Shown here: piece after piece, positions 1-64,000 of the stretch
Layout of the letters: the number at the start of each line of letters is the position of its first letter
Numbering within the stretch: position 1 is the stretch's first letter
Assembly: GCA_963815195.1 (NCBI GenBank)
Contig: CAWFGE010000010.1
Span: 454,857 to 518,856 of the forward strand
DNA length: 64,000 nt
Source: an uncultured Planctomycetaceae bacterium
GTDB lineage: Bacteria; Planctomycetota; Planctomycetia; Planctomycetales; Planctomycetaceae
Reading direction: 5' to 3'
The notes under the pieces: generated by a model
Databases searched by the model: none
The model's input: the letters and a program-made list of their open reading frames with translations, nothing else
Told to the model about the DNA's origin: nothing
Program-made: the position numbers and the translations under genes

Positions 1-2
1 AC

Positions 3-1870
3 AACGGGGACCAGGCGGCCGACGCGGTGGCCGAGGTCGATTCTTACGATCTCACCTTCACGTACGATTTTGCCTCCGTTTTGACTTATGGCGATGCCAC
101 GGTTTACCTGCGGGCGGTGGAACTCGATGCCGACGGGCAGGTGGTGACGACGGGCGATTGGCAAGAGTTCCAATTCACGTACGTGGAGCAGGACGACCCG
201 GATCCGACGAATGATGCCGACCCCAATTCCGCCGTATTGACGAGCGTGACCGTGGACCAGGCCACGGCGGATCTGGTCCAACTGTCGGGCACAGTGGACA
301 ACGTCAACGGCGGGACGGCGGCGGCGGTCGAATTCGACGTCGATGGCGACGGCACGCCGGACGCCGAAGCGGCCACGACAAACGACGCCTTCACGCAGCA
401 GTTCACCACCGAGGTCGGCTACGGGGACGAGGTCGTGGTGAGGGTCCGCACGCGGGACGTGGATGACGGCACCGGCGATATGCTCTATGGAGCCTGGCAA
501 CCCGTCGGCTTCAGCCGGGACTATCCGGTCAATGATCCGCCGCTCATCACGCAGCTCGGATTGGCGAACGACACGGACACGCCGGACGACAACATCACCA
601 GCGATGCCACGGTGATCGGCACGATTTCGCACGCCGACGGTTCGCTGGAGGGGAACACCATCGAATACGACCTCAACGGAGATGACATTTACGACGGCAC
701 GGTCATCACCGATGCGTCCGGGCAATTCACGATCGACTTGAATTCCGCCGGCCTCGACGACGGGGCGGTGTCGTTGCGGGTCCGCTCGCGGGAATGGGAC
801 TCCGCCCGGAAAGAGCAACTCCACAGCGACTGGTCCACGTTGGATTTTCAGTACACCGGAGCGGCCGCCCGTTTGCCCAGCCTCAGCGGTCTCGCCTTGG
901 CGAATGACACCGGCACCGCGGGGGATGGGGTCACGTCGGATCCGACGATCGCCGGCACCTTCGTCAGCGGGACGGCGGCGTTGAGCCAAACCGGCGTGGA
1001 AATCGATTTGAACGGAGACGGCGTTCCCGACGACCGCTTCCTCACCGTCGATCCGGGGACCGGCAGTTTCACGGTCGACCTCTCCGATTATCTTAGCACC
1101 TCAGGCCCCGTGACCGTCGATTTGCGGGCCTCGGGCTGGGATGACGCCGCCCAAGAAGCCCTCCAGGGAGATTGGGTGGAATTCACATTTACCTACGAGG
1201 CCCCGCCACCCGCCACCGCCCAGGTGACGGATCTCGCCTTGGTCAATGACACGGGGACGGTGGGCGACGGCATCACAAGCGATCCGCGGATCAGCGGGAA
1301 AGTCACGCATCCCAGCGAATCTGTCTCCGGAGCCTCCGTGCAATACGACTTGGATGGAGACGGGGCCTACGACGGCGAGACAACGGCGGACGGCCGCGGG
1401 CGGTTCAGCATCGATCTGACCGATGCGTCGCTTGCACTGGGCAGCGTCACGGTGGCGGTCCGCGCGGGCGTGTGGTCCGCGGCCGAACTGGGTGACGTCT
1501 GGGGCGATTGGGCGTCGTTCACTTTCACGCTGGAAGCCGCCGCCACGCCGACGCGGCCCGAAGTCACGCAGTTGCAGCTTTTGGACGATGACGACGGGGA
1601 CGGAACGGTCAGCCGGGCCACCATTTCCGGCACCGTGACCGACGGCGATTCCGCGGTGCAGTTGCTGCCGGTCGAGTTTGACGTGGACGGCGACGGCACC
1701 GCGGAAGGCCGGATTTACACCGACACGACCGGCTCCGGCAATTTCCTCGTCGATCTGACGCCCTTCCTCCAAGGCGACGGGGCCAGAACGGTCTATTTCC
1801 GCGCGGCGGAATCGGACACGGACGATTCGACCTTCGGCGATTGGGCCTCGTTCAGCTTCACCTTCCAAGC
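3..1870 (+). repeat. About six tandem Ig-like protein repeats with DxDGDG (putative Ca-binding) motifs
   Basis: EFDVDGDGTPDA, EYDLNGDDIYDG, EIDLNGDGVPDD, QYDLDGDGAYDG, EFDVDGDGTAEG; LANDTGTAGDGVTSDPTI-type motifs recur. Confidence 0.8.
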
Positions 1871-4800
1871 CGCGAGTGACACGTCGCAGGACGACCTCGT
1901 CGATGACAATCCGGTTCCCTTCACCAGTACGGACCTCTCGCACGTGCAATATGAGACGGGGGATTTGGGCATCGGCCTTACCGTCGAGAACACCGATTCC
2001 ACGACCGCAGGGACGTTCGCCAGCGGCTATGTCCAAGTGGGAAGCGTCGTGGGCACTTCCGATCTGTTGGCGGCCATCGCCGACGCCGACATTAGTGAAG
2101 ATACCCCAACAAACACCTCGGACTCCACCACCGACGCCAACGGCAACACGACCGACGTGGCGCAAACCGGCACCTGGCAAAGGACCGTGACGACCATCAC
2201 CGACCAGGCGACGGGCGAGTGGTACCGGTACGAAAACGTGGTCCAAACCTATGACACCGTCACGGACTATACCGCCGCGGACGGCTCCGGTTATGACTTT
2301 CATCAGTGGGGGACTTACGGCTACACGCTCACGGCCTATGGCTATAACGGAAACGCCGTCTATACTCTCGTGGAATACCGTACGGACAATTACGAGAATC
2401 AGCAGTGGACGGCAGCTGATCCTAATACCCTATTCGTCATCACCGGCTCGCAGAGCGACGACGTGGAATCCGGCGGCTATGTGAAGGTGAACGACGACGG
2501 TCTGGCGGCGCCGGGCTCCACGACCTCCTGGTCGAGCCAGGTCGATACGGTCGATCCCACGATCGGCACCTATTCCTATGCCGCTTCCGCTTACGGCCGG
2601 CTGGAGTATACCGACTCCACGGGGAGCGGTTCGGTCGATACGAACGGCGAGTATAGCGACAGTTGGAGCCAGACCTATTCTAGCGAGGCCGACACCCCCG
2701 CCGGCAGCGGCACCACGCTCACCGAGGTCTTCAGCTATCATTCGGTGCATGATGATCCCTATGACATCACGAATCAGGTGAATGTCAATGAGACGACAAA
2801 TCTCGGTGGGGTCTCCAGGACGACCGTCATCGACGAGACGACCACCCTCACCGGTGCGAAAACGGACACTTTCGACTCATCGGGAACGCGGACGACCTAT
2901 GCCGACGGCACCTACGAGTCCGCCATCACCCAGACCTCGACACGCGAAATGCACGACACGTACAACTACAACGGGACACGGACCTACACCGTGGCAGACA
3001 ACAGCGATCCGAATGCGACCGTCAACGAGTATTCCAACTCGACCGGCACCGCGACCCGCCAGCGGGACGTCGTGCAGGTTTATGGCGCGACCACGACCCG
3101 GCTCGTCGACGGCACGCAAACTGTCGCGGGGACCGTGGATGGGAACACCTCGTCCAGCTACAGCGAATCCGGCGGCCAAGACCTCAACTCGGACGGAACC
3201 TCCGACGATGGGACCACCGTGATGTCGTTCTCCACAACCGGAACGACGCATACCTCCGCCAATGGAACCTATCTGATGGTCACCACCGGCACGTTCGGCA
3301 CGGCGGGCAAAGATATCACGAACACCTACGACACGACCGAAGCCGGCTCCTCCGATTGGAACTACACCGCTCAGGGCAACCGAGACTCCTCCCAGGACGA
3401 CGGCGCGGGAAATACCAGCCTGTCCGGCGGCACGAGTTCCTCGACAAACGACGGCAATACCAGCTACTCCAACACCATGCACGTCGATGAACACGTCACC
3501 GACGCCGGTGTCACATCCACCGGCACGATGAACCACACCGGCAACGGCAACGGCTCATCCTCCTACGACGACACCGAATACAATACGACCACCACCGCCA
3601 CCGGCACCACCGGAAATTCCAGCAGTTCCTACAACGACAGCTCGAACTACGGCAACGGCAGCGGCACCTGGACGTCCACCTCCACCGGGACCGGCACCAT
3701 CACCAACGGCCAGGCCGATTACACCCAAACCGATACCCGCGACGAGAACGGCTCGTTCGCATCGGGCAATTCCAACACCTTCACCTCTCACTCGGAAAGC
3801 GACGACGGCTACCGCACCGAAACGAACGATTCCTCCGGCGGCAGCAAGTACGACGAGACCGGCACCTATAGCTCCTCCACCACCGACACGACGCACTCCG
3901 CGCCCGCCGGGGACTCGTCGTCCTCGTCCTCCACCTACAGCAAGCAGGCCGACACGACCTGGTCCAGCAACTCGAAAACCTCGAACACCATCCACGAGGA
4001 TTACTCCAGCGAGGACTATCCCGGGTCGGGGACTTACGAATCCTGGCACGATGAATCCCACTCGGGAAGCAGCACGGACAGCGGCTCGGGAAACTACTCA
4101 CTCAGCGAGAGCGCGAACTCCTCCACGGCGGCCGACGGAACCTCGACCTCCTCGACCGATTCCAGCTACAACTCCTCGGGATCCGGCACGACGACCACCA
4201 GCGGCTCGGATACGATCACCGACCACAGCCATTCCGACGACAACAACGGCGTGACCAGCACGTCCGATCGCACCTCGTCCATCACTCGCAGCGGCACGAC
4301 GACCTACCAAAACACAGCCAACGGCACCTCGAATGAAACCGACGGAGCAAGCAGCTCCACGGACTCGACTTCCTCCGTCAGCGACACGACCTCCACCGTC
4401 CACACCCAAAGTGACACCGTGCAGGACAGCGACGACACCAACGCCTCCGACAAGGCCACTTCCGACAGCCATTCCGAATCGCACGCCACCGACGACACGA
4501 CCACGACCTCCCATGAGGAAACGGGTTCCGTGAATCAACAGTTCGCCGACGGCACCAGCGCGTCCCAGACCACGGACTCGGGATCGAGCGATTCGACAGG
4601 CACGTTCACCACGAGCACCAGCGCCGACAGTACGCGGGACGACCTGGGGGTGATGCTCGGCATCACCAGCCATGTCGCCAAGTCCTCGAGTTCCAACAGC
4701 ACCGGCGACTCGACGTCGCATTCCGACTGGGACGACGAGCAGGACACCTATGCCGACGGCACCTGGTCGACCTCTTCGTCTTCGTCCGGCAACTCGACCG

Positions 4801-7800
4801 TCAACACCACCGGCGACTCGTCCGCCACCGATGACGCCAACAGAACCGACGCTTCGACCTCGACGACGAAAACCTCCACCACGCACGCCCACACGGCCAC
4901 CACGAATGCCAAGCGATCGGTCACCTCCAACTGGTCCTCCGACTCGACGAACGGCTCCGCCGGCGGCACGACCGTGAGCTGGAGCACCGAAGACGTGACG
5001 GACAGCGGGGACGTTGAATCGGATTCCAATTCCAAGGTCCGGGCGGAAAAAGACGCCGACAACTTCAGTCAGACCTATAACGAAGAATCGAAAAACGGCT
5101 CCTATAACCTCACGGGCTCCAGCCGCGACGACCGCTTCGCCGACGGCACGACCAGTTCCACCAGCACGCTGACCCGCACGGAAACCGGGACGAGCACGCG
5201 GAAAGAAGAAAACACGGGCAAGAGCAAACAAGTCTCCCATCCCCAGCCCGGGCTGACGCAGACTCTCACTTCCGATCAGGACGACACCTCGAATTGGACT
5301 GACATCACCTACACCGACACCTATTCGCTCAACACGGACGATCCCGTCGATGCCCCTTTGACCTCGACCGAGATCACGAGCCACACCGAATCCGGCAAGC
5401 AGAGTTGGAACTCGACGGACAACGGCGGCAGCAGCCTCACCGGCACGGTGAACAATCCCGACGACCCCGACGATGAGAGCAACGGCACGGTATTCAACTC
5501 CTCCTCATCGTCCACGACCACCGAAGTCGGCAGCGGCGACTACAGCGACTCCGACACCACGACCGTCAAGGTCGACAACGGAGTCGAAACCACCACCGGG
5601 TCCGGTTCCGACAGCCTGGACGGCAACTCGACGCTCACCACCACCGGGAACAGCAGCGGGAGCATCACCCAGAATCGCAAGATCGGCGATACGACTGTCA
5701 ACTTCAACCAGACTTCTTCCAGTAACTCGAAGGGAACGGTCCTCACCAAAATCGACGACTCGTCCTCCTTCGAAACGGACGGGAAGGGCGGTACGAAATC
5801 CACGACGAAAAGCAGCCCCACAACCTCCGGCTTTTCCACGTCCAGCTCCACAAAGACCACGACCGTCACGATGACGAAGAGCGGTTATAACTTTACTAAG
5901 ACGGAACAAGACATCGATAAGTCCACCGGCAGTTTTGACGCCAACCTATCGCATACGATTGATACGGATTTTGACGGGACAACGACACACAGCGGGGGCG
6001 GATCGAGCACAACCAAGAGCTGGTCTCTGTCCAAGAACACCGTTAACAGCACGACCTTCGAAAAGAAGACCGCCCTCTACTCGACCTGGAAGGGCTATTA
6101 CAACCAGGTGGTCACCTACAATCAGTTGGATCAGACCACCACGAAATCCGACGGCAATGCCTCGTTGACCTATCAGACGGACGGCACGGAGACCTGGGGC
6201 GGCACCCAGACCGACCAGAAAGATATTATTCACGACAAGAAGAAAACCACGACCCGAATCGACAACGTTACTCAGGCCAAAACCAATCGCGACTTCGACG
6301 GTTACGAGGAAGATTACAAAAAAACATCGGGAAGCTTCACCGAGGACAAGACCCACGAAGAGAACCACTCGAAGACGAAACATCAAATCCAGTCCGACGG
6401 GAGCCTCGACGCCGGCGAGGACGTGCTCGATCCCGATATAAAAGCCGCGATCATCGAAAAACATGAAAAGGCCGGCTCGTCCGACACCGAGACCTGGGAC
6501 GAAAAGAGCAGCCCCTCGTCCGGCGTGGGTGTGATGGAGAATTGGAAACACGTGCAAAACACGGACGGGACCGACAAAGGTTATATCTATTGGTCCAAAG
6601 GGTCAGGCGATTTCTACCGCGAGTATTATGACAAGACGGGCGTTTCGGAAACGATCGACAACTATAAGTACGAGCGGAAAGTCTTTACCGCGACCGAAAC
6701 TTCCACTGAGACGATCCACGACGATTCGACCAGTTCGTCCGGATCCAGCGAAAGCAAAATCGTCACCCCCACCGGCGATCCGAATTCGCCGATCGACACG
6801 CAAGAGTGGACCAAGACTTTCAACACTCGCGAGGACACCTACCATCACGCCAACAACGGGACCAGGACCAATACCTACCAGGGAGAAATGACCCCCTACG
6901 AGGGAACCATCTCTTATGATGACACTACGAAGTCGGATTGGGACTGGACCTACGACCGGCATGAGAAATACGACGGGTCTGAATCCCAGCAACGTCCCGC
7001 CGGCAGCGACACGGCGACCGCCAAGGTGGATTCGACGTGGGATTTGACGGTCGATTACCACGGAACCTGGGACGACACGGAGAACATCAACTCGACCAGC
7101 GCCACCGACAACTCGACGATGAGCATTACGAACACATCGCATGAGGAGGCCACGATTCATGGCGTGGCCAACGTCACCTACTCCGCCCAATACGACATCT
7201 CCGGCCTCAACGACGATCAGAATCCGCCGGTCGTCACGCCCGTGGGCGATCCCCAGCCCGTCGCCACCTGGTCCTGGGTCGAGGACTGGACCGGCAAGGC
7301 AAATTCCACGGGCAGTGCCACGATCGAACACTACATGCAAGACTACACATGGGACGAAGCGACCCAGACTTACACCACGACCTGGGAATCAAAAGACTTC
7401 GGCGGCTCTTGGAGCGACAACGAGTCTTACCACTTCTCCGCCAGCGATTCCGACCCCAACGGCACGGAGAACTCCCCGCCGGGGACCTATAGCTCCAACA
7501 TGGACAACGCCGACTTCCTCTCAAGCTACATGTATATTTACATGGACCATTTTTATACGCGGTCGCCCGACGTGGGTAATGGTCGCTCGGCCGATTACAC
7601 CGACTTCAAGAGCGATGTGGACATGGCCGCGTATGAGCCGACGATGGACAGCTACTCGTTCACGCTGTTCGCGTCGCTCGATCCGAGTTGGATCGACCAA
7701 CTGGCCATCAGCCTGTACGACGCGTTTCAGGAGAACTTCCCCGAGCTATCCAATCTCATCTCCAGCACCTGGGAATATGCCTCATTCTTCGCCAGCGACC

Positions 7801-9977
7801 TGTTCCGGCAGTTCGACGACGGCACGATGGCCGACCGGGCCTTCGGGCTGATCGATGGCTTCTTGGACGGCATCAATCCCTTCAATCAATGGATCAGCGT
7901 CCCTGACATCGGACCGGTGTTCGGGCACGTCGAGGATTATGCCTTCTCGAAAACCGTGGGCACGTTTGCCGGCGTCGCCACGGGCATCGCCATCTCGATG
8001 ATGGGGCCCGGGCTGGTCTCCTGCGGCACGTTCGCCCACAAGGCGATGGTGGCCTGGGAAGTGGCCGACGCCGTGGGCGGCATCGGCGGAGCCGTCCAAA
8101 ACATCTACAACAACGGCGGCCAGGTCGGCGTCATGGACGCCCTAGCCATCGCGGGCGGCGTTGTCTCCATCGGCGGTCTCAAGGGCCTGATGAATAAGTG
8201 CTTCGTCGGCGACACGGCAGTCGTTTATGACCAAGAGGACATCTTCACGGCTGTCGCGGCGCCCGAGCGCCAGGCCGCCGACGCTCCATGGAACCTGAAC
8301 TCGCTCATCCTTGGCGGCGGTTTACTGATGGGAATGGGGGCCGGTTGGTTCCTCGCGACCCGCAGGCGACTGGCTGCCCACGAGGAACCGCTTCGTCGCA
8401 AGAAAAAGACCGTCTTGGAGTTGTTCGGCGACCCGCAATTCCTCGATCGGCTCTGGCTGCCGCCGGGCGTCAAGCGGCCCTTGCCGGCCTTCGCCTTGCC
8501 CGGCGCTGCGAACTGTCATAGATTGATGGATGATTGGCCTTCACCTGCAATGAACGCAGTCCCGCCACTTCCCAAGGAGCCGCCCGTGCCGGATGTTGCT
8601 GGCCCGAACTCCGATGTTGCTGGCCGGAAAGAACCTGCTCCTCGGAAGGAATCCGTTTTGAGTTCGCGCCGCTTCGGTTGGCTGATGATGCTGATCTGCC
8701 TCTTGGGCAGTGGGCTGTGCTTCTGGCAGGCGTTGCCAGGCGTGTTCTTGTCCGCTTCCCCTGCTGCAGTTCAGGCCGGCCCTCCGCCGGAACGCCAGAC
8801 GAAGCTCTTGACCCGCAAAATCCGCGACATCCGCCCGGGCATGCGCGTCCTGGCCGACAATCCCGAACTCGCCGACGAGGTTGTGGAGCCGCTGGACATC
8901 GATCCCGCCCAATGGCGACTTGTGACGCTGGAGACGGCCAAAGCGGATGGCAATGTTCTCACGGTCGAACTGCTCAGGCCTCATGGGGAATTGCTGCTGG
9001 CGATTGTGGCGGCGGAGCGCTTGGAGGATCGAAAATCGTCACTTCCCGATGTGATCGATTTGGCATGCAGCGTCCGACCGACGATCAAGACGCCGGTGCG
9101 ACTCTGTCAGGGCGCGGCTTTGCTGCCGGCGATTTTCCAAGAGATGGCCGCCGCCAAAGCTCGTTTGGATCGCGGTGAGCCGATTTTCGCCGCCGTTTCC
9201 GAAGATCACAACTTGATCCGCCGAACCTTGCACCTCAACCTGCCGGAAATGGGCGCGGTCGGGCCGGCAAGAATCACCGCAGTGGCTCCCTGCCCGCCGA
9301 TCGAGGAGGGCAAGGGCCGAATCGTTACGGGCCGGTTTATCCATCAGGCCGCAAACGTCATCGACCTCAAAATTAGCGGCCTCGACGATCCCATCGGCAC
9401 GACCGACACACACCCCTTCTGGAGCGAAGACCGCCATGCCTTCGTTCCCGCGGGCGAACTCCGCATTGGCGAAGAGCTCCGCAGCCTCTCCGGCGAGAAA
9501 ACCTACGTCCTCGCCAAAACCCCCCGCGGGCCGCCGGAAGACGTGTTCAACCTCGAAGTGGAAGGCGAGCACGTTTATTACGTCGCAGAGAGTGGAGTTA
9601 TCGTACACAACATGTGTGCGGATAAGGCAGGAAAAGGTGTAAAATCCTGGATCATGCAAGGTGCCGAAAGTGACAAATACTACAACGAATTATCGCGAGC
9701 TGAAAAGTTACTATATATGCGAGGGCAAAAAACATTTAGCGGTGGTTTTTGGAAGAAAAACAAGGACGTATTAGAAGCCTTCACAGCCGGCAAGACTGGT
9801 CGTGAACTTGTCCAGGGAATTGTTGAACGAGGAAAATGGTTGAAAAAATTTCATCCAATTAGAAGTTCCAGTCTAAATATAATTGACTTCTTTCGAGGAA
9901 TCGGAACCACAATTAGTTCAGGCCCCGATCCGGCTAGTCGCAAGATCCTAATGTGGCTATTCCGTATTAAAGAATAG
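3..9977 (+). CDS. Giant secreted polymorphic toxin precursor (5'-partial): Ig-like repeats, Ser/Thr/Asp-rich stalk, pre-toxin Hint domain, C-terminal toxin tip
   Basis: Frame is open from nt 3 (NGDQAADAVAE), so it starts upstream. Repeated ~110-aa units with E(F/Y)DxxGDG and GDW.xFxF; Hint motifs KCFVGDT (Cys 8199), TTDTHPFW, VFNLEVEGEHVYYV, IVHN (ends 9611); AT-richer tip follows. Confidence 0.9.
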   Translation, partial: NGDQAADAVAEVDSYDLTFTYDFASVLTYGDATVYLRAVELDADGQVVTTGDWQEFQFTYVEQDDPDPTNDADPNSAVLTSVTVDQATADLVQLSGTVDNVNGGTAAAVEFDVDGDGTPDAEAATTNDAFTQQFTTEVGYGDEVVVRVRTRDVDDGTGDMLYGAWQPVGFSRDYPVNDPPLITQLGLANDTDTPDDNITSDATVIGTISHADGSLEGNTIEYDLNGDDIYDGTVITDASGQFTIDLNSAGLDDGAVSLRVRSREWDSARKEQLHSDWSTLDFQYTGAAARLPSLSGLALANDTGTAGDGVTSDPTIAGTFVSGTAALSQTGVEIDLNGDGVPDDRFLTVDPGTGSFTVDLSDYLSTSGPVTVDLRASGWDDAAQEALQGDWVEFTFTYEAPPPATAQVTDLALVNDTGTVGDGITSDPRISGKVTHPSESVSGASVQYDLDGDGAYDGETTADGRGRFSIDLTDASLALGSVTVAVRAGVWSAAELGDVWGDWASFTFTLEAAATPTRPEVTQLQLLDDDDGDGTVSRATISGTVTDGDSAVQLLPVEFDVDGDGTAEGRIYTDTTGSGNFLVDLTPFLQGDGARTVYFRAAESDTDDSTFGDWASFSFTFQAASDTSQDDLVDDNPVPFTSTDLSHVQYETGDLGIGLTVENTDSTTAGTFASGYVQVGSVVGTSDLLAAIADADISEDTPTNTSDSTTDANGNTTDVAQTGTWQRTVTTITDQATGEWYRYENVVQTYDTVTDYTAADGSGYDFHQWGTYGYTLTAYGYNGNAVYTLVEYRTDNYENQQWTAADPNTLFVITGSQSDDVESGGYVKVNDDGLAAPGSTTSWSSQVDTVDPTIGTYSYAASAYGRLEYTDSTGSGSVDTNGEYSDSWSQTYSSEADTPAGSGTTLTEVFSYHSVHDDPYDITNQVNVNETTNLGGVSRTTVIDETTTLTGAKTDTFDSSGTRTTYADGTYESAITQTSTREMHDTYNYNGTRTYTVADNSDPNATVNEYSNSTGTATRQRDVVQVYGATTTRLVDGTQTVAGTVDGNTSSSYSESGGQDLNSDGTSDDGTTVMSFSTTGTTHTSANGTYLMVTTGTFGTAGKDITNTYDTTEAGSSDWNYTAQGNRDSSQDDGAGNTSLSGGTSSSTNDGNTSYSNTMHVDEHVTDAGVTSTGTMNHTGNGNGSSSYDDTEYNTTTTATGTTGNSSSSYNDSSNYGNGSGTWTSTSTGTGTITNGQADYTQTDTRDENGSFASGNSNTFTSHSESDDGYRTETNDSSGGSKYDETGTYSSSTTDTTHSAPAGDSSSSSSTYSKQADTTWSSNSKTSNTIHEDYSSEDYPGSGTYESWHDESHSGSSTDSGSGNYSLSESANSSTAADGTSTSSTDSSYNSSGSGTTTTSGSDTITDHSHSDDNNGVTSTSDRTSSITRSGTTTYQNTANGTSNETDGASSSTDSTSSVSDTTSTVHTQSDTVQDSDDTNASDKATSDSHSESHATDDTTTTSHEETGSVNQQFADGTSASQTTDSGSSDSTGTFTTSTSADSTRDDLGVMLGITSHVAKSSSSNSTGDSTSHSDWDDEQDTYADGTWSTSSSSSGNSTVNTTGDSSATDDANRTDASTSTTKTSTTHAHTATTNAKRSVTSNWSSDSTNGSAGGTTVSWSTEDVTDSGDVESDSNSKVRAEKDADNFSQTYNEESKNGSYNLTGSSRDDRFADGTTSSTSTLTRTETGTSTRKEENTGKSKQVSHPQPGLTQTLTSDQDDTSNWTDITYTDTYSLNTDDPVDAPLTSTEITSHTESGKQSWNSTDNGGSSLTGTVNNPDDPDDESNGTVFNSSSSSTTTEVGSGDYSDSDTTTVKVDNGVETTTGSGSDSLDGNSTLTTTGNSSGSITQNRKIGDTTVNFNQTSSSNSKGTVLTKIDDSSSFETDGKGGTKSTTKSSPTTSGFSTSSSTKTTTVTMTKSGYNFTKTEQDIDKSTGSFDANLSHTIDTDFDGTTTHSGGGSSTTKSWSLSKNTVNSTTFEKKTALYSTWKGYYNQVVTYNQLDQTTTKSDGNASLTYQTDGTETWGGTQTDQKDIIHDKKKTTTRIDNVTQAKTNRDFDGYEEDYKKTSGSFTEDKTHEENHSKTKHQIQSDGSLDAGEDVLDPDIKAAIIEKHEKAGSSDTETWDEKSSPSSGVGVMENWKHVQNTDGTDKGYIYWSKGSGDFYREYYDKTGVSETIDNYKYERKVFTATETSTETIHDDSTSSSGSSESKIVTPTGDPNSPIDTQEWTKTFNTREDTYHHANNGTRTNTYQGEMTPYEGTISYDDTTKSDWDWTYDRHEKYDGSESQQRPAGSDTATAKVDSTWDLTVDYHGTWDDTENINSTSATDNSTMSITNTSHEEATIHGVANVTYSAQYDISGLNDDQNPPVVTPVGDPQPVATWSWVEDWTGKANSTGSATIEHYMQDYTWDEATQTYTTTWESKDFGGSWSDNESYHFSASDSDPNGTENSPPGTYSSNMDNADFLSSYMYIYMDHFYTRSPDVGNGRSADYTDFKSDVDMAAYEPTMDSYSFTLFASLDPSWIDQLAISLYDAFQENFPELSNLISSTWEYASFFASDLFRQFDDGTMADRAFGLIDGFLDGINPFNQWISVPDIGPVFGHVEDYAFSKTVGTFAGVATGIAISMMGPGLVSCGTFAHKAMVAWEVADAVGGIGGAVQNIYNNGGQVGVMDALAIAGGVVSIGGLKGLMNKCFVGDTAVVYDQEDIFTAVAAPERQAADAPWNLNSLILGGGLLMGMGAGWFLATRRRLAAHEEPLRRKKKTVLELFGDPQFLDRLWLPPGVKRPLPAFALPGAANCHRLMDDWPSPAMNAVPPLPKEPPVPDVAGPNSDVAGRKEPAPRKESVLSSRRFGWLMMLICLLGSGLCFWQALPGVFLSASPAAVQAGPPPERQTKLLTRKIRDIRPGMRVLADNPELADEVVEPLDIDPAQWRLVTLETAKADGNVLTVELLRPHGELLLAIVAAERLEDRKSSLPDVIDLACSVRPTIKTPVRLCQGAALLPAIFQEMAAAKARLDRGEPIFAAVSEDHNLIRRTLHLNLPEMGAVGPARITAVAPCPPIEEGKGRIVTGRFIHQAANVIDLKISGLDDPIGTTDTHPFWSEDRHAFVPAGELRIGEELRSLSGEKTYVLAKTPRGPPEDVFNLEVEGEHVYYVAESGVIVHNMCADKAGKGVKSWIMQGAESDKYYNELSRAEKLLYMRGQKTFSGGFWKKNKDVLEAFTAGKTGRELVQGIVERGKWLKKFHPIRSSSLNIIDFFRGIGTTISSGPDPASRKILMWLFRIKE
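8199..9611 (+). other. Pre-toxin Hint (bacterial intein-like) domain with large insertions, including two TM helices
   Basis: Cys1 in CFVGDT, TxxH (TDTH), terminal HN followed by Met-Cys; 471 codons; TM segments at ~8295-8357 and ~8673-8750. Confidence 0.85.
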
Positions 9978-10021
9978 AAAACTGATTATTTTCCCTACTT
10001 GAATAGTAGCAGGCAAATGAG

Positions 10022-10216
10022 ATGACGCTCTTTGAACTGACCGGTGTGATAGGAATCGTGATCGGAGTGATTGCCTGCTTGGTCGTTTCGATCTTTGCGG
10101 GATGGGGAATTCTCTATGGTTTAGCTGCCATCATCGTGGGAGTCATCGGGGGATGGGTTATCGGAGTCGGTGTTGGACATATCGTGTTCTACCTGACTGA
10201 GACTAACGACGATTAA
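10022..10216 (+). CDS. Small two-TM Gly-rich membrane protein, probable immunity protein
   Basis: 64 aa, almost entirely hydrophobic with GxxxG motifs; starts 44 nt after the toxin stop; same AT-richer composition as the tip. Confidence 0.65.
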   Translation: MTLFELTGVIGIVIGVIACLVVSIFAGWGILYGLAAIIVGVIGGWVIGVGVGHIVFYLTETNDD

Positions 10217-10493
10217 TCAAATAGCCGTAAGGTGTTTTGGTTCAGCGGGAAACGGAATTTGGACGGGTTGGTGTTAGTGAATTGAAGATGACCTCCTGTC
10301 GCAGATTTCACGGCATCCTGCCGCGAAGGTTTTGCGCTTTCGGGCCAATCCCGAAGGGGTGACCCAAGGGACGGGATCGAATCCTCGGATTCGATCCCGT
10401 CTTCGGTCTTGGCTCCTGGGACGGCGCTCCGGTTGCTCCTCAGCAGAGCCGTATCCTCCGCCCAGGTTGTCTTCGATTGTGCCAAGCCGCTTC

Positions 10494-10811
10494 TCATCGG
10501 GCAACCTCCTGGCGCTTTGATTGTCGAGCCGCTTGGCGGCGCTGGCGGGCTTCTTCCAATTTGCGGTTACGTTCGGCAAAGATTTCTTTTTCGATCCCGG
10601 CGAGTTTGTCGCTGGGTGTGACATACCCGATGGCCGAGTGCAAGCGGACGTTGTTGTAATGCTCGACGTAATTTTGGATTCGCCTTTGAGCTTCCTCCAA
10701 GCTGGCGGGACAGGTGACCCGAATGCACTCCGACTTGAGGCTGCCGTGCCAGCGTTCGATCTTGCCGTTCGATTGCGGGTAATAAGGACTCGTCCGCACA
10801 TGGGTTGCTCC
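10494..10811 (-). pseudogene. IS3-family transposase C-terminal fragment
   Basis: THVRTSPYYPQSNGKIERWHGSLKSE...YNNVRLHSAIGYVTP, the end of the integrase core. Confidence 0.85.
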
Positions 10812-10895
10812 TGTCGGAGAACCCGAAGGTTTACGCAGTTACGGAACCCGAACTGTTACGCACCGATTTCCCCCAAGCGCGGTGGCTTTGGGGGC

Positions 10896-10927
10896 TTGAA
10901 AATCCCCCGCGCGCGGGGGATTTTCAA
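10896..10927. repeat. Perfect 32-bp palindrome downstream of istB
   Basis: TTGAAAATCCCCCGCG|CGCGGGGGATTTTCAA. Confidence 0.9.
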
Positions 10928-10954
10928 ATTTTCTGACCGGGCCGGGGGCTTCGC

Positions 10955-11872
10955 CTATTCGCCCGGTCTGGATGCTCCCTCGGACCTTGCCGAGTCGGAA
11001 GCGGGCCGAGTCGAGTCCCGAACCGGTTCCTTGGCCGAAGTCAGCGACGTGATCGACCGTTCGCCAAGTTGAGCATCTAACTCTTTCAATCGGTAGCTGC
11101 GGCCTTGGATGTTGAGCACGGTTGCGTTGTGAAGCAAACGATCCAAAATCGCGCCCGCAAGAACCTCATCATCCGCCAGCACGCTGGGCCAACTGGCAAT
11201 CCCTTTGTTCGTCGTGATCGCAATCGAAGAGCCCTTCGCGTAACGATAGTTCACAACGCGGAACAACAGATTCGCACTTTCGCGATCCAATTGCTCATAA
11301 CCAAACTCGTCGAGGACCACCAAGTTGGAGGACATGTACTTGCGGTGCTTCAAACGGGCCGGGCTCAATTCCGCGTCCTTGCGCAGCTGATGAAGCAGTT
11401 CCTCCACGAGATAAAAACTCACCGAGAAACCCGTCTCGATCGCACGGGTCGCCAGCGCGACAACCAGATGCGTTTTTCCCACACCCGGCGGTCCTTGCAG
11501 CAACAATGCCCCGCCATCCCGAATCCACTGGCCGGTCCCCAGCGTTTCGATTTGACTCCGCGAAACCGACGGTTGGAAGGCGAAGTCGAAGTTCGCAATC
11601 GTGGGTCCCGTGGGCAAGTGGGAAATGCGAAGCGCTTGAGTCACGCGTCGCTCTTCTTGACGTTCCAGCTCCAATCGCAACAACGCATCCAGAAACGCGC
11701 CATAACTCTGCTGACTCTTCACAGCCGCCGCGATCAGGTCGGGAATCGCTTCGGCCGCGAAGGTCAATCGCATCGCCTCCAGGCGTTCGCTCAGGGCCTC
11801 CACATCTTCCGTCGGTTTCGGGCAGGGCAAAATCCCCGCCGCATGCAGGCGTCGTGTTTGGGCAATTCTCAT
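10955..11872 (-). CDS. istB: IS21-family helper ATPase IstB
   Basis: FDFAFQPS, Walker A GPPGVGKTHL, Walker B LVVLDEFGY, ITTNK, AILDRLLH, GRSYR. Confidence 0.95.
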   Translation of the reverse strand: MRIAQTRRLHAAGILPCPKPTEDVEALSERLEAMRLTFAAEAIPDLIAAAVKSQQSYGAFLDALLRLELERQEERRVTQALRISHLPTGPTIANFDFAFQPSVSRSQIETLGTGQWIRDGGALLLQGPPGVGKTHLVVALATRAIETGFSVSFYLVEELLHQLRKDAELSPARLKHRKYMSSNLVVLDEFGYEQLDRESANLLFRVVNYRYAKGSSIAITTNKGIASWPSVLADDEVLAGAILDRLLHNATVLNIQGRSYRLKELDAQLGERSITSLTSAKEPVRDSTRPASDSARSEGASRPGE

Positions 11873-12014
11873 TGGGCCACCTCCGCCAGTTGCGCGTAAA
11901 TCTCAATCGAGCGCAGCTGAACCGGCAGCGATGCGATCTCGTTCAACTTGCGGGCCATCTGCCCCAAAGGTCGCGGGGCTACAACGTCATCGGTCTCATC
12001 CCCCTCGTAGCACG
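11869..12014 (-). pseudogene. istA: IS21 transposase IstA C-terminal remnant
   Basis: Reads ...VQLRSIEIYAQLAEVAQ*, with its stop overlapping the istB start. Confidence 0.65.
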
Positions 12015-12455
12015 GTCATCGACTCCCGCAACTCCCAGTGCAGGATCGCCCGACGGCAGCCATCCAAGACGCTGGTCAGGTAATAAAACGTGCCTTCGAT
12101 GTTGATGTAAGACACATCAATGTGCCAGTGTTCGTGGGGTTTTAAAGGCTGCACGAACCCCGTGCCTTTCTTGGAGGGCGAGAACTTGCCCTGGTCCAGA
12201 CGCCGATTCGCTTTGAGTACGCGATAGACCGTGGCCGGGCTACAGGCGGCCACGTCCTCATCGAGCATCATGAACGTCAATCGGCGATAACCTTCCAAGG
12301 GATGCAGGTCATGATAGTCCAAAATCGCGGTCTTCTCCCAGTCCTCCAACCAGTGGTCTCTGGGGATCTGGCCATTGTGCTCGTTGGCCTTTCCATAGCG
12401 ATTCTTCCACGAGTGAAACTTGCTCGTTCCCAGTTCCAACCAAGCCAAAAGTTTT
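12014..12455 (-). pseudogene. IS3-family transposase N-terminal/central fragment
   Basis: GYRRLTFMMLD, SPATVYRVLK, HEHWHIDVSY, YLTSVLDG. Confidence 0.85.
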
Positions 12456-12500
12456 GCCTCCTCACCAGAATCTGTGGGTGAACTCTGGTTCGGGGAGCTT

Positions 12501-12664
12501 GGCGAACACGCTGCTGCAAAAGCCAATGACCGCGCCGGTGGGGAAGCTCACGTTGATGCCGAGCTTGCTGTAATCGCCCACGAGCATACCCACGAACATT
12601 TCGCCGGTTTCGACGGGTTGGCCGTTGATGGGCACGCGCACGGTGCCGTAGGTGTTTTTGAGAT
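12501..12664. repeat. 164-bp direct repeat, copy 1 (fragment of the nucleotidyltransferase gene; att-like)
   Basis: Matches 28211-28374 with 6 mismatches, all synonymous in the minus-strand reading frame. Confidence 0.95.
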
Positions 12665-12675
12665 GACTCGTCCAG

Positions 12676-14199
12676 CTAACCGCCATATTGCTGGTCGGCA
12701 TAGAACGCTTTCACGGCCACGAGCAGCGCGTAGTTGGTGGCGTGCAGGGCATCGTCGGGCTGAGTTTCGGGATGGCTGTAGCGGATGGTGCGGTTCTCGT
12801 CGTCATATTCGGCAACTTCTGCAGCGAACTCATCCAGGTAACTGCCCGAGTCCTCCCAGCGGGGAAAAAGGATCTGTTGCTTTTTGACCCGCGAGAGCAC
12901 GACGCCGAGGCTCGCAGAGCGGTTGACGGTCCATTTGGTTAAGATCCCGTCGGCGCGGGGCGGATGATCGGCTGCGGAATACAAGATCGCATAAAGCCCA
13001 CCGGGACTCGTGAGCCGGTCCAGCAGCAAACGGTTATAGACATGGCCATTCCCGCCGCCGTCAGCGGCAATCAGGGGGACGCGGAATTGGGCACACCGCT
13101 GGGCGACAGCGCTTAAGATGTGGTTGGGATCTTCCGTTGCGGCAAATCGCTCGAAACGGCAGATTTGGAAGTGAAAGTCCGAACGCATGTAGCCGAGAAC
13201 GAGGACCGTCCGCGACGTGCCACCGCCGCCCCAATCGATGCCGGCCACGAGATTCCGCCGGCCCAAGTGAGGAATCTCCTCAAGTGACTGAGCCATCGGA
13301 ATCTCGCGGCAGCAAGCCTCGAGTTCCGCGCGGGTAACGACGTGATCGCCGGTGGTTGTGGATAGCCCTAAGACTTCGTTTTTGAACTTCGCGAGATCGT
13401 AACTCCGCTGCCGCTCCAGGATCTCGTCATAGTTGAGCCAAGGCACCATCGGGTGGCAAATCCAGTAGCCGTCCCCCCAACTCGCCTGGGGATTACGGGA
13501 AACCCAGCGGCCGGATGAGGGGTCGAGCGGCGCGGCGCAGTCGGGGCAGCGAAGGCCGTCGGGTCCCAGGCTGTGTTCATCGAGTATGACGCCCCTTTGG
13601 CAGACGGGGCAATCCAGCGTCCACTCGTGGGCCATCGACTGGCGAAACATCGATTCTAAGTGGTTGTCGACGGACTTGGGCGTGCCCGTCAGGATCGTTC
13701 GGCCGTTTTCGGCGTGGCTCAAGGTCTCCTGCAGAACGGGCAAATCGCCCTCCGCCACGTCTTGGAACTCGTCCACCAGCAGCAAATGGGCGCTGAGTCC
13801 CCGGCAGGAATCGCCCGAGTGGTAGGCGGTGCGCAGGTGGACCGCGGAGCCGTTGGCAAACTGCATATTCATAACCTGCGGCTGCCGGCCTCGGCGACCC
13901 AGAAGCTGGCGGCGGATCAGGGGACTCTGATTCAAGGACGGCAACAAGCGGATTTTACTGAAGACATGGGCCTGTTCGATCCGCGGGCACACAAACAGAA
14001 TCTGCACGCCGGGATTTGTGCAGGCTTCGTAGAGGATCGTGTTCACGAGAAAGGTGCTTTTTTCCGTCTGGCGGCTGCACCTGAGAACGAGGTTCCGCCC
14101 CGCCCTGGCATAGATGGCGGGCAAATACGGCCGGCCCTCAAAGGAAATCAGCGAGCGGTTCAAAAACACGAACCGCTCGCAAAACGTAAGCTTACTCAT
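12676..14199 (-). CDS. Phage terminase large subunit-like ATPase-nuclease (GpA-like)
   Basis: Walker A-like SRQTEKST, Walker B LLLVDEFQD, GTPK, CPVC/CPDC Zn site, FKNEVLG, RNase H-like acidic motifs AGIDWG, AADGGG, DDALHA. Confidence 0.85.
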   Translation of the reverse strand: MSKLTFCERFVFLNRSLISFEGRPYLPAIYARAGRNLVLRCSRQTEKSTFLVNTILYEACTNPGVQILFVCPRIEQAHVFSKIRLLPSLNQSPLIRRQLLGRRGRQPQVMNMQFANGSAVHLRTAYHSGDSCRGLSAHLLLVDEFQDVAEGDLPVLQETLSHAENGRTILTGTPKSVDNHLESMFRQSMAHEWTLDCPVCQRGVILDEHSLGPDGLRCPDCAAPLDPSSGRWVSRNPQASWGDGYWICHPMVPWLNYDEILERQRSYDLAKFKNEVLGLSTTTGDHVVTRAELEACCREIPMAQSLEEIPHLGRRNLVAGIDWGGGGTSRTVLVLGYMRSDFHFQICRFERFAATEDPNHILSAVAQRCAQFRVPLIAADGGGNGHVYNRLLLDRLTSPGGLYAILYSAADHPPRADGILTKWTVNRSASLGVVLSRVKKQQILFPRWEDSGSYLDEFAAEVAEYDDENRTIRYSHPETQPDDALHATNYALLVAVKAFYADQQYGG

Positions 14200-14581
14200 C
14201 GTCGGCGCCGTCCTTCAGAACCAGGGCGATCTGCTCTTGGGTGAGGATCGGTTCTAGCATGCTGAGGATGTCGGGATTCTGGCGCGCCAGTTCCAAAACG
14301 TCGGCGTTCGAAAGCCCGGCCTCGCCGGCGCGGGTTTGGGATTTCTCATGCTGCTTAAGAATCTCCTGGTAGTTGGCCCGGATGGCATTGGCCTGGGCGG
14401 GCTTGAGGATCCCGATCGCGATCAGGCCCGGCAACTGCGCGAGAGCCCGGAGACACTCCTGCGTATCGGGAATCGGAGACGCGCCGCGGCTCTGGGTCTG
14501 GCGGGTTTTCTCTCCTTTTGCTTTTTCCTTGGGCTGCGGCGAATCCTCACCGGCGGGCCCGGGAAGCGTGAGTTGGGACAT
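14192..14581 (-). CDS. Small helical hypothetical protein coupled to the terminase-like gene (small-subunit position)
   Basis: GGAGG RBS before ATG 14581; stop overlaps the terminase start by 8 nt; 129 aa. Confidence 0.7.
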   Translation of the reverse strand: MSQLTLPGPAGEDSPQPKEKAKGEKTRQTQSRGASPIPDTQECLRALAQLPGLIAIGILKPAQANAIRANYQEILKQHEKSQTRAGEAGLSNADVLELARQNPDILSMLEPILTQEQIALVLKDGADDE

Positions 14582-14766
14582 TACATCCTCCGTGAAATGG
14601 AATCGAAAACGAACAGCTTGAGTCAGGATCAACACGCCTGACTCAGGGTGAGTCTGCGAGACGGACTGCTTGGATCCTTCGGGATTTCCCGGTATTTTCG
14701 GGTGTTTGGCTCGGGCATCGATGAAGGAAGACCTCTGTATGATTTGTTCAAGTCGGCACACCTCGC

Positions 14767-15602
14767 TCAGGTATTTCTCGATTGATAAAAGTGCTGATCA
14801 AGTCCCGCCAAGAGTTCGCCGGCGTGCTCCGTCGTCATCGCCCCGCGAATTTTTTTGGCGAGGCTTCGTACTGTCGTCGGGCGGGTCATCTTAAGTTTTT
14901 CGGCCAGCTCGGCCGTGCCCATTGTCGGCTGCCAAAGCAGCCAGCGAACCGCATCGAACCACGTGGTCAAGGCGAGCGGCGACCGGGCCATGACCGTGCC
15001 GGACCGGAGCCCGACTTGACGATTGCAGTTTTTGCATTCCCAACTCTTCCTGTCCGCAAAATAGTAGCCGTCGGCCGCGCCACAGCGGCACGGTCGTTCG
15101 CCCCGGCGGAAGCGGTCCGCGAGATAGGCTTCGCAGGCCGCTTCGTCGGGGAACGGCGGAGGGCACGTCGATCCATCGCTGGCTTCCCGCTTTTTCCGGC
15201 GGGCCTGAAGCTCTTCGAGCTTGCGCACGCGCGATAAAATGCCCGGCTGTGACCGAGAGCCTGCCGTTCGGAACGCTCGGCCGCCTCGGTCGACATCGCC
15301 CCGGCGAGGACGGCATCTTTCGCCTCGACATCCGGGAGGATTGTCCATTCCAAGGCTGGGAGCCTTAGAGCCGCGTGCCGCTCGATGGCCTCCGACGCCA
15401 CGCCCCATCGCTCCATCGCCGCCGCCTGCCGCGCCATGTCCCCCACGATCGCGATTTCGGTCGGCCCAACCGGCTGATGCTCCTCGAGAAAAAGACCATG
15501 GAAGTGCAAGGTCCGGTCCCGGCCTAACACCAGCGGCAGATTCCGATCGTCCGACGCAACCGCATCCAAGGTCACCATGTCCATTGCCGAATTGTATGCC
15601 AT
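14767..15602 (-). CDS. Helical domain fused to IS1595-type Zn-ribbon/HTH, no DDE domain (frameshift ~15230)
   Basis: FPDEAACEAYL..R, CRC..WECKNC, QVGLRSGTVM..SPLALTTWF, AELAEKL..TVRSLAKKIRGAM, then stop; N-terminal part (EEHQPVGPTE..RAFYRA) is in the adjacent frame. Confidence 0.7.
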
Positions 15603-15814
15603 CGTTCTTACTCCAGCGCTTCATTCTCGGAACTTGGAGCGGGAGATCGAGCGGACTTTAGGTGGAGTTCGAAAAAAATCCGTCGTGAGGCGAAGAGCCG
15701 GGGAATCGAAGACTAAATTGCTTGCGGTCGCTGGCGGCGACGGCTTGTCCTTAATTTGTCGTCAGGTACGACAGGAATTTCGACGTCGGCCTGCGGAGAG
15801 ACTCTCGTGGACTC

Positions 15815-16417
15815 CTACGAGCCGACGGTGTGCCATTGGATTTTCGTTCCTCCCTCGCGCTGGCGAAACTCGATGGCGGTGAGGCCGTTTTTGAGAGATC
15901 GCAACGTCTCGCGGACCTTGGCTGAATCAAAGCCGCTGGGAGCGGGAACCTGCTCAGGCCAGCCAGCTTGTTCGAAGGCATCTAACACGATCTCGACGTT
16001 GGAGGGTTTTTGGTGCGTTCGAACCGTTCGGATTGCTTCACCGCGAAACCGGATTTGTCCCGCGCTTCGAGCCCACTGAGGGCGATCTTCCAATGGAAGC
16101 GGGGCGTGATCGCCGAGGGCTTCGAACAGCCGCACCGCCCAGCGATCATCCACCAAACGGAGCTGCTGAGCCAAATCGACGGCGGCCACATAGGGACTCT
16201 CAATCCTTCTTATGTGCTGCCAGAGACGGATGGTTCCTCCGTGGCTTTCCCAAGCCGCGGGGAGATCGTCCTCCAGTTGGATCTGTTGATGGCGGGTTAA
16301 GAGCGTATCCCACATCTCTTCAGCCGCAGTGTTGTTGTTGACGCGCAGCACGCACTCTCGCAACTTGGTTAATAGACGTTGCGACAGATTCTCGATGGTT
16401 GGCGAATGACCGAACAT
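15815..16417 (-). CDS. Hypothetical protein with putative C-terminal winged-helix-like domain
   Basis: PQW...IRFRG...NVEIVLDAFEQAGWP pattern recalled from planctomycete hypothetical proteins; ATG at 16417. Confidence 0.6.
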   Translation of the reverse strand: MFGHSPTIENLSQRLLTKLRECVLRVNNNTAAEEMWDTLLTRHQQIQLEDDLPAAWESHGGTIRLWQHIRRIESPYVAAVDLAQQLRLVDDRWAVRLFEALGDHAPLPLEDRPQWARSAGQIRFRGEAIRTVRTHQKPSNVEIVLDAFEQAGWPEQVPAPSGFDSAKVRETLRSLKNGLTAIEFRQREGGTKIQWHTVGS

Positions 16418-17130
16418 ACGATATTCCCTGTCTTGGACTGAGCTCAGGAATGGACAGAATAAACCGCCAGAGCACGTACCCTGCGATTTCCAGACATCTA
16501 CTTCAATTATTCCCTCGGCGGATCCCCTAGGGATCACGAAACGAAGCTCCTCAATTCCCCTTGGCATCTGCGGGTTACCACGTGATCGCGCCGGACAACC
16601 TATTTCAGGGACATGGGTCGCAGGTCCTACTCATGCAGCTTGAATCCGAGAGATTTCAGGAGGGACCCGGGCTTTATTGCGACACTTGAGAATTCTCAAA
16701 CGCGCGGGAGTTCGGGACAGAAGATGCGTTCATCAAGACGCGATCCCAGCACGAACGGCGCACGCCTCCCGCACGGAACGAAATCGGCCTAAATTCGGCC
16801 GATTTTTGCGTCAAGTAACAAGATGACAGCGGTTTAGATCGGGAACACCGCTCCACAAGCCCGTCAATCGACATTTCGCTCTGGTCGATGGCCAATTCTT
16901 CCCATGGACTGGCGAGAAACTTGTCGGCAATCGATCTGAATTCCAGTCGCCAGAGGGAAAGCTGGGCGATGCGAGTCCCTCGCGTTGCTAAATTTCTGCA
17001 GATTCCGGGCATTATCACTTGAGGGAGATCTTACCCTTCGAAGCGTCGTCTCAGTGCTATTCCCGCGATCGGCTTTGGAGGCCATCCGGGATCTCGTTTT
17101 TGGTCAAGGCGGTCGGTCTTTTCTCTCCGC

Positions 17131-17685
17131 ATGAAAAGAGGTAACTCGATGACATCCCGAATTTGGAAAGCCAATTTGCAACCGGAAGATCTCACTGCGG
17201 TCATCGATACGCGCGAAAAGAACCCTTTGGAGTTGTCCCCGCTTTGCGTGGAGCGTCGGAGTTTGGTCACCGGCGATTACACCGTAAAAGGACTCGAACA
17301 TCTGGTGGCGATCGAGCGCAAGAGCCTTTCGGATTTGTTAGCGTGCATTGGCCAGCAGCGGGAGCGGTTTGAGCGGGAAGTCCAGCGGCTGTTGGCTTAT
17401 CCGGTGCGGGCCTTGGTTGTGGAAGCGGCCTGGGCCGAATTGGAAGCCGGGAAATGGACGACATCGCAGGTCACGGCTTCTGCTGCGATGGGCAGTTGCC
17501 TGGGCTGGGTCGCGCGGGGCCTGCCGGTGTTATTGGCCACGGATCATGCCGGGGCTGGGCGGTGCGTTTCGCGACTCTTATGGGTGACCGCGCGCCGCCG
17601 TTGGCGGGAGGACCGGGAACTGATCGGCTCGGCTTTGGACCCGCGGCGAACCGGCTTAGCTCGCCCGACGTTGTGCGAATCGTGA
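17131..17685 (+). CDS. ERCC4/XPF-domain nuclease
   Basis: VIDTRE, GDY, IERKSLSDL, RFERE, LVVEA motifs. Confidence 0.9.
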   Translation: MKRGNSMTSRIWKANLQPEDLTAVIDTREKNPLELSPLCVERRSLVTGDYTVKGLEHLVAIERKSLSDLLACIGQQRERFEREVQRLLAYPVRALVVEAAWAELEAGKWTTSQVTASAAMGSCLGWVARGLPVLLATDHAGAGRCVSRLLWVTARRRWREDRELIGSALDPRRTGLARPTLCES

Positions 17686-17765
17686 AAGCCGGCGCGGACG
17701 TGCGTAGAATTGTTTATGATCAGCTTAAACCGGTTCAACATGTCATTGGGAGGAGAAAGTCGATC

Positions 17766-18495
17766 ATGCCCATGCACGACTGGATGCGGGGATTTTTCAT
17801 GCGTTTCATCACGAATGGATTTCCGAAATCTCGCGGGCTTTGAACCAAAGCCTCTTGCCCGAGGACTACTATGCCCTTCCGGAGCAAGTCGCCGCCGGCT
17901 TCGGTCCCGATGTGTTGACGCTCCAAGGCGAGAGGTCGGACGATCATCAAGGCGCCAGCGCCTCCGATACGACTGTGCGCCGGCGGCGACCGGGCTTCAG
18001 GCTCGTCCCCAAACGCGGTACACCGCCGAGACGCAGTCAGAGTTTGCCCGCAGGAGAAAAAGTTCCGTGGTCGTCCGGCATGTCAGCGGCGATCGCATTG
18101 TAGCGATGGTCGAGATCCTCTCACCCGGAAACAAATCCAATCCGCACGCGTTTCAAGCCTTTGTGGACGAGGTCTCTGAACCGCTCGAGCATCGCATCCA
18201 TTTGCTGATCATCGACCCATTCCCGCCGGGTCCGCGCGATCCCAACGGCATCCACGCGGCGATCTGGGAACAAATTGAGGAAACGTCCTTCGAACCGCCC
18301 GCCGAAGAACCACTGACCGCGGCCTACGAATGCGACCTCACAACCCGGGCCTACATCGAGTCGCTCGCCGTCGGCGAAGTTCTTCCCGACATGCCCCTGT
18401 TCTTGGAACCGAATGCATGCGTGATGCTGCCCTTGGAAACGACCTACCAGGCGGCGTTTTCCGTCATGCCCCGCCGCTGGCAGGCGGTGCTTTAA
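17766..18495 (+). pseudogene. DUF4058-family protein, frameshifted
   Basis: MPMHDW / FHAFHHEW / YYALPEQ..PDV / VAMVEILSPGNK / HLLIIDPFPP / LPDMPLFL spread across three frames. Confidence 0.75.
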
Positions 18496-18528
18496 ATCCC
18501 GCCGGATCGATGACTACGGTTAGCATTC

Positions 18529-19209
18529 ATGGGACTCACCATTCATTACAAGTTGGCATCCGACGCACCGAACCGGGACGCCGCGCGGCGCCTCGTTGAA
18601 AATCTGCATCGCGCGGCCTGCGAATTGCCGTTCGCCGAAGTCGGCGATGTGGCGGAATTCGCCGGCGATGAGGCCGACGATCCGGACCCCGGCGAAGCCT
18701 GGCTGCGCATGCAGTCCGAATATATCCTCGTCCGCGGCGAGCGTGCCGCGTTTATTCCGCCGCTCTATGCGATCGCGTTCACGACTTCTCCCGGTGAAGG
18801 CTCTGAATCCGCCAACTTCGGCCTCTCCCGGTATCCGGCCACCGTCGAAGCGGCCGGGCAGACGATCTCCACCGGCTTGGACCATTGGCATTGGCAATCG
18901 TTTTGTAAGACGCAATACGCCTCGAACCCCAGCGACGGCGGGATCGAAAATTTTCTGAAATGCCATCTGTCCATCGTCCGCCTGCTGGACCGGGCCCGGG
19001 AACTCGCCGTCCTCTCGGAAGTTCATGATGCGAGCGGATTTTGGGACGATCGCAATCTGCCGAAGCTCGTGGAAACCATCGGCCAGTGGAATCGGCACAT
19101 CGCGGGGTTCGTCGGGCGGTTCAAAGACCAACTCGGACACGATTTTGTTGCACCGATCACGGATTATCGGAATTTCGAACATTTGGAAGCCGACGACCAG
19201 AACCCATAG
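18529..19209 (+). CDS. Conserved hypothetical protein
   Basis: MGLTIHY start, PGEGSESANFGL, SFCKTQYAS, FLKCHL motifs; clean 226-aa ORF. Confidence 0.75.
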   Translation: MGLTIHYKLASDAPNRDAARRLVENLHRAACELPFAEVGDVAEFAGDEADDPDPGEAWLRMQSEYILVRGERAAFIPPLYAIAFTTSPGEGSESANFGLSRYPATVEAAGQTISTGLDHWHWQSFCKTQYASNPSDGGIENFLKCHLSIVRLLDRARELAVLSEVHDASGFWDDRNLPKLVETIGQWNRHIAGFVGRFKDQLGHDFVAPITDYRNFEHLEADDQNP

Positions 19210-19274
19210 CCCCAAATCGATGGCCCTCAGCGCCATTTCCATCCTGCGGACTTAACCGGATCTCTTCGTAGATC

Positions 19275-19324
19275 AAACGCCCCTGGATCGATCCTCTTTT
19301 GGATCGGTCTGGGGGCGTTTTTTT
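19275..19324 (+). terminator. Intrinsic terminator-like hairpin
   Basis: AAACGCCCCTGGATCGATCC / GGATCGGTCTGGGGGCGTTT stem followed by a T-run. Confidence 0.65.
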
Positions 19325-19413
19325 GTGCGCTCTCGGCGCGGTCCGGGGGCGGTGTGTTTTTTTGACACGCCGTCCCCGGCGTGGGGGCGGCCCTACTGAA
19401 GGAGGTCGTTTCC

Positions 19414-20070
19414 ATGACCCAACTCTCTTCTCCGATGCCTGCCTTGTCCGCCCCGCCTTCGTCTCCTCAATCGACGCCGTCACGAACACGAACACCATGG
19501 CACGCGGAGTTTCTTCCGATGCTGCCCAGAATCCAAGAGCATGCCAGCTACCACTTCCGCCATTGGCCTGAGGATCTCCGCGAGGAGGCGATCCAAGAAA
19601 CCCTCGCCAATGCCTGCCAGGCGTATGCCCGACTCGCCCAACGCGGGGCAACCGGCTCGGCCACCTGGAGCAGTCTCGCCAAGTACGCCATCCGGCAAGT
19701 TCGGACGGGGCGGAAGGTGGGCGGCTCGCTCAACGTTCGCGATGTGAGTTCCCGCTATTGCCAACGGCACTACGGTGTCTCAGTCCATAATCTCCATCGC
19801 TGGGATGATGAGAATCAGGAATGGACGGAGATGGTCGTGGAAGACCGCCGGACCACTCCCGCTGACATCGCGGCGCTTCGGATCGACTTTTGGGAGTTCC
19901 TCAAATCCCTTTCCCGCCGCCACCGCAAGATCGCGCTCAAACTCGCCAAAGGCTATTCCACATCGGCTGTGGCCAAGATGTTCGAGCTCTCGGCGGCCCG
20001 GATTTCCCAGATCCGCCGGGAACTCGACGATGCCTGGCAAGCCTTCCACGGCGAGCCGGCCTGCGTCTGA
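19414..20070 (+). CDS. Sigma-70/ECF-like protein with C-terminal HTH
   Basis: AAGGAGGT RBS; region-2-like EEAIQETLANA; region-4-like LSRRHRKIALKLAKGYSTSAVAKMFELSAARISQIRREL. Confidence 0.7.
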   Translation: MTQLSSPMPALSAPPSSPQSTPSRTRTPWHAEFLPMLPRIQEHASYHFRHWPEDLREEAIQETLANACQAYARLAQRGATGSATWSSLAKYAIRQVRTGRKVGGSLNVRDVSSRYCQRHYGVSVHNLHRWDDENQEWTEMVVEDRRTTPADIAALRIDFWEFLKSLSRRHRKIALKLAKGYSTSAVAKMFELSAARISQIRRELDDAWQAFHGEPACV

Positions 20071-20159
20071 GCTTTGTCAGCATCTCCCACGCGGTGACCG
20101 ACTTCATCTCACTTCCCCGTTCCGTTCCGGTACGAGCAATCAAGGAGATCCTTTTATTT

Positions 20160-20495
20160 ATGTCGTCCCCTTCCCAAAACGAAACCCATTCTCGAAACGG
20201 CGAGTCTTCAGGCTCTCTGGTCCCCGCCCGTCTTCCCGCGGCAGCTTTGATCTCGGCATTGGAATTCGAGCAGCTCCAACTCGAAGAACGCCGCGAGTCT
20301 CTCCGTCAGAAGATGGGCGAGGTGGAGACGGAATTAGTCCGACTCACGAGCCGGCAGGCTGAACTCCAAAAGCTCGACGTGTCGCTCGATCGCTTGCTGA
20401 AGTATTTGCAGGAGCACAGATCCAATGAAGAACCGGGCAATGCCTCCCAGCCTTGCCGAGGCCTCGCCAATGCCGCCGTCGCCGGCACGTTTTGA
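20160..20495 (+). CDS. Small coiled-coil hypothetical protein
   Basis: Heptad-like LEFEQLQLEERRESLRQKMGEVETELVRL; ATG at 20160 after AAGGAG. Confidence 0.55.
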   Translation: MSSPSQNETHSRNGESSGSLVPARLPAAALISALEFEQLQLEERRESLRQKMGEVETELVRLTSRQAELQKLDVSLDRLLKYLQEHRSNEEPGNASQPCRGLANAAVAGTF

Positions 20496-20571
20496 TTGAG
20501 CCTGTGCCTGCATTGCTCATCCAGAGAACGGCACAAGACCGCGAGCGAACCAGGGGTTGGCGTTCTCCTTT

Positions 20572-20621
20572 GCTCACACGCCGGGAACGTTCTTGGAGCG
20601 TTCCCGGCGTGTGAGCTTTTT
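20572..20621 (+). terminator. Intrinsic terminator
   Basis: 18-bp perfect stem GCTCACACGCCGGGAACG/CGTTCCCGGCGTGTGAGC followed by TTTTT. Confidence 0.75.
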
Positions 20622-20848
20622 AGATCATGAAAAGATTGGCAACAGGATGCCATTTTTTTAGCACTCGGCCGGGATCGATTGTCTCTCGAATGACCGTTTT
20701 TGACACACGGCGTCGCCGAAGCATCGCTGTTCGGCCCCGTTACATGCGATACGCCGTCGGAAGTTTTTCTTGAAAATGGAGCCGAATCGAATGACAATCA
20801 TATCCATATTGATCCTTCCTCTGGCTGCGCTTTAGGATCCTGCTCGAC

Positions 20849-23800
20849 ATGAACGACCATTCGCAACCGGATACGAGCCGGATTGACCAAGTCTGTGACG
20901 CGTTCGAACAAGCCTGGAAGGACGGCCGAAGGCCGCAAATCGAGGAGGGGCTGTCCGAAGTCGAACCGGCACAGCGTCCCGGGCTGCTTGTCGAGCTGCT
21001 CAAACTCGATGTTCATTATCGCCAACAAAACGGCGAAGATCCGGCACACTCCGACTACGTCTCACGCTTCCCGGGGCAGAGCGATCTGCTGGATGCGGTC
21101 TTCGAAGACGAGGATCGGCCGGATACCCATGATGTTTCTCGCGGAGAAATTGTCTCGACAGTTCTTTATGACTCCAAGCGCGATCCGGCCGCCGAACCCG
21201 AAACGATGCCGGATCGCATCGGCCGGTATCGGATTGATGAACTCCTGGGCGAAGGCGGCTTTGGGCGCGTCTTCCGTGGGTTTGACGAAGACTTAAAGCG
21301 GGCGGTGGCCATTAAAGTGCCACGCAAAGACCGCGTGTCGCGGCCCGAAGACGTGGAAGCCTATCTGAGCGAGGCCCAAACCGTCGCGAAGTTGAAACAC
21401 CCGCGGATTGTCCCCGTGTTCGATGTGGGCCACACCGAGGATGGCTTGTGCTTTGTCGTGTCCGATTTTTTGACCGGCGGGGATTTGGCCAAGCGGATCA
21501 AACGCAGCCGCCCGGATTTTTGCGAGGCCAGCGATTGGATGTGCCAACTGGCCGAAGCCCTCCATATCGCCCATCGGCAGGGGGTGGTGCATCGGGACAT
21601 TAAGCCCGCCAACATTCTATTGGATGAGGAAGGCCAACCGCACTTGGCGGACTTCGGTTTGGCCCTCCGCGAAGAGGATTTTGGCCGGGGAGCGGGCTTG
21701 GCGGGAACGCCCGCGTACATGTCCCCAGAACAAGCCCGGGGCGAAGGCCATCGGGTGGATGGCCGCAGCGACATTTTTAGCTTGGGGATTGTGTTCTATG
21801 AACTCTTGACGGGTCGGCGTCCGTTTCGCGGCACCTTGGATGAAGTCTTGGATCAAATCAAGCACGTGGAAGCCAAGCCGCCTCGGCAAGTGGACGACAA
21901 GATTCCGCAGGAACTCGAACGCATTTGCCTGAAAACGCTCGCGAAACGGGCCGTGGAACGCTACAGCACCGCCAAGGACTTGGCCGAGGATTTGCTGCAT
22001 TGGCTCCATCCGCTAAAAGCCCAACCCGCTCCTGCCGCCCGATGGGAACTGCCCTCACGCAAGGATTTGGAGAAGCTCGCGTTTATCAGCTACGCTTCCC
22101 AAGACAAAGAGATGGCCTATCCGCTGTGTCAATTTCTGGAAGCGCAAGGCGTCGGCTGCTGGATTGCTCCGCGAGATGTGTCTCCGGGCAGCAATTACGC
22201 CGAGGAAATCGTCAAGGCCATTGACGCCACGCCGATCACGCTCTTGTTGTTGTCCTCGCATGCGAACCAGTCGGTGCACGTGGCGAATGAAATCGAGCGG
22301 GCTACCAGCAAACGCAAGCGGGTGATTCCGATCCGCTTGGAAGAGGTGCTGCCCAGCCCCGGCATCGAATTGCATCTGGCAGCGACCCAGTGGGTGGATG
22401 CTTGGCATTTGACCGCCGATCAATTGGCGACTCAATTGGCGGAAAACTTTCGGGGCGTGCTCGGCACACCCCAAGGAATGGCCAGCCCGCCCCGTCTGCT
22501 GGCGACCTCGCAGCGGCAGGTCAAAATTATCCCGAAGGGCCTCAGGTCGTTCGATGCCAACGATGCCGACTTCTTTCTCGAACTGCTGCCCGGTCCCCGC
22601 GATCGCGACGGGCTGCCCGAGAACCTGCGCTTTTGGAAACAGCGGATTGAAACGACCAGCGAGGACCAGACGTTTTCCGTGGGTTTGATCTACGGTCCTT
22701 CGGGCTGTGGGAAGTCATCATTGGTCAAAGCCGGTCTGCTTCCTCGTTTGGCGGAGCAGGTGGTGGCCATCTACATCGAAGCCACGCCGGACGAGACGGA
22801 AACCCGCTTGCAAAATGCCCTGGCCCAGCGGTTAAATACCAAAGGCCGCTTGGGGGACATGCTGGCGGACCTGCGCCGCGGGGCGGGTTGCGGGCCGGGC
22901 AGAAAGTCCTGTTGGTCCTGGATCAGTTTGAGCAATGGCTGCATGCCCACCGGGAAGAAACGGGCACGGAATTGGTGGAAGCCTTGCGGCAATGCGACGG
23001 CGTCCATCTGCAATGCGTGGTCATGGTGCGGGATGATTTTTGGTTAGCGGTCAGCCGGTTTATGCGGGAATTGGAAGTTCGGATTGTTGAGGCCGACAAC
23101 AGCGCCCTCGTCGATTTGTTCGATCCCTTGCACGCCCGAAAGGTGTTGTCGGATTTTGGCCAGGCATTCGGTCGGCTGCCGGAAAATCCCAATGAATTCA
23201 GTTCCGACCAACAATCGTTTCTCGATGCGGCCGTCACCGGCCTCGCGCATGATGGCAAGATCATCTCCGTGCGGTTGGCGTTATTTGCGGAGATGGTCAA
23301 AGGCAAGCCCTGGACGCCGGCAACGCTCCAAGCGGTCGGCGGCACAGAAGGAGTGGGCGCGACTTTCTTGGAGGAGACATTTAGTGCTGGCACGGCTCCG
23401 CCCGAACACCGCCTGCACCAAAAAGCCGCCCGCAACGTCCTGCGGGCTTTGTTGCCGGAATCGGGCACCGATATTAAAGGCCATATGCGTTCCCACACGG
23501 AACTTTTAGTAGCCTCAGGCTATGCAAACCGACCGAAAGACTTTGCCGATTTGCTGAGGATTCTGGATCAGGAAGTGCGATTGATCACTCCGACTGACCC
23601 GGAAGGGCAGGACGATGAAGACGCCGAACCCACGGCAACCGGTGGGCAGTTTTATCAACTCACACACGATTATCTCGTGCCGTCCTTGCGGGATTGGCTG
23701 ACCCGCAAGCAGAAGGAGACGCGTCGCGGACGAGCGGAACTTCGGCTGGCAGAACTCGCGGCGGGTTGGAGTTCCAAACCACTAAAACGCAACCTTCCAA

Positions 23801-25464
23801 CCTGGTGGGAGCACATCAACATTCGCATCCTTACAAAAAAGCTCTTCTGGAGTCCCTCCCAACAGCGAATGATGAGGACGTCCGCCAATTATCACGGCCT
23901 TCGTTGGACTTCCTCCTTGGTTATTCTGACCATTATCGTCGTGAGCTTCACGAGGTATCTTGCGGTACGTCAACAAGAAAACGACGTGCAACGCGCGGAC
24001 ACATTGGTTAAAAACGTGCTTGCGGCGCCACCTCAAGCGGTCCCCTACGCAATTGAAAATCTAAAACCGCTTGAGAAACATGCCGTCATAATTCTCAACC
24101 GGTTTCTGAAGGAACGAACATTAAATCACAACCAACGCCTGCACGCTGCCTGTGCGCTAGCGGAGTTCGGACATACCAATGTTGATGAGATATTGAGCCT
24201 GATTGGTAACACAACTTTGGACGAGATTACCAATATTGCCAACGTGCTCAAGGGAGCAAGAAAACCAGCATTGGATAGATTGAAAATCCAAATCCGCACC
24301 GCTGAAGACGAAGAGAATTGGGCGCAAAAGAGCCGTTATGCAGTAGTCGCACTGTTGCTTGGCGAGAAAAACGCTGCTTCCGAGATGTGTGCCATGCAAA
24401 CAGATCCGATTCAACGGACCACTTTTATCAACTTGCTTCCCAAAATGCACCCGGATTTAACGCTGCTGGAAAAAGTCACTAGAAACTGTAACGACGGGCC
24501 ACTGCAATCCGCCCTTTGTTTCGGCCTTGGTGATATTTCCGCAGAGCAAATGTCCGTAAAAGAAAAAGAATTATGGATCGAACGTTTGACGAATTGGTAT
24601 AAGAATTCAAACGACACGGGAACCCATAGTGCATCATATTGGGCAATGCGCCAATGGAAATCGGCACCGGAAGTGAATACGCGCTTGCAAGTCGAGAGAG
24701 ATCCTAATTGGCAGGTAAATAGCGTTGGAATGACGCTACTGCGTCTTCAGTCGGGCCAATTCCTCATGGGGAGTCAAAATGGAAATCAGAATGAAAAACC
24801 GGTCCATGAGGAGAAAATCGGACACACTTTCTATATTTCCGCCCAAGAGGTATCGGTTCGCCAGTTCGGGCGATTTTTGGATGACATGTCGCCAAACGTC
24901 GCCAAGCCTGAGGATTGGCACGGCTATTCTTCTCACACGAGTCCGACCGAATTCCACCCGATCCAAAACGTTTCGATAAACGATGCAATTCTATTCTGTA
25001 ACTGGCTAAGTGATCGCGAACAGCGAGGCAACTGCTATCTTGCGAGTAACGGACGTTGGTCTCTTGCAAAAAATGTCGGTGGTTATCGGTTGCCCTCAGA
25101 AGCAGAGTGGGAGTATGCGTGTCGGGCGGGAACTCAAACTGAGTATTTTTTTGGGGAAAACAGCAGCCTCATCAGCGATTACGCTGTCTGCGGAACGCTG
25201 AATACGCAACCCTGCGGAACTGCAAAACCAAACGTCTGGGGGTTATACGACATGCACGGAAATGTTCACGAATTGTGTTCGAATGCGTCAAACGACCCAT
25301 TGTTTTTTAATTATCGATTAGTATGGTATAGTCGTGGCGGAGGATGGAGAAGTACGTATGCCGATTGTCGCTCGGCTTCGCGTTACCAGGTTTCCCACGG
25401 CGAGCGCAGTATTGACGTTGGATTTCGTGTCGTTCTAGAGATGTCTCCAACCGACACGTTCTGA
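20849..25464 (+). CDS. Ser/Thr kinase-TIR-P-loop NTPase-TM-FGE-sulfatase multidomain protein (frameshift ~22890)
   Basis: GEGGFG, VAIK, HRDIKPAN, DFG, GTPAYMSPEQ; TIR AFISY..ANEIERA; Walker A GPSGCGKSS, Walker B VLLVLDQFE; FGE RLPSEAEWEYACRAG, GLYDMHGNV, GFRV. Confidence 0.9.
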
Positions 25465-25495
25465 TAGCCGGATCTATTTTTCGACGGGGAACATT

Positions 25496-27328
25496 ATGAA
25501 GTCTGTAAATCTCACATTTCGAACGACCGTTTTTTGGTCAATTCCCGTCTTATGCTGTTTGACAACGACGACATGTTCGGCACAACCGAGCGTCCATTGG
25601 GTTCTCCACAGTCTGGACCGCCTCAATTGCTATTTTGACGCGTCCAAAAAGATGATAACTGAGGAAGAACAGGCATATTTCTCCGATGCTGAGGAGTATC
25701 TTAAGCCTCTTGTCGTTGGTGTCGACAAAAGTAGACCTATCCGGATGGATTTCATAATGGCCGATGGCCCAGAACGATTGAGATTGTGGCTACCTATAAA
25801 CGAGGATGATTTCACAACGTTTGAAAAACAAAACTTAATTCCAAACGGCATCAATCGTAAGAGAAGAGTTACGAAAAACTTGCACGAGTTTAGTGGAGCG
25901 TTTGAGGGATTTATGCGAACATCTTTCCCGTATTGCGGGTTTGCCAGTTTAAGAAAAGACTTGCCGCCAGGTTTGAATCCTTTGGATAAACGGGATTCAA
26001 TCCTGACAGACGATTCTGACTTTGTTTTTCAAGCTAAGAATGAAGGGAAGTCAGAAGAACTTCGGAACGATTTTGAGGATCCAAAAGGAATTCGCGAACG
26101 ACTTATGAAATCGCTCATCAAGGGAAAACGTGAACCCATTGAGGATTTCGAATTGAGAAAACTGTGGGCACGTCAGTATTTGGATGAATATGAGAGAATC
26201 TATGTCGAGGCCAAGCGATTTCGCGTTAAGGTCAAGCTCGATCCCATTACAAAGTGGATCAGGGCAACCTTGGAGTTAACGCCGATGGTCGGAACTCCCC
26301 TCGAATCCTCCATCACGCACCTCAGTGAGGCCGCATTCAGGTTTTCGATGATTTGCCATCCTGAAGACGCGGAACTAAGCTTCCGTCTCTCATTTATATT
26401 GGATCAGATGCGCAAGGATCACTTCTTAAATTTATTTGACTTTTGGATTGAGAGAGAATTGAGTTTTGCAAGTCGTCTTCCAAATAAGGATGAACGGGTT
26501 GCGAGATTTGACCTAATTAAACATATGTCTCAATTGTTCGAGGGAATCATAAGAGAGAAAAAGATTGACCTGTTTCTCGATATTGAATCTCACGGAGAAA
26601 AGCACCTTCATCTTACAGGCGGCTTCGTGGTGCCGGAGAGTCGCCAGCTTCTTTCAATCTTGAATTGCATGGACCAACGTGGAATTTGTCGTGTTACGCT
26701 CAATTCGACTGAGATTGAAGGTGTTCATTTTCATACAATTGCCTGGGAAAAGGATTCGGGGGTGTGGTGGCAACAGCTAATTGGTAGCAAATCAATGATC
26801 GTTGGCGCGAAGAACAACGCAGTTTGGTTTGCCACCGGAGATCGAAGAGAAACTAAACTCAAAGACAGAATCAGACAATCATTAACACAAAAGCAGGGAG
26901 ACACAAGTCAGCCTGTTTTCAGTATGCGTAGTCAACTTGGTTATTGGATTAGCTGGTACGGAGAACACATTCCGATGGATCAATCAAGCACATCATTAGG
27001 TCTAATTCGAGAATTCATTTCCAAAAGTCGCTCTCTCGTAGATGAGGGCTCCGAGGAGAGGCAAACTGATTTAATTGTAGTCGTTAATCGAAACGCAAAC
27101 TCGCTCGTTGGAGTGGTCCGCATTTCTCCGCAAGTGCTAAAGTTGGCGGGAAGGATTTTGGCGGAGCTAGCGAAGGAGAACATATCCGAATGTGCCAAAT
27201 GCGCAAATGCCCCGGAGCGGGGAAATGTAGGTAGCCGTCCACTCTACGATGGGTTTGCGGTTCGCGCAGGCGGATGCGCAGACCGTTTTTGGCGCGGAAC
27301 GGTGCGTGGGGCAGCGCGGGGCGATTGA
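25496..27328 (+). CDS. Exported hypothetical protein (AT-richer; C-terminus past ~27185 doubtful)
   Basis: Signal-like N-terminus; long ORF; composition changes at ~27185. Confidence 0.7.
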   Translation: MKSVNLTFRTTVFWSIPVLCCLTTTTCSAQPSVHWVLHSLDRLNCYFDASKKMITEEEQAYFSDAEEYLKPLVVGVDKSRPIRMDFIMADGPERLRLWLPINEDDFTTFEKQNLIPNGINRKRRVTKNLHEFSGAFEGFMRTSFPYCGFASLRKDLPPGLNPLDKRDSILTDDSDFVFQAKNEGKSEELRNDFEDPKGIRERLMKSLIKGKREPIEDFELRKLWARQYLDEYERIYVEAKRFRVKVKLDPITKWIRATLELTPMVGTPLESSITHLSEAAFRFSMICHPEDAELSFRLSFILDQMRKDHFLNLFDFWIERELSFASRLPNKDERVARFDLIKHMSQLFEGIIREKKIDLFLDIESHGEKHLHLTGGFVVPESRQLLSILNCMDQRGICRVTLNSTEIEGVHFHTIAWEKDSGVWWQQLIGSKSMIVGAKNNAVWFATGDRRETKLKDRIRQSLTQKQGDTSQPVFSMRSQLGYWISWYGEHIPMDQSSTSLGLIREFISKSRSLVDEGSEERQTDLIVVVNRNANSLVGVVRISPQVLKLAGRILAELAKENISECAKCANAPERGNVGSRPLYDGFAVRAGGCADRFWRGTVRGAARGD

Positions 27329-27529
27329 TTTTCCATCGTAATTGCCGCCTTCCGCCCACCACGGGAATGTCTCCGTCGCGGCCAAAATGGAAGGTGTGCA
27401 GAGCGGAATCAACCTTCAGTTGAACGGGTTCAAGTTGAGCGCCCGGCGCCGTGGGAATATATCCCTCGGGAGACGATACCTGCTGTATACAGGGAGCGCG
27501 AAAGACGTTCGGCCTGTGGTGTCTTCTTG

Positions 27530-27760
27530 TCAGTCGTCTGCATCCAGCGGGGCGGGTTCGCAGGAGGCGAGGGCGTCGGCAACGAGGCCGGTCCAGTGGC
27601 AGGTTTCGCACTCGCAGGGGGAGTGCTCTTCCCAGACGGATGTGAGCGTTACGGACTCCGTCAGTTGGTATTCATCCGCGGCATGGAAGAACGCGGTGAC
27701 ATAGCCTTGAAGATGGATCTCGATCCTTAAAAGCTGCCCGTGGCATTGGGGACATCGCAT
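27530..27760 (-). CDS. Small Cys-rich putative Zn-binding protein
   Basis: MRCPQC...CECETC, 76 aa. Confidence 0.55.
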   Translation of the reverse strand: MRCPQCHGQLLRIEIHLQGYVTAFFHAADEYQLTESVTLTSVWEEHSPCECETCHWTGLVADALASCEPAPLDADD

Positions 27761-27925
27761 GATTGGCGGTTTCTCAGAAGGTGGCGGTAAAAGGAAATGG
27801 GCGGGCGGTTGGGGGTGCCGGTAGGCCGGAATGGCCATGGGGGAACGGCAGCTTTAGGGATTTGAGAACGCTCCAAAGGAACCGTTCGTCAAACGGCCGG
27901 AGCCAGCGTTGAGGAGGAACCGTTG

Positions 27926-29326
27926 CTATTGTGCGGCCGTTGCAGGGAAGACGTTGTCCGAACGGAATTCCGGATGCTTGAACCATTCGTTGACCGGTCC
28001 CAGTCGGGGGGCGATGGGGCCGGGCGGGGATTCGCGTTTGTCGGCGAGCCGGCGGATTCGGTGGAAGAGTTTTTCCCGTTCCGGAGAGAACTCGCGGCCT
28101 CGGCGGGCCATGACTTTGCGGGCGATCTCCGCTCCGCGGGTCTCGTCGAAGGTGGTCCACTCCTCGCCGTCGATCCACACAAAGCTGGGCACGAATTTCG
28201 GACTTTGCGAGGCGAACACGCTGCTGCAAAAGCCGATGACGGCGCCGGTGGGGAAGCTGACGTTGATGCCGAGCTTGCTGTAATCACCGACAAGCATACC
28301 CACGAACATTTCGCCGGTTTCGACGGGTTGGCCGTTGATGGGCACGCGCACGGTGCCGTAGGTGTTTTTGAGATCGCTGTTGATGCAGTCGGCGGCGATG
28401 TTGACCCAGGTGCCGATATAGCTATGGCCCAAAAAGCCGTCGTGCTGTTTGTTGGAATAGCCGTGGATGATGCTGGCTTCGATCTCGCCGCCGACTTTGC
28501 AGACGGGGCCGAGGGTCGTTCCCGCGTGAATCACGGCGCCGGGTTGGATGAGCGTGCCGTCGCCGATGGACACGGGGCCTTGAATGTAGGTGTGGGGAGA
28601 GATCGTAACATTTTCGCCGATCCAGACCGGGCCGTTCTCGGCGTCGATCACTGCGCAGGGTTTGATGCGGCTGCCTTTTCCCAAGTGCACCGATTCGGGG
28701 GCCAAGAGATGGCTGCCGGGATCGATGCGGGCTTCGTGGGAGGAGGCGTTTCCTGCGTTGGACCAATCCGCGATGAGGGCCCGTTCGTTGGCGTGGATCA
28801 ATTCCCAGGGCCAGCGAAAAAGTTCCACATGTTCGCCAACATTGCGGCGGGGCAAATCTTTCAATTGCTCTTCGAGCAGGTTTTCATTCAAAAAGACATC
28901 GGGGGAGAGCCGGGCCGTCAATTCGGCGTCAGCGAACACGCAGGCGATCTCCTCGTCTTTCCCGGCGACGCCCACCCAAGAGGAGTGCCCGTCTTGGGAC
29001 GCGGGAAGCTGTTTCCACCAGCCCCGGCCGCTTAAAAAGAGAGCGGGGCCTTTGACGGTTTGGTTGATGGGATGCGGCCGGTCTTCCGCTAAGACCGCGG
29101 ACACTTCCTCCCGGCACCAAAGCGATGGGCGGTTCTTCGAGACATCCTGTCCGCGGCCGTTGCCGTTTCGATGGGCCGAGGACGCCGACGCGGATACCAG
29201 CAGCCTCTGGATTTTTTGAAGCAAAGAATCCCGCCCGCAAACGAGTTCAAACGTCGGGCGGATATAGGTCAAAGGCAGCATTTGCTGCCAGATCGAATCT
29301 TCGTAAACCACAATGTTCGGTTGCAT
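27926..29326 (-). CDS. Putative sugar nucleotidyltransferase, GlmU-related with hexapeptide repeats
   Basis: LPLTYIRPTFELVCG, PWELI, hexapeptide region, GGEIEASII, SNKQHDGFLGHSY, NSDLKNTY; directly downstream of glmS. Confidence 0.85.
   Translation of the reverse strand: MQPNIVVYEDSIWQQMLPLTYIRPTFELVCGRDSLLQKIQRLLVSASASSAHRNGNGRGQDVSKNRPSLWCREEVSAVLAEDRPHPINQTVKGPALFLSGRGWWKQLPASQDGHSSWVGVAGKDEEIACVFADAELTARLSPDVFLNENLLEEQLKDLPRRNVGEHVELFRWPWELIHANERALIADWSNAGNASSHEARIDPGSHLLAPESVHLGKGSRIKPCAVIDAENGPVWIGENVTISPHTYIQGPVSIGDGTLIQPGAVIHAGTTLGPVCKVGGEIEASIIHGYSNKQHDGFLGHSYIGTWVNIAADCINSDLKNTYGTVRVPINGQPVETGEMFVGMLVGDYSKLGINVSFPTGAVIGFCSSVFASQSPKFVPSFVWIDGEEWTTFDETRGAEIARKVMARRGREFSPEREKLFHRIRRLADKRESPPGPIAPRLGPVNEWFKHPEFRSDNVFPATAAQ
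28211..28374. repeat. 164-bp direct repeat, copy 2 (inside the intact gene)
   Basis: Matches 12501-12664. Confidence 0.95.
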
Positions 29327-29412
29327 TTCACACCCCCTTTATGAAAATCGGCCGATTTCGAAATCGCACCGAATCGTCGCAAATCGAAAATCAAAATGTC
29401 CCAACTGCCAAC

Positions 29413-31246
29413 TCATTCCACGGTGACGCTCTTGGCGAGGTTTCGCGGCTTGTCCACGTTGCAGCCACGGCCGATGGCCGCGTGATACGCCATCAGTTGC
29501 AGCGGAATCGTGGTCACGAGCGGCGAGAGGATCGGCAGGGTCTGCGGCACGCGGATGACTTCATCGGCGATCGACGAAATCGCATCGTCGCCGTCGGAAG
29601 CAATCGCGATCACGTACCCTTCGCGGCTGCGGACTTCTTCGATGTTCGCGAGCACCTTGTCGTACGTATGGTCCTGCGGCGCGATCACCACGACCGGCAT
29701 GCCTTTGTCAATAAGGGCGATGGGGCCGTGCTTCATCTCGGCCGCCGGCAGGCCCTCGGCATGGATGTAACTGATTTCCTTGAGCTTCAAAGCGCCTTCC
29801 AAAGCCACGGGAAAATTGACGCCCCGGCCGAGATACAGCCAGTTGTCCCATTCCAACAGCCGGGGGATCAGCCGCTCGATTTGGGATTCGGTTTCGAGGG
29901 CGGTTGCCACTTTATCCGGAACGGCTTCGAGTTCCGCCATCACGACCGCGGCGTCTTCGGGCGAGAGCCTCCGCCGGCGGCCGAGGTGGGTGGCCATCAT
30001 CGCCAGCACCGCGACCTGGGCCGTAAAAGCTTTCGTGCTGGCCACGCCGATTTCGGGGCCGACGTGCAAATAGACGCCCGCATCGGTTTCACGGGCGATA
30101 CTCGAACCCACGGCATTGACCACGCCCAAACAGGTCGCCCCCTTGAGCTGGACTTCCCGGAGCGCGGCGAGCGTGTCCGCTGTCTCGCCGGACTGGCTGA
30201 TGGCGATGGCGAGCGTGCCCTCATCGATCAAGGGATTTCGATAACGCAGTTCGCTCGAGTATTCGACGTCCGCGGGAATCCCGGCGAGGCGCTCGAACAA
30301 GTCCCGGCCGATCGAGCCCCGCGTGCCAGGCCGTGCCGCAGCCGAAGAGCAGCACCCGCCGGCACAGCGGCAACTGGCGCTCGCAGGTGCGGAGCCCGTC
30401 GAGCACGATCGAACCGTCCTCCCGGCGAATGCGGCCCCGCATCGCGTTCCGAAGCGCCCCCGGCTGCTCCTGGATTTCCTTGAGCATGTAATGGGCATGG
30501 TCGCCCAGTTCGATTTCTTCCAGGCTCATTTGCAGCGTGCTAAATTCCTTTTCGACCGGGCGGGCATCGATGGTCGTGGCGGTGATCCCGTCGGGCTCGA
30601 CCTGGAGGATCTCGTTGTCCGTGAGATAACTGACCTCCGAGGTATAAGCCACGATGGCGCTGGGATCGGAAGCCAGATAATATTCCCCGTCGCCGCGGCC
30701 CACGATCAAAGGGCTTCCCCGCCGGGCGGCGATCAAGGTTTGCGGGTGGTCCGCCGAGAGGACCACCAAGCCGAACGTGCCTCGCACGTCTTCGAGGGTT
30801 CTTCGCACGCTTTCCAGGAACTCGCCCGATTGGGAATAGAAGTACCCGATCATTTGGGCCAACGTTTCGGAATCCGTCTCGCTCTGGAAGCGGATGCCTT
30901 GGCCTTCGAGATACGAGCGGAGAGCCGCGTGGTTCTCGATGACGCCGTTATGCACGATGGTGATCCGTCCCGAGGCATCCGTGTGCGGGTGGGCGTTTCG
31001 TTCGCTGGGTTTTCCGTGCGTGGCCCAGCGGGTGTGGCCGATCCCCACGGTTCCGGACATGGGTCGCCGCGCGAGGGACTCCTCCAACTGGCTGACGTGT
31101 CCCACGGTCCTGAGGAGGTCGAGTTGCTCGCCATCGATCGTGGCCAATCCCGCCGAGTCGTAGCCGCGGTATTCCAACCGTTTGAGCCCCGCCACGATGA
31201 CTTCCACCGCGTTTTGGGGACCTAGATAACCAACGATGCCGCACAT
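29413..31246 (-). CDS. glmS: Glutamine--fructose-6-phosphate transaminase (frameshift ~30315)
   Basis: MCGIVG, LEYRGYDSAG, GHTRWATHG, SQSGETADT, GPEIGVASTKAF, DKPRNLAKSVTVE. Confidence 0.97.
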
Positions 31247-31512
31247 GTGGTATGCACCTTTTCTGATCGACCGCGTCCGCAGCGAGATTCGTCAGGCCGA
31301 AATCGCTTGGCGCGCAAAGATTAAAATGAAATGAGGGGGGCACTAAAAGAAACAAGATTTTCGATTGCCGGAGAACAAATTGGGGAAAAGATTCCCGTTT
31401 TGCCGATGACTCCGAATGCCCGAACTCCAAGTCGGGATTGATAGCGTCAAGACAGGGTGTTAAAGTAAATTAGGGAAACCGTTCTCATTTTCTTTACGGT
31501 GCGGAGGCTGGG

Positions 31513-31903
31513 ATGAAATCAAATGTCATCTGGATGGCGGTTTTGACCATCAGCGGAATCAGCGCCGATGCGGCGATGGGGCAACTTCCAAATACTCCAT
31601 TCGCCCCGCGTGCCCCCCGCCCCACGCTGAGTCCCTATTTGAATCTGTTGAATCCCAACAACACGCCCGCTTTCAATTATTACAACTACGTTCGACCTCG
31701 CGAAAACTTTCAGGATTACCAAGCCCAGCAAGCGCAGAGACCTTTCCAACATTCGCCGCGAAATCTCCCAGACCGAGCGAAACGTCCAAAGTTTGAACTC
31801 CAAACTTGGGCCAAGCGGACATAGCACGCGGTTTTTGGATTTAGGCGGCTATTTTCCGGGATCGCGAATTGGGGCCGGTGCGCCAGCGGGCATCGGGCAA
31901 TAA
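31513..31903 (+). CDS. Small secreted hypothetical protein (frameshifted)
   Basis: Signal peptide, RPTLSPYLNLL..NYYNYVRP; the alternative frame gives SGHSTRF..GGYF* ending at 31903. Confidence 0.6.
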
Positions 31904-31908
31904 CCGCC

Positions 31909-32930
31909 TTGGATTCGCACCGCAAGAATCTCCCTGAGGTTTCCTGGCGAAATGTGTGCCAGTGGCCCGTTCTGGCGGCCGTTTTTGCGCTGTTCTTGTT
32001 GCTTATTCCGCTAAAGACGACGGGGCGGGTTGGTAATTCTCTGGTGGATCTTTGTCATGGTCCGCTGTTTGCCTTGCTGGCAGGGACATTAGCCTGGACT
32101 TTTCTTCATCGAACATCTCGAAGACCTGTTTGGCTTTGGGCACTGGGGATTTGGGGAGTTTGCTCGGCGTGGGGATTAATTGGGGAAGGGCTCCAACACT
32201 TTGTGGGACGGCAGCCCTCCTGGCACGATGCCTCCGCCAATGCCCTCGGTGCCGACTGCGGGCGTCTTTTGCATGCTGCCTCAACCCGCGCGATTACGCC
32301 GCATCTTGCTTCGCGGCATGGCGGTTGGCTTGCTCCTGTCGGCAATGATTTCGCCGCTTACCATTCTGGCGGATGCCCTTTATCAAACCTCTCAAATGCC
32401 GATGCTCGCGATCCTTTGAATGGCCCGGGGAACTGTCGAGGTGGTCTGTTCAAGATTGTGAAATTGAACGCATTCAGAAACATCCGACTGCGGGGAATTG
32501 GTCGCTCCAAGTCGATCTGAAGCCGGGCGTCTATCCTGGCCTGGCGATGTCCGAAGTGCCGCCGGATTGGACGGCGTACCGGGAACTGGCTTTTGATGTC
32601 ACGCTCGAATTTCCCGAACAGCTTTCCTTGATCGTGAAAATCCACGATCAGGCCCATAATCTCGAAACGGACGACCGCTACCATTATTTCGCGAATTTGA
32701 CTCCGGGCCTTCATCACATCCGTATTCCGCTCCGGGACGTGCAACACGCGCCCCGCGGGCGATTGATGGATCTCTCGCGAATGCAGATGCTCCAGTTCTT
32801 TACCGTCCGACTCGAAAAACCCGCTCGGCTTTATCTGGACAATATCCGGTTGATTCCCGATTCGCCTGGTGAGGAGACCGCCGAACTCGAATCCACGGAT
32901 CGTCCCCGCTCGGGAACCTCGCGAAACTGA
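31909..32930 (+). CDS. VanZ-like membrane protein with C-terminal beta-sandwich (CBM-like) domain (frameshifted)
   Basis: DLCHGPLF, EGLQHFVGRQPSWHD..ANALG; C-terminal PPDWTAYRELAF..LYLDNIRL. Confidence 0.7.
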
Positions 32931-35827
32931 CGCTGCCACCAGACCGATCCCCACATCCCGATCCCCGCGCCCAACGTGTAAAGTCCTATATCGGTGCTAT
33001 CCGGCGTGTGGGCGGGCATCAGCAGTTGGAGTAATTCAATGCCGGTCCCTAACCCCGCGCATGCCGCGAGCAGACAAAAAAGGACCAGGCGTTTGAGGAC
33101 TTTGGGCAGTCGAGAGGCCAGGACCGGTTGGCTCACCCACATGCCTAAGAGGCCCCAGAGAAACACCTTCCGAAGGATTTGGGTGGCTGCCATATATTCG
33201 GTGGACCAAAAAAGTGCGGTCATGGGCGTGTTAAAAAAATGATTCCAATCCTTTTGGATCCGCACGGGATCGTGATCGACCTCGAGAGGCCAGCAGAAAT
33301 AACACACCAGAAACCCCGCATACAAGACGGCCGCTCCATACCAGGCCAATGTCCGAAGCAGTTTTTGATCGTGAAACGCGGGAGCACGATTCTGCCGAGA
33401 CTGAACATACCAAATGCCTCCCGAGCCCAAGGCAATTCCCGAGAGTCCAATCAACAAGATCTGTGGTTTCCGCGTATCGGCTGAGGAGAAACACTTGCGC
33501 GGTCTCGATCAGGACAACCACGGAACCCCCAATCAGGAGACTGCGGAGCCACGTTCTCCGCCGGTGTCCGTCATGCCAGATGATGGTAGCCCACACGCCG
33601 ATGGGCACAAATGCCAGCCCGTCACTGACAATTCGCCAAACGGTGTCCTTGGTGATTCCGGCCTGCCAATCCGGCACGAGGACGATCAGGCCCGCTTGAT
33701 ATTTCTTATAGATCTCCGCCGGGTGAATGACGAAGTCCAGCGGGATCAGCGAATACGCGATGAGACCCAAGACATAGAGTGAAAGCACGGAAGCCAAGAG
33801 CGGTTGGTGCTCTCCTTTCGAGGTATGCAGCCGCCACCAATTGGTCAGGATCTGCCCAAACCCGAACCAACACACGATTCCGACCAGTGTTCCCACCGCC
33901 TGGGCATACACGTCATCGTGGGACGGCACACGGGCGTGAATGAACGATTGAAAAAACTCAATCATCAGACTCGACGCCGCACAGAACCCGATGACCAGAA
34001 CCATTCCCGCCGCTTTCCAGAGCCGGGACTTTCGATCGACGCACCACAGCCCCATTCCAAAAAACGCAATCGGGACAAACAGCAGAACGTTCGCGCCCCA
34101 ATCGCTCCGGTTTCCCAAGTCAATTCGGCCCCAATCTTGATGGAACCAAAAGTCATCCCAGGCCTGGTCAAAGCTCATCGGGCGAAAGTTGAACGGCACC
34201 AGGGAGCCATAAGCCGCCAGGCACAAAAACGCGAAGGCCGCAAGGAAAAAATGCATGTGGCGGGGAGGCGTGACCGAAAGAACGGAAACATACTCCGCGC
34301 TTGGCGGATTCTGTTTTGGCCGCGATTTCCGCTCGGGCTTTTCGACAACATCCTCCTTGTTTTCCCGCCAATGCCGAAACCACGCGACGAGCGAGGCCGC
34401 GACGAGCATCAACATGCCCACGCCCCAAAGCCGACGCCAGGTGAACTCGCGGACGATCGCCTTCCAGGCATTCGAGAACGGGCTTGCGTCCTCTGTCACG
34501 ATTCGTATTGGATTCGTATAGAACATTAAATCGGGACCATCGTCCACGATCCGGCGGCCGCGGGCGCGGAGCACGAACCCGTCCTGCAGATTCTTGAGTT
34601 GGCGCGTGAAAGGTTTTCCGGGTGCAAACGGTTCTTCCGCAATGATTCTCGTGCTCGTGGAGGTGATGGCAATCAGTTCGATTCGGTCGATGTGATTGGG
34701 TTGGCCCTCCCAATCCGTGGGGGGAACGATCAAATCCAGTTCGACGGTCAGATCGGATCCCTTGGTGATAGCGATCGTTTCCCCGGGATACGCCGGCCGC
34801 GACAAGTCCTCCGTTCGCACGCGAAGTTCCACGTTCCTGGCGATGTGCCCGTGATCGGCGAAGAATGCACCGGCCTTGTAGGCCCGGAGCACGCCCTCCG
34901 TCGACCGCTCGGGAGCGTAGAGCCAGGTCTCGGAAAACTCGCCCGGCCAATAATCCATGTTGGGACTATGAAAATCCGATGGGGCCCGGGCCGCCCAAAT
35001 GTCTTCGCCCTTGGCTAAAAGCTGATCCCAAGCCCCGCCCGGTTCAGCCGCGGCGGGATCCCAACGATCCACAAGAGCCACTTTGCCTTTGTAAGAGCCG
35101 CCTGCCTTTTGATGGCCCGGCGCCGGAAAAGCCCACCACCAAATCCGTCTGCTTTCGCCAGCCCGCGAGCATCGCCGCCACTTCGTCACTTTGATCCACG
35201 GCCCGGCTCGGATGATTCGAAAAAATCAAGGGCGCAACATCTTTCGGGTGCGGCAGTTGGCCCAGCCAGTCGAACGCGGCCACGGCAAGTTCGGCATCAT
35301 GTGTTTCGCGTCCCAAATCGTCGAACTGACGTTTGAACTCTGCGAGTGTCAGAAACTCATCGGGTCCGGGCGGAACCAACACCGTGGCGTGTTCATCCCC
35401 GCCCCAAGGCGGGACGTTCCATTCGAGGCCCGCGAGAATCAACAACTTAGGATGGCTTCGCCGGGCTGCGAGGATGGCCTCGGCATATTCCGGTGTGGCC
35501 GCGCTCAGGTTTCGGTCGCCATGATCGGTGATCGCGATGGCGTCGCAGCCGAACTCTTTCGCCTTGACCGCAATCTCATCGATGCTATGCAGCTCCATCG
35601 GAAAACCGGGTGTGGATGTGGGTGTCGGCCTTGATCCATTCGCCGTGTTCCATCCAGTCGATTTTTGTAATAAACCTCGCGTCAGACGGGGCGTCGCATC
35701 CGCCAAGCCCCGATCCAATCAGCAATAACAGCAGCAAAAAGACACCCCGGCCCCGAAGCAGAAATGGCCAGGGGTTCTTCGGGCGAGTTTGAAATAGACG
35801 CGAGGGATTTGTCACGAATTGAGTCAA
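32831..35827 (-). CDS. PHP-domain metallohydrolase fused to multiple VanZ-like membrane domains (3 frameshifts)
   Basis: KADTHIHTRFSDG, IAITDH, GLEWN, NHP; VanZ-like NVLLFVP..IEFFQ..R..DD, IETAQ..R..TD, IELLQ..DSTD. Confidence 0.75.
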
Positions 35828-36906
35828 TGCGATAGGGAATCCGGCCGGCGAAACCAGGCAAGGTCGGAAAAGTCCGGACCATGTTTTGGAAGAGGCCGGT
35901 GCTGGATTATTTCGATATGCGGCACTTTCGGAGGCTTGGGTTTCGGCACGGGTTTGGGTTGCGGGCTTCCGTCGTCTTTGCTCTCGGTTACGCCGATGCC
36001 CACTTTCCCGCTTTGCTCGGCCCGGAGGGCGGCTTGCTGCGTCCCCGTGGTATTGGTGACGGCCAAAAGCGATGCCCCTGTCGGTGTGCCGATCATGCTC
36101 GCCGCGGGGCGGCCGTTGGGATACCGCACGGAAATGATCGAGGTGCCATCCGGCGTGCGGATCAGCGTGGGTCCGCTGTCCGATCCGGGACCATTGATTG
36201 TCAACTGCCCGAGTCCATCTTCTAAGAGGTGCATCACCGGGCCGTATTCGCGCTGGTTATTGGCGATCCCGATCGCCGCGTCGCCGTTGTCCTGCACCGA
36301 CAAAAGCGGACCCCCCGTGCCGGTGCCCCGGTGGATTTGAACGTCCGCCGCGCCATTGGCCCGGCTGCTCAAGGCGATGGTCGCGGGACCGCGTCCCTTG
36401 GTGATCAGCTTGGCTTCTCCATCAGTTGAAAGCGAAAGGCGGATTACCTCGTTTTCGCCTCCTTCCATGACCAAGGCCAAATCGCCTTTGTCGTCGGGTC
36501 CGATTTTCACTCGCTGGTTAAAATGCCGAAGTCCGATCCGCCCCGTGCCATCGTCCTCGACGCGGAGGGAAATCACTTCCCGCCCCACCTTGTCGTTGAG
36601 GAGAATCCGCGGCTTGCCATCGTCTCCCAAAGTGATTTCCAAGCGAGGTTGTCCGCGGCGGTCTCGAAGAATCAGGGAATTCTGGCTCGCAGCAGTCGAA
36701 GTTCGCTGAGTCGCCTGCGGGGAGACGGCTGCGGAGGTGCGTTCACTTTCTGAGAACCTGGGCGACCCCTCGGCCTGAGTGGAAGAATCGGACGTCGAGT
36801 CGGATTTCGTCCGGTTGGATTCTGTTCCGAACATCAAGACCGCAGAGGTCAAAGCCACGGAATAAAGTAAAACACGTTCCAATGCGTGCATGATTTCAGT
36901 CCCCAC
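35824..36906 (-). CDS. Exported hypothetical protein with beta-strand repeats
   Basis: N-terminal hydrophobic segment; repeated (L/I)xxxDG.. hairpin motifs; Pro-rich tail. Confidence 0.65.
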   Translation of the reverse strand: MGTEIMHALERVLLYSVALTSAVLMFGTESNRTKSDSTSDSSTQAEGSPRFSESERTSAAVSPQATQRTSTAASQNSLILRDRRGQPRLEITLGDDGKPRILLNDKVGREVISLRVEDDGTGRIGLRHFNQRVKIGPDDKGDLALVMEGGENEVIRLSLSTDGEAKLITKGRGPATIALSSRANGAADVQIHRGTGTGGPLLSVQDNGDAAIGIANNQREYGPVMHLLEDGLGQLTINGPGSDSGPTLIRTPDGTSIISVRYPNGRPAASMIGTPTGASLLAVTNTTGTQQAALRAEQSGKVGIGVTESKDDGSPQPKPVPKPKPPKVPHIEIIQHRPLPKHGPDFSDLAWFRRPDSLSH

Positions 36907-37390
36907 TCTGAGAGGTGAGCGAGTTCGGTAAGCCGCAAGGCCGCGCAGGCTCCGGATGGAGGCAGGTGACGGCCCCCAACGAGGAAATGCCCCGCATCAT
37001 TCCAACGCCCAAGGCCACTCCCGCGAGATTACAGAGAAGATCCGCCCAATCGCAGTGCCGCCGGGGCACGAAGTATTGAACACCTTCAAACACAAGGCTA
37101 TGCAGCACGACTCCGCCAATCAACTCACGCACGGCGCGACGCGATATGGGAGGAACGCTCCACCACACGATGCAGACGAACCCGCAATAAGCGATCAGAT
37201 GCTGAAAGTAGCTGGAGAGCGTGCGATCGAAGGCCTGTTCGGTATCGATACCCCACTCCCCAAAGGGGGCAAGCGGAGCGGGGGCCACCAACAGATAGGT
37301 CAAAAGCAAGGCGTATCCCCAAGCGGCCCCCAACCGGGTTCGGCGGGGGAGATGCTGGATCCGCTCGACGGCTTCGATGATCGGTTTCAC
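36896..37390 (-). CDS. VanZ-family membrane protein
   Basis: HLIAY, FEGVQYFVPRR..DWADLLCNLAG. Confidence 0.8.
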   Translation of the reverse strand: MKPIIEAVERIQHLPRRTRLGAAWGYALLLTYLLVAPAPLAPFGEWGIDTEQAFDRTLSSYFQHLIAYCGFVCIVWWSVPPISRRAVRELIGGVVLHSLVFEGVQYFVPRRHCDWADLLCNLAGVALGVGMMRGISSLGAVTCLHPEPARPCGLPNSLTSQSGD

Positions 37391-38520
37391 TGGGAAAGCA
37401 ATTCCTCATAAATGGCGGCAATCCGCTCCATCCGGGCCGCGAAACTGAACCGCTCCTCAATCGTTCGCCGGCCCGTTGCGGCCAACCGCTCCGCCATTTC
37501 GCGATCCGTAAGCAGTCTCTTCAAAGCATTCGCAAGGGCCGGGAGTGTCCGCGACCGGCATCAAAAGTCCATTGTGATTGTTTTCAATCAACCGGGCAAT
37601 CCCTCCCGCGGTCGTTGCCGCGACCGGCACCTCAAAGGCCATCGCTTCCAAGAGCACATTGGGAAGCCCTTCCCGCAGACTGCTCAGGGCAAATACATCG
37701 ACGGCTTGATACAACTCGGCAAGATCGCTTTGAAAACCGAGCAGATGGAACCGCTCCGGTTCCCGTTGACTGGCAATCAGCCGCTCAAGCGAAGCCCGTT
37801 CCGGCCCGTCCCCGGCGATGGCCAGTTCCACATCATGGCCCTGATCCAAGAGATTCGAAACGGCCTGGATCAAACTCGCAAAGTTCTTCTCGCCTGAAAG
37901 CCGCCCCACGGCTCCGATCAGCCGACGATCCGGAGAAAACCCCAGCCGGGCTTTCACGACATGAGGAGGTTCCGCTCGTCGATAAATCTCCGTATCGATG
38001 GCGTTGTCAATGAAGAACAGCTTTTCTTTGAGGACACCGGCTTTTTGAACGGCTTCAAAAAGATCTGAGGAGACGCAGATCACTTTGTCGTAACGTTTCT
38101 GTGCCCAGCGATCCAGCCGATAATACAAGGGGGTTTTCCAAGTTCGCTGGACCCACCCATGCGCGGTGGTCACAAGATGCATCGGCCAGGATCGCCTCAC
38201 CAAGAGTCCCACCAGATTGCTTTTGTAATCGTGGGCGTGCCAGATCGTAACGTTCTCTTGCCGGCAGAGACGAACGAATTGCTTCACCACGCCGAGATCG
38301 AAAGGCCCCCGGTCGGGAATGGAAATCACGGGAGCCTCGACCGCCGCGCCTCGCCGCCGGAGTTCCTCAAATCCAGGATCGTCCGGCGGGTGCATGAAGC
38401 GACACATCGACCGATAACCCAGAGGACCCAAGAACCGGGGCGAATTGAGAATCGTCTTTTCCGGCCCGCCCCCGGTGCCGGTCACCACACGGGTGTGAAG
38501 GACCGTGCCCTTTCATGTTT
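37387..38520 (-). CDS. Glycosyltransferase family 4 (frameshifted; start approximate)
   Basis: GGGPEK, HAHDYK, VGRLSGEK, SLREGLPNVLLEAMA. Confidence 0.9.
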
Positions 38521-38571
38521 CTGCGCCAGCAGGGTGCGACTTGCGCGGTCTCGGACGATGCGTCTGCAAGC

Positions 38572-39840
38572 TCAGCGGAAGAATGAAACATCAGAATCCG
38601 GTGTCGGGGGCTGTTCACTAGAGATCAAGAAGAAAATCAGGTGTTCAAATTCGGCGGCCCGCGCGTCCCAAGTCTGCGATTTCGAAGACGCTGGCGCGAG
38701 CGCCTGCTCGGGGGCAAACCGGTGTTCAATCGGTGAAGGACGGCCGAGGCAAAGGCGTCCATGCATCCGCTACTAAGTTCAAACAATCCGACCAGGGACA
38801 GCCCCGGCGGCGGGCAAATCCGCGAGCGACCACGGACCGCCCGGTCGCCAGGTATTCGAGCATCTTAAGTGGCTGCATCGCCCGGGTCACCGGGGCGTCG
38901 ATAGTAAGGCAGGACCAAGACATCCGTGCCTTGAGCAACCTGGGGCAACTCGTCGTAAGGCAGGGCATTGATTCGGCGAGATAGACATCGGGGAATCCTT
39001 TCCAAATTCAGGCTCGGGTTGCTCTTCGGGCCCGATCAGCAATTGTCCCGCGATCCATTCGCTTCGATAACTCTATCCAAAAAGCACCGGTCCATCCGCC
39101 GATCGATCAGGCCCCAAAACGTGACGATCGGATTTCTCCAACTCTCGAAACGATTCGTGAACGGGAACTCCGTCCAGCGACCAATGGTCGAGAGCGACGC
39201 CATGCGTCAGGAGAGTCACCTCCTCCCGAGTTTCTTCGAGCCGCTGTTTCAGCACGGCACTTGCCGCGATCAACACGTCGGCTTGGCGGATTACCTCCGC
39301 CTCCATGACGGCGAGTGGCTTTTGATCGAGACCCGGCCACGTGCCAAAATCATCGACGCAGTAATACACCCAGCGATCGACCGGCAAGTGGCTCATCAAA
39401 TCCGTCGACGATAGGAATCGTGGTGATCGCGACGACGGGGCTCGTTCGGTTTTCAAGAGACTACTTTGAAGTTGTCTTTTGAGCAATCGGCGGTTGATCG
39501 CCCGGTCGAGCGGGCGTGCGGAACCAGGGCCACATTTTGTTGGATTGAGCACCGAAATGTCTTAGGTCCAATTCGGGCGATGCGGCGGAGTCTTCGGACG
39601 CGGTCCAGTGCCGAATCTTTTCCCAGCCCCGCGGACCGTGGACCACCCTAGCGAGGGCGGGGCGCATCCCAATCGTATTGACCCAGAGGACATCATACCG
39701 CCCCATGAGCCTGCGAATCAGGTGCTGGCAACTCGACGCATGCCGGCCCCAATCGTCGGAAAACACCAAAAGCGTCGCCCGCTCGTTGGACCGATTCGAT
39801 TGGGATCGCGTTTTGCGTTTCCACGCGAGACGCCCGTCAT
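38572..39840 (-). CDS. GT-B glycosyltransferase (multiple frameshifts)
   Basis: VFSDDWGRHASSCQHL, YYCVDDF, LLTHGV, MQPLKMLEYLATG across frames. Confidence 0.8.
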
Positions 39841-40930
39841 GGGATGCCTCGCACGATGTGGGGCCCGAGGAAATTGGCAACCCACAAAGGCAACCGCTGC
39901 CAGGTGCGAATCATGAGCTTGTATTTGGGATGGCTCGGCCGCATCTCGCCCACATCGCCTTGGCGGACGTGATACTGCCAATTCGCGGGAAACGGCTCCG
40001 CGCCCCATTGCTTTTTGAAGCGATAGGTCGGGCCGTCCGGCGTGCTGCGGCCGAAATCGAACACCGCCTGCCCGCGCTCGATCGCCCGCGCGAGCAGATG
40101 ATAATACATGAGCATGTTCGGATTGCGTTTGTTCTCGGAGCGGAGCGAACTTGCACTTGGAACTTCGGTCGCTTCGGGGCCGTGGATGAGCAGCGCGGCC
40201 GCCACGCATCGCCGGCCGTCCCGCACGCTGCAAAGCTCCGCTTCATCGGGAAATCCGTCGAGAATCGCGGCGAAGAGTTTTCGCCCGAACGCCGGCGTTC
40301 CCAGATCGCGCATGTTCCGCGAAAAGACGGATAGAAATCCTCCAAGAGTTCATGCCGGCCCCAGACCACCGAGAACCCCTGGCTCTCGCCCTTCTTGACC
40401 TGGTTTCGCACCTTGGCCTTGAGTCCCTCCCGAAGGGCTTCAACAGAATCGGGCAACTCCAATCGCATGTGGACCTTTTCGCTGACCGTTTTCGTGAGTG
40501 CCGGATGCTCGATCGCCGTTTCGTGCCGAAGTTCCAAAAATCGGCAATCGAGTTCTTCCGCGAGGTCCACCGCCCGGTCGATCGACCAACGCCGCCGCCG
40601 GCTGAGATTGGCCCAGCACGCCGCTGGTGTTGACATACGGCAAGACTCACCAAATACCGCCCGAACAGTCGACTGTGCACATAGCACAAAGGCAATTGAG
40701 CAAGAACGTTCTCGCGAGAATCCATCGCTTGAACCAGATACGGTTCATGGCTCAATCCCGACTGGAGAACGCTCAGCCAACGCAGCGGGAAGTCGTCTCA
40801 ATGATGGATTTGCAAGTTCGTCCGACTTCCTCAATACGACCTCGAGCCCATCCCGATTTGCAGGGATTGGCCCAGAGTGGCCGTGAGTCTCAAGAACAGA
40901 GGAGTTCGGTGCGGTGGAGAAGTTCCATGC
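39837..40930 (-). CDS. FemAB-like GNAT protein of the XrtA/PEP-CTERM EPS type (frameshifted; start approximate)
   Basis: SRLFGRYLVSL, PY, KVRNQVKK, MRDLGTP, FDFGRS, YRFKKQWGA, WQRLPL. Confidence 0.85.
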
Positions 40931-40994
40931 AGCGTTCGCGGTGGAAGACGGAGGGAAGAAACGAAGAAGACTCGGGTACGTTAAGTGTGCGCGA

Positions 40995-42152
40995 TCAATT
41001 GCTTCGAGAGCCGTTGGCAGCACGAGGCTTGATGCCGATGACTTCATCAAATATCTCGCCATACCGGGCGTGCATGGTTTGTTCGGAAAACATCTCAAAC
41101 GCCCGGCGGCGTCCTTGTTCGCCCAACGGAGTGCGAAGTGCCGGTTCGTTGGCCAGGCGAGATTAAAGCTTCGGCCAAAATCTGGTCTTCTCCGCTGGGG
41201 GCCAAAAGTCCCACGGGCGGATCGCCGAGGATTTCTCGCACGCCGCCCACGTCGGTTGAAACCACCGGAAGCCCCGCGGCCATGCCTTCAATGATCGTAA
41301 GCGGAATCCCTTCGCTGATGCTGGTCAGCAAAAACGCATCCGCGGCAAAGAGCAAACGGGGAACATCCCGCCTGGCCCCCAACAGTTTGACATGGCGGCC
41401 CAAGCCGAGTTCCTCGATCAAGGCTTCAATCTTCGCACGTTCGGGCCCCTCGCCCACAAGAATCAGCTTCGCATGGGGCACGGTTTGCACCAGATGGGCC
41501 ATCATGCGAATTGCGGTCGGATGATCTTTGAGGCCATCCAACCGCGCCACCTGCATGGCCACAAAATCCTCTGGTGAAAGCCCCAGTTCCGAACGGACGC
41601 TCGCCGCATCGGTCGGCGGATTTTCAAATGGGGCAAGATGGATTCCGTTATAAACCACCTCGACCCGCTCCGAAGGGAGGCCTTCATTCTTGATGAGCGC
41701 CTCGCGAACCTTCGCCCCGACGCCGAGAAATCGGTCCCGCCGGCTGGTCATGAGCGAATTGAAGATCATCCGCTTCCGGCGGGGATAGTCGGGATGCCAG
41801 CGGCCATGTTCCGTAAACACCACCGGCACACGAGAGCGAAACAATCGGCTGGTGAGCGCGTAGAAAAACGGCGTGTATTGATGCGCGTGGATCAAATCGA
41901 CCTTTTCTTCGCGGACAAACCGCGCGAGCCGACGGGCACAACCCAAATCCAGCCCCGGCTTTCGTTCAAGTGGCGAACCGATAACCATCTGCTTCCAGGC
42001 CTTCTCCAAGTGTGCCGACCTGGTCCGAAACAAGCAATCACGAACCGATAACGATCGGAAAGGCAGCGCACAAAGCGGTCGGCAAGCACTTCGGCCCCGC
42101 CAATGGGTAGGCCGTGGAGCAGTTGGCAAATCGTCGGGCGTTCGTCGGTCAC
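40995..42152 (-). CDS. Glycosyltransferase family 4 (frameshifted)
   Basis: GGAEVL, HAHQYTPF, TEHG, VARL..LKDH, SISEGIPLTIIEGMA. Confidence 0.9.
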
Positions 42153-42185
42153 GGAAGCTTTCTTGCGGTTGATGATTCAATGACT

Positions 42186-44096
42186 TTATCGGCTGGAGGC
42201 AGGGAGGGTGCGATCGGACATTCCTGAAAGAACCGCCCCGGATTGATCGGCAAATCGGCGCTGGCCCATCTCGAAAATCATCATCGAGAGAAGCAAGAAC
42301 GTATGGTTTCGCTCGTTGGCCAAGTGCTGCTTGACCACGCTCCGAACCGTTTCCGGGACAAAGACGCCCCGATCGAGGCACTCTGAGGAAAGCAGAATCT
42401 CTTCGACCAAGGACCGAAGCGATGTTCTCAGCCAAAGCCCCAAACGTTCATAGGGCTGGTGTCCTTTGAAGCCGAGCTTGCCCAAGACTTTCATTCGGAA
42501 CAATGTCATTTGGCGAATGAGCTTCGGAGCCCCCACGCGTGCTCCGGTGTTGGAATTGGCCGGTGCCAGGAATTCCGGGATCCGCCGGCGGAGAATGCCT
42601 GCTTGCAAGGTTTCTCCCATCCGCAAATCGGCCGGACACGACAAAAGCAGTTCGACGAGACGCGAATCCATAAACGGCAAACGCGTTTCCGTGACGGATT
42701 GGAATTTCATCAACGACAGGGCCGTTTCCCTGCGAAGCCTTTGCGTCAAGAACAAATGGCTGATGCGGTTCACCGGTGTTTCCCATGAAGCCGTTTCCGT
42801 GAGGGCCTCGGTAATCGATTCCCGCACGAGACTTTCCCTCTGGCTGGTGTCGGCCTCCACTAACAAGGGGCCATCGACCGCTTCGAGCAGATAGGCCGAA
42901 AGCCGTTGACCGAGCCAGGCTTCGAGATCTTGTTGATTGCGAATCTGCCAGACAGATTGATCGAGCGAGAAATTGTAGGCTTTGCTGAGGTGCATCAACT
43001 CACCGGCATGGCCGCGAAGCAGCACCTGAATGCCCCACTCGCGAATTAGCGAAAACGACGGGAGCACAATGCACTGCGACAGGTAATGCCCGTCGGTCAA
43101 TTCCACCATCCGCTCCAAATGGCCGGCGAAATTCCCCAAGAATTGCTCATCGAGCGTGCAGACATGGTAGGGATAGCCGGCCATGGCCGCTAACCGCCGC
43201 GCCGAGGAAACGTCGAGGCTGCCTTCCATGCCCAGACTATAACAGGTCATGTCCGTCCGTTTGTGATCCGTCAAGCCTAAGATCGTGCGGGCATCAAGTC
43301 CCCCCGATAATGCTATTCCCAGATGCTCCGTGTCCAGCGTTTGCGCATCGACCGAGGCTTTGAGCCTCGCACCGATTTGCTCGATCCATTCTTCTTCTGT
43401 CAGATTTGCAAGATCGGGATTGGGCGCCATCCGCCAATAGCAGCGGCATTCCAACCTCCCCGACTCCAGATCGTACTCGGCAACGGTGGCCCCGGGAATG
43501 ACGCGAACAGCTTCATAGAACGTGTCATTGTTCCAGAAGTGACCCAACGAAAAGAACTGCGCCAGGCCACGCACATTTTGATTCCGAGAGACGGCGGGAT
43601 CGCATAACAACGCTTTGATTTCCGATGCGAACAACAGCCGTGAATCGTTCTCGGCATAGTAGATCGGCTTGAGCCCAAACTTGTCCGTTATCAAAAGAAG
43701 TTTTTGCCGAGATCGATCCCAGATCGCCGCACAAAACTTGCCGTCCACCTGTTTAAGGAATTCGGAACCAAGCTCTGTGACGCCGAGTACGAACAGGCTC
43801 CAAACACCGGCCTGACTTTCCAAAGCGATTCCGCGGGCTTTTAGAATTTGCCGAAGCTCGCCTGCATTATAGATCTCGCCGCTATAAACGGCACACAGGT
43901 TTTCGGTCTCAATACGTCTCTGCCGATCGGCGGCGAAGGAGAGATGCACGGAGCCCAAGGCGATGCGACGATCATCCTCCTCAAACTGGCAGTCTACATC
44001 ATCCGGTTGATGCCGGAGCACGTGTGTCATGGCACGGCCAAGTTCGCTGTCCACCGCACGGGAATGTTGACCGGCGATTCCGCAAATTCCAGGCAT
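42186..44096 (-). CDS. Asparagine synthetase-like amidotransferase lacking the N-terminal Cys
   Basis: MPGICG start, GEIYN, DKFGLKPIYY, FASEIKAL, LSGGLDAR, RLPFMD. Confidence 0.9.
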   Translation of the reverse strand: MPGICGIAGQHSRAVDSELGRAMTHVLRHQPDDVDCQFEEDDRRIALGSVHLSFAADRQRRIETENLCAVYSGEIYNAGELRQILKARGIALESQAGVWSLFVLGVTELGSEFLKQVDGKFCAAIWDRSRQKLLLITDKFGLKPIYYAENDSRLLFASEIKALLCDPAVSRNQNVRGLAQFFSLGHFWNNDTFYEAVRVIPGATVAEYDLESGRLECRCYWRMAPNPDLANLTEEEWIEQIGARLKASVDAQTLDTEHLGIALSGGLDARTILGLTDHKRTDMTCYSLGMEGSLDVSSARRLAAMAGYPYHVCTLDEQFLGNFAGHLERMVELTDGHYLSQCIVLPSFSLIREWGIQVLLRGHAGELMHLSKAYNFSLDQSVWQIRNQQDLEAWLGQRLSAYLLEAVDGPLLVEADTSQRESLVRESITEALTETASWETPVNRISHLFLTQRLRRETALSLMKFQSVTETRLPFMDSRLVELLLSCPADLRMGETLQAGILRRRIPEFLAPANSNTGARVGAPKLIRQMTLFRMKVLGKLGFKGHQPYERLGLWLRTSLRSLVEEILLSSECLDRGVFVPETVRSVVKQHLANERNHTFLLLSMMIFEMGQRRFADQSGAVLSGMSDRTLPASSR

Positions 44097-44137
44097 AATC
44101 GAAGCAATCCTGTTCGCTGCGCCTAGGCAGCGTCAAA

Positions 44138-45575
44138 CTATTGAAAATGATGGAGATCGACCATCACAAACTCGCGAACCCATCCGCCCGCGAGCACTAA
44201 ACAGCAAACCGAGGCTATGAGAAACCGCCAGGAGTGTCTTTTGCTCCAGATCTCACTTGAGTGTACCACGCCCGCCGCCGCATAAACCAAAAGAATGGGA
44301 ATCAGCGGCAAATGGTAACGCGAGTGGGCAAACGCCACCGAATGAATTAAACACGTAAAGGCGATGCCAAACAGCAACAAGACATGCGGCCAGCGCTCCG
44401 CGGGCGGTTTCACCCACAGTCCATACATCGCCAAAAAGATCACAAGGGCATAACTCCCGCAAATCATGGCAGTGATTCCCAAGACAGCGATCTTAGGGAT
44501 CTCCCCAAAAAGCCCCTGCATCATCCCCGCCGCAAACGTCCGTTCGAGTTGCCAGAAGTTAAAAAACTTTACGGCCGATCGCTCAATCGACAGCCCGAGA
44601 TGCGAGAAGAAAAAATGCACGCCGTATTTCATGGCCGCTTTGTCGATTTGCCCCTGAGTCAGTTTCGAATAGCCCGGCGTGTGGGCCGCGAGCACGCGGT
44701 GCCAGGATTTTTCCCCCGTAACATCGCTGATCGTCGCCCAGGAACGCTCCAAAGGGGTAGACTCATAGTTGCCCATCATCACATTTCGGCCGCCCATCAC
44801 GTCGATGACGACCAACGTCTTCTGAAGTTGGGTATTTCGCCAGGCCCAAGGAACGATCACCAGCAAAAAACGCGCCTAACACTGTGCCTGCCGTAACAAA
44901 CCGCTTCTTGACCGGAGCATTGATCGCAAAAAACAACAGCACGCAAAACAGCGGCGAGAACAACCAGAGTATGCTCCGCGTTAATGCGCCGAGTGCCAGG
45001 CAAATCCCGATTCCCAGTGCTCCGAGAACGGTGGGTTGATGCACGCTCCGCACCGCCAACAGCATGGCGGCAACGAAGAAAAACGTAAACACGCCTTCGC
45101 TCAATACAAGGTTGTTCATGCCCAGGAGGGTCGGGTAAAAGGCATAACCCCCCGCGGCCCAAAGACCCACATTCGTTGAATAGAGGCTCTTGCCAAGTTG
45201 ATAGACCAGGAGCATGGTACAGAGACTAAGCAATACCTGGGCGACCCGCACCGCAGTGTAGTTTTGCAGCCCGAAACTCTCGTAGAGACCGGCCACGAGC
45301 AACGGATAAAAAGGCGGACGGAGCGATGTCAAACGCCCGGTTTCATCTTGATATCGTCCCGTTTCCACAAGACCCACGGCAAGGCGATCATAATCCTGGG
45401 CATCGACAATCTCCGGCGTCCGGCCTTCAAAAACCGCAACCAATCCAAACCGCACCAAGGCCCCCGCTATGACGAGAAGCGTTAATATCCTCCGCGCGGC
45501 AGGCACCCTAACGGATGCGGATTCCACCCGTTCTTGGTCTTTCGCGGCTGTGTCTAGCACTGTCGTGGAACCCAT
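44138..45575 (-). CDS. GT-C glycosyltransferase, family 39/ArnT-like (frameshift ~44865)
   Basis: DAQDY, RPPFYP, LSE, PWAWRN, RYHLP; multiple TM segments. Confidence 0.85.
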
Positions 45576-45616
45576 ATGTCTTATCAAATAACCGAGTTTA
45601 TCGACGCTTGACGGAC

Positions 45617-46636
45617 CTAAAACTTCCACAGGGATCTCATTTGGGACGGCGTGACATTAAATACGTCGTAGAGTGCCGGGACGTCCACAAACATCAGGCC
45701 CAAAAATGCCACGACGCAGATGCTGAGGTAGATCATCAAACCCCGCTCGCGGTAGAGGCGTTCCGGGTTTTGGACGGGGCTATCGGGTTTGAGCGTCACG
45801 TGCATATACATCGCAAAAAAGCCGGCGATGATGGGAACGGACAATAACAGTTCCAACTTGTAGCGAACGATGAAAACGCCTAACAAGAGCGCCGCCGCCG
45901 AACCGTAAAAAAACATGCTCACCAAGAGGCGATTGTCGTCATAGTGGTGAAAGGATTTTCTATAGGCCGCGGCGACGGCGGGATCATTGATCGAACGGTA
46001 TTCCGCAAACCGCTTGCTGGCCATAAAGAACGCGCCGATCATCCAGTAGGAGATCATCAGCGAAAGCGGCGGGATGGCCACGGGGTTCACAATAAACCAG
46101 CCCAGCATCAGCCGGAGCGGATTGTTCACCGACTCGGAGAGCACATCCACATAGGGCAGTTCCTTGCTGCGAACGGGCGGGATGTTATAGATCAAGCCCA
46201 TCACCCATAGCGCCGCCGCGGTGCCAAGAAACGCGGGATTGACAAGTGCGGCCAGGCCGATTCCCACCGCGGCCAACAATAGCCACTCGGCATAGGCGAC
46301 CGGCAAGCTGACCAGGCCGGCCGGAATCGGCCGTTGACGTTTGACAGGATGATCCAGGTCCGTCGGAGCATCCAGAATCTCATTGATGACGTAATTGCTG
46401 GAAGCGACTAAACAGGTGCTTACAAGACCGATCCCCAGCATCAGCCAGGAGAACGCCGCCAGATCAAAAAAGTAGAAAATGGCAAGCACCACGCCCGCCA
46501 GCATAAACACGTTCTTGAACCAGTGATCGGGGCGGGCAATTTGGACGTATGGCGAAATCCGGTCCAGCCAAGATAACGAGACCGGCTTAGGAGGACAGAC
46601 CGCAGCCGTCTGCTGGGATTCCGAAGAGTGAGACAT
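45617..46636 (-). CDS. UbiA-family polyprenyl-phosphate phosphoribosyltransferase-like protein
   Basis: RPDHWFKN, YVINEILD..D..HPVKRQRPIPAG, KRFAE. Confidence 0.9.
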   Translation of the reverse strand: MSHSSESQQTAAVCPPKPVSLSWLDRISPYVQIARPDHWFKNVFMLAGVVLAIFYFFDLAAFSWLMLGIGLVSTCLVASSNYVINEILDAPTDLDHPVKRQRPIPAGLVSLPVAYAEWLLLAAVGIGLAALVNPAFLGTAAALWVMGLIYNIPPVRSKELPYVDVLSESVNNPLRLMLGWFIVNPVAIPPLSLMISYWMIGAFFMASKRFAEYRSINDPAVAAAYRKSFHHYDDNRLLVSMFFYGSAAALLLGVFIVRYKLELLLSVPIIAGFFAMYMHVTLKPDSPVQNPERLYRERGLMIYLSICVVAFLGLMFVDVPALYDVFNVTPSQMRSLWKF

Positions 46637-46735
46637 AGATCGGCCTATTCAAAAGATGTCGGTTATTTGCAATCGGTACGAAGTCACAAGGCAAGCTATT
46701 GCGTCTTGATCGAAGAACTCACGGCATCGGCAGCC

Positions 46736-47248
46736 TCATTGAGCGGCGTCCTGCAATTTGGCTCTCGCTCGGCGGAGCTTCCACAAAATCGGTGCTTCAA
46801 ACGGACGCTTCAGACGGGTGAACCACGGCTCGACTCGGCTGGTGGGTTTTATCAAGACGGTATGCATGCGGCTCAATCGGCCGACGAGAACATCCGCGTA
46901 AATCTGATCACCCACCATCGCGATTTCGTGAGGCAATAGCCCCTGCTCCCTGAGAGCACGCCGGCAGCGGAACGGAAACGGCTTGAAGGCTTCCGCAATA
47001 AAAGGGACGCCCAACCGCTTGGCCAGGCCTTCAATCCGGTGGGCCCGGCCGTTAGAACACAGGCATAAATTAATCCGGCTGTCCCGCACGAGCCGCATCC
47101 ATTCGACGACCTCGCCGCCAATCTCCGGCGCCCCGTGATCTTTGAGCGTGCCGTCCACGTCCAGAAACAATCCCCGGATTCCGTTTTCGTTAAGATACCG
47201 GATCTCCAGTTCCAGAATGCTATCCAGATAAAGATGTGGAAAGATCAT
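46736..47248 (-). CDS. YqeG-like HAD IIIA phosphatase
   Basis: FLDVDGTL, CSN, KP, MVGDQIYADV; own ATG at 47248 after GGAG. Confidence 0.9.
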   Translation of the reverse strand: MIFPHLYLDSILELEIRYLNENGIRGLFLDVDGTLKDHGAPEIGGEVVEWMRLVRDSRINLCLCSNGRAHRIEGLAKRLGVPFIAEAFKPFPFRCRRALREQGLLPHEIAMVGDQIYADVLVGRLSRMHTVLIKPTSRVEPWFTRLKRPFEAPILWKLRRARAKLQDAAQ

Positions 47249-49190
47249 TGTCCGTCTCCAATTCGGACCGGCTGCGGTATTCGCGGCGACTTGACCGAGA
47301 TGGAATAAGATGAATAAGCTCTGCATCCACTCGGCCAAAACGAGAAGCGACCAAAGCACGCTGCCGTGCCGGCCGACTCCCGCACAGTGCCTGCGGTACA
47401 TGGCCCGCACGGTCGATTGATTGATCAGATTCGCCACCGGCGCGGATTCGGCGAGCAAGCTGTCTTCCACAAACGGCCGAAGCGGTCCGCGCAGCCACGC
47501 ATCCACGGGAATCTCGAATCCTTGTTTCGGGCGATCGATGGTCTCGGCGGGCAGCTTTTTCCGGGCGAGGGTTTTGAAGATCGCCTTGGATTCTCCGCCG
47601 CGGATTTTGAACCGCGACGGGATCCGAATCGCCAGTTCTAAAAACTCATGATCGACCAAAGGCGGACGCACTTCCAAGCCCACCGACATGCTGGCCCGAT
47701 CGACTTTCACCAGAAAATCGTCCGGCAACAACATCTCCACATCCGATAAAAGCATCGACTGCAGCAAGTCGTGTCCCCGCCGAAACGGCGCGAGTAAACG
47801 GTCTTCCGGGCGGTATCCCGTCAGTTGGTTTTGAACGTCCTGAGTCAAGAGTTGCCTGCGGAGTTCCGGCCGGCAAATGGAAATCGTGTTGGCATAGGCC
47901 GCGGCCGGTTCCAACGACAAGTTGGTGAGTAGAGTCTTCGCCCGAAGCACGCGAGGCAGCCAATCCGCCTTGGGCCACATTTGGCCGACCGGCGTCAACA
48001 GGCGTTTCCGAAACCACCGCGGAAGCCGATCGCGAATCGCCCCTTCGCGAAGGTCGTGGGCGTACCGCGTGTAGCCTCCAAACGCCTCGTCGCCCCCGTC
48101 GCCGGAAACAACCACCTTCACATGCTCTCGCGCCAAACGGGCCACGGCCATCGTGGGAATCGCACTCGAATCGGCGAACGGTTCATCATAGAACCGCGTC
48201 AATGCAGCCAGACTTTCCACGGCCTCCGGCGTGACGACCTCCTCATAGTGATCGGTCTTCAGATAGTCGGCCACTTTCCGGGCATAAGGCAGTTCACTGA
48301 ACCGCCGATCTTGAAAGCCCATCGAAAACGTCTTCAGCGGCTCCCCAACGGCTTGCTGCATGCTGGCGACGATCGCACTGGAATCTAATCCCCCACTCAA
48401 AAACGCCCCGACCGGAACATCCGCAATCTGGTGGGCCTTCACCGTCTCGGCGAGTTTCGTTTCAATCGCTTCGAGCCACTGGGCCTCGGTCCGCGATTCA
48501 TCCGGCTCTCCTTCCAACTGCCAATACCGGCGGAGCGAAACCCGGAAATCCTCCTGCCGAATCCGCAGCGTATGAGCCGGCGGCAATTTGCGAATGTGCC
48601 GAAAGATCGACCGCTCACCGGGAATCACGCCAAACGTCAAGTAGTCTTCCAGGGCTTCATAGTCGAGCGAGCGATCCACATCGCCAAAGGCCAGGATCGC
48701 TTTAATCTCCGACCCGAACAGAAACCGCCCCTTGTGGTGATAGTAATAAAGCGGCTTTTGCCCCACGCGGTCCCGGCCCAACAGAAGTTCTTTCCGGCGA
48801 TCGTCCCAAATCGCAAATGCAAACATCCCCCGCAGCCGCTCCACCAACCGCTCGCCCATCTCCTCATAGAGATGCACCAACACTTCCGTGTCGCTACTGG
48901 TATAAAACCGATGCCCTTTCCCCTCCAGTTCCCGCTTTAGTTCCCGATAGTTATAAATCTCTCCATTAAACACCACCTGCACCCGCCCATCTTCATTCCC
49001 AATCGGCTGATCGCCCTCCCGCCAAATCAATAATCGAAAGCCGCCGATGCGCCAGCCCCACGCCATTGCCGGTCCAATACCCCCCCGCATCCGGCCCGCG
49101 ATGCGCAAGGCTTGATGCCATCGCGGAAAACTCCTCGCCATCGAGAGGAAGCTTTCGGTTCTGCTGAAGACAACCGCAAATACCACACAT
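47245..49190 (-). CDS. asnB: Asparagine synthase (glutamine-hydrolysing)-type amidotransferase (frameshifted)
   Basis: MCGICG, HRGPD, HRRLSIID, NGEIYN, LSGGLDSS, DEPFADSS, GDGGDE, KVDRASM. Confidence 0.92.
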
Positions 49191-49220
49191 TGCAATGAGC
49201 CAAACCTACCGTGGACTTAT

Positions 49221-50500
49221 TTAAGCAATAATCTTTCGCAAATACTGTCGGACTTGTGAAGTTTTCAATTCCGTCAAATAGGCGACAAAAAACGCATAGG
49301 CAATACATGCCAAGCACAGCAAAACGGCGTTGCAAAGCGATTGCGGCGTAGGCTGCCAGGGTCGATCCGAGATTAAAGCGGCACGCAAGAAAATCAAAAA
49401 TGGCATATGAACTACGTATAGTGTGTATGAGAAGTTTGACGTATTTCGTGACAACCAAGCATATTTCCGCGGAGTCGTTTCATTCGGGTCATGGATGAGG
49501 ACATACATAAGAAGAGTGAATCCGATCGCCGTCAAGTAGTCCCCGAAAACCACCGATCCAAACAGGCTTTTAATCACATTGAGATGACCCGCCATCATCA
49601 TTATCGCAAACAGCATCAAGGTCCCCATCAACAAAAGCCGATGAATTCGCGGATTTGAAAGGCACGCCGACTTGGCGCAAACATAAGAATGTTCCAAACA
49701 GCCAAATCGGAAAATAAATCAAAATGCCTTCACCGACAAAGAGAAGCGTCGCGATCGCGACCAATAGAAAACCAGCTCGCGTTCGCAACTTTGAGGACTG
49801 GAATGAGGCAATATACAAGCATGGAAAGAGTACATAGTACCAGAATTCAAAGGCCAAGCTCCAGAGCGGATCATTGGAGCCGAGAGGTTGAACAAGAATC
49901 GTTTGCAAAAACGACGCGTTGCCCAAAAGTGCCGTGGATGACAAACGGGAATTCACATCAAAATAGTCATTAATCCAATCCGCACCATTTCCTGTATAGA
50001 TGGGATTCGTCCCGAACAGGTGAAGTCCCGAAAGATCCCAAACAAGCGTTAGCAGCAAGCCGGGTATCAGCACAACGTACAAACGTGTCAAACGGTCAGT
50101 CGAATACTTGGCCCATGTCCATCTTTGGTTTTGGTGGTCGCGAATCACGGCAGAGGAAATCAAAAAGCCGCTCAACACAAAAAAAACCATCACGGCATCA
50201 TGCCCGAACGCCGTGATAAGATAAAAGCCTTTTCCCAATAGACTTCGGATTTCCAGGTCGTGGTAATCCACAAAAAGCGATAGCGGATATGATAGATGAG
50301 CACGGCAAATGCCGCAAGCCCCGAATCAAATCCAAATGGCACGAAGCGGGCGTGTTTCGAATGTCAAGCGGTCGTTGTGGTTTGTGGTCAGGCGAAAGCG
50401 AATTATTGCTCACCTGCGCTTGTGCGGGCAAAGCTACTTCGATTGATGAATCATCGCCAGAATTCTGACGGACGGGAGTAAGCGATTTCGTCTTTTGCAT
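49221..50500 (-). CDS. Acyltransferase-3 (OafA-like) membrane O-acyltransferase (frameshifted)
   Basis: LDLIRG, VMVFFVLSGFLI, RLTRLY, WSLAFEFWYY, SYTLYVVH. Confidence 0.88.
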
Positions 50501-50501
50501 T

Positions 50502-51143
50502 TTACTCGATGGAAGAAATAGTGCCAGTGGTCACTCTCGCGGGCTTCGCCTCTTGCGGACGTACTGGTCGAGAGCCGACCAGACGAGCAGGATTCCCCAC
50601 GACGATCGCAAACTCCGGCACCGGTTTTGTGACGACCGAGCCTGCTCCGACTACGGCGTGCTTGCCCACATCGGCCATCACGATGGCCCTGTCGCCGATC
50701 CAACTATCCTCGCCGATGGTCACCCGCGGGTATTCGCCTGGTTGCTCCCGCACCGGAATATCCAATCGCTCGATCCCGTGCTGCCGGTTGCCGTTGATGA
50801 TGGAAACATGCGAGCCAACTAAGACATCCCCTTCCAGTGTCACATCACCGATCATACAGCCGACGCCCACATAAACCCTTTCGCCGATCTGAGCCGTGGG
50901 ATGCGAGAGCACCGTTCCAAAGCTCACCCACGAGTCCTGCCCCACGCGAGGCAAGACCCACCTGTAAAAGGCCCTTCGCAGGTAAGCCCCTGTAATTCCC
51001 GGCAGCAAACTGAATAACTGCGACCATCCCGGAAACGCTTTTGAGCTGCTAAGGAATAGCACCCCAATGTAATAGATACCGACGGCGGGAAGCACGAGGA
51101 GCATGCAAATGCTATTGACAACTTGTTTGAACAGCCGCTTCAT
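50502..51143 (-). CDS. Hexapeptide-repeat acetyltransferase
   Basis: VTIGEDSWIG, VGAGSVVTK, VGNPAR. Confidence 0.92.
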   Translation of the reverse strand: MKRLFKQVVNSICMLLVLPAVGIYYIGVLFLSSSKAFPGWSQLFSLLPGITGAYLRRAFYRWVLPRVGQDSWVSFGTVLSHPTAQIGERVYVGVGCMIGDVTLEGDVLVGSHVSIINGNRQHGIERLDIPVREQPGEYPRVTIGEDSWIGDRAIVMADVGKHAVVGAGSVVTKPVPEFAIVVGNPARLVGSRPVRPQEAKPARVTTGTISSIE

Positions 51144-51177
51144 GGAGCACGGTTCGACTTTGTCTCAAGTCTTGCAA

Positions 51178-52370
51178 TCAATGGGTAGATGTTACCAGCG
51201 ACTCGCGTTCCGGAACGTTGACATCAGCATGAAAGAGAATGGACTTGGCTCGTTCTGTCAGTACGGTCCAGTCAAATCCTTCCTTAACCCATTGACGGGC
51301 ACGGATGCCACTTTTCCGCCAAGAGCATCCCGGTCGCTCAATAGATCTTTAATCGTCTCGCTGAATAGATCGCTGTCATCGCAGTCGAGAGTTCGGCCGG
51401 TTTCGGGTATCTGCATTGTTTCCCCGGTTCCTCCCGTGTTCCCCGCGATCACAGGTTTCCCGCAGGCTTGGGCTTCGACCAACACCATTCCAAAACCTTC
51501 CAAGTCGTCTCCGATCCGACGATCAGGCAATACAAAGAGATTGCATTGTTGATAGCACGCGATCAATTCCTCGTCTGTCGTTTCGCCCCGAAACTGAACT
51601 TGGCCTGTTAAATCGAGTTCATCGACAAGCAGTTCAAGATTCCGGCGTTCCTCGCCGTCACCGGCAATCGAGTAGAGGACATCCGGTATTGCATCTCGAA
51701 TCAAAGGCAACGACCGAATTAACGCATCGTGCCCTTTGCGTTTCTGCAGCCTGCCGACCGTCAATATCACCGTTCGATTTCCCACCCGAGTCGGCGTTTT
51801 GTCTCCTCATCGAAGGCGAGGTCGAAATACTTCGCAGTCAACTCCTGGTGTGAGAACTTCAATCCTCTCTTCGGGGATTTGCCATTTTTCCAGAAAATGT
51901 TCGGGTGTTTTGGCTGTTCGCCACGATAAACTCTGCGGAGGATAAAACTTTGCGGCACATCCAGCCCAATCACGACTGCTGCCCGCGTAGCAGAGTTCCT
52001 CGCCGTGCATGTAGATCATGTAGGGGATGCCGCGGAATCGTCGGCACAGATAGCCGATCCAGCCATCGGGTAATAGCCGCCCCGCAATGCAGATGCGAGA
52101 TACGATGTTGTTTAATCAGATTCCGAACGGCCTTCTGGCCTCGATAGTATCCCTTGGCACCGGCGATGCTGCACATCCCCCAACTGGGAATGGCCAACGG
52201 TATCCGATAAACCCGAAGATCATTCCCGGCATCAAAGTCTAGAGCATTGGGATGTTCGCCCGCGGCAATCACAATTGCCTCGCGCGGCAATCGCCGATAG
52301 ATCTCCCAAAACCAGCGCCCCTGGACCCGGTGATTGGCGGAAAGACATGCGTGACCAAGAGTGCCGTCAC
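51178..52370 (-). CDS. Glycosyltransferase family 4 (multiple frameshifts)
   Basis: FPP..G, HGEE, VGRLQKRKGH, EGFGMVLVEAQACG. Confidence 0.88.
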
Positions 52371-53500
52371 GAAATCGCTCCCGCCATTGTGGGCGATAAC
52401 ACGTCGGCCGTATTCTCTGACCACGGCGGAAACGTGGGCTTCCAGGGAAAACAACTCTTCACACCGCTGCCCGCTGCCGCTTGCCCCAGTCACCAATTCT
52501 CCGGGTCGCCGAGCAAACGCTCTACCGCGTCGGCCAAATCCGCGGCGATTTCGGCGGGGTCAAAAAGCCCCGTTTCACCATCCACGATCATCTCCGAAAA
52601 TCACCGCATTTTCCCGCCTATGACGGGAAGTCCAACCGCCATCGCTTCCAAAGTGGCGTTCCCCAACGGCTCGGCATGAGACGGCACCATGACAATATCC
52701 GCCGCCGTCAGCCATTCCGGGACGTTCTTTTGAAAGCCGACGAACCGCACCGGGCACTTTAATTCCTCGGCCAAACCTTCCATTTCCCGCCGATAGGTCC
52801 CTTTTTCCGCCAAGTCATCCCCCACGAGAACCAAATCCGCCCGGTCATGCCAACGTTCCAGCATCGACCACCCGTGCAGCAGATCGGCGACGCCTTTACG
52901 TTCAATAATTTGCCCCGCAAAAAGCACGACAGGGCGATCCTGCAAGAGGTTCAACTTCCGCCGGCAATCCGACCGATCTGTCGCAGTCGGCAGACTAGGC
53001 ATCGGCAACCCATCATACACCACCGCCCGCGGGCTTTCCGCCAGATGCTGCGATTCCGCCGTGAGCATATTCATCAAAGCCCGCGAGACGAACAGATGGC
53101 GGTCGGCATCGAACTTATTGAGCCAATCAATCGCCGACCCCTCGAATATCCAGCGATGATGGCAAACCCGCGGAATTCCCAGCCGCTTCGCCGCGTCCCC
53201 AGTCATCTGATGGGTGGGCAGATCATTGCTATGAACCACATCCGGCCGTTCCCGCCGAAGTATCTCGACGAGCAAATTCCGCGATTTGCGGTACTGGAGC
53301 CACTTGAGCTTATCGGTAAACCGTTGCGGCACGAACTCGCAGCGAATCCCCGCCTGTCGAAACCGCGCAAGGGCCTCGCCATCGGTCCCCACAACCAACA
53401 ACACATCATGCCCCGCCTCGGCCAGACCTATAGCCAACCGCTCCACGGCAATTTCGGCCCCGCCGATGAACGGTGCCCAGGATGTCAGACAGACTTTCAT
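52367..53500 (-). CDS. Glycosyltransferase family 4 (frameshifted near 3' end)
   Basis: GGAE, ERKG, EPLGNATLEAMA. Confidence 0.9.
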
Positions 53501-53501
53501 T

Positions 53502-54656
53502 TTATTTTACACCTTGCATTTCAAGCTGCGACTCCGTAACGCGGTGAGGCGAAAGAATGCTCTGGTATTCATCCCACAACTGATACGACAGTTTCTTAAG
53601 ATCAAACCGCTCGGCTTGTTTGCGTGCCAAAGGACGTTGATTTTTTAGCCATTTCGGATCCCGAATCCAACGTTCGATGACGTGCGTGAGCTGATCCAGA
53701 TTGTCCTGCTCAACAATTTCCCCGCCATCCGGCAACACAACCTCATCAACGGCCTTGCTGTCATAGCCCACAACCGGGCAACCGCACGCCATAGCCTCCA
53801 GCACGCTAATTCCGAAGGCTTCTTGTTCACTGGAGTTTACATATAGATCTAACGCGTTACCAAAACCCTTTATATCACGAATGTAGCCGAGATATTTGAA
53901 ACGGTTTCCAAGAAGATCTCGCCCTCTCGCCAGTACCTCCTGACCATAGGATTCTTGACCTTTGATTGGAATGCCGGCGAGGACAAAGTTATAGTCTAGT
54001 TCGCCATTCTGGACAATGCTTCGAAATGTGTGCTCCAGTTGTTTCCCCGGGCGTAGGGCACATGCGACTCCAATTAAAATGCCCGGACCAAGTTGATGTT
54101 CTCTGCGGAATCGCTCTCTATCGTCATAAGATAGCTGATAGTGATCTAGATTTAACCCATTGTACAACAATCGCCAATCTGTTTGGGGAATACACTCTTC
54201 GACTCCATCTCGGCAAGCGTCCATATTTCCGCGGCTGATAAAAAAGATTCGGGCGGGACGACGCTTGCCAGCAAACGCCCAACGGCTAAATCGCGGTGAC
54301 ATACGGCAGTGAACTGTCACAACAACAGGCAATTTGCATACCCTCGCTACATACTGGCCAATTGGGTAAATCTCTTGCTCATTGCAATGAATCATTTGAA
54401 TGGAGTGACGCTTCACAATCCGACACAATCGGCACAATGAGATTGTAAATCTCCACGGTGAAGTTTTACTTGGAAATGGAAATTCTACTTGATAGGTTGG
54501 AACTCCACGGTCGTTGGACCAATCAGAGAACTCCCCCAAAACTGGTGATGCCAGAACCGGATTGAGCCCTCTCGGCATTAAGTGTTCAAACCATCCTTGC
54601 GTTGAGACTGTCGTGCTCGCCCGCCCAGCGTTATTGGTAAGATAAAGTATGTTCAT
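53502..54656 (-). CDS. Glycosyltransferase family 4
   Basis: LYNG, LRPGK, EAFGISVLEAMACG. Confidence 0.9.
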   Translation of the reverse strand: MNILYLTNNAGRASTTVSTQGWFEHLMPRGLNPVLASPVLGEFSDWSNDRGVPTYQVEFPFPSKTSPWRFTISLCRLCRIVKRHSIQMIHCNEQEIYPIGQYVARVCKLPVVVTVHCRMSPRFSRWAFAGKRRPARIFFISRGNMDACRDGVEECIPQTDWRLLYNGLNLDHYQLSYDDRERFRREHQLGPGILIGVACALRPGKQLEHTFRSIVQNGELDYNFVLAGIPIKGQESYGQEVLARGRDLLGNRFKYLGYIRDIKGFGNALDLYVNSSEQEAFGISVLEAMACGCPVVGYDSKAVDEVVLPDGGEIVEQDNLDQLTHVIERWIRDPKWLKNQRPLARKQAERFDLKKLSYQLWDEYQSILSPHRVTESQLEMQGVK

Positions 54657-54748
54657 TGCCTAATTAGCTAAATGATTCGGAAATGCCGTGTTGTTCCCAA
54701 AGGAGAATAAGAATACTTACAGCAATCTAAGAGACGAGATGAGAGTTA

Positions 54749-55749
54749 TCACGATATATAGGCTTTGCTAACGCGAGACCAAATATAGGTCTTCCAACAT
54801 TTCCAATCCCAGGGCCAGTGCTTGAGGCCAACACGAAACATTTGAATCGCTTCGCGGTGTCGTCCGTTCATCCATAAAGTCGCATATCCGAGTTTCCAGA
54901 AATACTCTTGGTTGAGTCGGCGACGAAGTGCCCGGCGTTCGGTGGGTTTCCAATTCCTTTCAGAGAGAATTCGTTCATAGCCCTGCGCAAGTAGCACTAA
55001 GACGCGTGACTGGCGTTCGAAATCGTTCGTCCCTCCCGCGGCGGATGAGTTGCCTTCATGAACACGATATTCGACGTGAACAGCGTCGATATAGGCTATT
55101 CGATGGTTTCGACAAAGACTGGAAATTACAAACAGTTGGTCTTCGGCCTCATTTCGGCTCGATGCATCGAAACGTATTCCGTCAAAAAGATTCCGCCGCA
55201 TTACGGAATCTGCAAACCGTTGAAAAGCCCGGACGAAATCATACACCGAATCACGTGGGGGTCTTCAATAATGGCGAGTCGTCCCACGGATCGCTTTTTT
55301 AACTGCATGAATGGTCGTGGTAAATTGGCGATGTAAAATGTAGTTGGGTCGAGTTCCCGATTCGTCGTCTGATCCACAATCCGGCAGGCCCCATACACCC
55401 AATCCACATCCGGGTTCGCCTCTAGGCCTTCCACGCAGTCTTTGAGATGATGCGGCAGCCAAAGGTCATCGCTGTCGTAGAAGGCGATGTATTTTCCCTG
55501 GGCATGGTCCAGACCCGTGTTTCGGGCACCGTAGGCGCCTTGGTTTTCCTGATAGATGTATTTGGCCCCTTGCGGAAAGTCCGCCGTGAGCCGGGGGACC
55601 AGATCCCGCGTCCCGTCGGTGCTGCCGTCATCCACGACGATCAGTTCCCAGTCCGTAAACGTCTGGGCCTCGATCGCCGCGAACGCTTCCGGCAGAAACC
55701 GTTCCCGGTTGTAGGTCGGGAGAATGATGCTAACAGTGGGTTGATTCAT
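54749..55749 (-). CDS. Glycosyltransferase family 2 (frameshift ~55210)
   Basis: VSIILPTYNR, VVDDGSTD, ARNTG, FYDSDD, ED, YRVH. Confidence 0.9.
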
Positions 55750-58022
55750 GAGCGGTGAATGAGGTTCGCGTGGTTCACCCAATCCAGGGTGATTTGGAGG
55801 GATTGATCGCGGGAGATCGGCGGTTCGAAACCCAACAGCTTTCGGGCTTTGTCAATGCTCACAAGCGCGCCGCCGGAGCCCATGTGGCAGAGGCATTCGC
55901 CGCCCGCGGAATCGCGGTGATAAACTGGCAGCGAATCGTCCGCTTTGACGATCTTACGCACCGTCCGTTCCACGCCGGGAAATCGGCTGCAGCGTCCACC
56001 GCGGCAACGTGCCGATGGGGTCGGTGTCCAACACCCGCCGGCCCAAGGATTTAAATTCTTTCGATGCCACGATCTGCTTCATCCCCCGGATACTCCCGAA
56101 AGGCCAGCCCAGAATGCTGCCCACAATTCCCTTTTGTGATTGAGACTGGGGCGGATCGATCGGTGCGTGTGCCAGGTCGAGGTCGAGGTGCTCCGCGAAG
56201 TATTCATAAAAATCCCGCCAAGTCATCGGATCGCCGTCGCTGATGTTGAAATCCTCGCCTCGCATTTTCTCGGCGGGAACGGAGAGGGCTTTCAAGACGG
56301 CTTCGACAAGATTATCCACATAAACCATATCGCAGGCCACATCCGGCGAACCCAGCCAATGAAAGCCATTCGCGGCCATCGCGGTAAGCGGGTTCATGAT
56401 GAAGATTCGCGAAAACGGCCCGAACACGCGGGCCGGCCGGAAAATGCACGCATTCAGGCCCCGCCCGGCGAGGGTTTGGATGACGCGTTCCGCCGCGGCT
56501 TTGGTCTCGCCGTAGTCGCTGCCCCGCGTCGGCTTGAGAGGGGCGGACTCATCCAGCGTGCCGGTCATCGCACTATCGTCGCCATAGACGGAAATGGTGC
56601 TAAAGTGCACGAACCGTTTCACGCCCGCGGCCAGCGAAGCTTCCGCGAGCCGCCGGGTTCCCTCGACGTTGATGGCGAAATTCTTGCGGCGGTCTCCCCA
56701 GACGGTGCCCACCGCGCAGTGGACCACGGCGTCACAGTCTTGGACAAGTCGGCCCACAGTATCCGCCGAGGAAAGATCGCCTTGCACCATCTCCACGGGC
56801 AGACGGGCCAGGCGGCTGGCGTTGCCCGGATTATGGACGAAGGCCCGAACGTCCCAACCTTCCCGAAGCGCGAAAATCTCCGCCGCCCGGCTGCCGATGA
56901 ATCCCGTCGCCCCCGTAATGAGAACGCGGCCTTTCGTTCCGTTTTGATTTTTTAGGGATGCCGTATCTCCTCCCACAAATACCCAGGGTTCGGCCATCGG
57001 CTGCCGCTGTTCGTAGCACGCTTCGATCAAGCGCGAGGTCGCCAAGCGCCGACCGCCCCGAAAGCCGCGGTTCTCGCCCCGTGTGAATCGCATCGACAAA
57101 GTCGTCGATCTGCGTGCGAAACGTTTCGTACCAGGAGGTTTCTTCCGATTCCCCGACCCAACCCGCATCCAACCAATAGCCCCGTTCGTTTCCGGAGAAG
57201 GGATCGGTCAGCGAGAGATCGTGAGGAGTGACCCGAATCCGAAACCGCTCGTTGACCTGGAATTCCAGCGTGCCGCGTTCGCATTCCACGCGGATCAAGG
57301 CTCCCAAATCCCGCGTGCGGGCCAGTTCCACCGTGCCTTCGACCGGCTCGTTCCTGATGGCGGACGCGAACGCGAATGTTAGAGTCCGATTCGATGCCCC
57401 CCAGCGAATTGTCCCGATACTCGATCACCTCGCTCGGCTCATCAAACAAATAAAACATCAAATCCAGCATATGCGAGCCGAAGTCGATCAACACCCCGCC
57501 GCCGGCCCAGTCTTTCCGCATGTTGGCCAACGTCGCCGCCGGCCAGTTGTACATCCCCCCGCCTTCCACATGAAAGGACGTGGGCCGCCCCAGCCAGCCG
57601 CTATCGAGCAGCGACTTCATCAGACGGATGCTGGGGTTGAGCCGGCGAAAGAACCCCACGCTCAGCACCACCCCCTGTTCGTCCGCCGTGCGGACCATTT
57701 CCTCCGCGTCTTCATAGCGGGTGGCCATCGGCTTTTCCACCAGCACGTGGATGCCCCGCCGCATCAGTTCGATCGAACACGGGGCATGATGAAACGGCGG
57801 CGTGGCGACGATCGCGGCATCAATCCGGTCCTTGTCCAACTCGGCCGCATCCGTCAGCACGGTTTTTACGCCGTACCCCTGGGCCAGTTCCTCCGCGCGG
57901 TTGCGATCGCGATCCACCAGCACGCTAAGCTCAATGCCTTCATGCCCCGCCAGCACCGGCAAGTGCATCTGCTGCGAAATCGCCCCGCAACCGATCAGCG
58001 CCAAACGCAAATGCGTCTTCAC
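55746..58022 (-). CDS. Gfo/Idh/MocA oxidoreductase plus NAD-dependent epimerase/dehydratase, probably one fused gene (frameshifted)
   Basis: IGCGAIS, VLVEKP, GGGVLIDFGSH; the tail LIEACYEQRQPMAEPW runs in frame into ITGATGFIG and YGETK. Confidence 0.8.
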
Positions 58023-59049
58023 CGCCGTGCCGCCGAGCCTTCCACTTGTTCCAATTCAGCCGTCGCCATTCAGTCCATCCCATCCAAGTTACGAAACGAG
58101 TGAGCCAATCGCGGGTTTTAGTAGTATCAGCCTGATTTGCGTTCTTTTCCGGATAGAGCGTTGTCCATTCCGAAAAATCGCGGCCGAGCAATTGCGATAG
58201 TTCCCGCGTGTGGCCTTGGAGAATCGGTCTCAAGTATTCCACCGCCGGCGTCTCGTCAACCTTTGCCTTTTCGATGTATCGATAGGTCATCCGCTTAAGG
58301 ATTTTGGGCACATACCCAGGCAACCGCGGTTCCAGGCCTTTCCAGCGCCAATGTTTCAGCATCGTATCCAGAAACACCAGACCCCGGCGGGTTTGCAGCA
58401 ATTCTTGCCGGCTGACATTAAACCGCTTCGACGTTTCAATCGGCACATCGGGATCGACGCCCAGCCACTCGAACAGCCTGCGAAACGTTTCCTCCGGTTT
58501 CGCATTGAGTTCTTCCAAAGTCAGCACAAAAACCTGCTCCCGGCCGAAGGTCTCCAAATAAGGTTTTAATTGCCTGGCATAGTCGCTGCGGGAGATATAC
58601 TCTTCCTTCCGGCGGATCGCCGTCAGCATGTCGCGATCCTCCCGGCCATCTTTGACGAAATACCAATAATGGCTGATCGTCCGCTCGATCGGATCCCTGA
58701 TCAGGTAAATCAACCGGGCCTCTGGGTTAAACTCATAAATCCGCTTCTCGCAGTCTTCCACCCACGGCCGGGCCGTGTAGCTCACGCTCGATTCCCCCGC
58801 ATACTTCACGTCCCCCGCCTCGGCGAACAGTTTTAAGTACCAATCCATCCCCGGCTCCGGAAACGGATTCCCCTGCCCCCAGGCTTCCTTCCATCGCGTC
58901 AAATGCGGCGAAAAATACTGCGGCTCCTTCATCCGAGACATAAAAATCTCCGGATGCTGATGCAAATACTCATGCAGCGAAGAAGTCCCCGCCTTCATCG
59001 CGCCGATGATGAACAGGTTGGGAAAGGTTGACATAGATCCGTATTTCAT
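57940..59049 (-). CDS. Sulfotransferase (true 3' end probably ~58020-58100)
   Basis: PNLFIIGAMKAGTSSL (PAPS 5'-PSB loop), KEP, RDPIERTIS. Confidence 0.92.
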   Translation of the reverse strand: MKYGSMSTFPNLFIIGAMKAGTSSLHEYLHQHPEIFMSRMKEPQYFSPHLTRWKEAWGQGNPFPEPGMDWYLKLFAEAGDVKYAGESSVSYTARPWVEDCEKRIYEFNPEARLIYLIRDPIERTISHYWYFVKDGREDRDMLTAIRRKEEYISRSDYARQLKPYLETFGREQVFVLTLEELNAKPEETFRRLFEWLGVDPDVPIETSKRFNVSRQELLQTRRGLVFLDTMLKHWRWKGLEPRLPGYVPKILKRMTYRYIEKAKVDETPAVEYLRPILQGHTRELSQLLGRDFSEWTTLYPEKNANQADTTKTRDWLTRFVTWMGWTEWRRLNWNKWKARRHGGEDAFAFGADRLRGDFAADALAGAGGA

Positions 59050-59073
59050 GAGACGAATCAGTTTGTAAAGAAA

Positions 59074-60045
59074 CTATAAGTACATATTATTCACGAGTGA
59101 AAGTGACCAATGAGGGAATGCCTTCAAGATGCCGAGCGCAGCCTGCGTCTTACTGCCACCGAATCGCACCGATCGCATATACGTCGAAATGGATCGCCAA
59201 AGGTGCCCCTCGCGCGCCTCAATCCAAGCAAGTCCAGCGAGAGCTCCTGGTATTTCACAACGTGTCGGCGATAAGTCAGCATCGATGGTGGGTGCGACAA
59301 GATGACGCAAGCGATACTCCACACGATTTCTCACCGATTCAAGCGCAGAGCTACTTAGATTGGTCCCATGCAGACGATGGTAGCTAACAATTCGATTGAC
59401 AAAACCAATATCACCCGCACGACAACATTGTGCGCTGAATTCCGCATCCCATCCCAGTCGGTCACTCTCGTCGAAACCACCTACCAACTTCCAAACCGAT
59501 TTGCGAAAAACGATTCGGCTGGCACCAGTGGCAAAGTTACGTTGATTGACAAAATGCTCATAGCAACTCCGACGGTTCAACACATATTGGGCATCTCCGG
59601 TTTCACGGTGAATGAGGTGTAGAATCTCGTCGGCGGGGATGCTATATTGATCTGTAATCGATCCATCTGGGAGCAGGCAACGACTAAGCCCGCAAACCAG
59701 TGCACATTCAGGGTGACGTTCGAGCAAGCCCCCCTGCCATTCAATGCGCTGCGGCAACAAAATGTCGTCTTGGTCGAGCATCGTGATCAACTCGCACATG
59801 GCTGTCTCGACACCAACATTCATAGGTCGACCAGGCCCGCCTGAGTTTCGATGCAGCCGAACCAAGTTAATCGGCACTGGCGAATTCAGGGCAATCTTTT
59901 CTACGATATTTGGCGTTTTATCAGTTGAATAGTCATCAACGACAATTACCTCCTCCGGCAAAACAGTTTGAGCCATGACCGACATTAACGCTTCACCAAT
60001 AAACTGTGCTCCATTATATGAAGGAATAACAAGGCTTACTTTCAT
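59074..60045 (-). CDS. Glycosyltransferase family 2
   Basis: MKVSLVIPSYN, VVDDYSTD, LDQDD; ATGA overlap with the upstream gene. Confidence 0.9.
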   Translation of the reverse strand: MKVSLVIPSYNGAQFIGEALMSVMAQTVLPEEVIVVDDYSTDKTPNIVEKIALNSPVPINLVRLHRNSGGPGRPMNVGVETAMCELITMLDQDDILLPQRIEWQGGLLERHPECALVCGLSRCLLPDGSITDQYSIPADEILHLIHRETGDAQYVLNRRSCYEHFVNQRNFATGASRIVFRKSVWKLVGGFDESDRLGWDAEFSAQCCRAGDIGFVNRIVSYHRLHGTNLSSSALESVRNRVEYRLRHLVAPTIDADLSPTRCEIPGALAGLAWIEAREGHLWRSISTYMRSVRFGGSKTQAALGILKAFPHWSLSLVNNMYL

Positions 60046-60792
60046 AGTCGTGAATCTCCATCCCAGGCAAGCACCCCAATCCCCCGCCCATCCTGCATGG
60101 GATCCTCGATGAAATTCTGTCGTCTGATGGCCAAGTTCCTTGAGTTCCGTCCAAAACTTCGGTACCCCTCCAGCGTCGGCACTCGTGGGCTTGCCAAACC
60201 GGGCATAATGGTCCGGCACGATGTCATGGAAAGCTATCAACCCGCCCGGTCGAACCAGCGGACTATACATCAAATAGTCCTTCCGAACTCCATCGTAGGA
60301 ATGGTCCCCATCAATAAACAAAAAATCGAGTGGTTCTTCTATCAAGCAGGATTTCACCGAATCCAACATGCGGTTCACATGAGAATCGCCATCCAAACAT
60401 CGCAAATCCTGGGAACGCCTCGCAAACTTTTGATGGACTTGTCGGCGCAAATGTCCGATTGAGATCACAAGAAATAATGAGGGCATCTTGAGGGGCAACA
60501 ATTGATAACAGAAACAGTGTTCCACCACGTGAGGTGCCGATTTCACAAAGGCGAGTGGGGGTGCAGATCGCTGATTAGGTCAAGCAAAGCCCGAATTTCT
60601 GTCGATGCTTGATTCGATCGCAAAAAGTACGAATCTCTTACGAGACTCGATCAGTTCATCAAGTGGAAGGGACTCCGCTGCCGACTTAAGATGCGCGAGT
60701 TCTTTCCTCGACCAACGGTATTCGTCGAAACCTTCAACAAAACCTGGTGCGATGGTTTTAAAAACGCGCTTAATGGAAGGCTTCAGATTCAT
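60042..60792 (-). CDS. Class I SAM-dependent methyltransferase (frameshifted)
   Basis: GDSH, DFLFIDGDHSYDGV..DY, GGLIAFHDI, GVPKFW, GIG. Confidence 0.85.
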
Positions 60793-60928
60793 CAATAACG
60801 TCCAAGTTCGTAGATTTGCTGCCTCACATGCCACCTTCATCTCGCCGTTGATTAGCGAGACAAAAAAACTTCAGCATGTGCTATTCTTTTCATCTGTCTG
60901 AACCATTTTTGAGAATTCGCGACGTTCA

Positions 60929-61917
60929 TTATGAACCGAGTCCAATTTCCCACGTAACAGCCGATACCATGCTCCGTTCCTCAAATCGTTCGGATTTAGG
61001 TGACAACAAGTGGCGTAAGAAATCGGCGGTCGGAACTCCCGCGAACCGGACGAATTTCGCAAATCGGCTATTCTGAAGTCGAATCGGTCCCCGCCGGGCG
61101 ATCTCACGGATGTTACGGGCCAGCGTTTGAACCCTTTCACTTTTTAATCGGCATCGACGAGCACGGTGATACGCAACCCAAGCCGACCAAAAAAGTACTT
61201 CGCCCCATTCCTCCAACAGAACAGGCCTTGATAACAGATCGGTCGTCAAGCATTCCAATACGCGAACGTGCCCCGCCACAACTTTTGGCACCGGCGAGCT
61301 TCTGAGGCAGGAGCCAAGATTTCGCCGAATACAACATCCCACGTAATCAACTGCATTGAGCTGCCTCCCCGCAAGTGCCACCCGATACCAAAAGTGCCAA
61401 TCTTCGAATATGGGCATCCCGACGGCAAACCCTCCTAGTTCCCTGGTAAGAGAACGGGGCACAATCCGGTTGGGATTGACGCCGATGTTGCCATGTAAAA
61501 CCGTGGGAAAGAAAGAGCGGCACGGCGGCAGTTTCCTGAAAGGCGGCAGCGGGATTCTCATCAAAATAAGAACTGCCCATAATTGACACGTCTTCGGGAT
61601 ACTGGTCGGACACTTGGCTCAAGACTTCGATCGCTCGCGGTTCCAAGAGATCGTCGGCATCCAGAAACAGCAAATGGGTTCCGCTCGCCGCTTCGATGCC
61701 CGGTGTTGCGGGCCGCCGAAACCCCTTGATTGGACTGCCGAATCAGCGTGATTTTCGATCCGAACGAGCCGGCCACCGCCGCCGAGTTATCCACAGAACC
61801 ATCATCGACGACAATCACTTCATGCGCCGGCCGCGTTTGGTTAGGCGCAGACTCCACACACTCGGCGAGAAACTTCTCGCCATTGTAACAGGGAATAATC
61901 ACGCTGACTTGTGTCAT
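60929..61917 (-). CDS. Glycosyltransferase family 2 (frameshifted)
   Basis: VSVIIPCYN, VVDDGS, SAARNTG, FLDADD, EDW. Confidence 0.88.
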
Positions 61918-61968
61918 GGGGTCTTGCCTTGGATCACACAGGCACGGGACGTGCGGTTGCGCTGGGCA

Positions 61969-62938
61969 TCACGGCTTCAGCCGAAGGCCGAGCAGGTGGC
62001 CGATTGCCGCTGGACAAATTTTTGCAATTCCCGTCAAAGCCGACCAAAATGCCGCCGAGTAACGTATCGCCGTCAAATAGTTAGTGAGGGACTTCCTGTA
62101 TTCACCGTTAATTCGTTCCCAGTACGCTGCCCCGAGCAACCGTCCTTCCAGGTTTGATACGATTTCTCGCCGATCGCCCTCTGTAAGTGAAGGATGCCTC
62201 AAAGCGCCGACAATGACACGGACCGACTCACAGTAAACAATGCGATTCCCATTAATGACTCAAGATTCTCGTCGTGAAGGCGGTGGAGATAAACCGGCCA
62301 GGCGCGTACGCAACGGAAAAGCCTTCCAATGCCAATCGGACCGCAAAGTCGTAATCCCAAGCAACTCGATAACGTTCATCGAATTCACCAACTGAGGACC
62401 AGGCCGATTTCCGGATCACCATGGCTCCAGCGCCGCCAAAAGCATATCCTTCCAACGCCAGGATACGAAACGCCACCTCGGACGGGATCAGAGTTCCGTG
62501 CGAGTCAAAATCTGAGTATCGGTTCTACAACGGGTTAAGCAACTCGCCATCGTCGCGGAAGGCTCGATATTGTCCAAACGCCATCCCTGCTTTCGGATGC
62601 TCGTTTAGCAGCCCGGTTAGATGCTCGAGTTTCCCGGCATCCATCAAATCATCTTGATCGAGGAGAGCGACATAGTCACACTTGCCACATTCGATCCCCA
62701 CGTTCATCGGCTGCGCCGGGCCGCCGCTGTTCTCCTTCAGGCGAATCACCCGCAGCGGAACGGGCGACTCCGATGCCATCTGTTCGACCAACTCCGCCGT
62801 GCCGTCCGTGGACGCATCATCCACCACGATGATCTCGTCCGGCAACAGCGTCTGGGCAAACACCGACTCCAGCGCCTCGCGGATGAACCGCGAGCCGTTG
62901 TAGGTCGGGATGACGACGCTAACCTCACCTGGAGACAT
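61969..62938 (-). CDS. Glycosyltransferase family 2 (frameshifted)
   Basis: VSVVIPTYN, VVDDASTD, LDQDD, FDE..WDYDF. Confidence 0.88.
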
Positions 62939-63000
62939 TTCAGCCTTCTCTGCCTTGAGACATGCCGGTTTCCGCTCCGGTTTTGACTCGGCCGACAAAA

Positions 63001-63284
63001 TCCTGACGCGCGATGTGGACGCCTGCGGAGGCATTGGTCGCGCCCGGGCCACGGGTGACGAAGCAGATGCCGGGGCGGCCGGTCGCCTTGCCGACCGCCT
63101 CCGCCATCATCGCCGCGCCGCCCTCCTGCCGACACACGGTCAGTTGCACGGCACGGTCGTGAAAGGCATCGAGCGCGGCAAGATAACTCTCGCCCGGGAC
63201 GCAGAAGGCGTGGCGCACGCCGTGAACGAGCAACTGATCGATCAGGATTTCACCGCCGGTGCGGGTATTGCTGTTCGCGCGCAT
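63001..63284 (-). pseudogene. Thiamine-pyrophosphate-binding enzyme, N-terminal fragment truncated at a junction
   Basis: TGGEIL, FCVPGESYL, RQEGGAAMMAEA, RGPGATNA..HIARQD, then similarity stops. Confidence 0.85.
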
Positions 63285-63336
63285 GGACCTCTCCGGTTCA
63301 CCTCTCCCCTTTTACGGGGAGAGGCGAACAGAAGCA

Positions 63337-63660
63337 CTACCGCTTAATCGGCGCAAACGAGGTCGGCACCATCAGATTGGTGCGCATGTCGACGATATAG
63401 CCAGCCTCGGCGTTGGCCTTGATGTAGGTCCCCCAATCCGGGTCCTTCGCCATGGCGGCGCGGCGCTGCTCGCGATCGGCGGCGCTCTCATAAGCCCAGA
63501 GGTGGATCATGGTGTTGAGCTCGCCAGTCTCGGCGGTGAGGAAGGCGACCGGTTCACCGAGATATTTCAGCTGCACCGGGAAGGCGTACTTCTCATAAAT
63601 GGCGAGTTGCTGGTTCAGAGTTCCGGGCCTCACCTTGTAGGTGCGATGGTCGACGATCAT
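63337..63660 (-). CDS. NIPSNAP-family protein
   Basis: DHRTY, GELN..HLWAYES..DRE.RRAA..DPDW, PTSF. Confidence 0.9.
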   Translation of the reverse strand: MIVDHRTYKVRPGTLNQQLAIYEKYAFPVQLKYLGEPVAFLTAETGELNTMIHLWAYESAADREQRRAAMAKDPDWGTYIKANAEAGYIVDMRTNLMVPTSFAPIKR

Positions 63661-63747
63661 GCTTTCCTCCCTTGCTGTGCAGTGCGAGATAAAGAACTGT
63701 TTCGCTCCGCTGCATCGGGGTCAAGCGCGATTGCGGCAGGCACGACT

Positions 63748-63843
63748 GTCGTCCCCGCGCAGGCGGGGACCCAGTAAACCGTTCGCTCTGTTAGCTTGTC
63801 GAGAAGTCTCGGCGTACTGGATGCCCGCTTTCGCGGGCATGAC
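63748..63843. repeat. REP-like inverted doublet (alphaproteobacterial type)
   Basis: GTCGTCCCCGCGCAGGCGGGGACCCAGTA ... TACTGGATGCCCGCTTTCGCGGGCATGAC. Confidence 0.8.
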
Positions 63844-63876
63844 GGCAGAGAGAATGGATAGCGTAGCGAATAACAG

Positions 63877-64000
63877 CTACGCCGCTGCTTCCACCGACAC
63901 GACCTGGAAGGTATGCATCTCTCCGTCTTCGTCGCGGATGGAGACGTACTCCCCGGGGCGGAAGACATGGCTGCCGAAACGATAGCCCGCCTCGTCATCG
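63877..64000 (-). CDS. Hypothetical protein, 3' end only
   Basis: DDEAGYRFGSHVFRPGEYVSIRDEDGEMHTFQVVSVEAAA*. Confidence 0.6.
   Translation of the reverse strand, partial: DDEAGYRFGSHVFRPGEYVSIRDEDGEMHTFQVVSVEAAA

Follow-up and report, generated by a model that had tools for sequence, protein, structure and literature searches.

A Hint domain interrupted by two transmembrane segments in a planctomycete toxin carrier, with relatives encoded as two genes

Results

Layout of the carrier gene

The window, meaning the whole stretch of 64,000 nucleotides that was analysed, opens within a large gene for a polymorphic-toxin carrier, the features of which are collected in Table 1. The encoded protein has 4226 aa (4261 codons from stop to stop) and starts upstream of the window; this value replaces the size of more than 3300 aa proposed originally.

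Table 1. Features of the carrier gene and its downstream neighbour (window positions).
Feature	Position	Strand	Details
Stalk (N-extein) of polymorphic-toxin carrier	3..8198	+	Ig/cadherin-like repeats, then S/T/D-rich region
Pre-Hint segments, Gly/Ala-rich, hydrophobic	7962..8198	+	Hydropathy 1.46 at 7962, 1.81 at 8124
Hint N-half	8199..8249	+	Cys1 strand and extended strand (residues 7-17)
Acidic tether, N-half to TM1	8250..8294	+	Cys1-to-TM1 stretch net negative in 40/40; 34±6 aa in family
TM1	8295..8357	+	Kyte-Doolittle 19-residue mean 1.56; AF2 helix
Basic tail after TM1, predicted cytoplasmic	8358..8408	+	
Pro-rich loop, disordered, dispensable linker at natural split site	8409..8666	+	
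Candidate internal start	8574..8588	+	AAGGAG 8574-8579, 6 nt, in-frame GTG 8586-8588; duplex -7.2 kcal/mol
TM2	8673..8726	+	Kyte-Doolittle 19-residue mean 1.78; AF2 helix
Ala/Pro-rich tether, TM2 to Hint C-half	8727..8789	+	31±8 aa in family
First strands of Hint C-half	8790..8861	+	
Insert 2	8862..9317	+	Conserved beta domain (~75 aa) that not all family members have; the window copy carries an additional helical sub-insert
Remaining Hint C-half	9318..9611	+	TxxH 9402-9413, His-Asn 9606-9611
Toxin tip (C-extein)	9612..9977	+	121 aa; +1 Met, +2 Cys
Hydrophobic ORF, putative immunity protein judged by position only	10022..10216	+	64 aa; no family above cut-off

The Hint domain runs from Cys1 at 8199 to the terminal His-Asn, a span of 471 aa, compared to 138 aa for a canonical PT-HINT copy elsewhere in the same genome. 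The PT-HINT profile PF07591 matches it with 46 bits (cut-off 27.7), but only over profile positions 33-136. Cys1, TxxH and HN, followed by Met, were all located as the original prediction had them, and its second insert, put at ~8860-9320, lies at about 8862-9317. Its central claim, a Hint domain broken by a two-TM hairpin after the Cys1 strand, proved real. The gene does not encode a single continuous PT-HINT domain of ~135-140 aa, and in 13 loci among its relatives the same domain is carried by two genes. A survey of homologues found the hairpin retained, with the interrupted layout seen again in 35 distinct fused relatives, a recurrence that places it beyond chance. Short-read contigs (run X1) match positions 8123-8511 and other pieces, with 8512-9048 uncovered, and no promoter-like site was seen within 8200-10400.

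Predicted fold and assembly

In the AF2 model of the window Hint, the N-terminal strand was confidently placed (pLDDT 97/88, residues 1-20) and TM-like helices were predicted at residues 33-60 and 156-178 counted from Cys1. The nearest structure was CthBIL4 (PDB 2lwy), with residues 1..471 of the model superimposed on its residues 1..135 (Z 16.2, rmsd 2.1, 132 aligned), so that the Cys1 strand packs into the Hint fold as had been proposed. The short-N split inteins VidaL, AceL, NrdJ-1 and gp41-1 were among the fold matches. When a natural pair of separately encoded halves was modelled as a complex, it reached an ipSAE of 0.89 vs. 0.00 for the best control, a score that may reflect likeness to solved Hint folds; 116 of 157 solved pairs and 2 of 215 mismatched pairs attained the ipSAE mark. 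The runs agreed in at least 75% of contacts, the partner had a pLDDT of at least 56, and the predicted interface was formed by residues 1-13 of the N-half.

The hairpin coincides with a gene break in relatives

In 13 distinct relatives, a true gene break was found at the position of the loop. The stalk gene ends with the Cys1 strand, TM1, a basic tail and a stop codon 70-124 aa past Cys1, and a second gene begins with an ATG and encodes TM2, the rest of the Hint domain and the toxin. This count was made after dropping L042 (several frameshifts nearby), L108 (no ATG), L180 (identical to L179) and L248, in which a fused stalk with a truncated C-half precedes an intact cassette. An ATG lies between the stalk stop and TM2 in 13 of 14 distinct split loci, and an SD sequence of -4 kcal/mol or better was present in 11 of the 14 vs. 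68 of 573 internal ATGs. In one complete genome (G402; one contig, 100% complete), the single N-half belongs to an RHS stalk gene closed by a stop codon, the only two PT-HINT matches are both stand-alone C-halves, and there is no fused copy.

The C-half occurs mostly as stand-alone genes with differing tips and their own starts, placed downstream or elsewhere. C-halves without Cys1 numbered 109, or ~105 when L092, L210 and L246 (fused) and L217 (without the TM insert) are taken out. TM2 was kept in them, and TxxH was present in 108 and HN in 109, in a set of loci chosen for intact cores. An ATG or an SD-backed start was located within 50 codons of TM2 in 86 of the 109. Cys1 was in turn present in 48 of 48 N-halves found with a pattern blind to this residue. 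No obvious C-half accompanied 14 of 59 N-halves; seven of these proved to be fused, one split (L191), and six truncated, error-rich or at an edge.

The window gene is a fused form, and its candidate GTG at 8586-8588 lies 29 codons ahead of TM2. An SD-backed start before TM2 was detected in 9 of 25 fused genes vs. 6 of 100 control windows; its absence from the other 16 counts against the explanation that we favour below.

The loop varies between 55 and 222 aa across the family with an unconserved sequence, and in the window it is disordered in the AF2 model (pLDDT under 50). Control of cleavage by a cytoplasmic loop, as suggested originally, is therefore not supported, and a regulatory domain is rejected for a region that is unconserved and disordered and that gives way, in 13 loci, to a stop followed by a new start. 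As judged from these sequences, the TM hairpin marks a natural split site, a point absent from the original prediction, and the two halves appear either as two genes or fused through what looks like a junk loop.

Membrane topology and tethers

Basic runs follow TM1 (8358-8408) and precede TM2 in the window gene. The positive-inside topology assigned to it originally extends to the family, with K/R higher after TM1 in 40 of 40 members and higher before TM2 in 65 of 82. TM1 would thus be a stop-transfer anchor of the stalk (N out/C in), and TM2 is probably an uncleaved signal anchor of the C-half (N in/C out). The two tethers have similar lengths (34±6 aa on the N side vs. 31±8 aa on the C side; rho 0.39, n=47), and both are short together in two lineages. 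Charge complementarity between the two sides was considered and set aside: all 40 of the 40 members are acidic on the N side, but the C side leans only slightly towards basic (positive in 44 and negative in 24 of 82).

Discussion

A split Hint that probably assembles at the membrane surface

The best explanation of these data, and one we hold to be somewhat probable, is that the window gene belongs to a polymorphic-toxin system of planctomycetes whose A-type BIL/PT-HINT is naturally split and tethered to the membrane. Its parts differ in strength: a split architecture with assembly in trans is highly likely, whereas for ligation as the useful product the case is evenly balanced. According to the models, strand complementation would bring the halves together in a Hint fold of the normal kind. 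We propose that the two halves lie next to each other at the outer surface of the inner membrane. There, Cys1 would form a thioester with the stalk, Asn cyclisation would release the amino end of the tip, and the freed amine would attack the thioester by the BIL-A aminolysis route. The product would be a stalk-tip protein released from the membrane, where the Hint and the two anchors would remain, and the segments at 7962..8198 would then adjoin the toxin tip. As the stalk would be able to pair with any expressed C-half, tips would be exchangeable at the protein level.

Three further points weigh against this explanation. The relatives compared are kin and thus not independent of one another, so that p-values are overstated. 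The stalk leader is not a clear Sec signal, with a weak LEPR-XLL match below the cut-off, and uninterrupted PT-HINT stalk genes are present in the same genome as the window gene, which implies that such toxins do not in general need anchors.

Assembly in trans followed by cleavage only is less likely, though it deserves serious weight. Cys1 hydrolysis would free the stalk from TM1 and Asn cyclisation the tip from TM2, with both departing separately or staying non-covalently joined, as in the launcher proposed originally minus the control by the loop. It draws on the +1 residue, which among 139 representatives was Cys in none (Ala in 42, Ser in 36, Thr in 27), and double cleavage would likewise need both conserved catalytic ends. 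It also draws on the literature, in which cleavage products of type A BILs dominate (PMC7664689 and, in the parts available, PMC4031507, where one BIL spliced only after a change at +1), and PMC7765530 states that these domains cannot ligate. However, type A BILs are described in PMC4031507 as able to splice by aminolysis, and ligation without a +1 nucleophile means that cleavage is not the sole outcome, a point that the original prediction missed. Moreover, 63 of the 139 have Ser or Thr as the +1 residue, which is compatible with standard splicing, a free tip of 90-160 aa would have no evident export handle, and no covalent link between stalk and tip would ever arise in split genomes such as G402.

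It is improbable that only the fused gene works, in cis, with stand-alone C-halves as silent recombination cassettes and split genes as decay or assembly errors. Consistent with such a reading, breakage or 5' truncation affects 39 of the 261 Hint ends and part of another 21 among them, a state resembling silent orphan arrays that also counts against the favoured explanation; some cassettes keep long loop remnants, L042 is error-rich and L108 lacks an ATG, and paralogues within the window's genome carry frameshifts. Orphan cassettes without starts are also the norm in CDI (PMC4725963). Against it, a stop, spacer, SD sequence and ATG precede TM2 in 11 of the 14 split loci, the single-contig genome has no fused copy, and the cassettes of L114 and L117 have their own N-terminus and a TM2 unlike that of the main gene. 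The switch between split and fused states was repeated, with nine changes on the tree, of which at least four are forced.

Still slightly less probable is a reading with TM2 as a signal peptide that is cleaved and TM1 as a C-terminal signal of the LPxTG/PEP-CTERM sorting type, cut by a dedicated protease, the soluble halves clipping stalk and tip together for export and cleaving only at the target: N-termini of C-halves do resemble signal peptides and TM1 plus tail gave two weak matches to sorting-signal models (E 0.15-0.16, far below cut-off), but no conserved motif was seen ahead of TM1 in the family, and the lack of an AxA excess after TM2 (34 observed vs. 30.6 expected of 144), lipobox-like sequences in only 9 of 144 and the matched tethers argue that both anchors are retained.

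Relation to known systems

As in split inteins (DnaE and others), two genes are predicted to make one Hint fold in this family, and its N-half is acidic and short. Natural split inteins have an acidic N-part, with a short N-fragment in the VidaL, AceL, NrdJ-1 and gp41-1 types. Known examples come from replication and nucleotide enzymes of the cytoplasm; each restores a single conserved enzyme there, and the +1 residue is Cys, Ser or Thr. In contrast, the window family appears to be extracytoplasmic and membrane-anchored, without a fixed +1 nucleophile and with a polymorphic C-extein, and its Hint is flanked by variable stalks and tips rather than by one conserved host protein.

With PT-HINT/A-type BIL domains (PMC3113570, PMC3482391; CthBIL4) the family shares the fold, Cys1, TxxH, the terminal His-Asn and the lack of Cys at +1, as well as the place between stalk and variable tip, immunity-like genes downstream and nuclease tips. 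Known members are one continuous domain of ~138 aa taken as cis-cleaving, whereas in this family the break falls behind strand 1, each half has a predicted membrane anchor, and the halves are often separate genes. CDI/Rhs orphan toxin-immunity cassettes likewise follow a main gene in arrays that offer alternative tips together with immunity genes, but they have neither start codons nor RBS and come into use through DNA recombination (PMC4725963); most intact cassettes of the window family have a start and a putative signal anchor, as counted above, and broken fragments also occur. Such an arrangement is not described in the literature searched, which consisted of main texts, few of them from subscription papers.

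The class 1 MafB-CT cassettes of Neisseria are an uninterpreted parallel. They have their own start codon and an A-type BIL minus its first 7 residues and lie beside full-length genes with complete BILs; the available parts of PMC4287609 describe no TM anchors or split main gene, its main text does not mention splicing, and the stalk and phylum are different. It is quite possible, if slightly less likely than not, that contact toxins of planctomycetes are diversified by protein trans-splicing, one giant stalk that is parked in the inner membrane and carries just the first Hint strand serving varied anchored cassettes and giving several tips per cell without DNA recombination. MafB-CT cassettes, which begin right behind the same strand, may do likewise without anchors.

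If true, a naturally split, membrane-tethered extracytoplasmic BIL would give a biological job to the ligation chemistry of these domains, so far taken as cis-acting cleavers. It would open a further route, at the level of proteins, to diversity among polymorphic toxins, in which split halves may let one carrier take different toxin tips post-translationally, and would suggest a testable role for orphan cassettes that carry start codons, among them the unexplained cassettes of MafB-CT. Beyond this, the family offers a large supply of short-N split Hints that accept many +1 residues, useful for protein ligation.

Insert 2, toxin tips and neighbouring genes

The long form of insert 2 was present in 127 of 144 relatives; it gave Atlas matches, but no Pfam family and no structural match that reached Z 5. 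The window tip gave no Pfam or NCBIfam family and no fold assignment (best Atlas match 0.76) and was absent from 100 relatives, but shares 63% identity with the C-terminal end of an RHS protein from Sulfidibacter. Thus, the carrier is conserved and its C-terminal tip variable, with the window tip common to an unrelated RHS carrier and the differing tips of relatives including the nucleases AHH, WHH, EndoU and URI2. Nine weak partial loci were found on viral contigs and 51 partial matches on plasmids. Small genes follow the tips in relatives.

Anatomy of the interrupted Hint

The window ORF is the 3' portion of the gene for a 4226-aa protein bearing Ig/cadherin-like repeats. A profile search of its Hint matched PF07591 over the final 98 residues only; an uninterrupted PT-HINT of 138 aa is encoded elsewhere in the genome, in a stalk gene at G000:C9:73169-78232, and more Hints lie on contigs C19, C20 and C23. 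In an AF2 model based on a 96-row alignment, residues 1-20 had pLDDT 97/88, both TM segments were helical and the loop was disordered, and residues 1 to 471 superposed on CthBIL4 residues 1 to 135 (Z 16.2, rmsd 2.1, 132 of 138 residues). The motif positions, both hydrophobic segments, the model and the superposition agree with the original prediction of a TM-interrupted Hint.

Features of the window Hint and its tip
Feature	Position	Remark
Cys1	8199	Hint start
TM1, hydrophobic segment	8295-8357	
TM2, hydrophobic segment	8673-8726	
TxxH	9402	Hint motif
His-Asn	9606-9611	Hint end; next residues Met-Cys
Toxin tip, 121 aa		directly after Hint His-Asn; begins Met-Cys

The conserved core of a second insertion in the C-half (insert 2, window 8862-9317) gave a confident fold (pLDDT 86, model mdec25e88af9e). 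Insert 2 may be a duplicated Hint half-module, because three of the four best structural matches of this core, all four weak (Z 4.3-4.5), were parts of inteins.

Distribution and topology of the family

The family search covered 1.84 billion representatives and gave 856 matches at 1e-30 or better, of which the best 150 were examined. Planctomycete taxa, whose genera we take to belong to that phylum, contributed 74 of the 76 loci from named genomes, which suggests that the window too is planctomycete DNA. With canonical Hints counted in, a match was present in 17 of 41 relatives and, across the phylum, in no fewer than 32 of 401 genomes. The fetched loci yielded 261 distinct Hint C-ends, of which 35 were fused with two TM helices and 109 had TM2 but no Cys1 (4 of them misbinned). 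Of the rest, 11 were canonical, 39 were broken or truncated at the 5' end, 21 had neither Cys1 nor TM2 (a mixed group), 45 lay at an edge and 1 fell into no class. The hairpin proposed for the window gene recurs among its homologues, with or without insert 2 (127 long, 17 short; n = 144) and on both Ig-type and RHS stalks. Lys/Arg residues were enriched after TM1 in 40/40 cases and before TM2 in 65/82, so that the loop would be cytoplasmic and both Hint halves outside, the positive-inside topology originally proposed.

An intermediate form was found in L255:6019-9130 (genome G418) and in family member P0161, consisting of the Cys1 strand, an insert of 40-50 aa without TM helices at the hairpin site, strand 2 (the first C-half strand) and insert 2. 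Another family member, found in a Lachnospiraceae MAG on a contig of 1.6 kb (L121:1-1645), is likely misbinned.

The loop as split site

The loop between TM1 and TM2 was unconserved (55-222 aa) and, judged from sequence, is the site at which the gene is split. Among 59 distinct N-halves, 38 were fused to a C-half, 15 rows (14 distinct loci) were split into two genes and 6 were truncated or unusable. At split loci the stalk gene stopped 70-124 residues past Cys1; an ATG lay between this stop and TM2 in 13 of the 14 distinct loci, and in 11/14 that ATG was backed by an SD at least as strong as -4 kcal/mol, compared to 68/573 internal ATGs. In a tree built from 58 Hint cores over 105 columns, with many forks left open, the split state required 9 changes, at least 4 of them forced by supported branches.

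Genome G402 (one contig, 100% complete) has a single N-half, on a 2129-aa RHS stalk that is closed by a stop codon. Its two PT-HINT matches are each a stand-alone gene equipped with SD, ATG and TM2, and their tips differ. In G335, the stalk that bears the single N-half has a truncated C-half of its own; beside this stalk lies an intact cassette, or stand-alone C-half gene, and another is 2.9 Mb away. Carrier ORFs bearing an N-half reached 13,571 codons (G335:C1 near 5529000) and 10,696 codons (G094:C1 near 3927000).

The 109 C-halves kept TxxH in 108 and His-Asn in 109, and 86 had an ATG or SD-backed start at most 50 codons from TM2. In fused genes, ATG made up 18/500 codons at 11-30 before TM2 vs. 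18/1750 further upstream, and SD-backed starts preceded TM2 in 9/25 vs. 6/100 control windows, kin not being independent in either comparison. In G094, a Met occupies the same place in the fused gene, whose SD is weak, and in two cassettes. The window gene has a candidate internal start, AAGGAG (complementary to the 16S end of its own genome) followed after 6 nt by an in-frame GTG at 8586, and a close relative on a short contig (P0173) encodes the tip of the window gene behind Met-TM2-Hint. The gene comparisons establish, at the level of sequence, that the anatomy is two-part, that the parts have fused and separated repeatedly and that the catalytic ends are conserved.

Two C-half modules of the SD-ATG-TM2 type are present in the window's genome, the first some 2 kb upstream of the window gene and the second on contig C9. 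The former (G000:C10:450085-451855; L001:14086-15856) is a stand-alone Hint C-half with tip, followed by a DUF7674-like ORF, and carries, in the present assembly, a frameshift close to 450550 that reflects either error or decay. The latter locus (C9:47600-58632 and C9:2472-3911) comprises tandem fused copies, a remote stand-alone cassette and several frameshifts.

Tethers, predicted pairing and catalytic residues

The tether from Cys1 to TM1 measured 34 ± 6 aa and that from TM2 to strand 2, 31 ± 8 aa. Their lengths correlated (rho 0.39, n = 47; 0.31 excluding two C9 paralogues), and both were short in the C9 paralogues (19/9 aa) and in locus L212 (18/10). Since the tethers correlate and shorten together, and no AxA excess was found after TM2, both anchors probably stay in one membrane. 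For the split halves of locus L082, binding was predicted through N-half residues 1-13 (score 0.89 vs. 0.00 for the best control), with runs sharing at least 75% of contacts and a partner pLDDT of at least 56; that mark was reached by 116/157 solved and 2/215 mismatched pairs, and known-fold halves can pass it by likeness. The halves are predicted to assemble into one Hint. Position 1 was Cys in 48/48 N-halves found with a Cys-blind pattern; therefore, the stalk-side chemistry is under selection. The +1 residue was Ala, Ser or Thr in 105/139 and Cys in none of the 139, and the +2 residue was Cys or Tyr in 107/139. A Cys1-Cys+2 disulfide acting as a redox brake is speculation.

Proposed mechanism and known systems

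The Hint interrupted by two TM segments is real and conserved. After export, both halves would be retained on the outer side of the inner membrane, where a Cys1 thioester and Asn cyclisation would release stalk and tip from their anchors, and attack of the tip amine on the thioester would join stalk to tip. For type A BILs, an aminolysis-type joining route is given in the part of PMC4031507 available, but cleavage is said to dominate there, as in the corresponding part of PMC7664689, and ligation is denied in that of PMC7765530. These accounts would suit double cleavage with stalk and tip associated non-covalently, which we regard as a strong rival, if the less probable one. Ligation is favoured, at about even chances, because no other route would join tip and stalk in split genomes. 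That trans-splicing swaps toxin tips is a tentative proposal, to which we give somewhat less than even chances; if true, it would be a new mechanism of toxin diversification. The stalk leader gave a LEPR-XLL match below threshold, a motif noted in giant proteins in the accessible part of bioRxiv 10.64898/2026.03.19.712371.

The window-family Hint shares motifs and fold with PT-HINT/BIL-A domains but is not continuous; it would work in the manner of naturally split inteins that have a short N-part, but differs from them at the +1 residue and in its host protein. Toxin Hints are regarded as cis-acting releasing peptidases in the passages available of PMC3482391 and PMC3113570, where the interrupted form is not mentioned. 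The portion seen of PMC4287609 describes MafB-CT cassettes starting at TTG, with a BIL missing its first 7 residues and no splicing proposal, and that of PMC4725963, orphan cassettes without starts. No description of a membrane-anchored split Hint was found in the literature; supplementary files, outside that scope, may bear on it.

Tip and downstream neighbourhood

The tip (window 9612-10216 with the ORF that follows) is basic, partly hydrophobic and common to a Sulfidibacter RHS protein, and is followed by a 64-aa hydrophobic ORF; the two are possibly a membrane-active toxin and its membrane immunity peptide. Directly after the toxin locus lie what we take to be insertion-sequence-like ORFs (window 10274-12526), including a presumed IstB-like ATPase (10955-11872). 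Further on are a 507-aa ORF (12676-14199, minus strand), presumably akin to a phage terminase large subunit, and a 184-aa ORF (17131-17685, plus strand) that we assume to resemble an ERCC4-type nuclease.

Follow-up and report, generated by a model that had tools for sequence, protein, structure and literature searches.

A conserved portal-less terminase module in mobile DNA of planctomycetes and its possible role in packaging

The window analyzed here, a stretch of 64,000 nucleotides from an uncultured Planctomycetaceae bacterium (GCA_963815195.1, contig CAWFGE010000010.1), contains three co-oriented genes, gene 1, gene 2 and terL (the trio), that recur in mobile DNA of planctomycetes. The main carriers are best explained as gyrB-targeting Tn7-like transposons with the trio just inside one end. 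We think it close to an even bet, though short of one, that the trio is a self-contained, portal-less terminase, held as a regulated accessory module of planctomycete elements, that packages DNA into helper-phage heads in the manner of a satellite. Gene order, catalytic residues, purifying selection, the lack of recognizable virion genes nearby, the position at TnsB-type ends and the MerR/XRE gene upstream can be read from the sequences themselves.

The Terminase and Its Two Neighbouring Genes

The trio and its surroundings in the window comprise the following features.

12501..12664, minus strand: piece from inside alt-glmU, now displaced (the "boundary repeat"); IS3/IS21 remnants at 10494-12500 cut it off
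12676..14199, minus strand: terL, phrog_675/GpA-type terminase large subunit of 507 aa (profile matches, motif alignment), with ATPase, 4-Cys Zn site and RNase H-like nuclease motifs all intact
14192..14581, minus strand: gene 2, 129 aa, helical hairpin plus C-terminal helices, candidate TerS-like partner
14767..15602, minus strand: gene 1, long helical hairpin, IS1595-like Zn ribbon and HTH, no DDE domain, frameshifted in the assembly
15815..16567, minus strand: gene of an unknown family (F19) that also precedes the trio at 3 of 22 other loci
17131..17685, plus strand: ERCC4-type nuclease, island gene
19381..20070, plus strand: Sigma70-like HTH gene, recurrent in the window's island family
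20849..25464, plus strand: cargo kinase-TIR-STAND-FGE gene, split over two frames
27530..27760, minus strand: small Cys-rich gene, which comes after glmU
27926..29326, minus strand: full alt-glmU, host gene at the other island boundary, holding the repeat copy 28211-28374

The initial annotation had described terL as a terminase-large-like gene with ATPase, Zn and RNase H-like motifs, and profile searches bear this out: the protein matches Pfam GpA_ATPase (E = 1.9e-13) and, over residues 5-492, the phrog_675 terminase large subunit (E = 1.7e-56). All 20 motif positions examined are nearly invariant among 66 sequences of the TerL clade. Walker A (R43/E46/K47/T49), Walker B (D143/E144) and the coupling motif (G172-T173-P174) are kept in 60-65 of the 66 rows, the ATPase exceptions being gaps apart from a single K-to-Q change, and the nuclease residues D322, D380, D482, D483 and H486 are present in all covering rows and align with those of phages GBK1 and Andromeda. 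The clade possesses both the N-terminal ATPase and the C-terminal RNase H-like acidic residues of a terminase large subunit. Values of dN/dS between 0.05 and 0.15 in 15 of 16 pairs indicate purifying selection, which also acts where tns genes or ends are lacking (pairs L134/L136, L134/L137 and L050/L138); terL is broken in genomes G424, G599 and others. Sequence searches found no solved structure matching the TerL profile.

The TerL proteins of GBK1 (Geobacillus phage) and Andromeda (Bacillus phage), likewise phrog_675, share with the clade the Walker A variant RQ-x-EK, Walker B, the GTP motif, the four Cys and the nuclease Asp/His residues, but they are only 23-27% identical to it and their tails are ~20 aa longer. 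In both phages the portal gene comes directly after terL, whereas no portal stands beside a clade terL. Viral relatives in general are 23-34% identical to the clade, and no TerL above 34% was present on any viral contig searched, so that no matching portal is in hand; the largest viral contigs with the nearest TerLs reach 196 kb. In some phages the C-terminal tail of TerL docks onto the portal. Past the last nuclease motif the clade tail has a median of 26 aa (n=63), compared with 56.5 aa in 24 viral relatives (range 21-66).

Gene 2 has the 129 aa first described and overlaps the start of terL by 8 nt, and its family is diverse (497 clusters at 50% identity). Neither gene 2 nor gene 1 matched a TerS family in profile searches. 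Comparison of gene 2 with TerS folds gave no significant match, its fold search returning generic helical hairpins, and the best TerS lead, that of T5, scored only 0.80. Complex modelling, proposed in the initial annotation, lent weak support to a TerL-gene 2 pair (score 0.52, best control 0.00), with contact agreement of at least 80% between runs and partner pLDDT of at least 72. The mark set for such scores was attained by 116 of 157 solved pairs and 2 of 215 mismatched pairs; among those attaining it, scores of 0.60 or below came from 18 of the 157 solved pairs and from both mismatched pairs.

Gene 1 had been taken for a single helical, Zn-ribbon and HTH protein ending where the DDE domain of IS1595 should begin. 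These parts and the lack of a DDE domain stand; the single reading frame does not. In the window gene 1 forms two ORFs, a helical half (14967-15602) and a Zn-ribbon/HTH half (14767-15624), which correspond to residues 41-144 and 145-293 in an intact homologue, and the frameshift is placed near 15225-15245. It may be an assembly error, since the assembly is rich in indels: rpoC is spread over at least 5 ORFs and 13 of 57 orthologue-like genes are split. Gene 1 is also split in 7 more of 52 loci; a programmed frameshift was ruled out, as break positions vary between loci and most homologues (~280-300 aa) are whole. The likeness to IS1595 is present but weak, the Zn_ribbon_IS1595 match (E = 0.0037 in the window, 2.4e-5 in the intact homologue) falling under the cut-off in both and the NF033547 match being restricted to model positions 2-62 of 215. 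Gene 1 thus weakly resembles IS1595-family transposases in its Zn-ribbon and HTH region but differs from them in lacking the DDE domain, in its additional N-terminal helical hairpin and in being single copy. Homologues stop ~30 aa beyond the HTH; no DDE domain follows it in 41 aligned homologues, and a weak search of longer proteins returned no form with one. Fold searches with gene 1 gave only generic helical hairpins, the best viral row being an unnamed 125-aa protein (E = 4e-4). The spacer between genes 1 and 2 contains no motif common to distant loci. The presence of genes 1 and 2 in viruses was examined within 34 distant terL loci.

Conservation of the Trio without Virion Genes

The order gene 1, gene 2, terL recurs without portal or capsid genes: 49 of the 53 related loci whose flanks are long enough keep it, and none of 124 genes downstream of terL belongs to a head, tail or connector family, these genes varying by locus between host-like, IS and toxin-antitoxin genes. 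Likewise, profile scans of the window-island ORFs recognized no portal, capsid, tail or recombinase, in agreement with the initial annotation, and neither homologues in complete prophages nor an unconserved trio, the findings that it had named as contrary, was seen. An HK97-type portal occurs in 3 of 23 genomes and never near the trio, and the head module of a prophage or gene-transfer agent (portal, protease and capsid beside terL) was not recognized at the trio loci. The PHROGs control for these searches was weak (36 viral-TerL neighbours gave 2 head-protease matches and zero portal), so a divergent portal could be missed. Profiles of the recurrent neighbours of viral TerLs and of GBK1/Andromeda head genes, searched by profile and phmmer, match neither the loci nor genome G000. 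The intact residues, the purifying selection, the lack of a portal and the low identity to viral relatives together argue that the trio is not a decayed prophage. The trio is a module that can be exchanged for another, placed after a MerR/XRE regulator; MerR-like or XRE regulators occupy at other loci the position held by F19 in the window. Genus g304 and genomes G000, G424 and G283 carry the trio without tns genes or ends.

The glmU Island of the Window

The terL stop does lie 11 bp from a direct repeat, as first noted, and the repeat (164 bp, 12501-12664 and 28211-28374) is 96% alike. It exists as described but is not a simple att core, given that it is an internal piece of alt-glmU (identified by its TIGR03991 match), that a third copy of glmU is present outside the window, on its upstream side (C10:418452-419015), and that the starts of the two glmU fragments differ by 117 bp. 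A second glmU island ends likewise without a trio, and glmU junction positions differ. The small Cys-rich gene belongs to the host in a genome of the same genus whose site is empty, and is triplicated in the window genome; the Sigma70-like HTH gene has three copies on the window contig (85-96% protein identity). No tRNA was found at the boundaries, and profile searches recognized no integrase or primase-helicase family in the island. The window genome (94.6% complete) gave no match to a transposon end or to TnsA/B/C, TniQ or Ku. On the best reading, the copy in the window is a descendant left stranded on a glmU island, its ends and tns genes lost. Read-derived data consisted of low-depth contigs of three DNA runs from one study, which leave the gene-1 break uncovered and list no joints; one 151-base record, which may stem from the source sample, crosses the terL/glmU junction without differences.

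Tn7-Like Carriers

The carriers are an undescribed family of Tn7-like transposons of ~70-220 kb inserted after gyrB, and the gyrB att site, the 4-bp duplication and the Ku-like gene make this family new even apart from the trio. The trio had been put forward as candidate mobile-element machinery from the outset, and at 25 of 61 loci terL lies no more than 2.5 kb from a transposon end, these loci being scattered over the TerL tree and including a 99%-supported group that contains the window TerL; 18 of 31 loci with at least 2.5 kb of downstream sequence have no end there. An end is present in 12 of 23 terL-positive versus 7 of 160 terL-negative genomes, and a separate TnsABC-TniQ set in 9 of 12 genomes with an end versus 0 of 11 without. 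A TnsB match is lacking in 14 of the 23 terL-positive genomes. Pfam TnsA_N, rve plus Mu-transpos_C, TniB and TniQ were found in G404, G401 and G599. A Ku domain gene comes first in the tns operon, and in G404 and G514 the trio lies back to back with the Ku-tnsA-tnsB-tnsC operon.

The ends are asymmetric, inverted arrays of four and three repeats, a putative TnsB-site architecture that was detected in 24 of 70 real versus 0 of 1400 shuffled sequences, and the termini are TGGT...ACCA. Lone ends lie 96-218 kb apart and face inward, and some occur at non-gyrB sites (G404 706888 and 91318). The ends co-vary with TnsB (rho 0.76, p 0.0002, n=8) and not with TerL (rho 0.06, p 0.27, n=26), which indicates that TerL is not their transposase; TerL and TnsB gave rho 0.21 (p 0.19, n=8). 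In other elements the slot of the trio is taken by an unrelated module, whose profile matches no solved structure by sequence, and the ends also occur where terL is absent. Together with the 18 loci lacking an end, this module suggests that elements can spread without the trio. Inside the elements of the 5 genomes searched there was no match to a coupling protein or VirB4. The arrays were also considered as a cos-like terminase site, which the inward ends 96-218 kb apart, the duplicated flanks and the ends without terL rule out, and as RNA or tRNA, for which there was no Rfam match at 6 loci and no tRNA at the boundaries.

Relation to Known Systems

Carriers of trio relatives share with Tn7, Tn6022 and the I-F3 and V-K CASTs TnsA, TnsB, TnsC and TniQ, asymmetric end-repeat arrays and a fixed att gene; in both groups elements accrete in tandem and a regulated accessory module lies close to one end. 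They differ from known Tn7-like elements in the att site after gyrB, the TGGT...ACCA termini, the Ku-like gene and the terminase as accessory module; the window copy is without any Tn7 parts. Satellites of the PICI, SaPI and PLE types resemble the trio in having packaging genes without virion genes on an integrated element, with a helper presumed. They carry TerS or a TerS-binding factor and borrow TerL, whereas the trio element carries its own TerL; they are integrase-based, unlike the window island with no recognized integrase or primase-helicase. Both cf-PICIs and tycheposons have their own terminase genes on the island, as with the trio, but cf-PICIs also encode portal and capsid, and tycheposons a capsid protein with TerS; no such portal or capsid genes were found at the trio.

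A 5-bp duplication is described in PMC11406308 as characteristic of Tn7 and all its relatives, whereas the flanks of the carriers agree over 4 bp at 6 of the 8 end pairs, the fifth base being confounded in some with the T of the next end; a 5-bp target-site duplication was not found. PICI, SaPI and PLE are ~20 kb or less according to PMC12595487, and the features of PICIs and cf-PICIs (integrase, primase-replication module, att sites, less than ~20 kb) were not found, the relatives' carriers being DDE elements of 71-218 kb. The same text describes I55, a larger island moved through selective packaging by a large phage (jumbo phage JPTI55), and contains no mention of terminase or Tn7. A 2021 survey lists one Planctomycetes host species for Tn7-like elements (PMC8649781). 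We found no paper on a terminase carried by Tn7-like elements; the word does not occur in the main texts of PMC8649781 and PMC10293859 and appears only in a figure legend in that of PMC11656645, and the supplements of all three may list such cargo.

Discussion

We propose that infection by a large helper phage would trigger the module. Gene 1 would bind a site within the element, gene 2 would serve as a TerS-like adaptor, and TerL would cut the element DNA and pump it into an empty head of the helper. Once the linear DNA is in the recipient, the Ku-like protein may guard it until TnsABC-TniQ insert the element after gyrB, and packaging would take the place of the plasmid route open to Tn7 through TnsE. 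A fuller version, which we offer tentatively and rate well under even, is that giant Tn7-like transposons replaced plasmid-hitchhiking with a captured phage terminase, packaging themselves in the heads of large helper phages and then transposing from the injected linear DNA into gyrB. For packaging count the kept gene order, the catalytic residues and the selection on TerL, the transposon ends beside terL, the weakly supported TerL-gene 2 model, the Ku gene of the tns operon, the elements without a coupling protein or VirB4 match, and element sizes of 71-218 kb, near those of the largest viral contigs with the nearest TerLs. Against it count the failure to find a helper phage, a pac/cos site or packaged DNA, the spacer between genes 1 and 2 with no motif in common across distant loci, the short TerL tail, the lack of a matching portal, the lack of a significant TerS fold match for gene 2, and the loci without an end and elements with the other module, which speak for spread without the trio.

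Two other readings compete with packaging. The trio could be an anti-phage module, not packaged itself, whose terminase jams the portal or TerS of an invading phage or makes out-of-register cuts in phage concatemers, leaving no viable particles. We consider this unlikely, even though Tn7-like elements are rich in defence cargo (PMC8649781), the nuclease is intact while the tail is short, and the trio persists under selection where tns genes and ends are missing: freely placed cargo would not be expected to keep to one site, following a MerR/XRE gene and immediately inside one end, and a sequence-specific-looking Zn/HTH protein is hard to explain in a jammer of varied phages. Also unlikely in our estimate, and slightly more so, is a second transposition pathway or DNA-processing factor, in which the trio marks phage DNA or ends for TnsC or processes donor or replicated element DNA, a role like that of TnsE or Cas effectors elsewhere. 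In Tn6022-like elements remote homologues of TnsE do sit near the left end, well away from the core genes (PMC10293859), I-F3 CASTs are under the control of Xre proteins and V-K CASTs under that of a MerR-type repressor (PMC11406308), and the non-gyrB ends and the back-to-back operons of G404 and G514 fit such a factor. The absence of TerL-TnsB co-variation and the 14 terL-positive genomes without a TnsB match speak against it, and a full DNA-translocating ATPase with a nuclease exceeds the needs of targeting.

That TerL itself acts as transposase or integrase under the guidance of the Zn-ribbon/HTH protein was the cutting or mobilizing engine first suggested, and it now appears very improbable. 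The RNase H-type acidic residues, the lack of a recognizable recombinase in the window island and the 11 bp between terL stop and junction would suit it, but the adjoining ends track TnsB and not TerL, they also bound elements in which the other module is present and terL is not, the glmU junctions vary in position, the second island ends in like manner without a trio, and G000 has a single copy. Least probable, and largely refuted, is a functionless remnant of a prophage or gene-transfer agent: split gene 1 copies (the window and 7 more of 52 loci), broken terL genes and the weak PHROGs control leave it a sliver of probability, set against purifying selection, the diversity of gene 2, the variable neighbours with 0 of 124 virion-type families, the negative viral-neighbour and head-gene profiles and an HK97-type portal confined to three genomes away from the trio.

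Under all three live readings, packaging, defence and transposition, a complete TerL acts without a portal of its own, a role absent from the papers searched. How large islands without conjugation genes move between cells is a standing question, and a transposon with its own terminase would join Tn7 target selection to phage satellites. If the fuller version of packaging is true, these elements would be transposon-satellite hybrids carrying 70-200 kb of cargo.

The terminase trio

The initial annotation had placed three genes at 12676–15602 of the window, and all three are confirmed there: gene 1 (helical, Zn-ribbon, and HTH), gene 2 (129 aa), and terL.

12676–14199, minus strand: terL, with a full-length phrog_675 match and a Pfam GpA_ATPase match

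Gene 2 overlaps the start of terL and occupies the usual terS position; its nearest named atlas cluster is T5 TerS (0.80), which is a lead only. Its model (pLDDT 72) shows a hairpin followed by C-terminal helices that are looser, whereas that of gene 1 (pLDDT 85) combines a long helical hairpin with a Zn ribbon and an HTH; fold searches gave no informative match for either. The TerL–gene 2 complex model gives weak support (0.52 vs. 0.00), its runs agreeing to at least 80% with a partner pLDDT of 72 or more. Among solved pairs 116 of 157 reach the mark, as do 2 of 215 mismatched ones, but only 18 of the 157 and both mismatches do so at or below 0.60.

Gene 1 lies in two frames in the window assembly, its halves matching successive parts of an intact homolog. 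This break may be an assembly artefact, as the assembly is indel-rich: rpoC is spread over five or more ORFs, splits affect 13 of 57 orthologue-like genes, and frameshifts divide glmS (window 29413–31246) and rpoC (G000:C19:19150-23519, in the window genome, G000). Pseudogene calls in this genome, given these 13 of 57 genes tested, are therefore unsafe.

The gene order recurs at other loci. Searching with the TerL protein yielded 388 matches from 8000 candidates, and the best 119 besides the query are 59–79% identical. The names attached to close homologs suggest that the host is a planctomycete. Loci came from named genomes (5) and from metagenomes (80 kept of 118), and terL genomes numbered 2/401 in the phylum and 17/398 in the order, the window genome being counted in both. 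Among the 53 loci whose upstream flank reaches 1400 bp or more, gene 2 was found in 50, gene 1 in 52, and both in 49; these loci are not dereplicated, include the window, and also supplied the profiles. Gene 2 falls into 497 clusters at 50% identity. For TerL, 15 of 16 pairs have dN/dS values of 0.05–0.15 (one pair is saturated and several have dS >1); the values are 0.15–0.66 for gene 2 (13 pairs) and 0.08–0.41 for gene 1 (9 of 10 pairs). Every position checked in the TerL ATPase, Zn, and nuclease motifs is conserved and agrees with two cultured phages.

Relationship to phages

The initial annotation allowed for a decayed prophage, with closest homologs in complete prophages; instead, the nearest viral-contig TerLs are only 26–34% identical (33 loci). 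Cultured-phage TerLs, whose genes are directly followed by portal, are 23–27% identical. In a quick tree of 76 rows, a branch with 100% support separates the clade from all other rows. No head, tail, or connector family matched any of 124 downstream genes from 51 partly redundant loci (125 listed, one left out), a test with a weak library, as 36 neighbors of viral TerLs yielded only two head-protease matches and no portal. Stronger evidence is that the genes downstream of the trio differ between loci; in addition, searches with profiles of recurrent viral-TerL neighbors and with GBK1 and Andromeda head genes found nothing relevant in the loci or the window genome. Where an HK97-type portal is present (3 of 23 terL-positive genomes), it lies away from the trio. 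These comparisons indicate that the trio is not a prophage.

The nearest viral TerLs (loci L096–L126) come from environmental viral contigs, the longest 196 kb, where their neighbors include RNA polymerase beta-like and gyrase B-like genes and no portal was recognized by Pfam or PHROGs.

Tn7-like carrier elements

Downstream of unrelated trio loci the DNA shares a non-coding array of three GACA-N7-TGTC-like repeats, a spacer, which we take to hold an IHF-like site, and a fourth repeat leading to ...ACCA (the 4-repeat end), often followed by 2–6 variable bases and then TGGT... with three inverted repeats (the 3-repeat end). We read this layout as similar to CAST ends. The end profile matches 24 of the 70 real sequences from which it was built and 0 of 1400 shuffled ones. 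After removal of nine duplicate or partial loci, 61 remained: 20 have a 4-repeat end no more than 400 bp from terL and 25 have one no more than 2.5 kb away, the latter including 13 of the 31 whose flank is 2.5 kb or longer. Whole-genome searches located lone, inward-facing 3-repeat ends far off, which delimit elements of 96 kb (genome G599) and of 71, 124, and 218 kb (genome G404); loci L201, L202, L203, L208, and L209 belong to the same family.

G599:C1:3964859-4060927: element interval
G404:C1:2264453-2459505: element interval
G404:C1:488880-706888: element interval

Elements also form tandem arrays with 2–6 nt between TGGT...ACCA ends, and inside them are Ku-like, TnsA, TnsB, TnsC, and TniQ genes. 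In seven genomes the 3-repeat end follows gyrB, which was confirmed with Pfam in two of them and by eye in the other five, the insertion lying 10–15 bp past the gyrB stop. Ends occur in 12 of 23 terL-positive and 7 of 160 terL-negative genomes, the latter under stricter filters and with kin not independent; TnsB is present in 9 of the 12 terL-positive genomes with an end and in none of the 11 without. The carriers agree with Tn7-like transposons in most tests, except for the 5-bp duplication with which Tn7 and relatives are described (PMC11406308): element flanks show a 4-bp match in six of eight pairs, G401 and G634 failing. The carriers are an undescribed Tn7-like family with a 4-bp flank duplication, inserted after gyrB in these seven genomes.

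Several further features were seen in or near elements. In L057 and L142 (G514:C181) a short gyrB-like 3' fragment, recognized by eye, sits just inside the 3-repeat end and is possibly a captured att site. A 531-aa ORF (L183:15480-17072; G650:C130) about 0.8 kb past an end junction matches the Cas9 alpha-helical lobe (PF18470, E 1.3e-12). A large serine recombinase and two ParB-like genes near the trio (L153:1647-4976 in G443; L164:12160-15448 in G599) are probably a separate nested element. A cassette that recurs in these elements comprises DUF2997 and a Ycf46-like AAA ATPase together with companions, among them ThiF (E1-like), Prok-JAB, and a small gene that may be ubiquitin-like.

L192:3-9585: DUF2997/Ycf46-like cassette
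L169:14447-L170:1486: DUF2997/Ycf46-like cassette
L129:8123-16066: DUF2997/Ycf46-like cassette
G000:C15:278336-286291: DUF2997/Ycf46-like cassette

A module in an exchangeable slot

The similarity between ends follows that of TnsB (rho 0.76, p 0.0002; eight genomes, cross-contig linkage being assumed in five) and not that of TerL (rho 0.06, 26 loci), and there is no co-variation of TnsB with TerL (rho 0.21, p 0.19). End-bearing loci are scattered over the TerL tree, and five of them share a 99%-supported group with the window TerL. In 16 of 22 loci the trio is preceded by a gene that is MerR-like (9), XRE (4), or of the family of the window's upstream gene at 15815–16567, minus strand (3). Ends without terL mostly have a different three-gene module in the same slot, which also terminates the second glmU island of the window genome. 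These patterns argue that the trio is a module and not the transposase.

The alternative module encodes proteins of ~385, 170, and 150 aa, often behind an XRE gene, with no family or structure match; by eye, its large protein is reminiscent of a worn DnaG Toprim region.

L001:15453-17450 (G000:C10:420453-422450): alternative module
L196:16305-19216: alternative module
L198:14772-16717: alternative module
L225, L226, L228: loci with the alternative module

The window copy does not itself qualify as a Tn7-like element. Its genome gave no end match and no tns match, so this copy has most likely lost both.

The glmU islands

The 164-bp "boundary repeat" of the initial annotation proved to be part of alt-glmU. 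The window contig carries the glmU 3' part three times, islands lying between the copies, the starts of the two displaced fragments differ by 117 bp, and the glmU site is empty in G423, a genome of the same genus. The unequal, 92–96% identical fragments would fit homologous integration of related-strain DNA, or an integrase lost by deletion.

At G000:C10:418004-484182 (window 12501–29326 and upstream) the stacked islands are separated by the glmU 3' part plus a small Cys-rich gene, in three copies 80–96% alike. A 3316-aa Thr/Ser-rich protein (window 27–9977, plus strand), with a C-terminal Hint-like region and variable tip, looks by eye like a polymorphic toxin; it sits in a 23-kb insertion that has IS remnants on both sides and splits the middle glmU copy.

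Possible functions and novelty

That TerL serves as the transposase is very improbable, since the ends track TnsB and not TerL, and simple decay of the trio is at least as hard to credit. Anti-phage interference is an unlikely but serious candidate, and a second transposition pathway is a slightly weaker one. We tentatively prefer satellite-like packaging, in which the trio would package element DNA, a reading to which we give a little under an even chance. Against packaging, no helper phage and no pac site were found, the TerL tail is short, and many trio copies lack ends. No coupling protein or VirB4 was matched in elements (five genomes searched) and no virion gene among 52 selected ORFs. 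The remaining probability belongs to readings other than those named.

By membership tests the trio falls outside prophages, PICI/cf-PICI, and IS1595. Comparison was made with PMC8649781, PMC10293859, PMC11406308, PMC11656645, and PMC12595487, and the papers listed in literature searches included nothing on terminases in Tn7-like elements. The trio is a real and conserved module, not described before, for which the mechanisms above are proposals.
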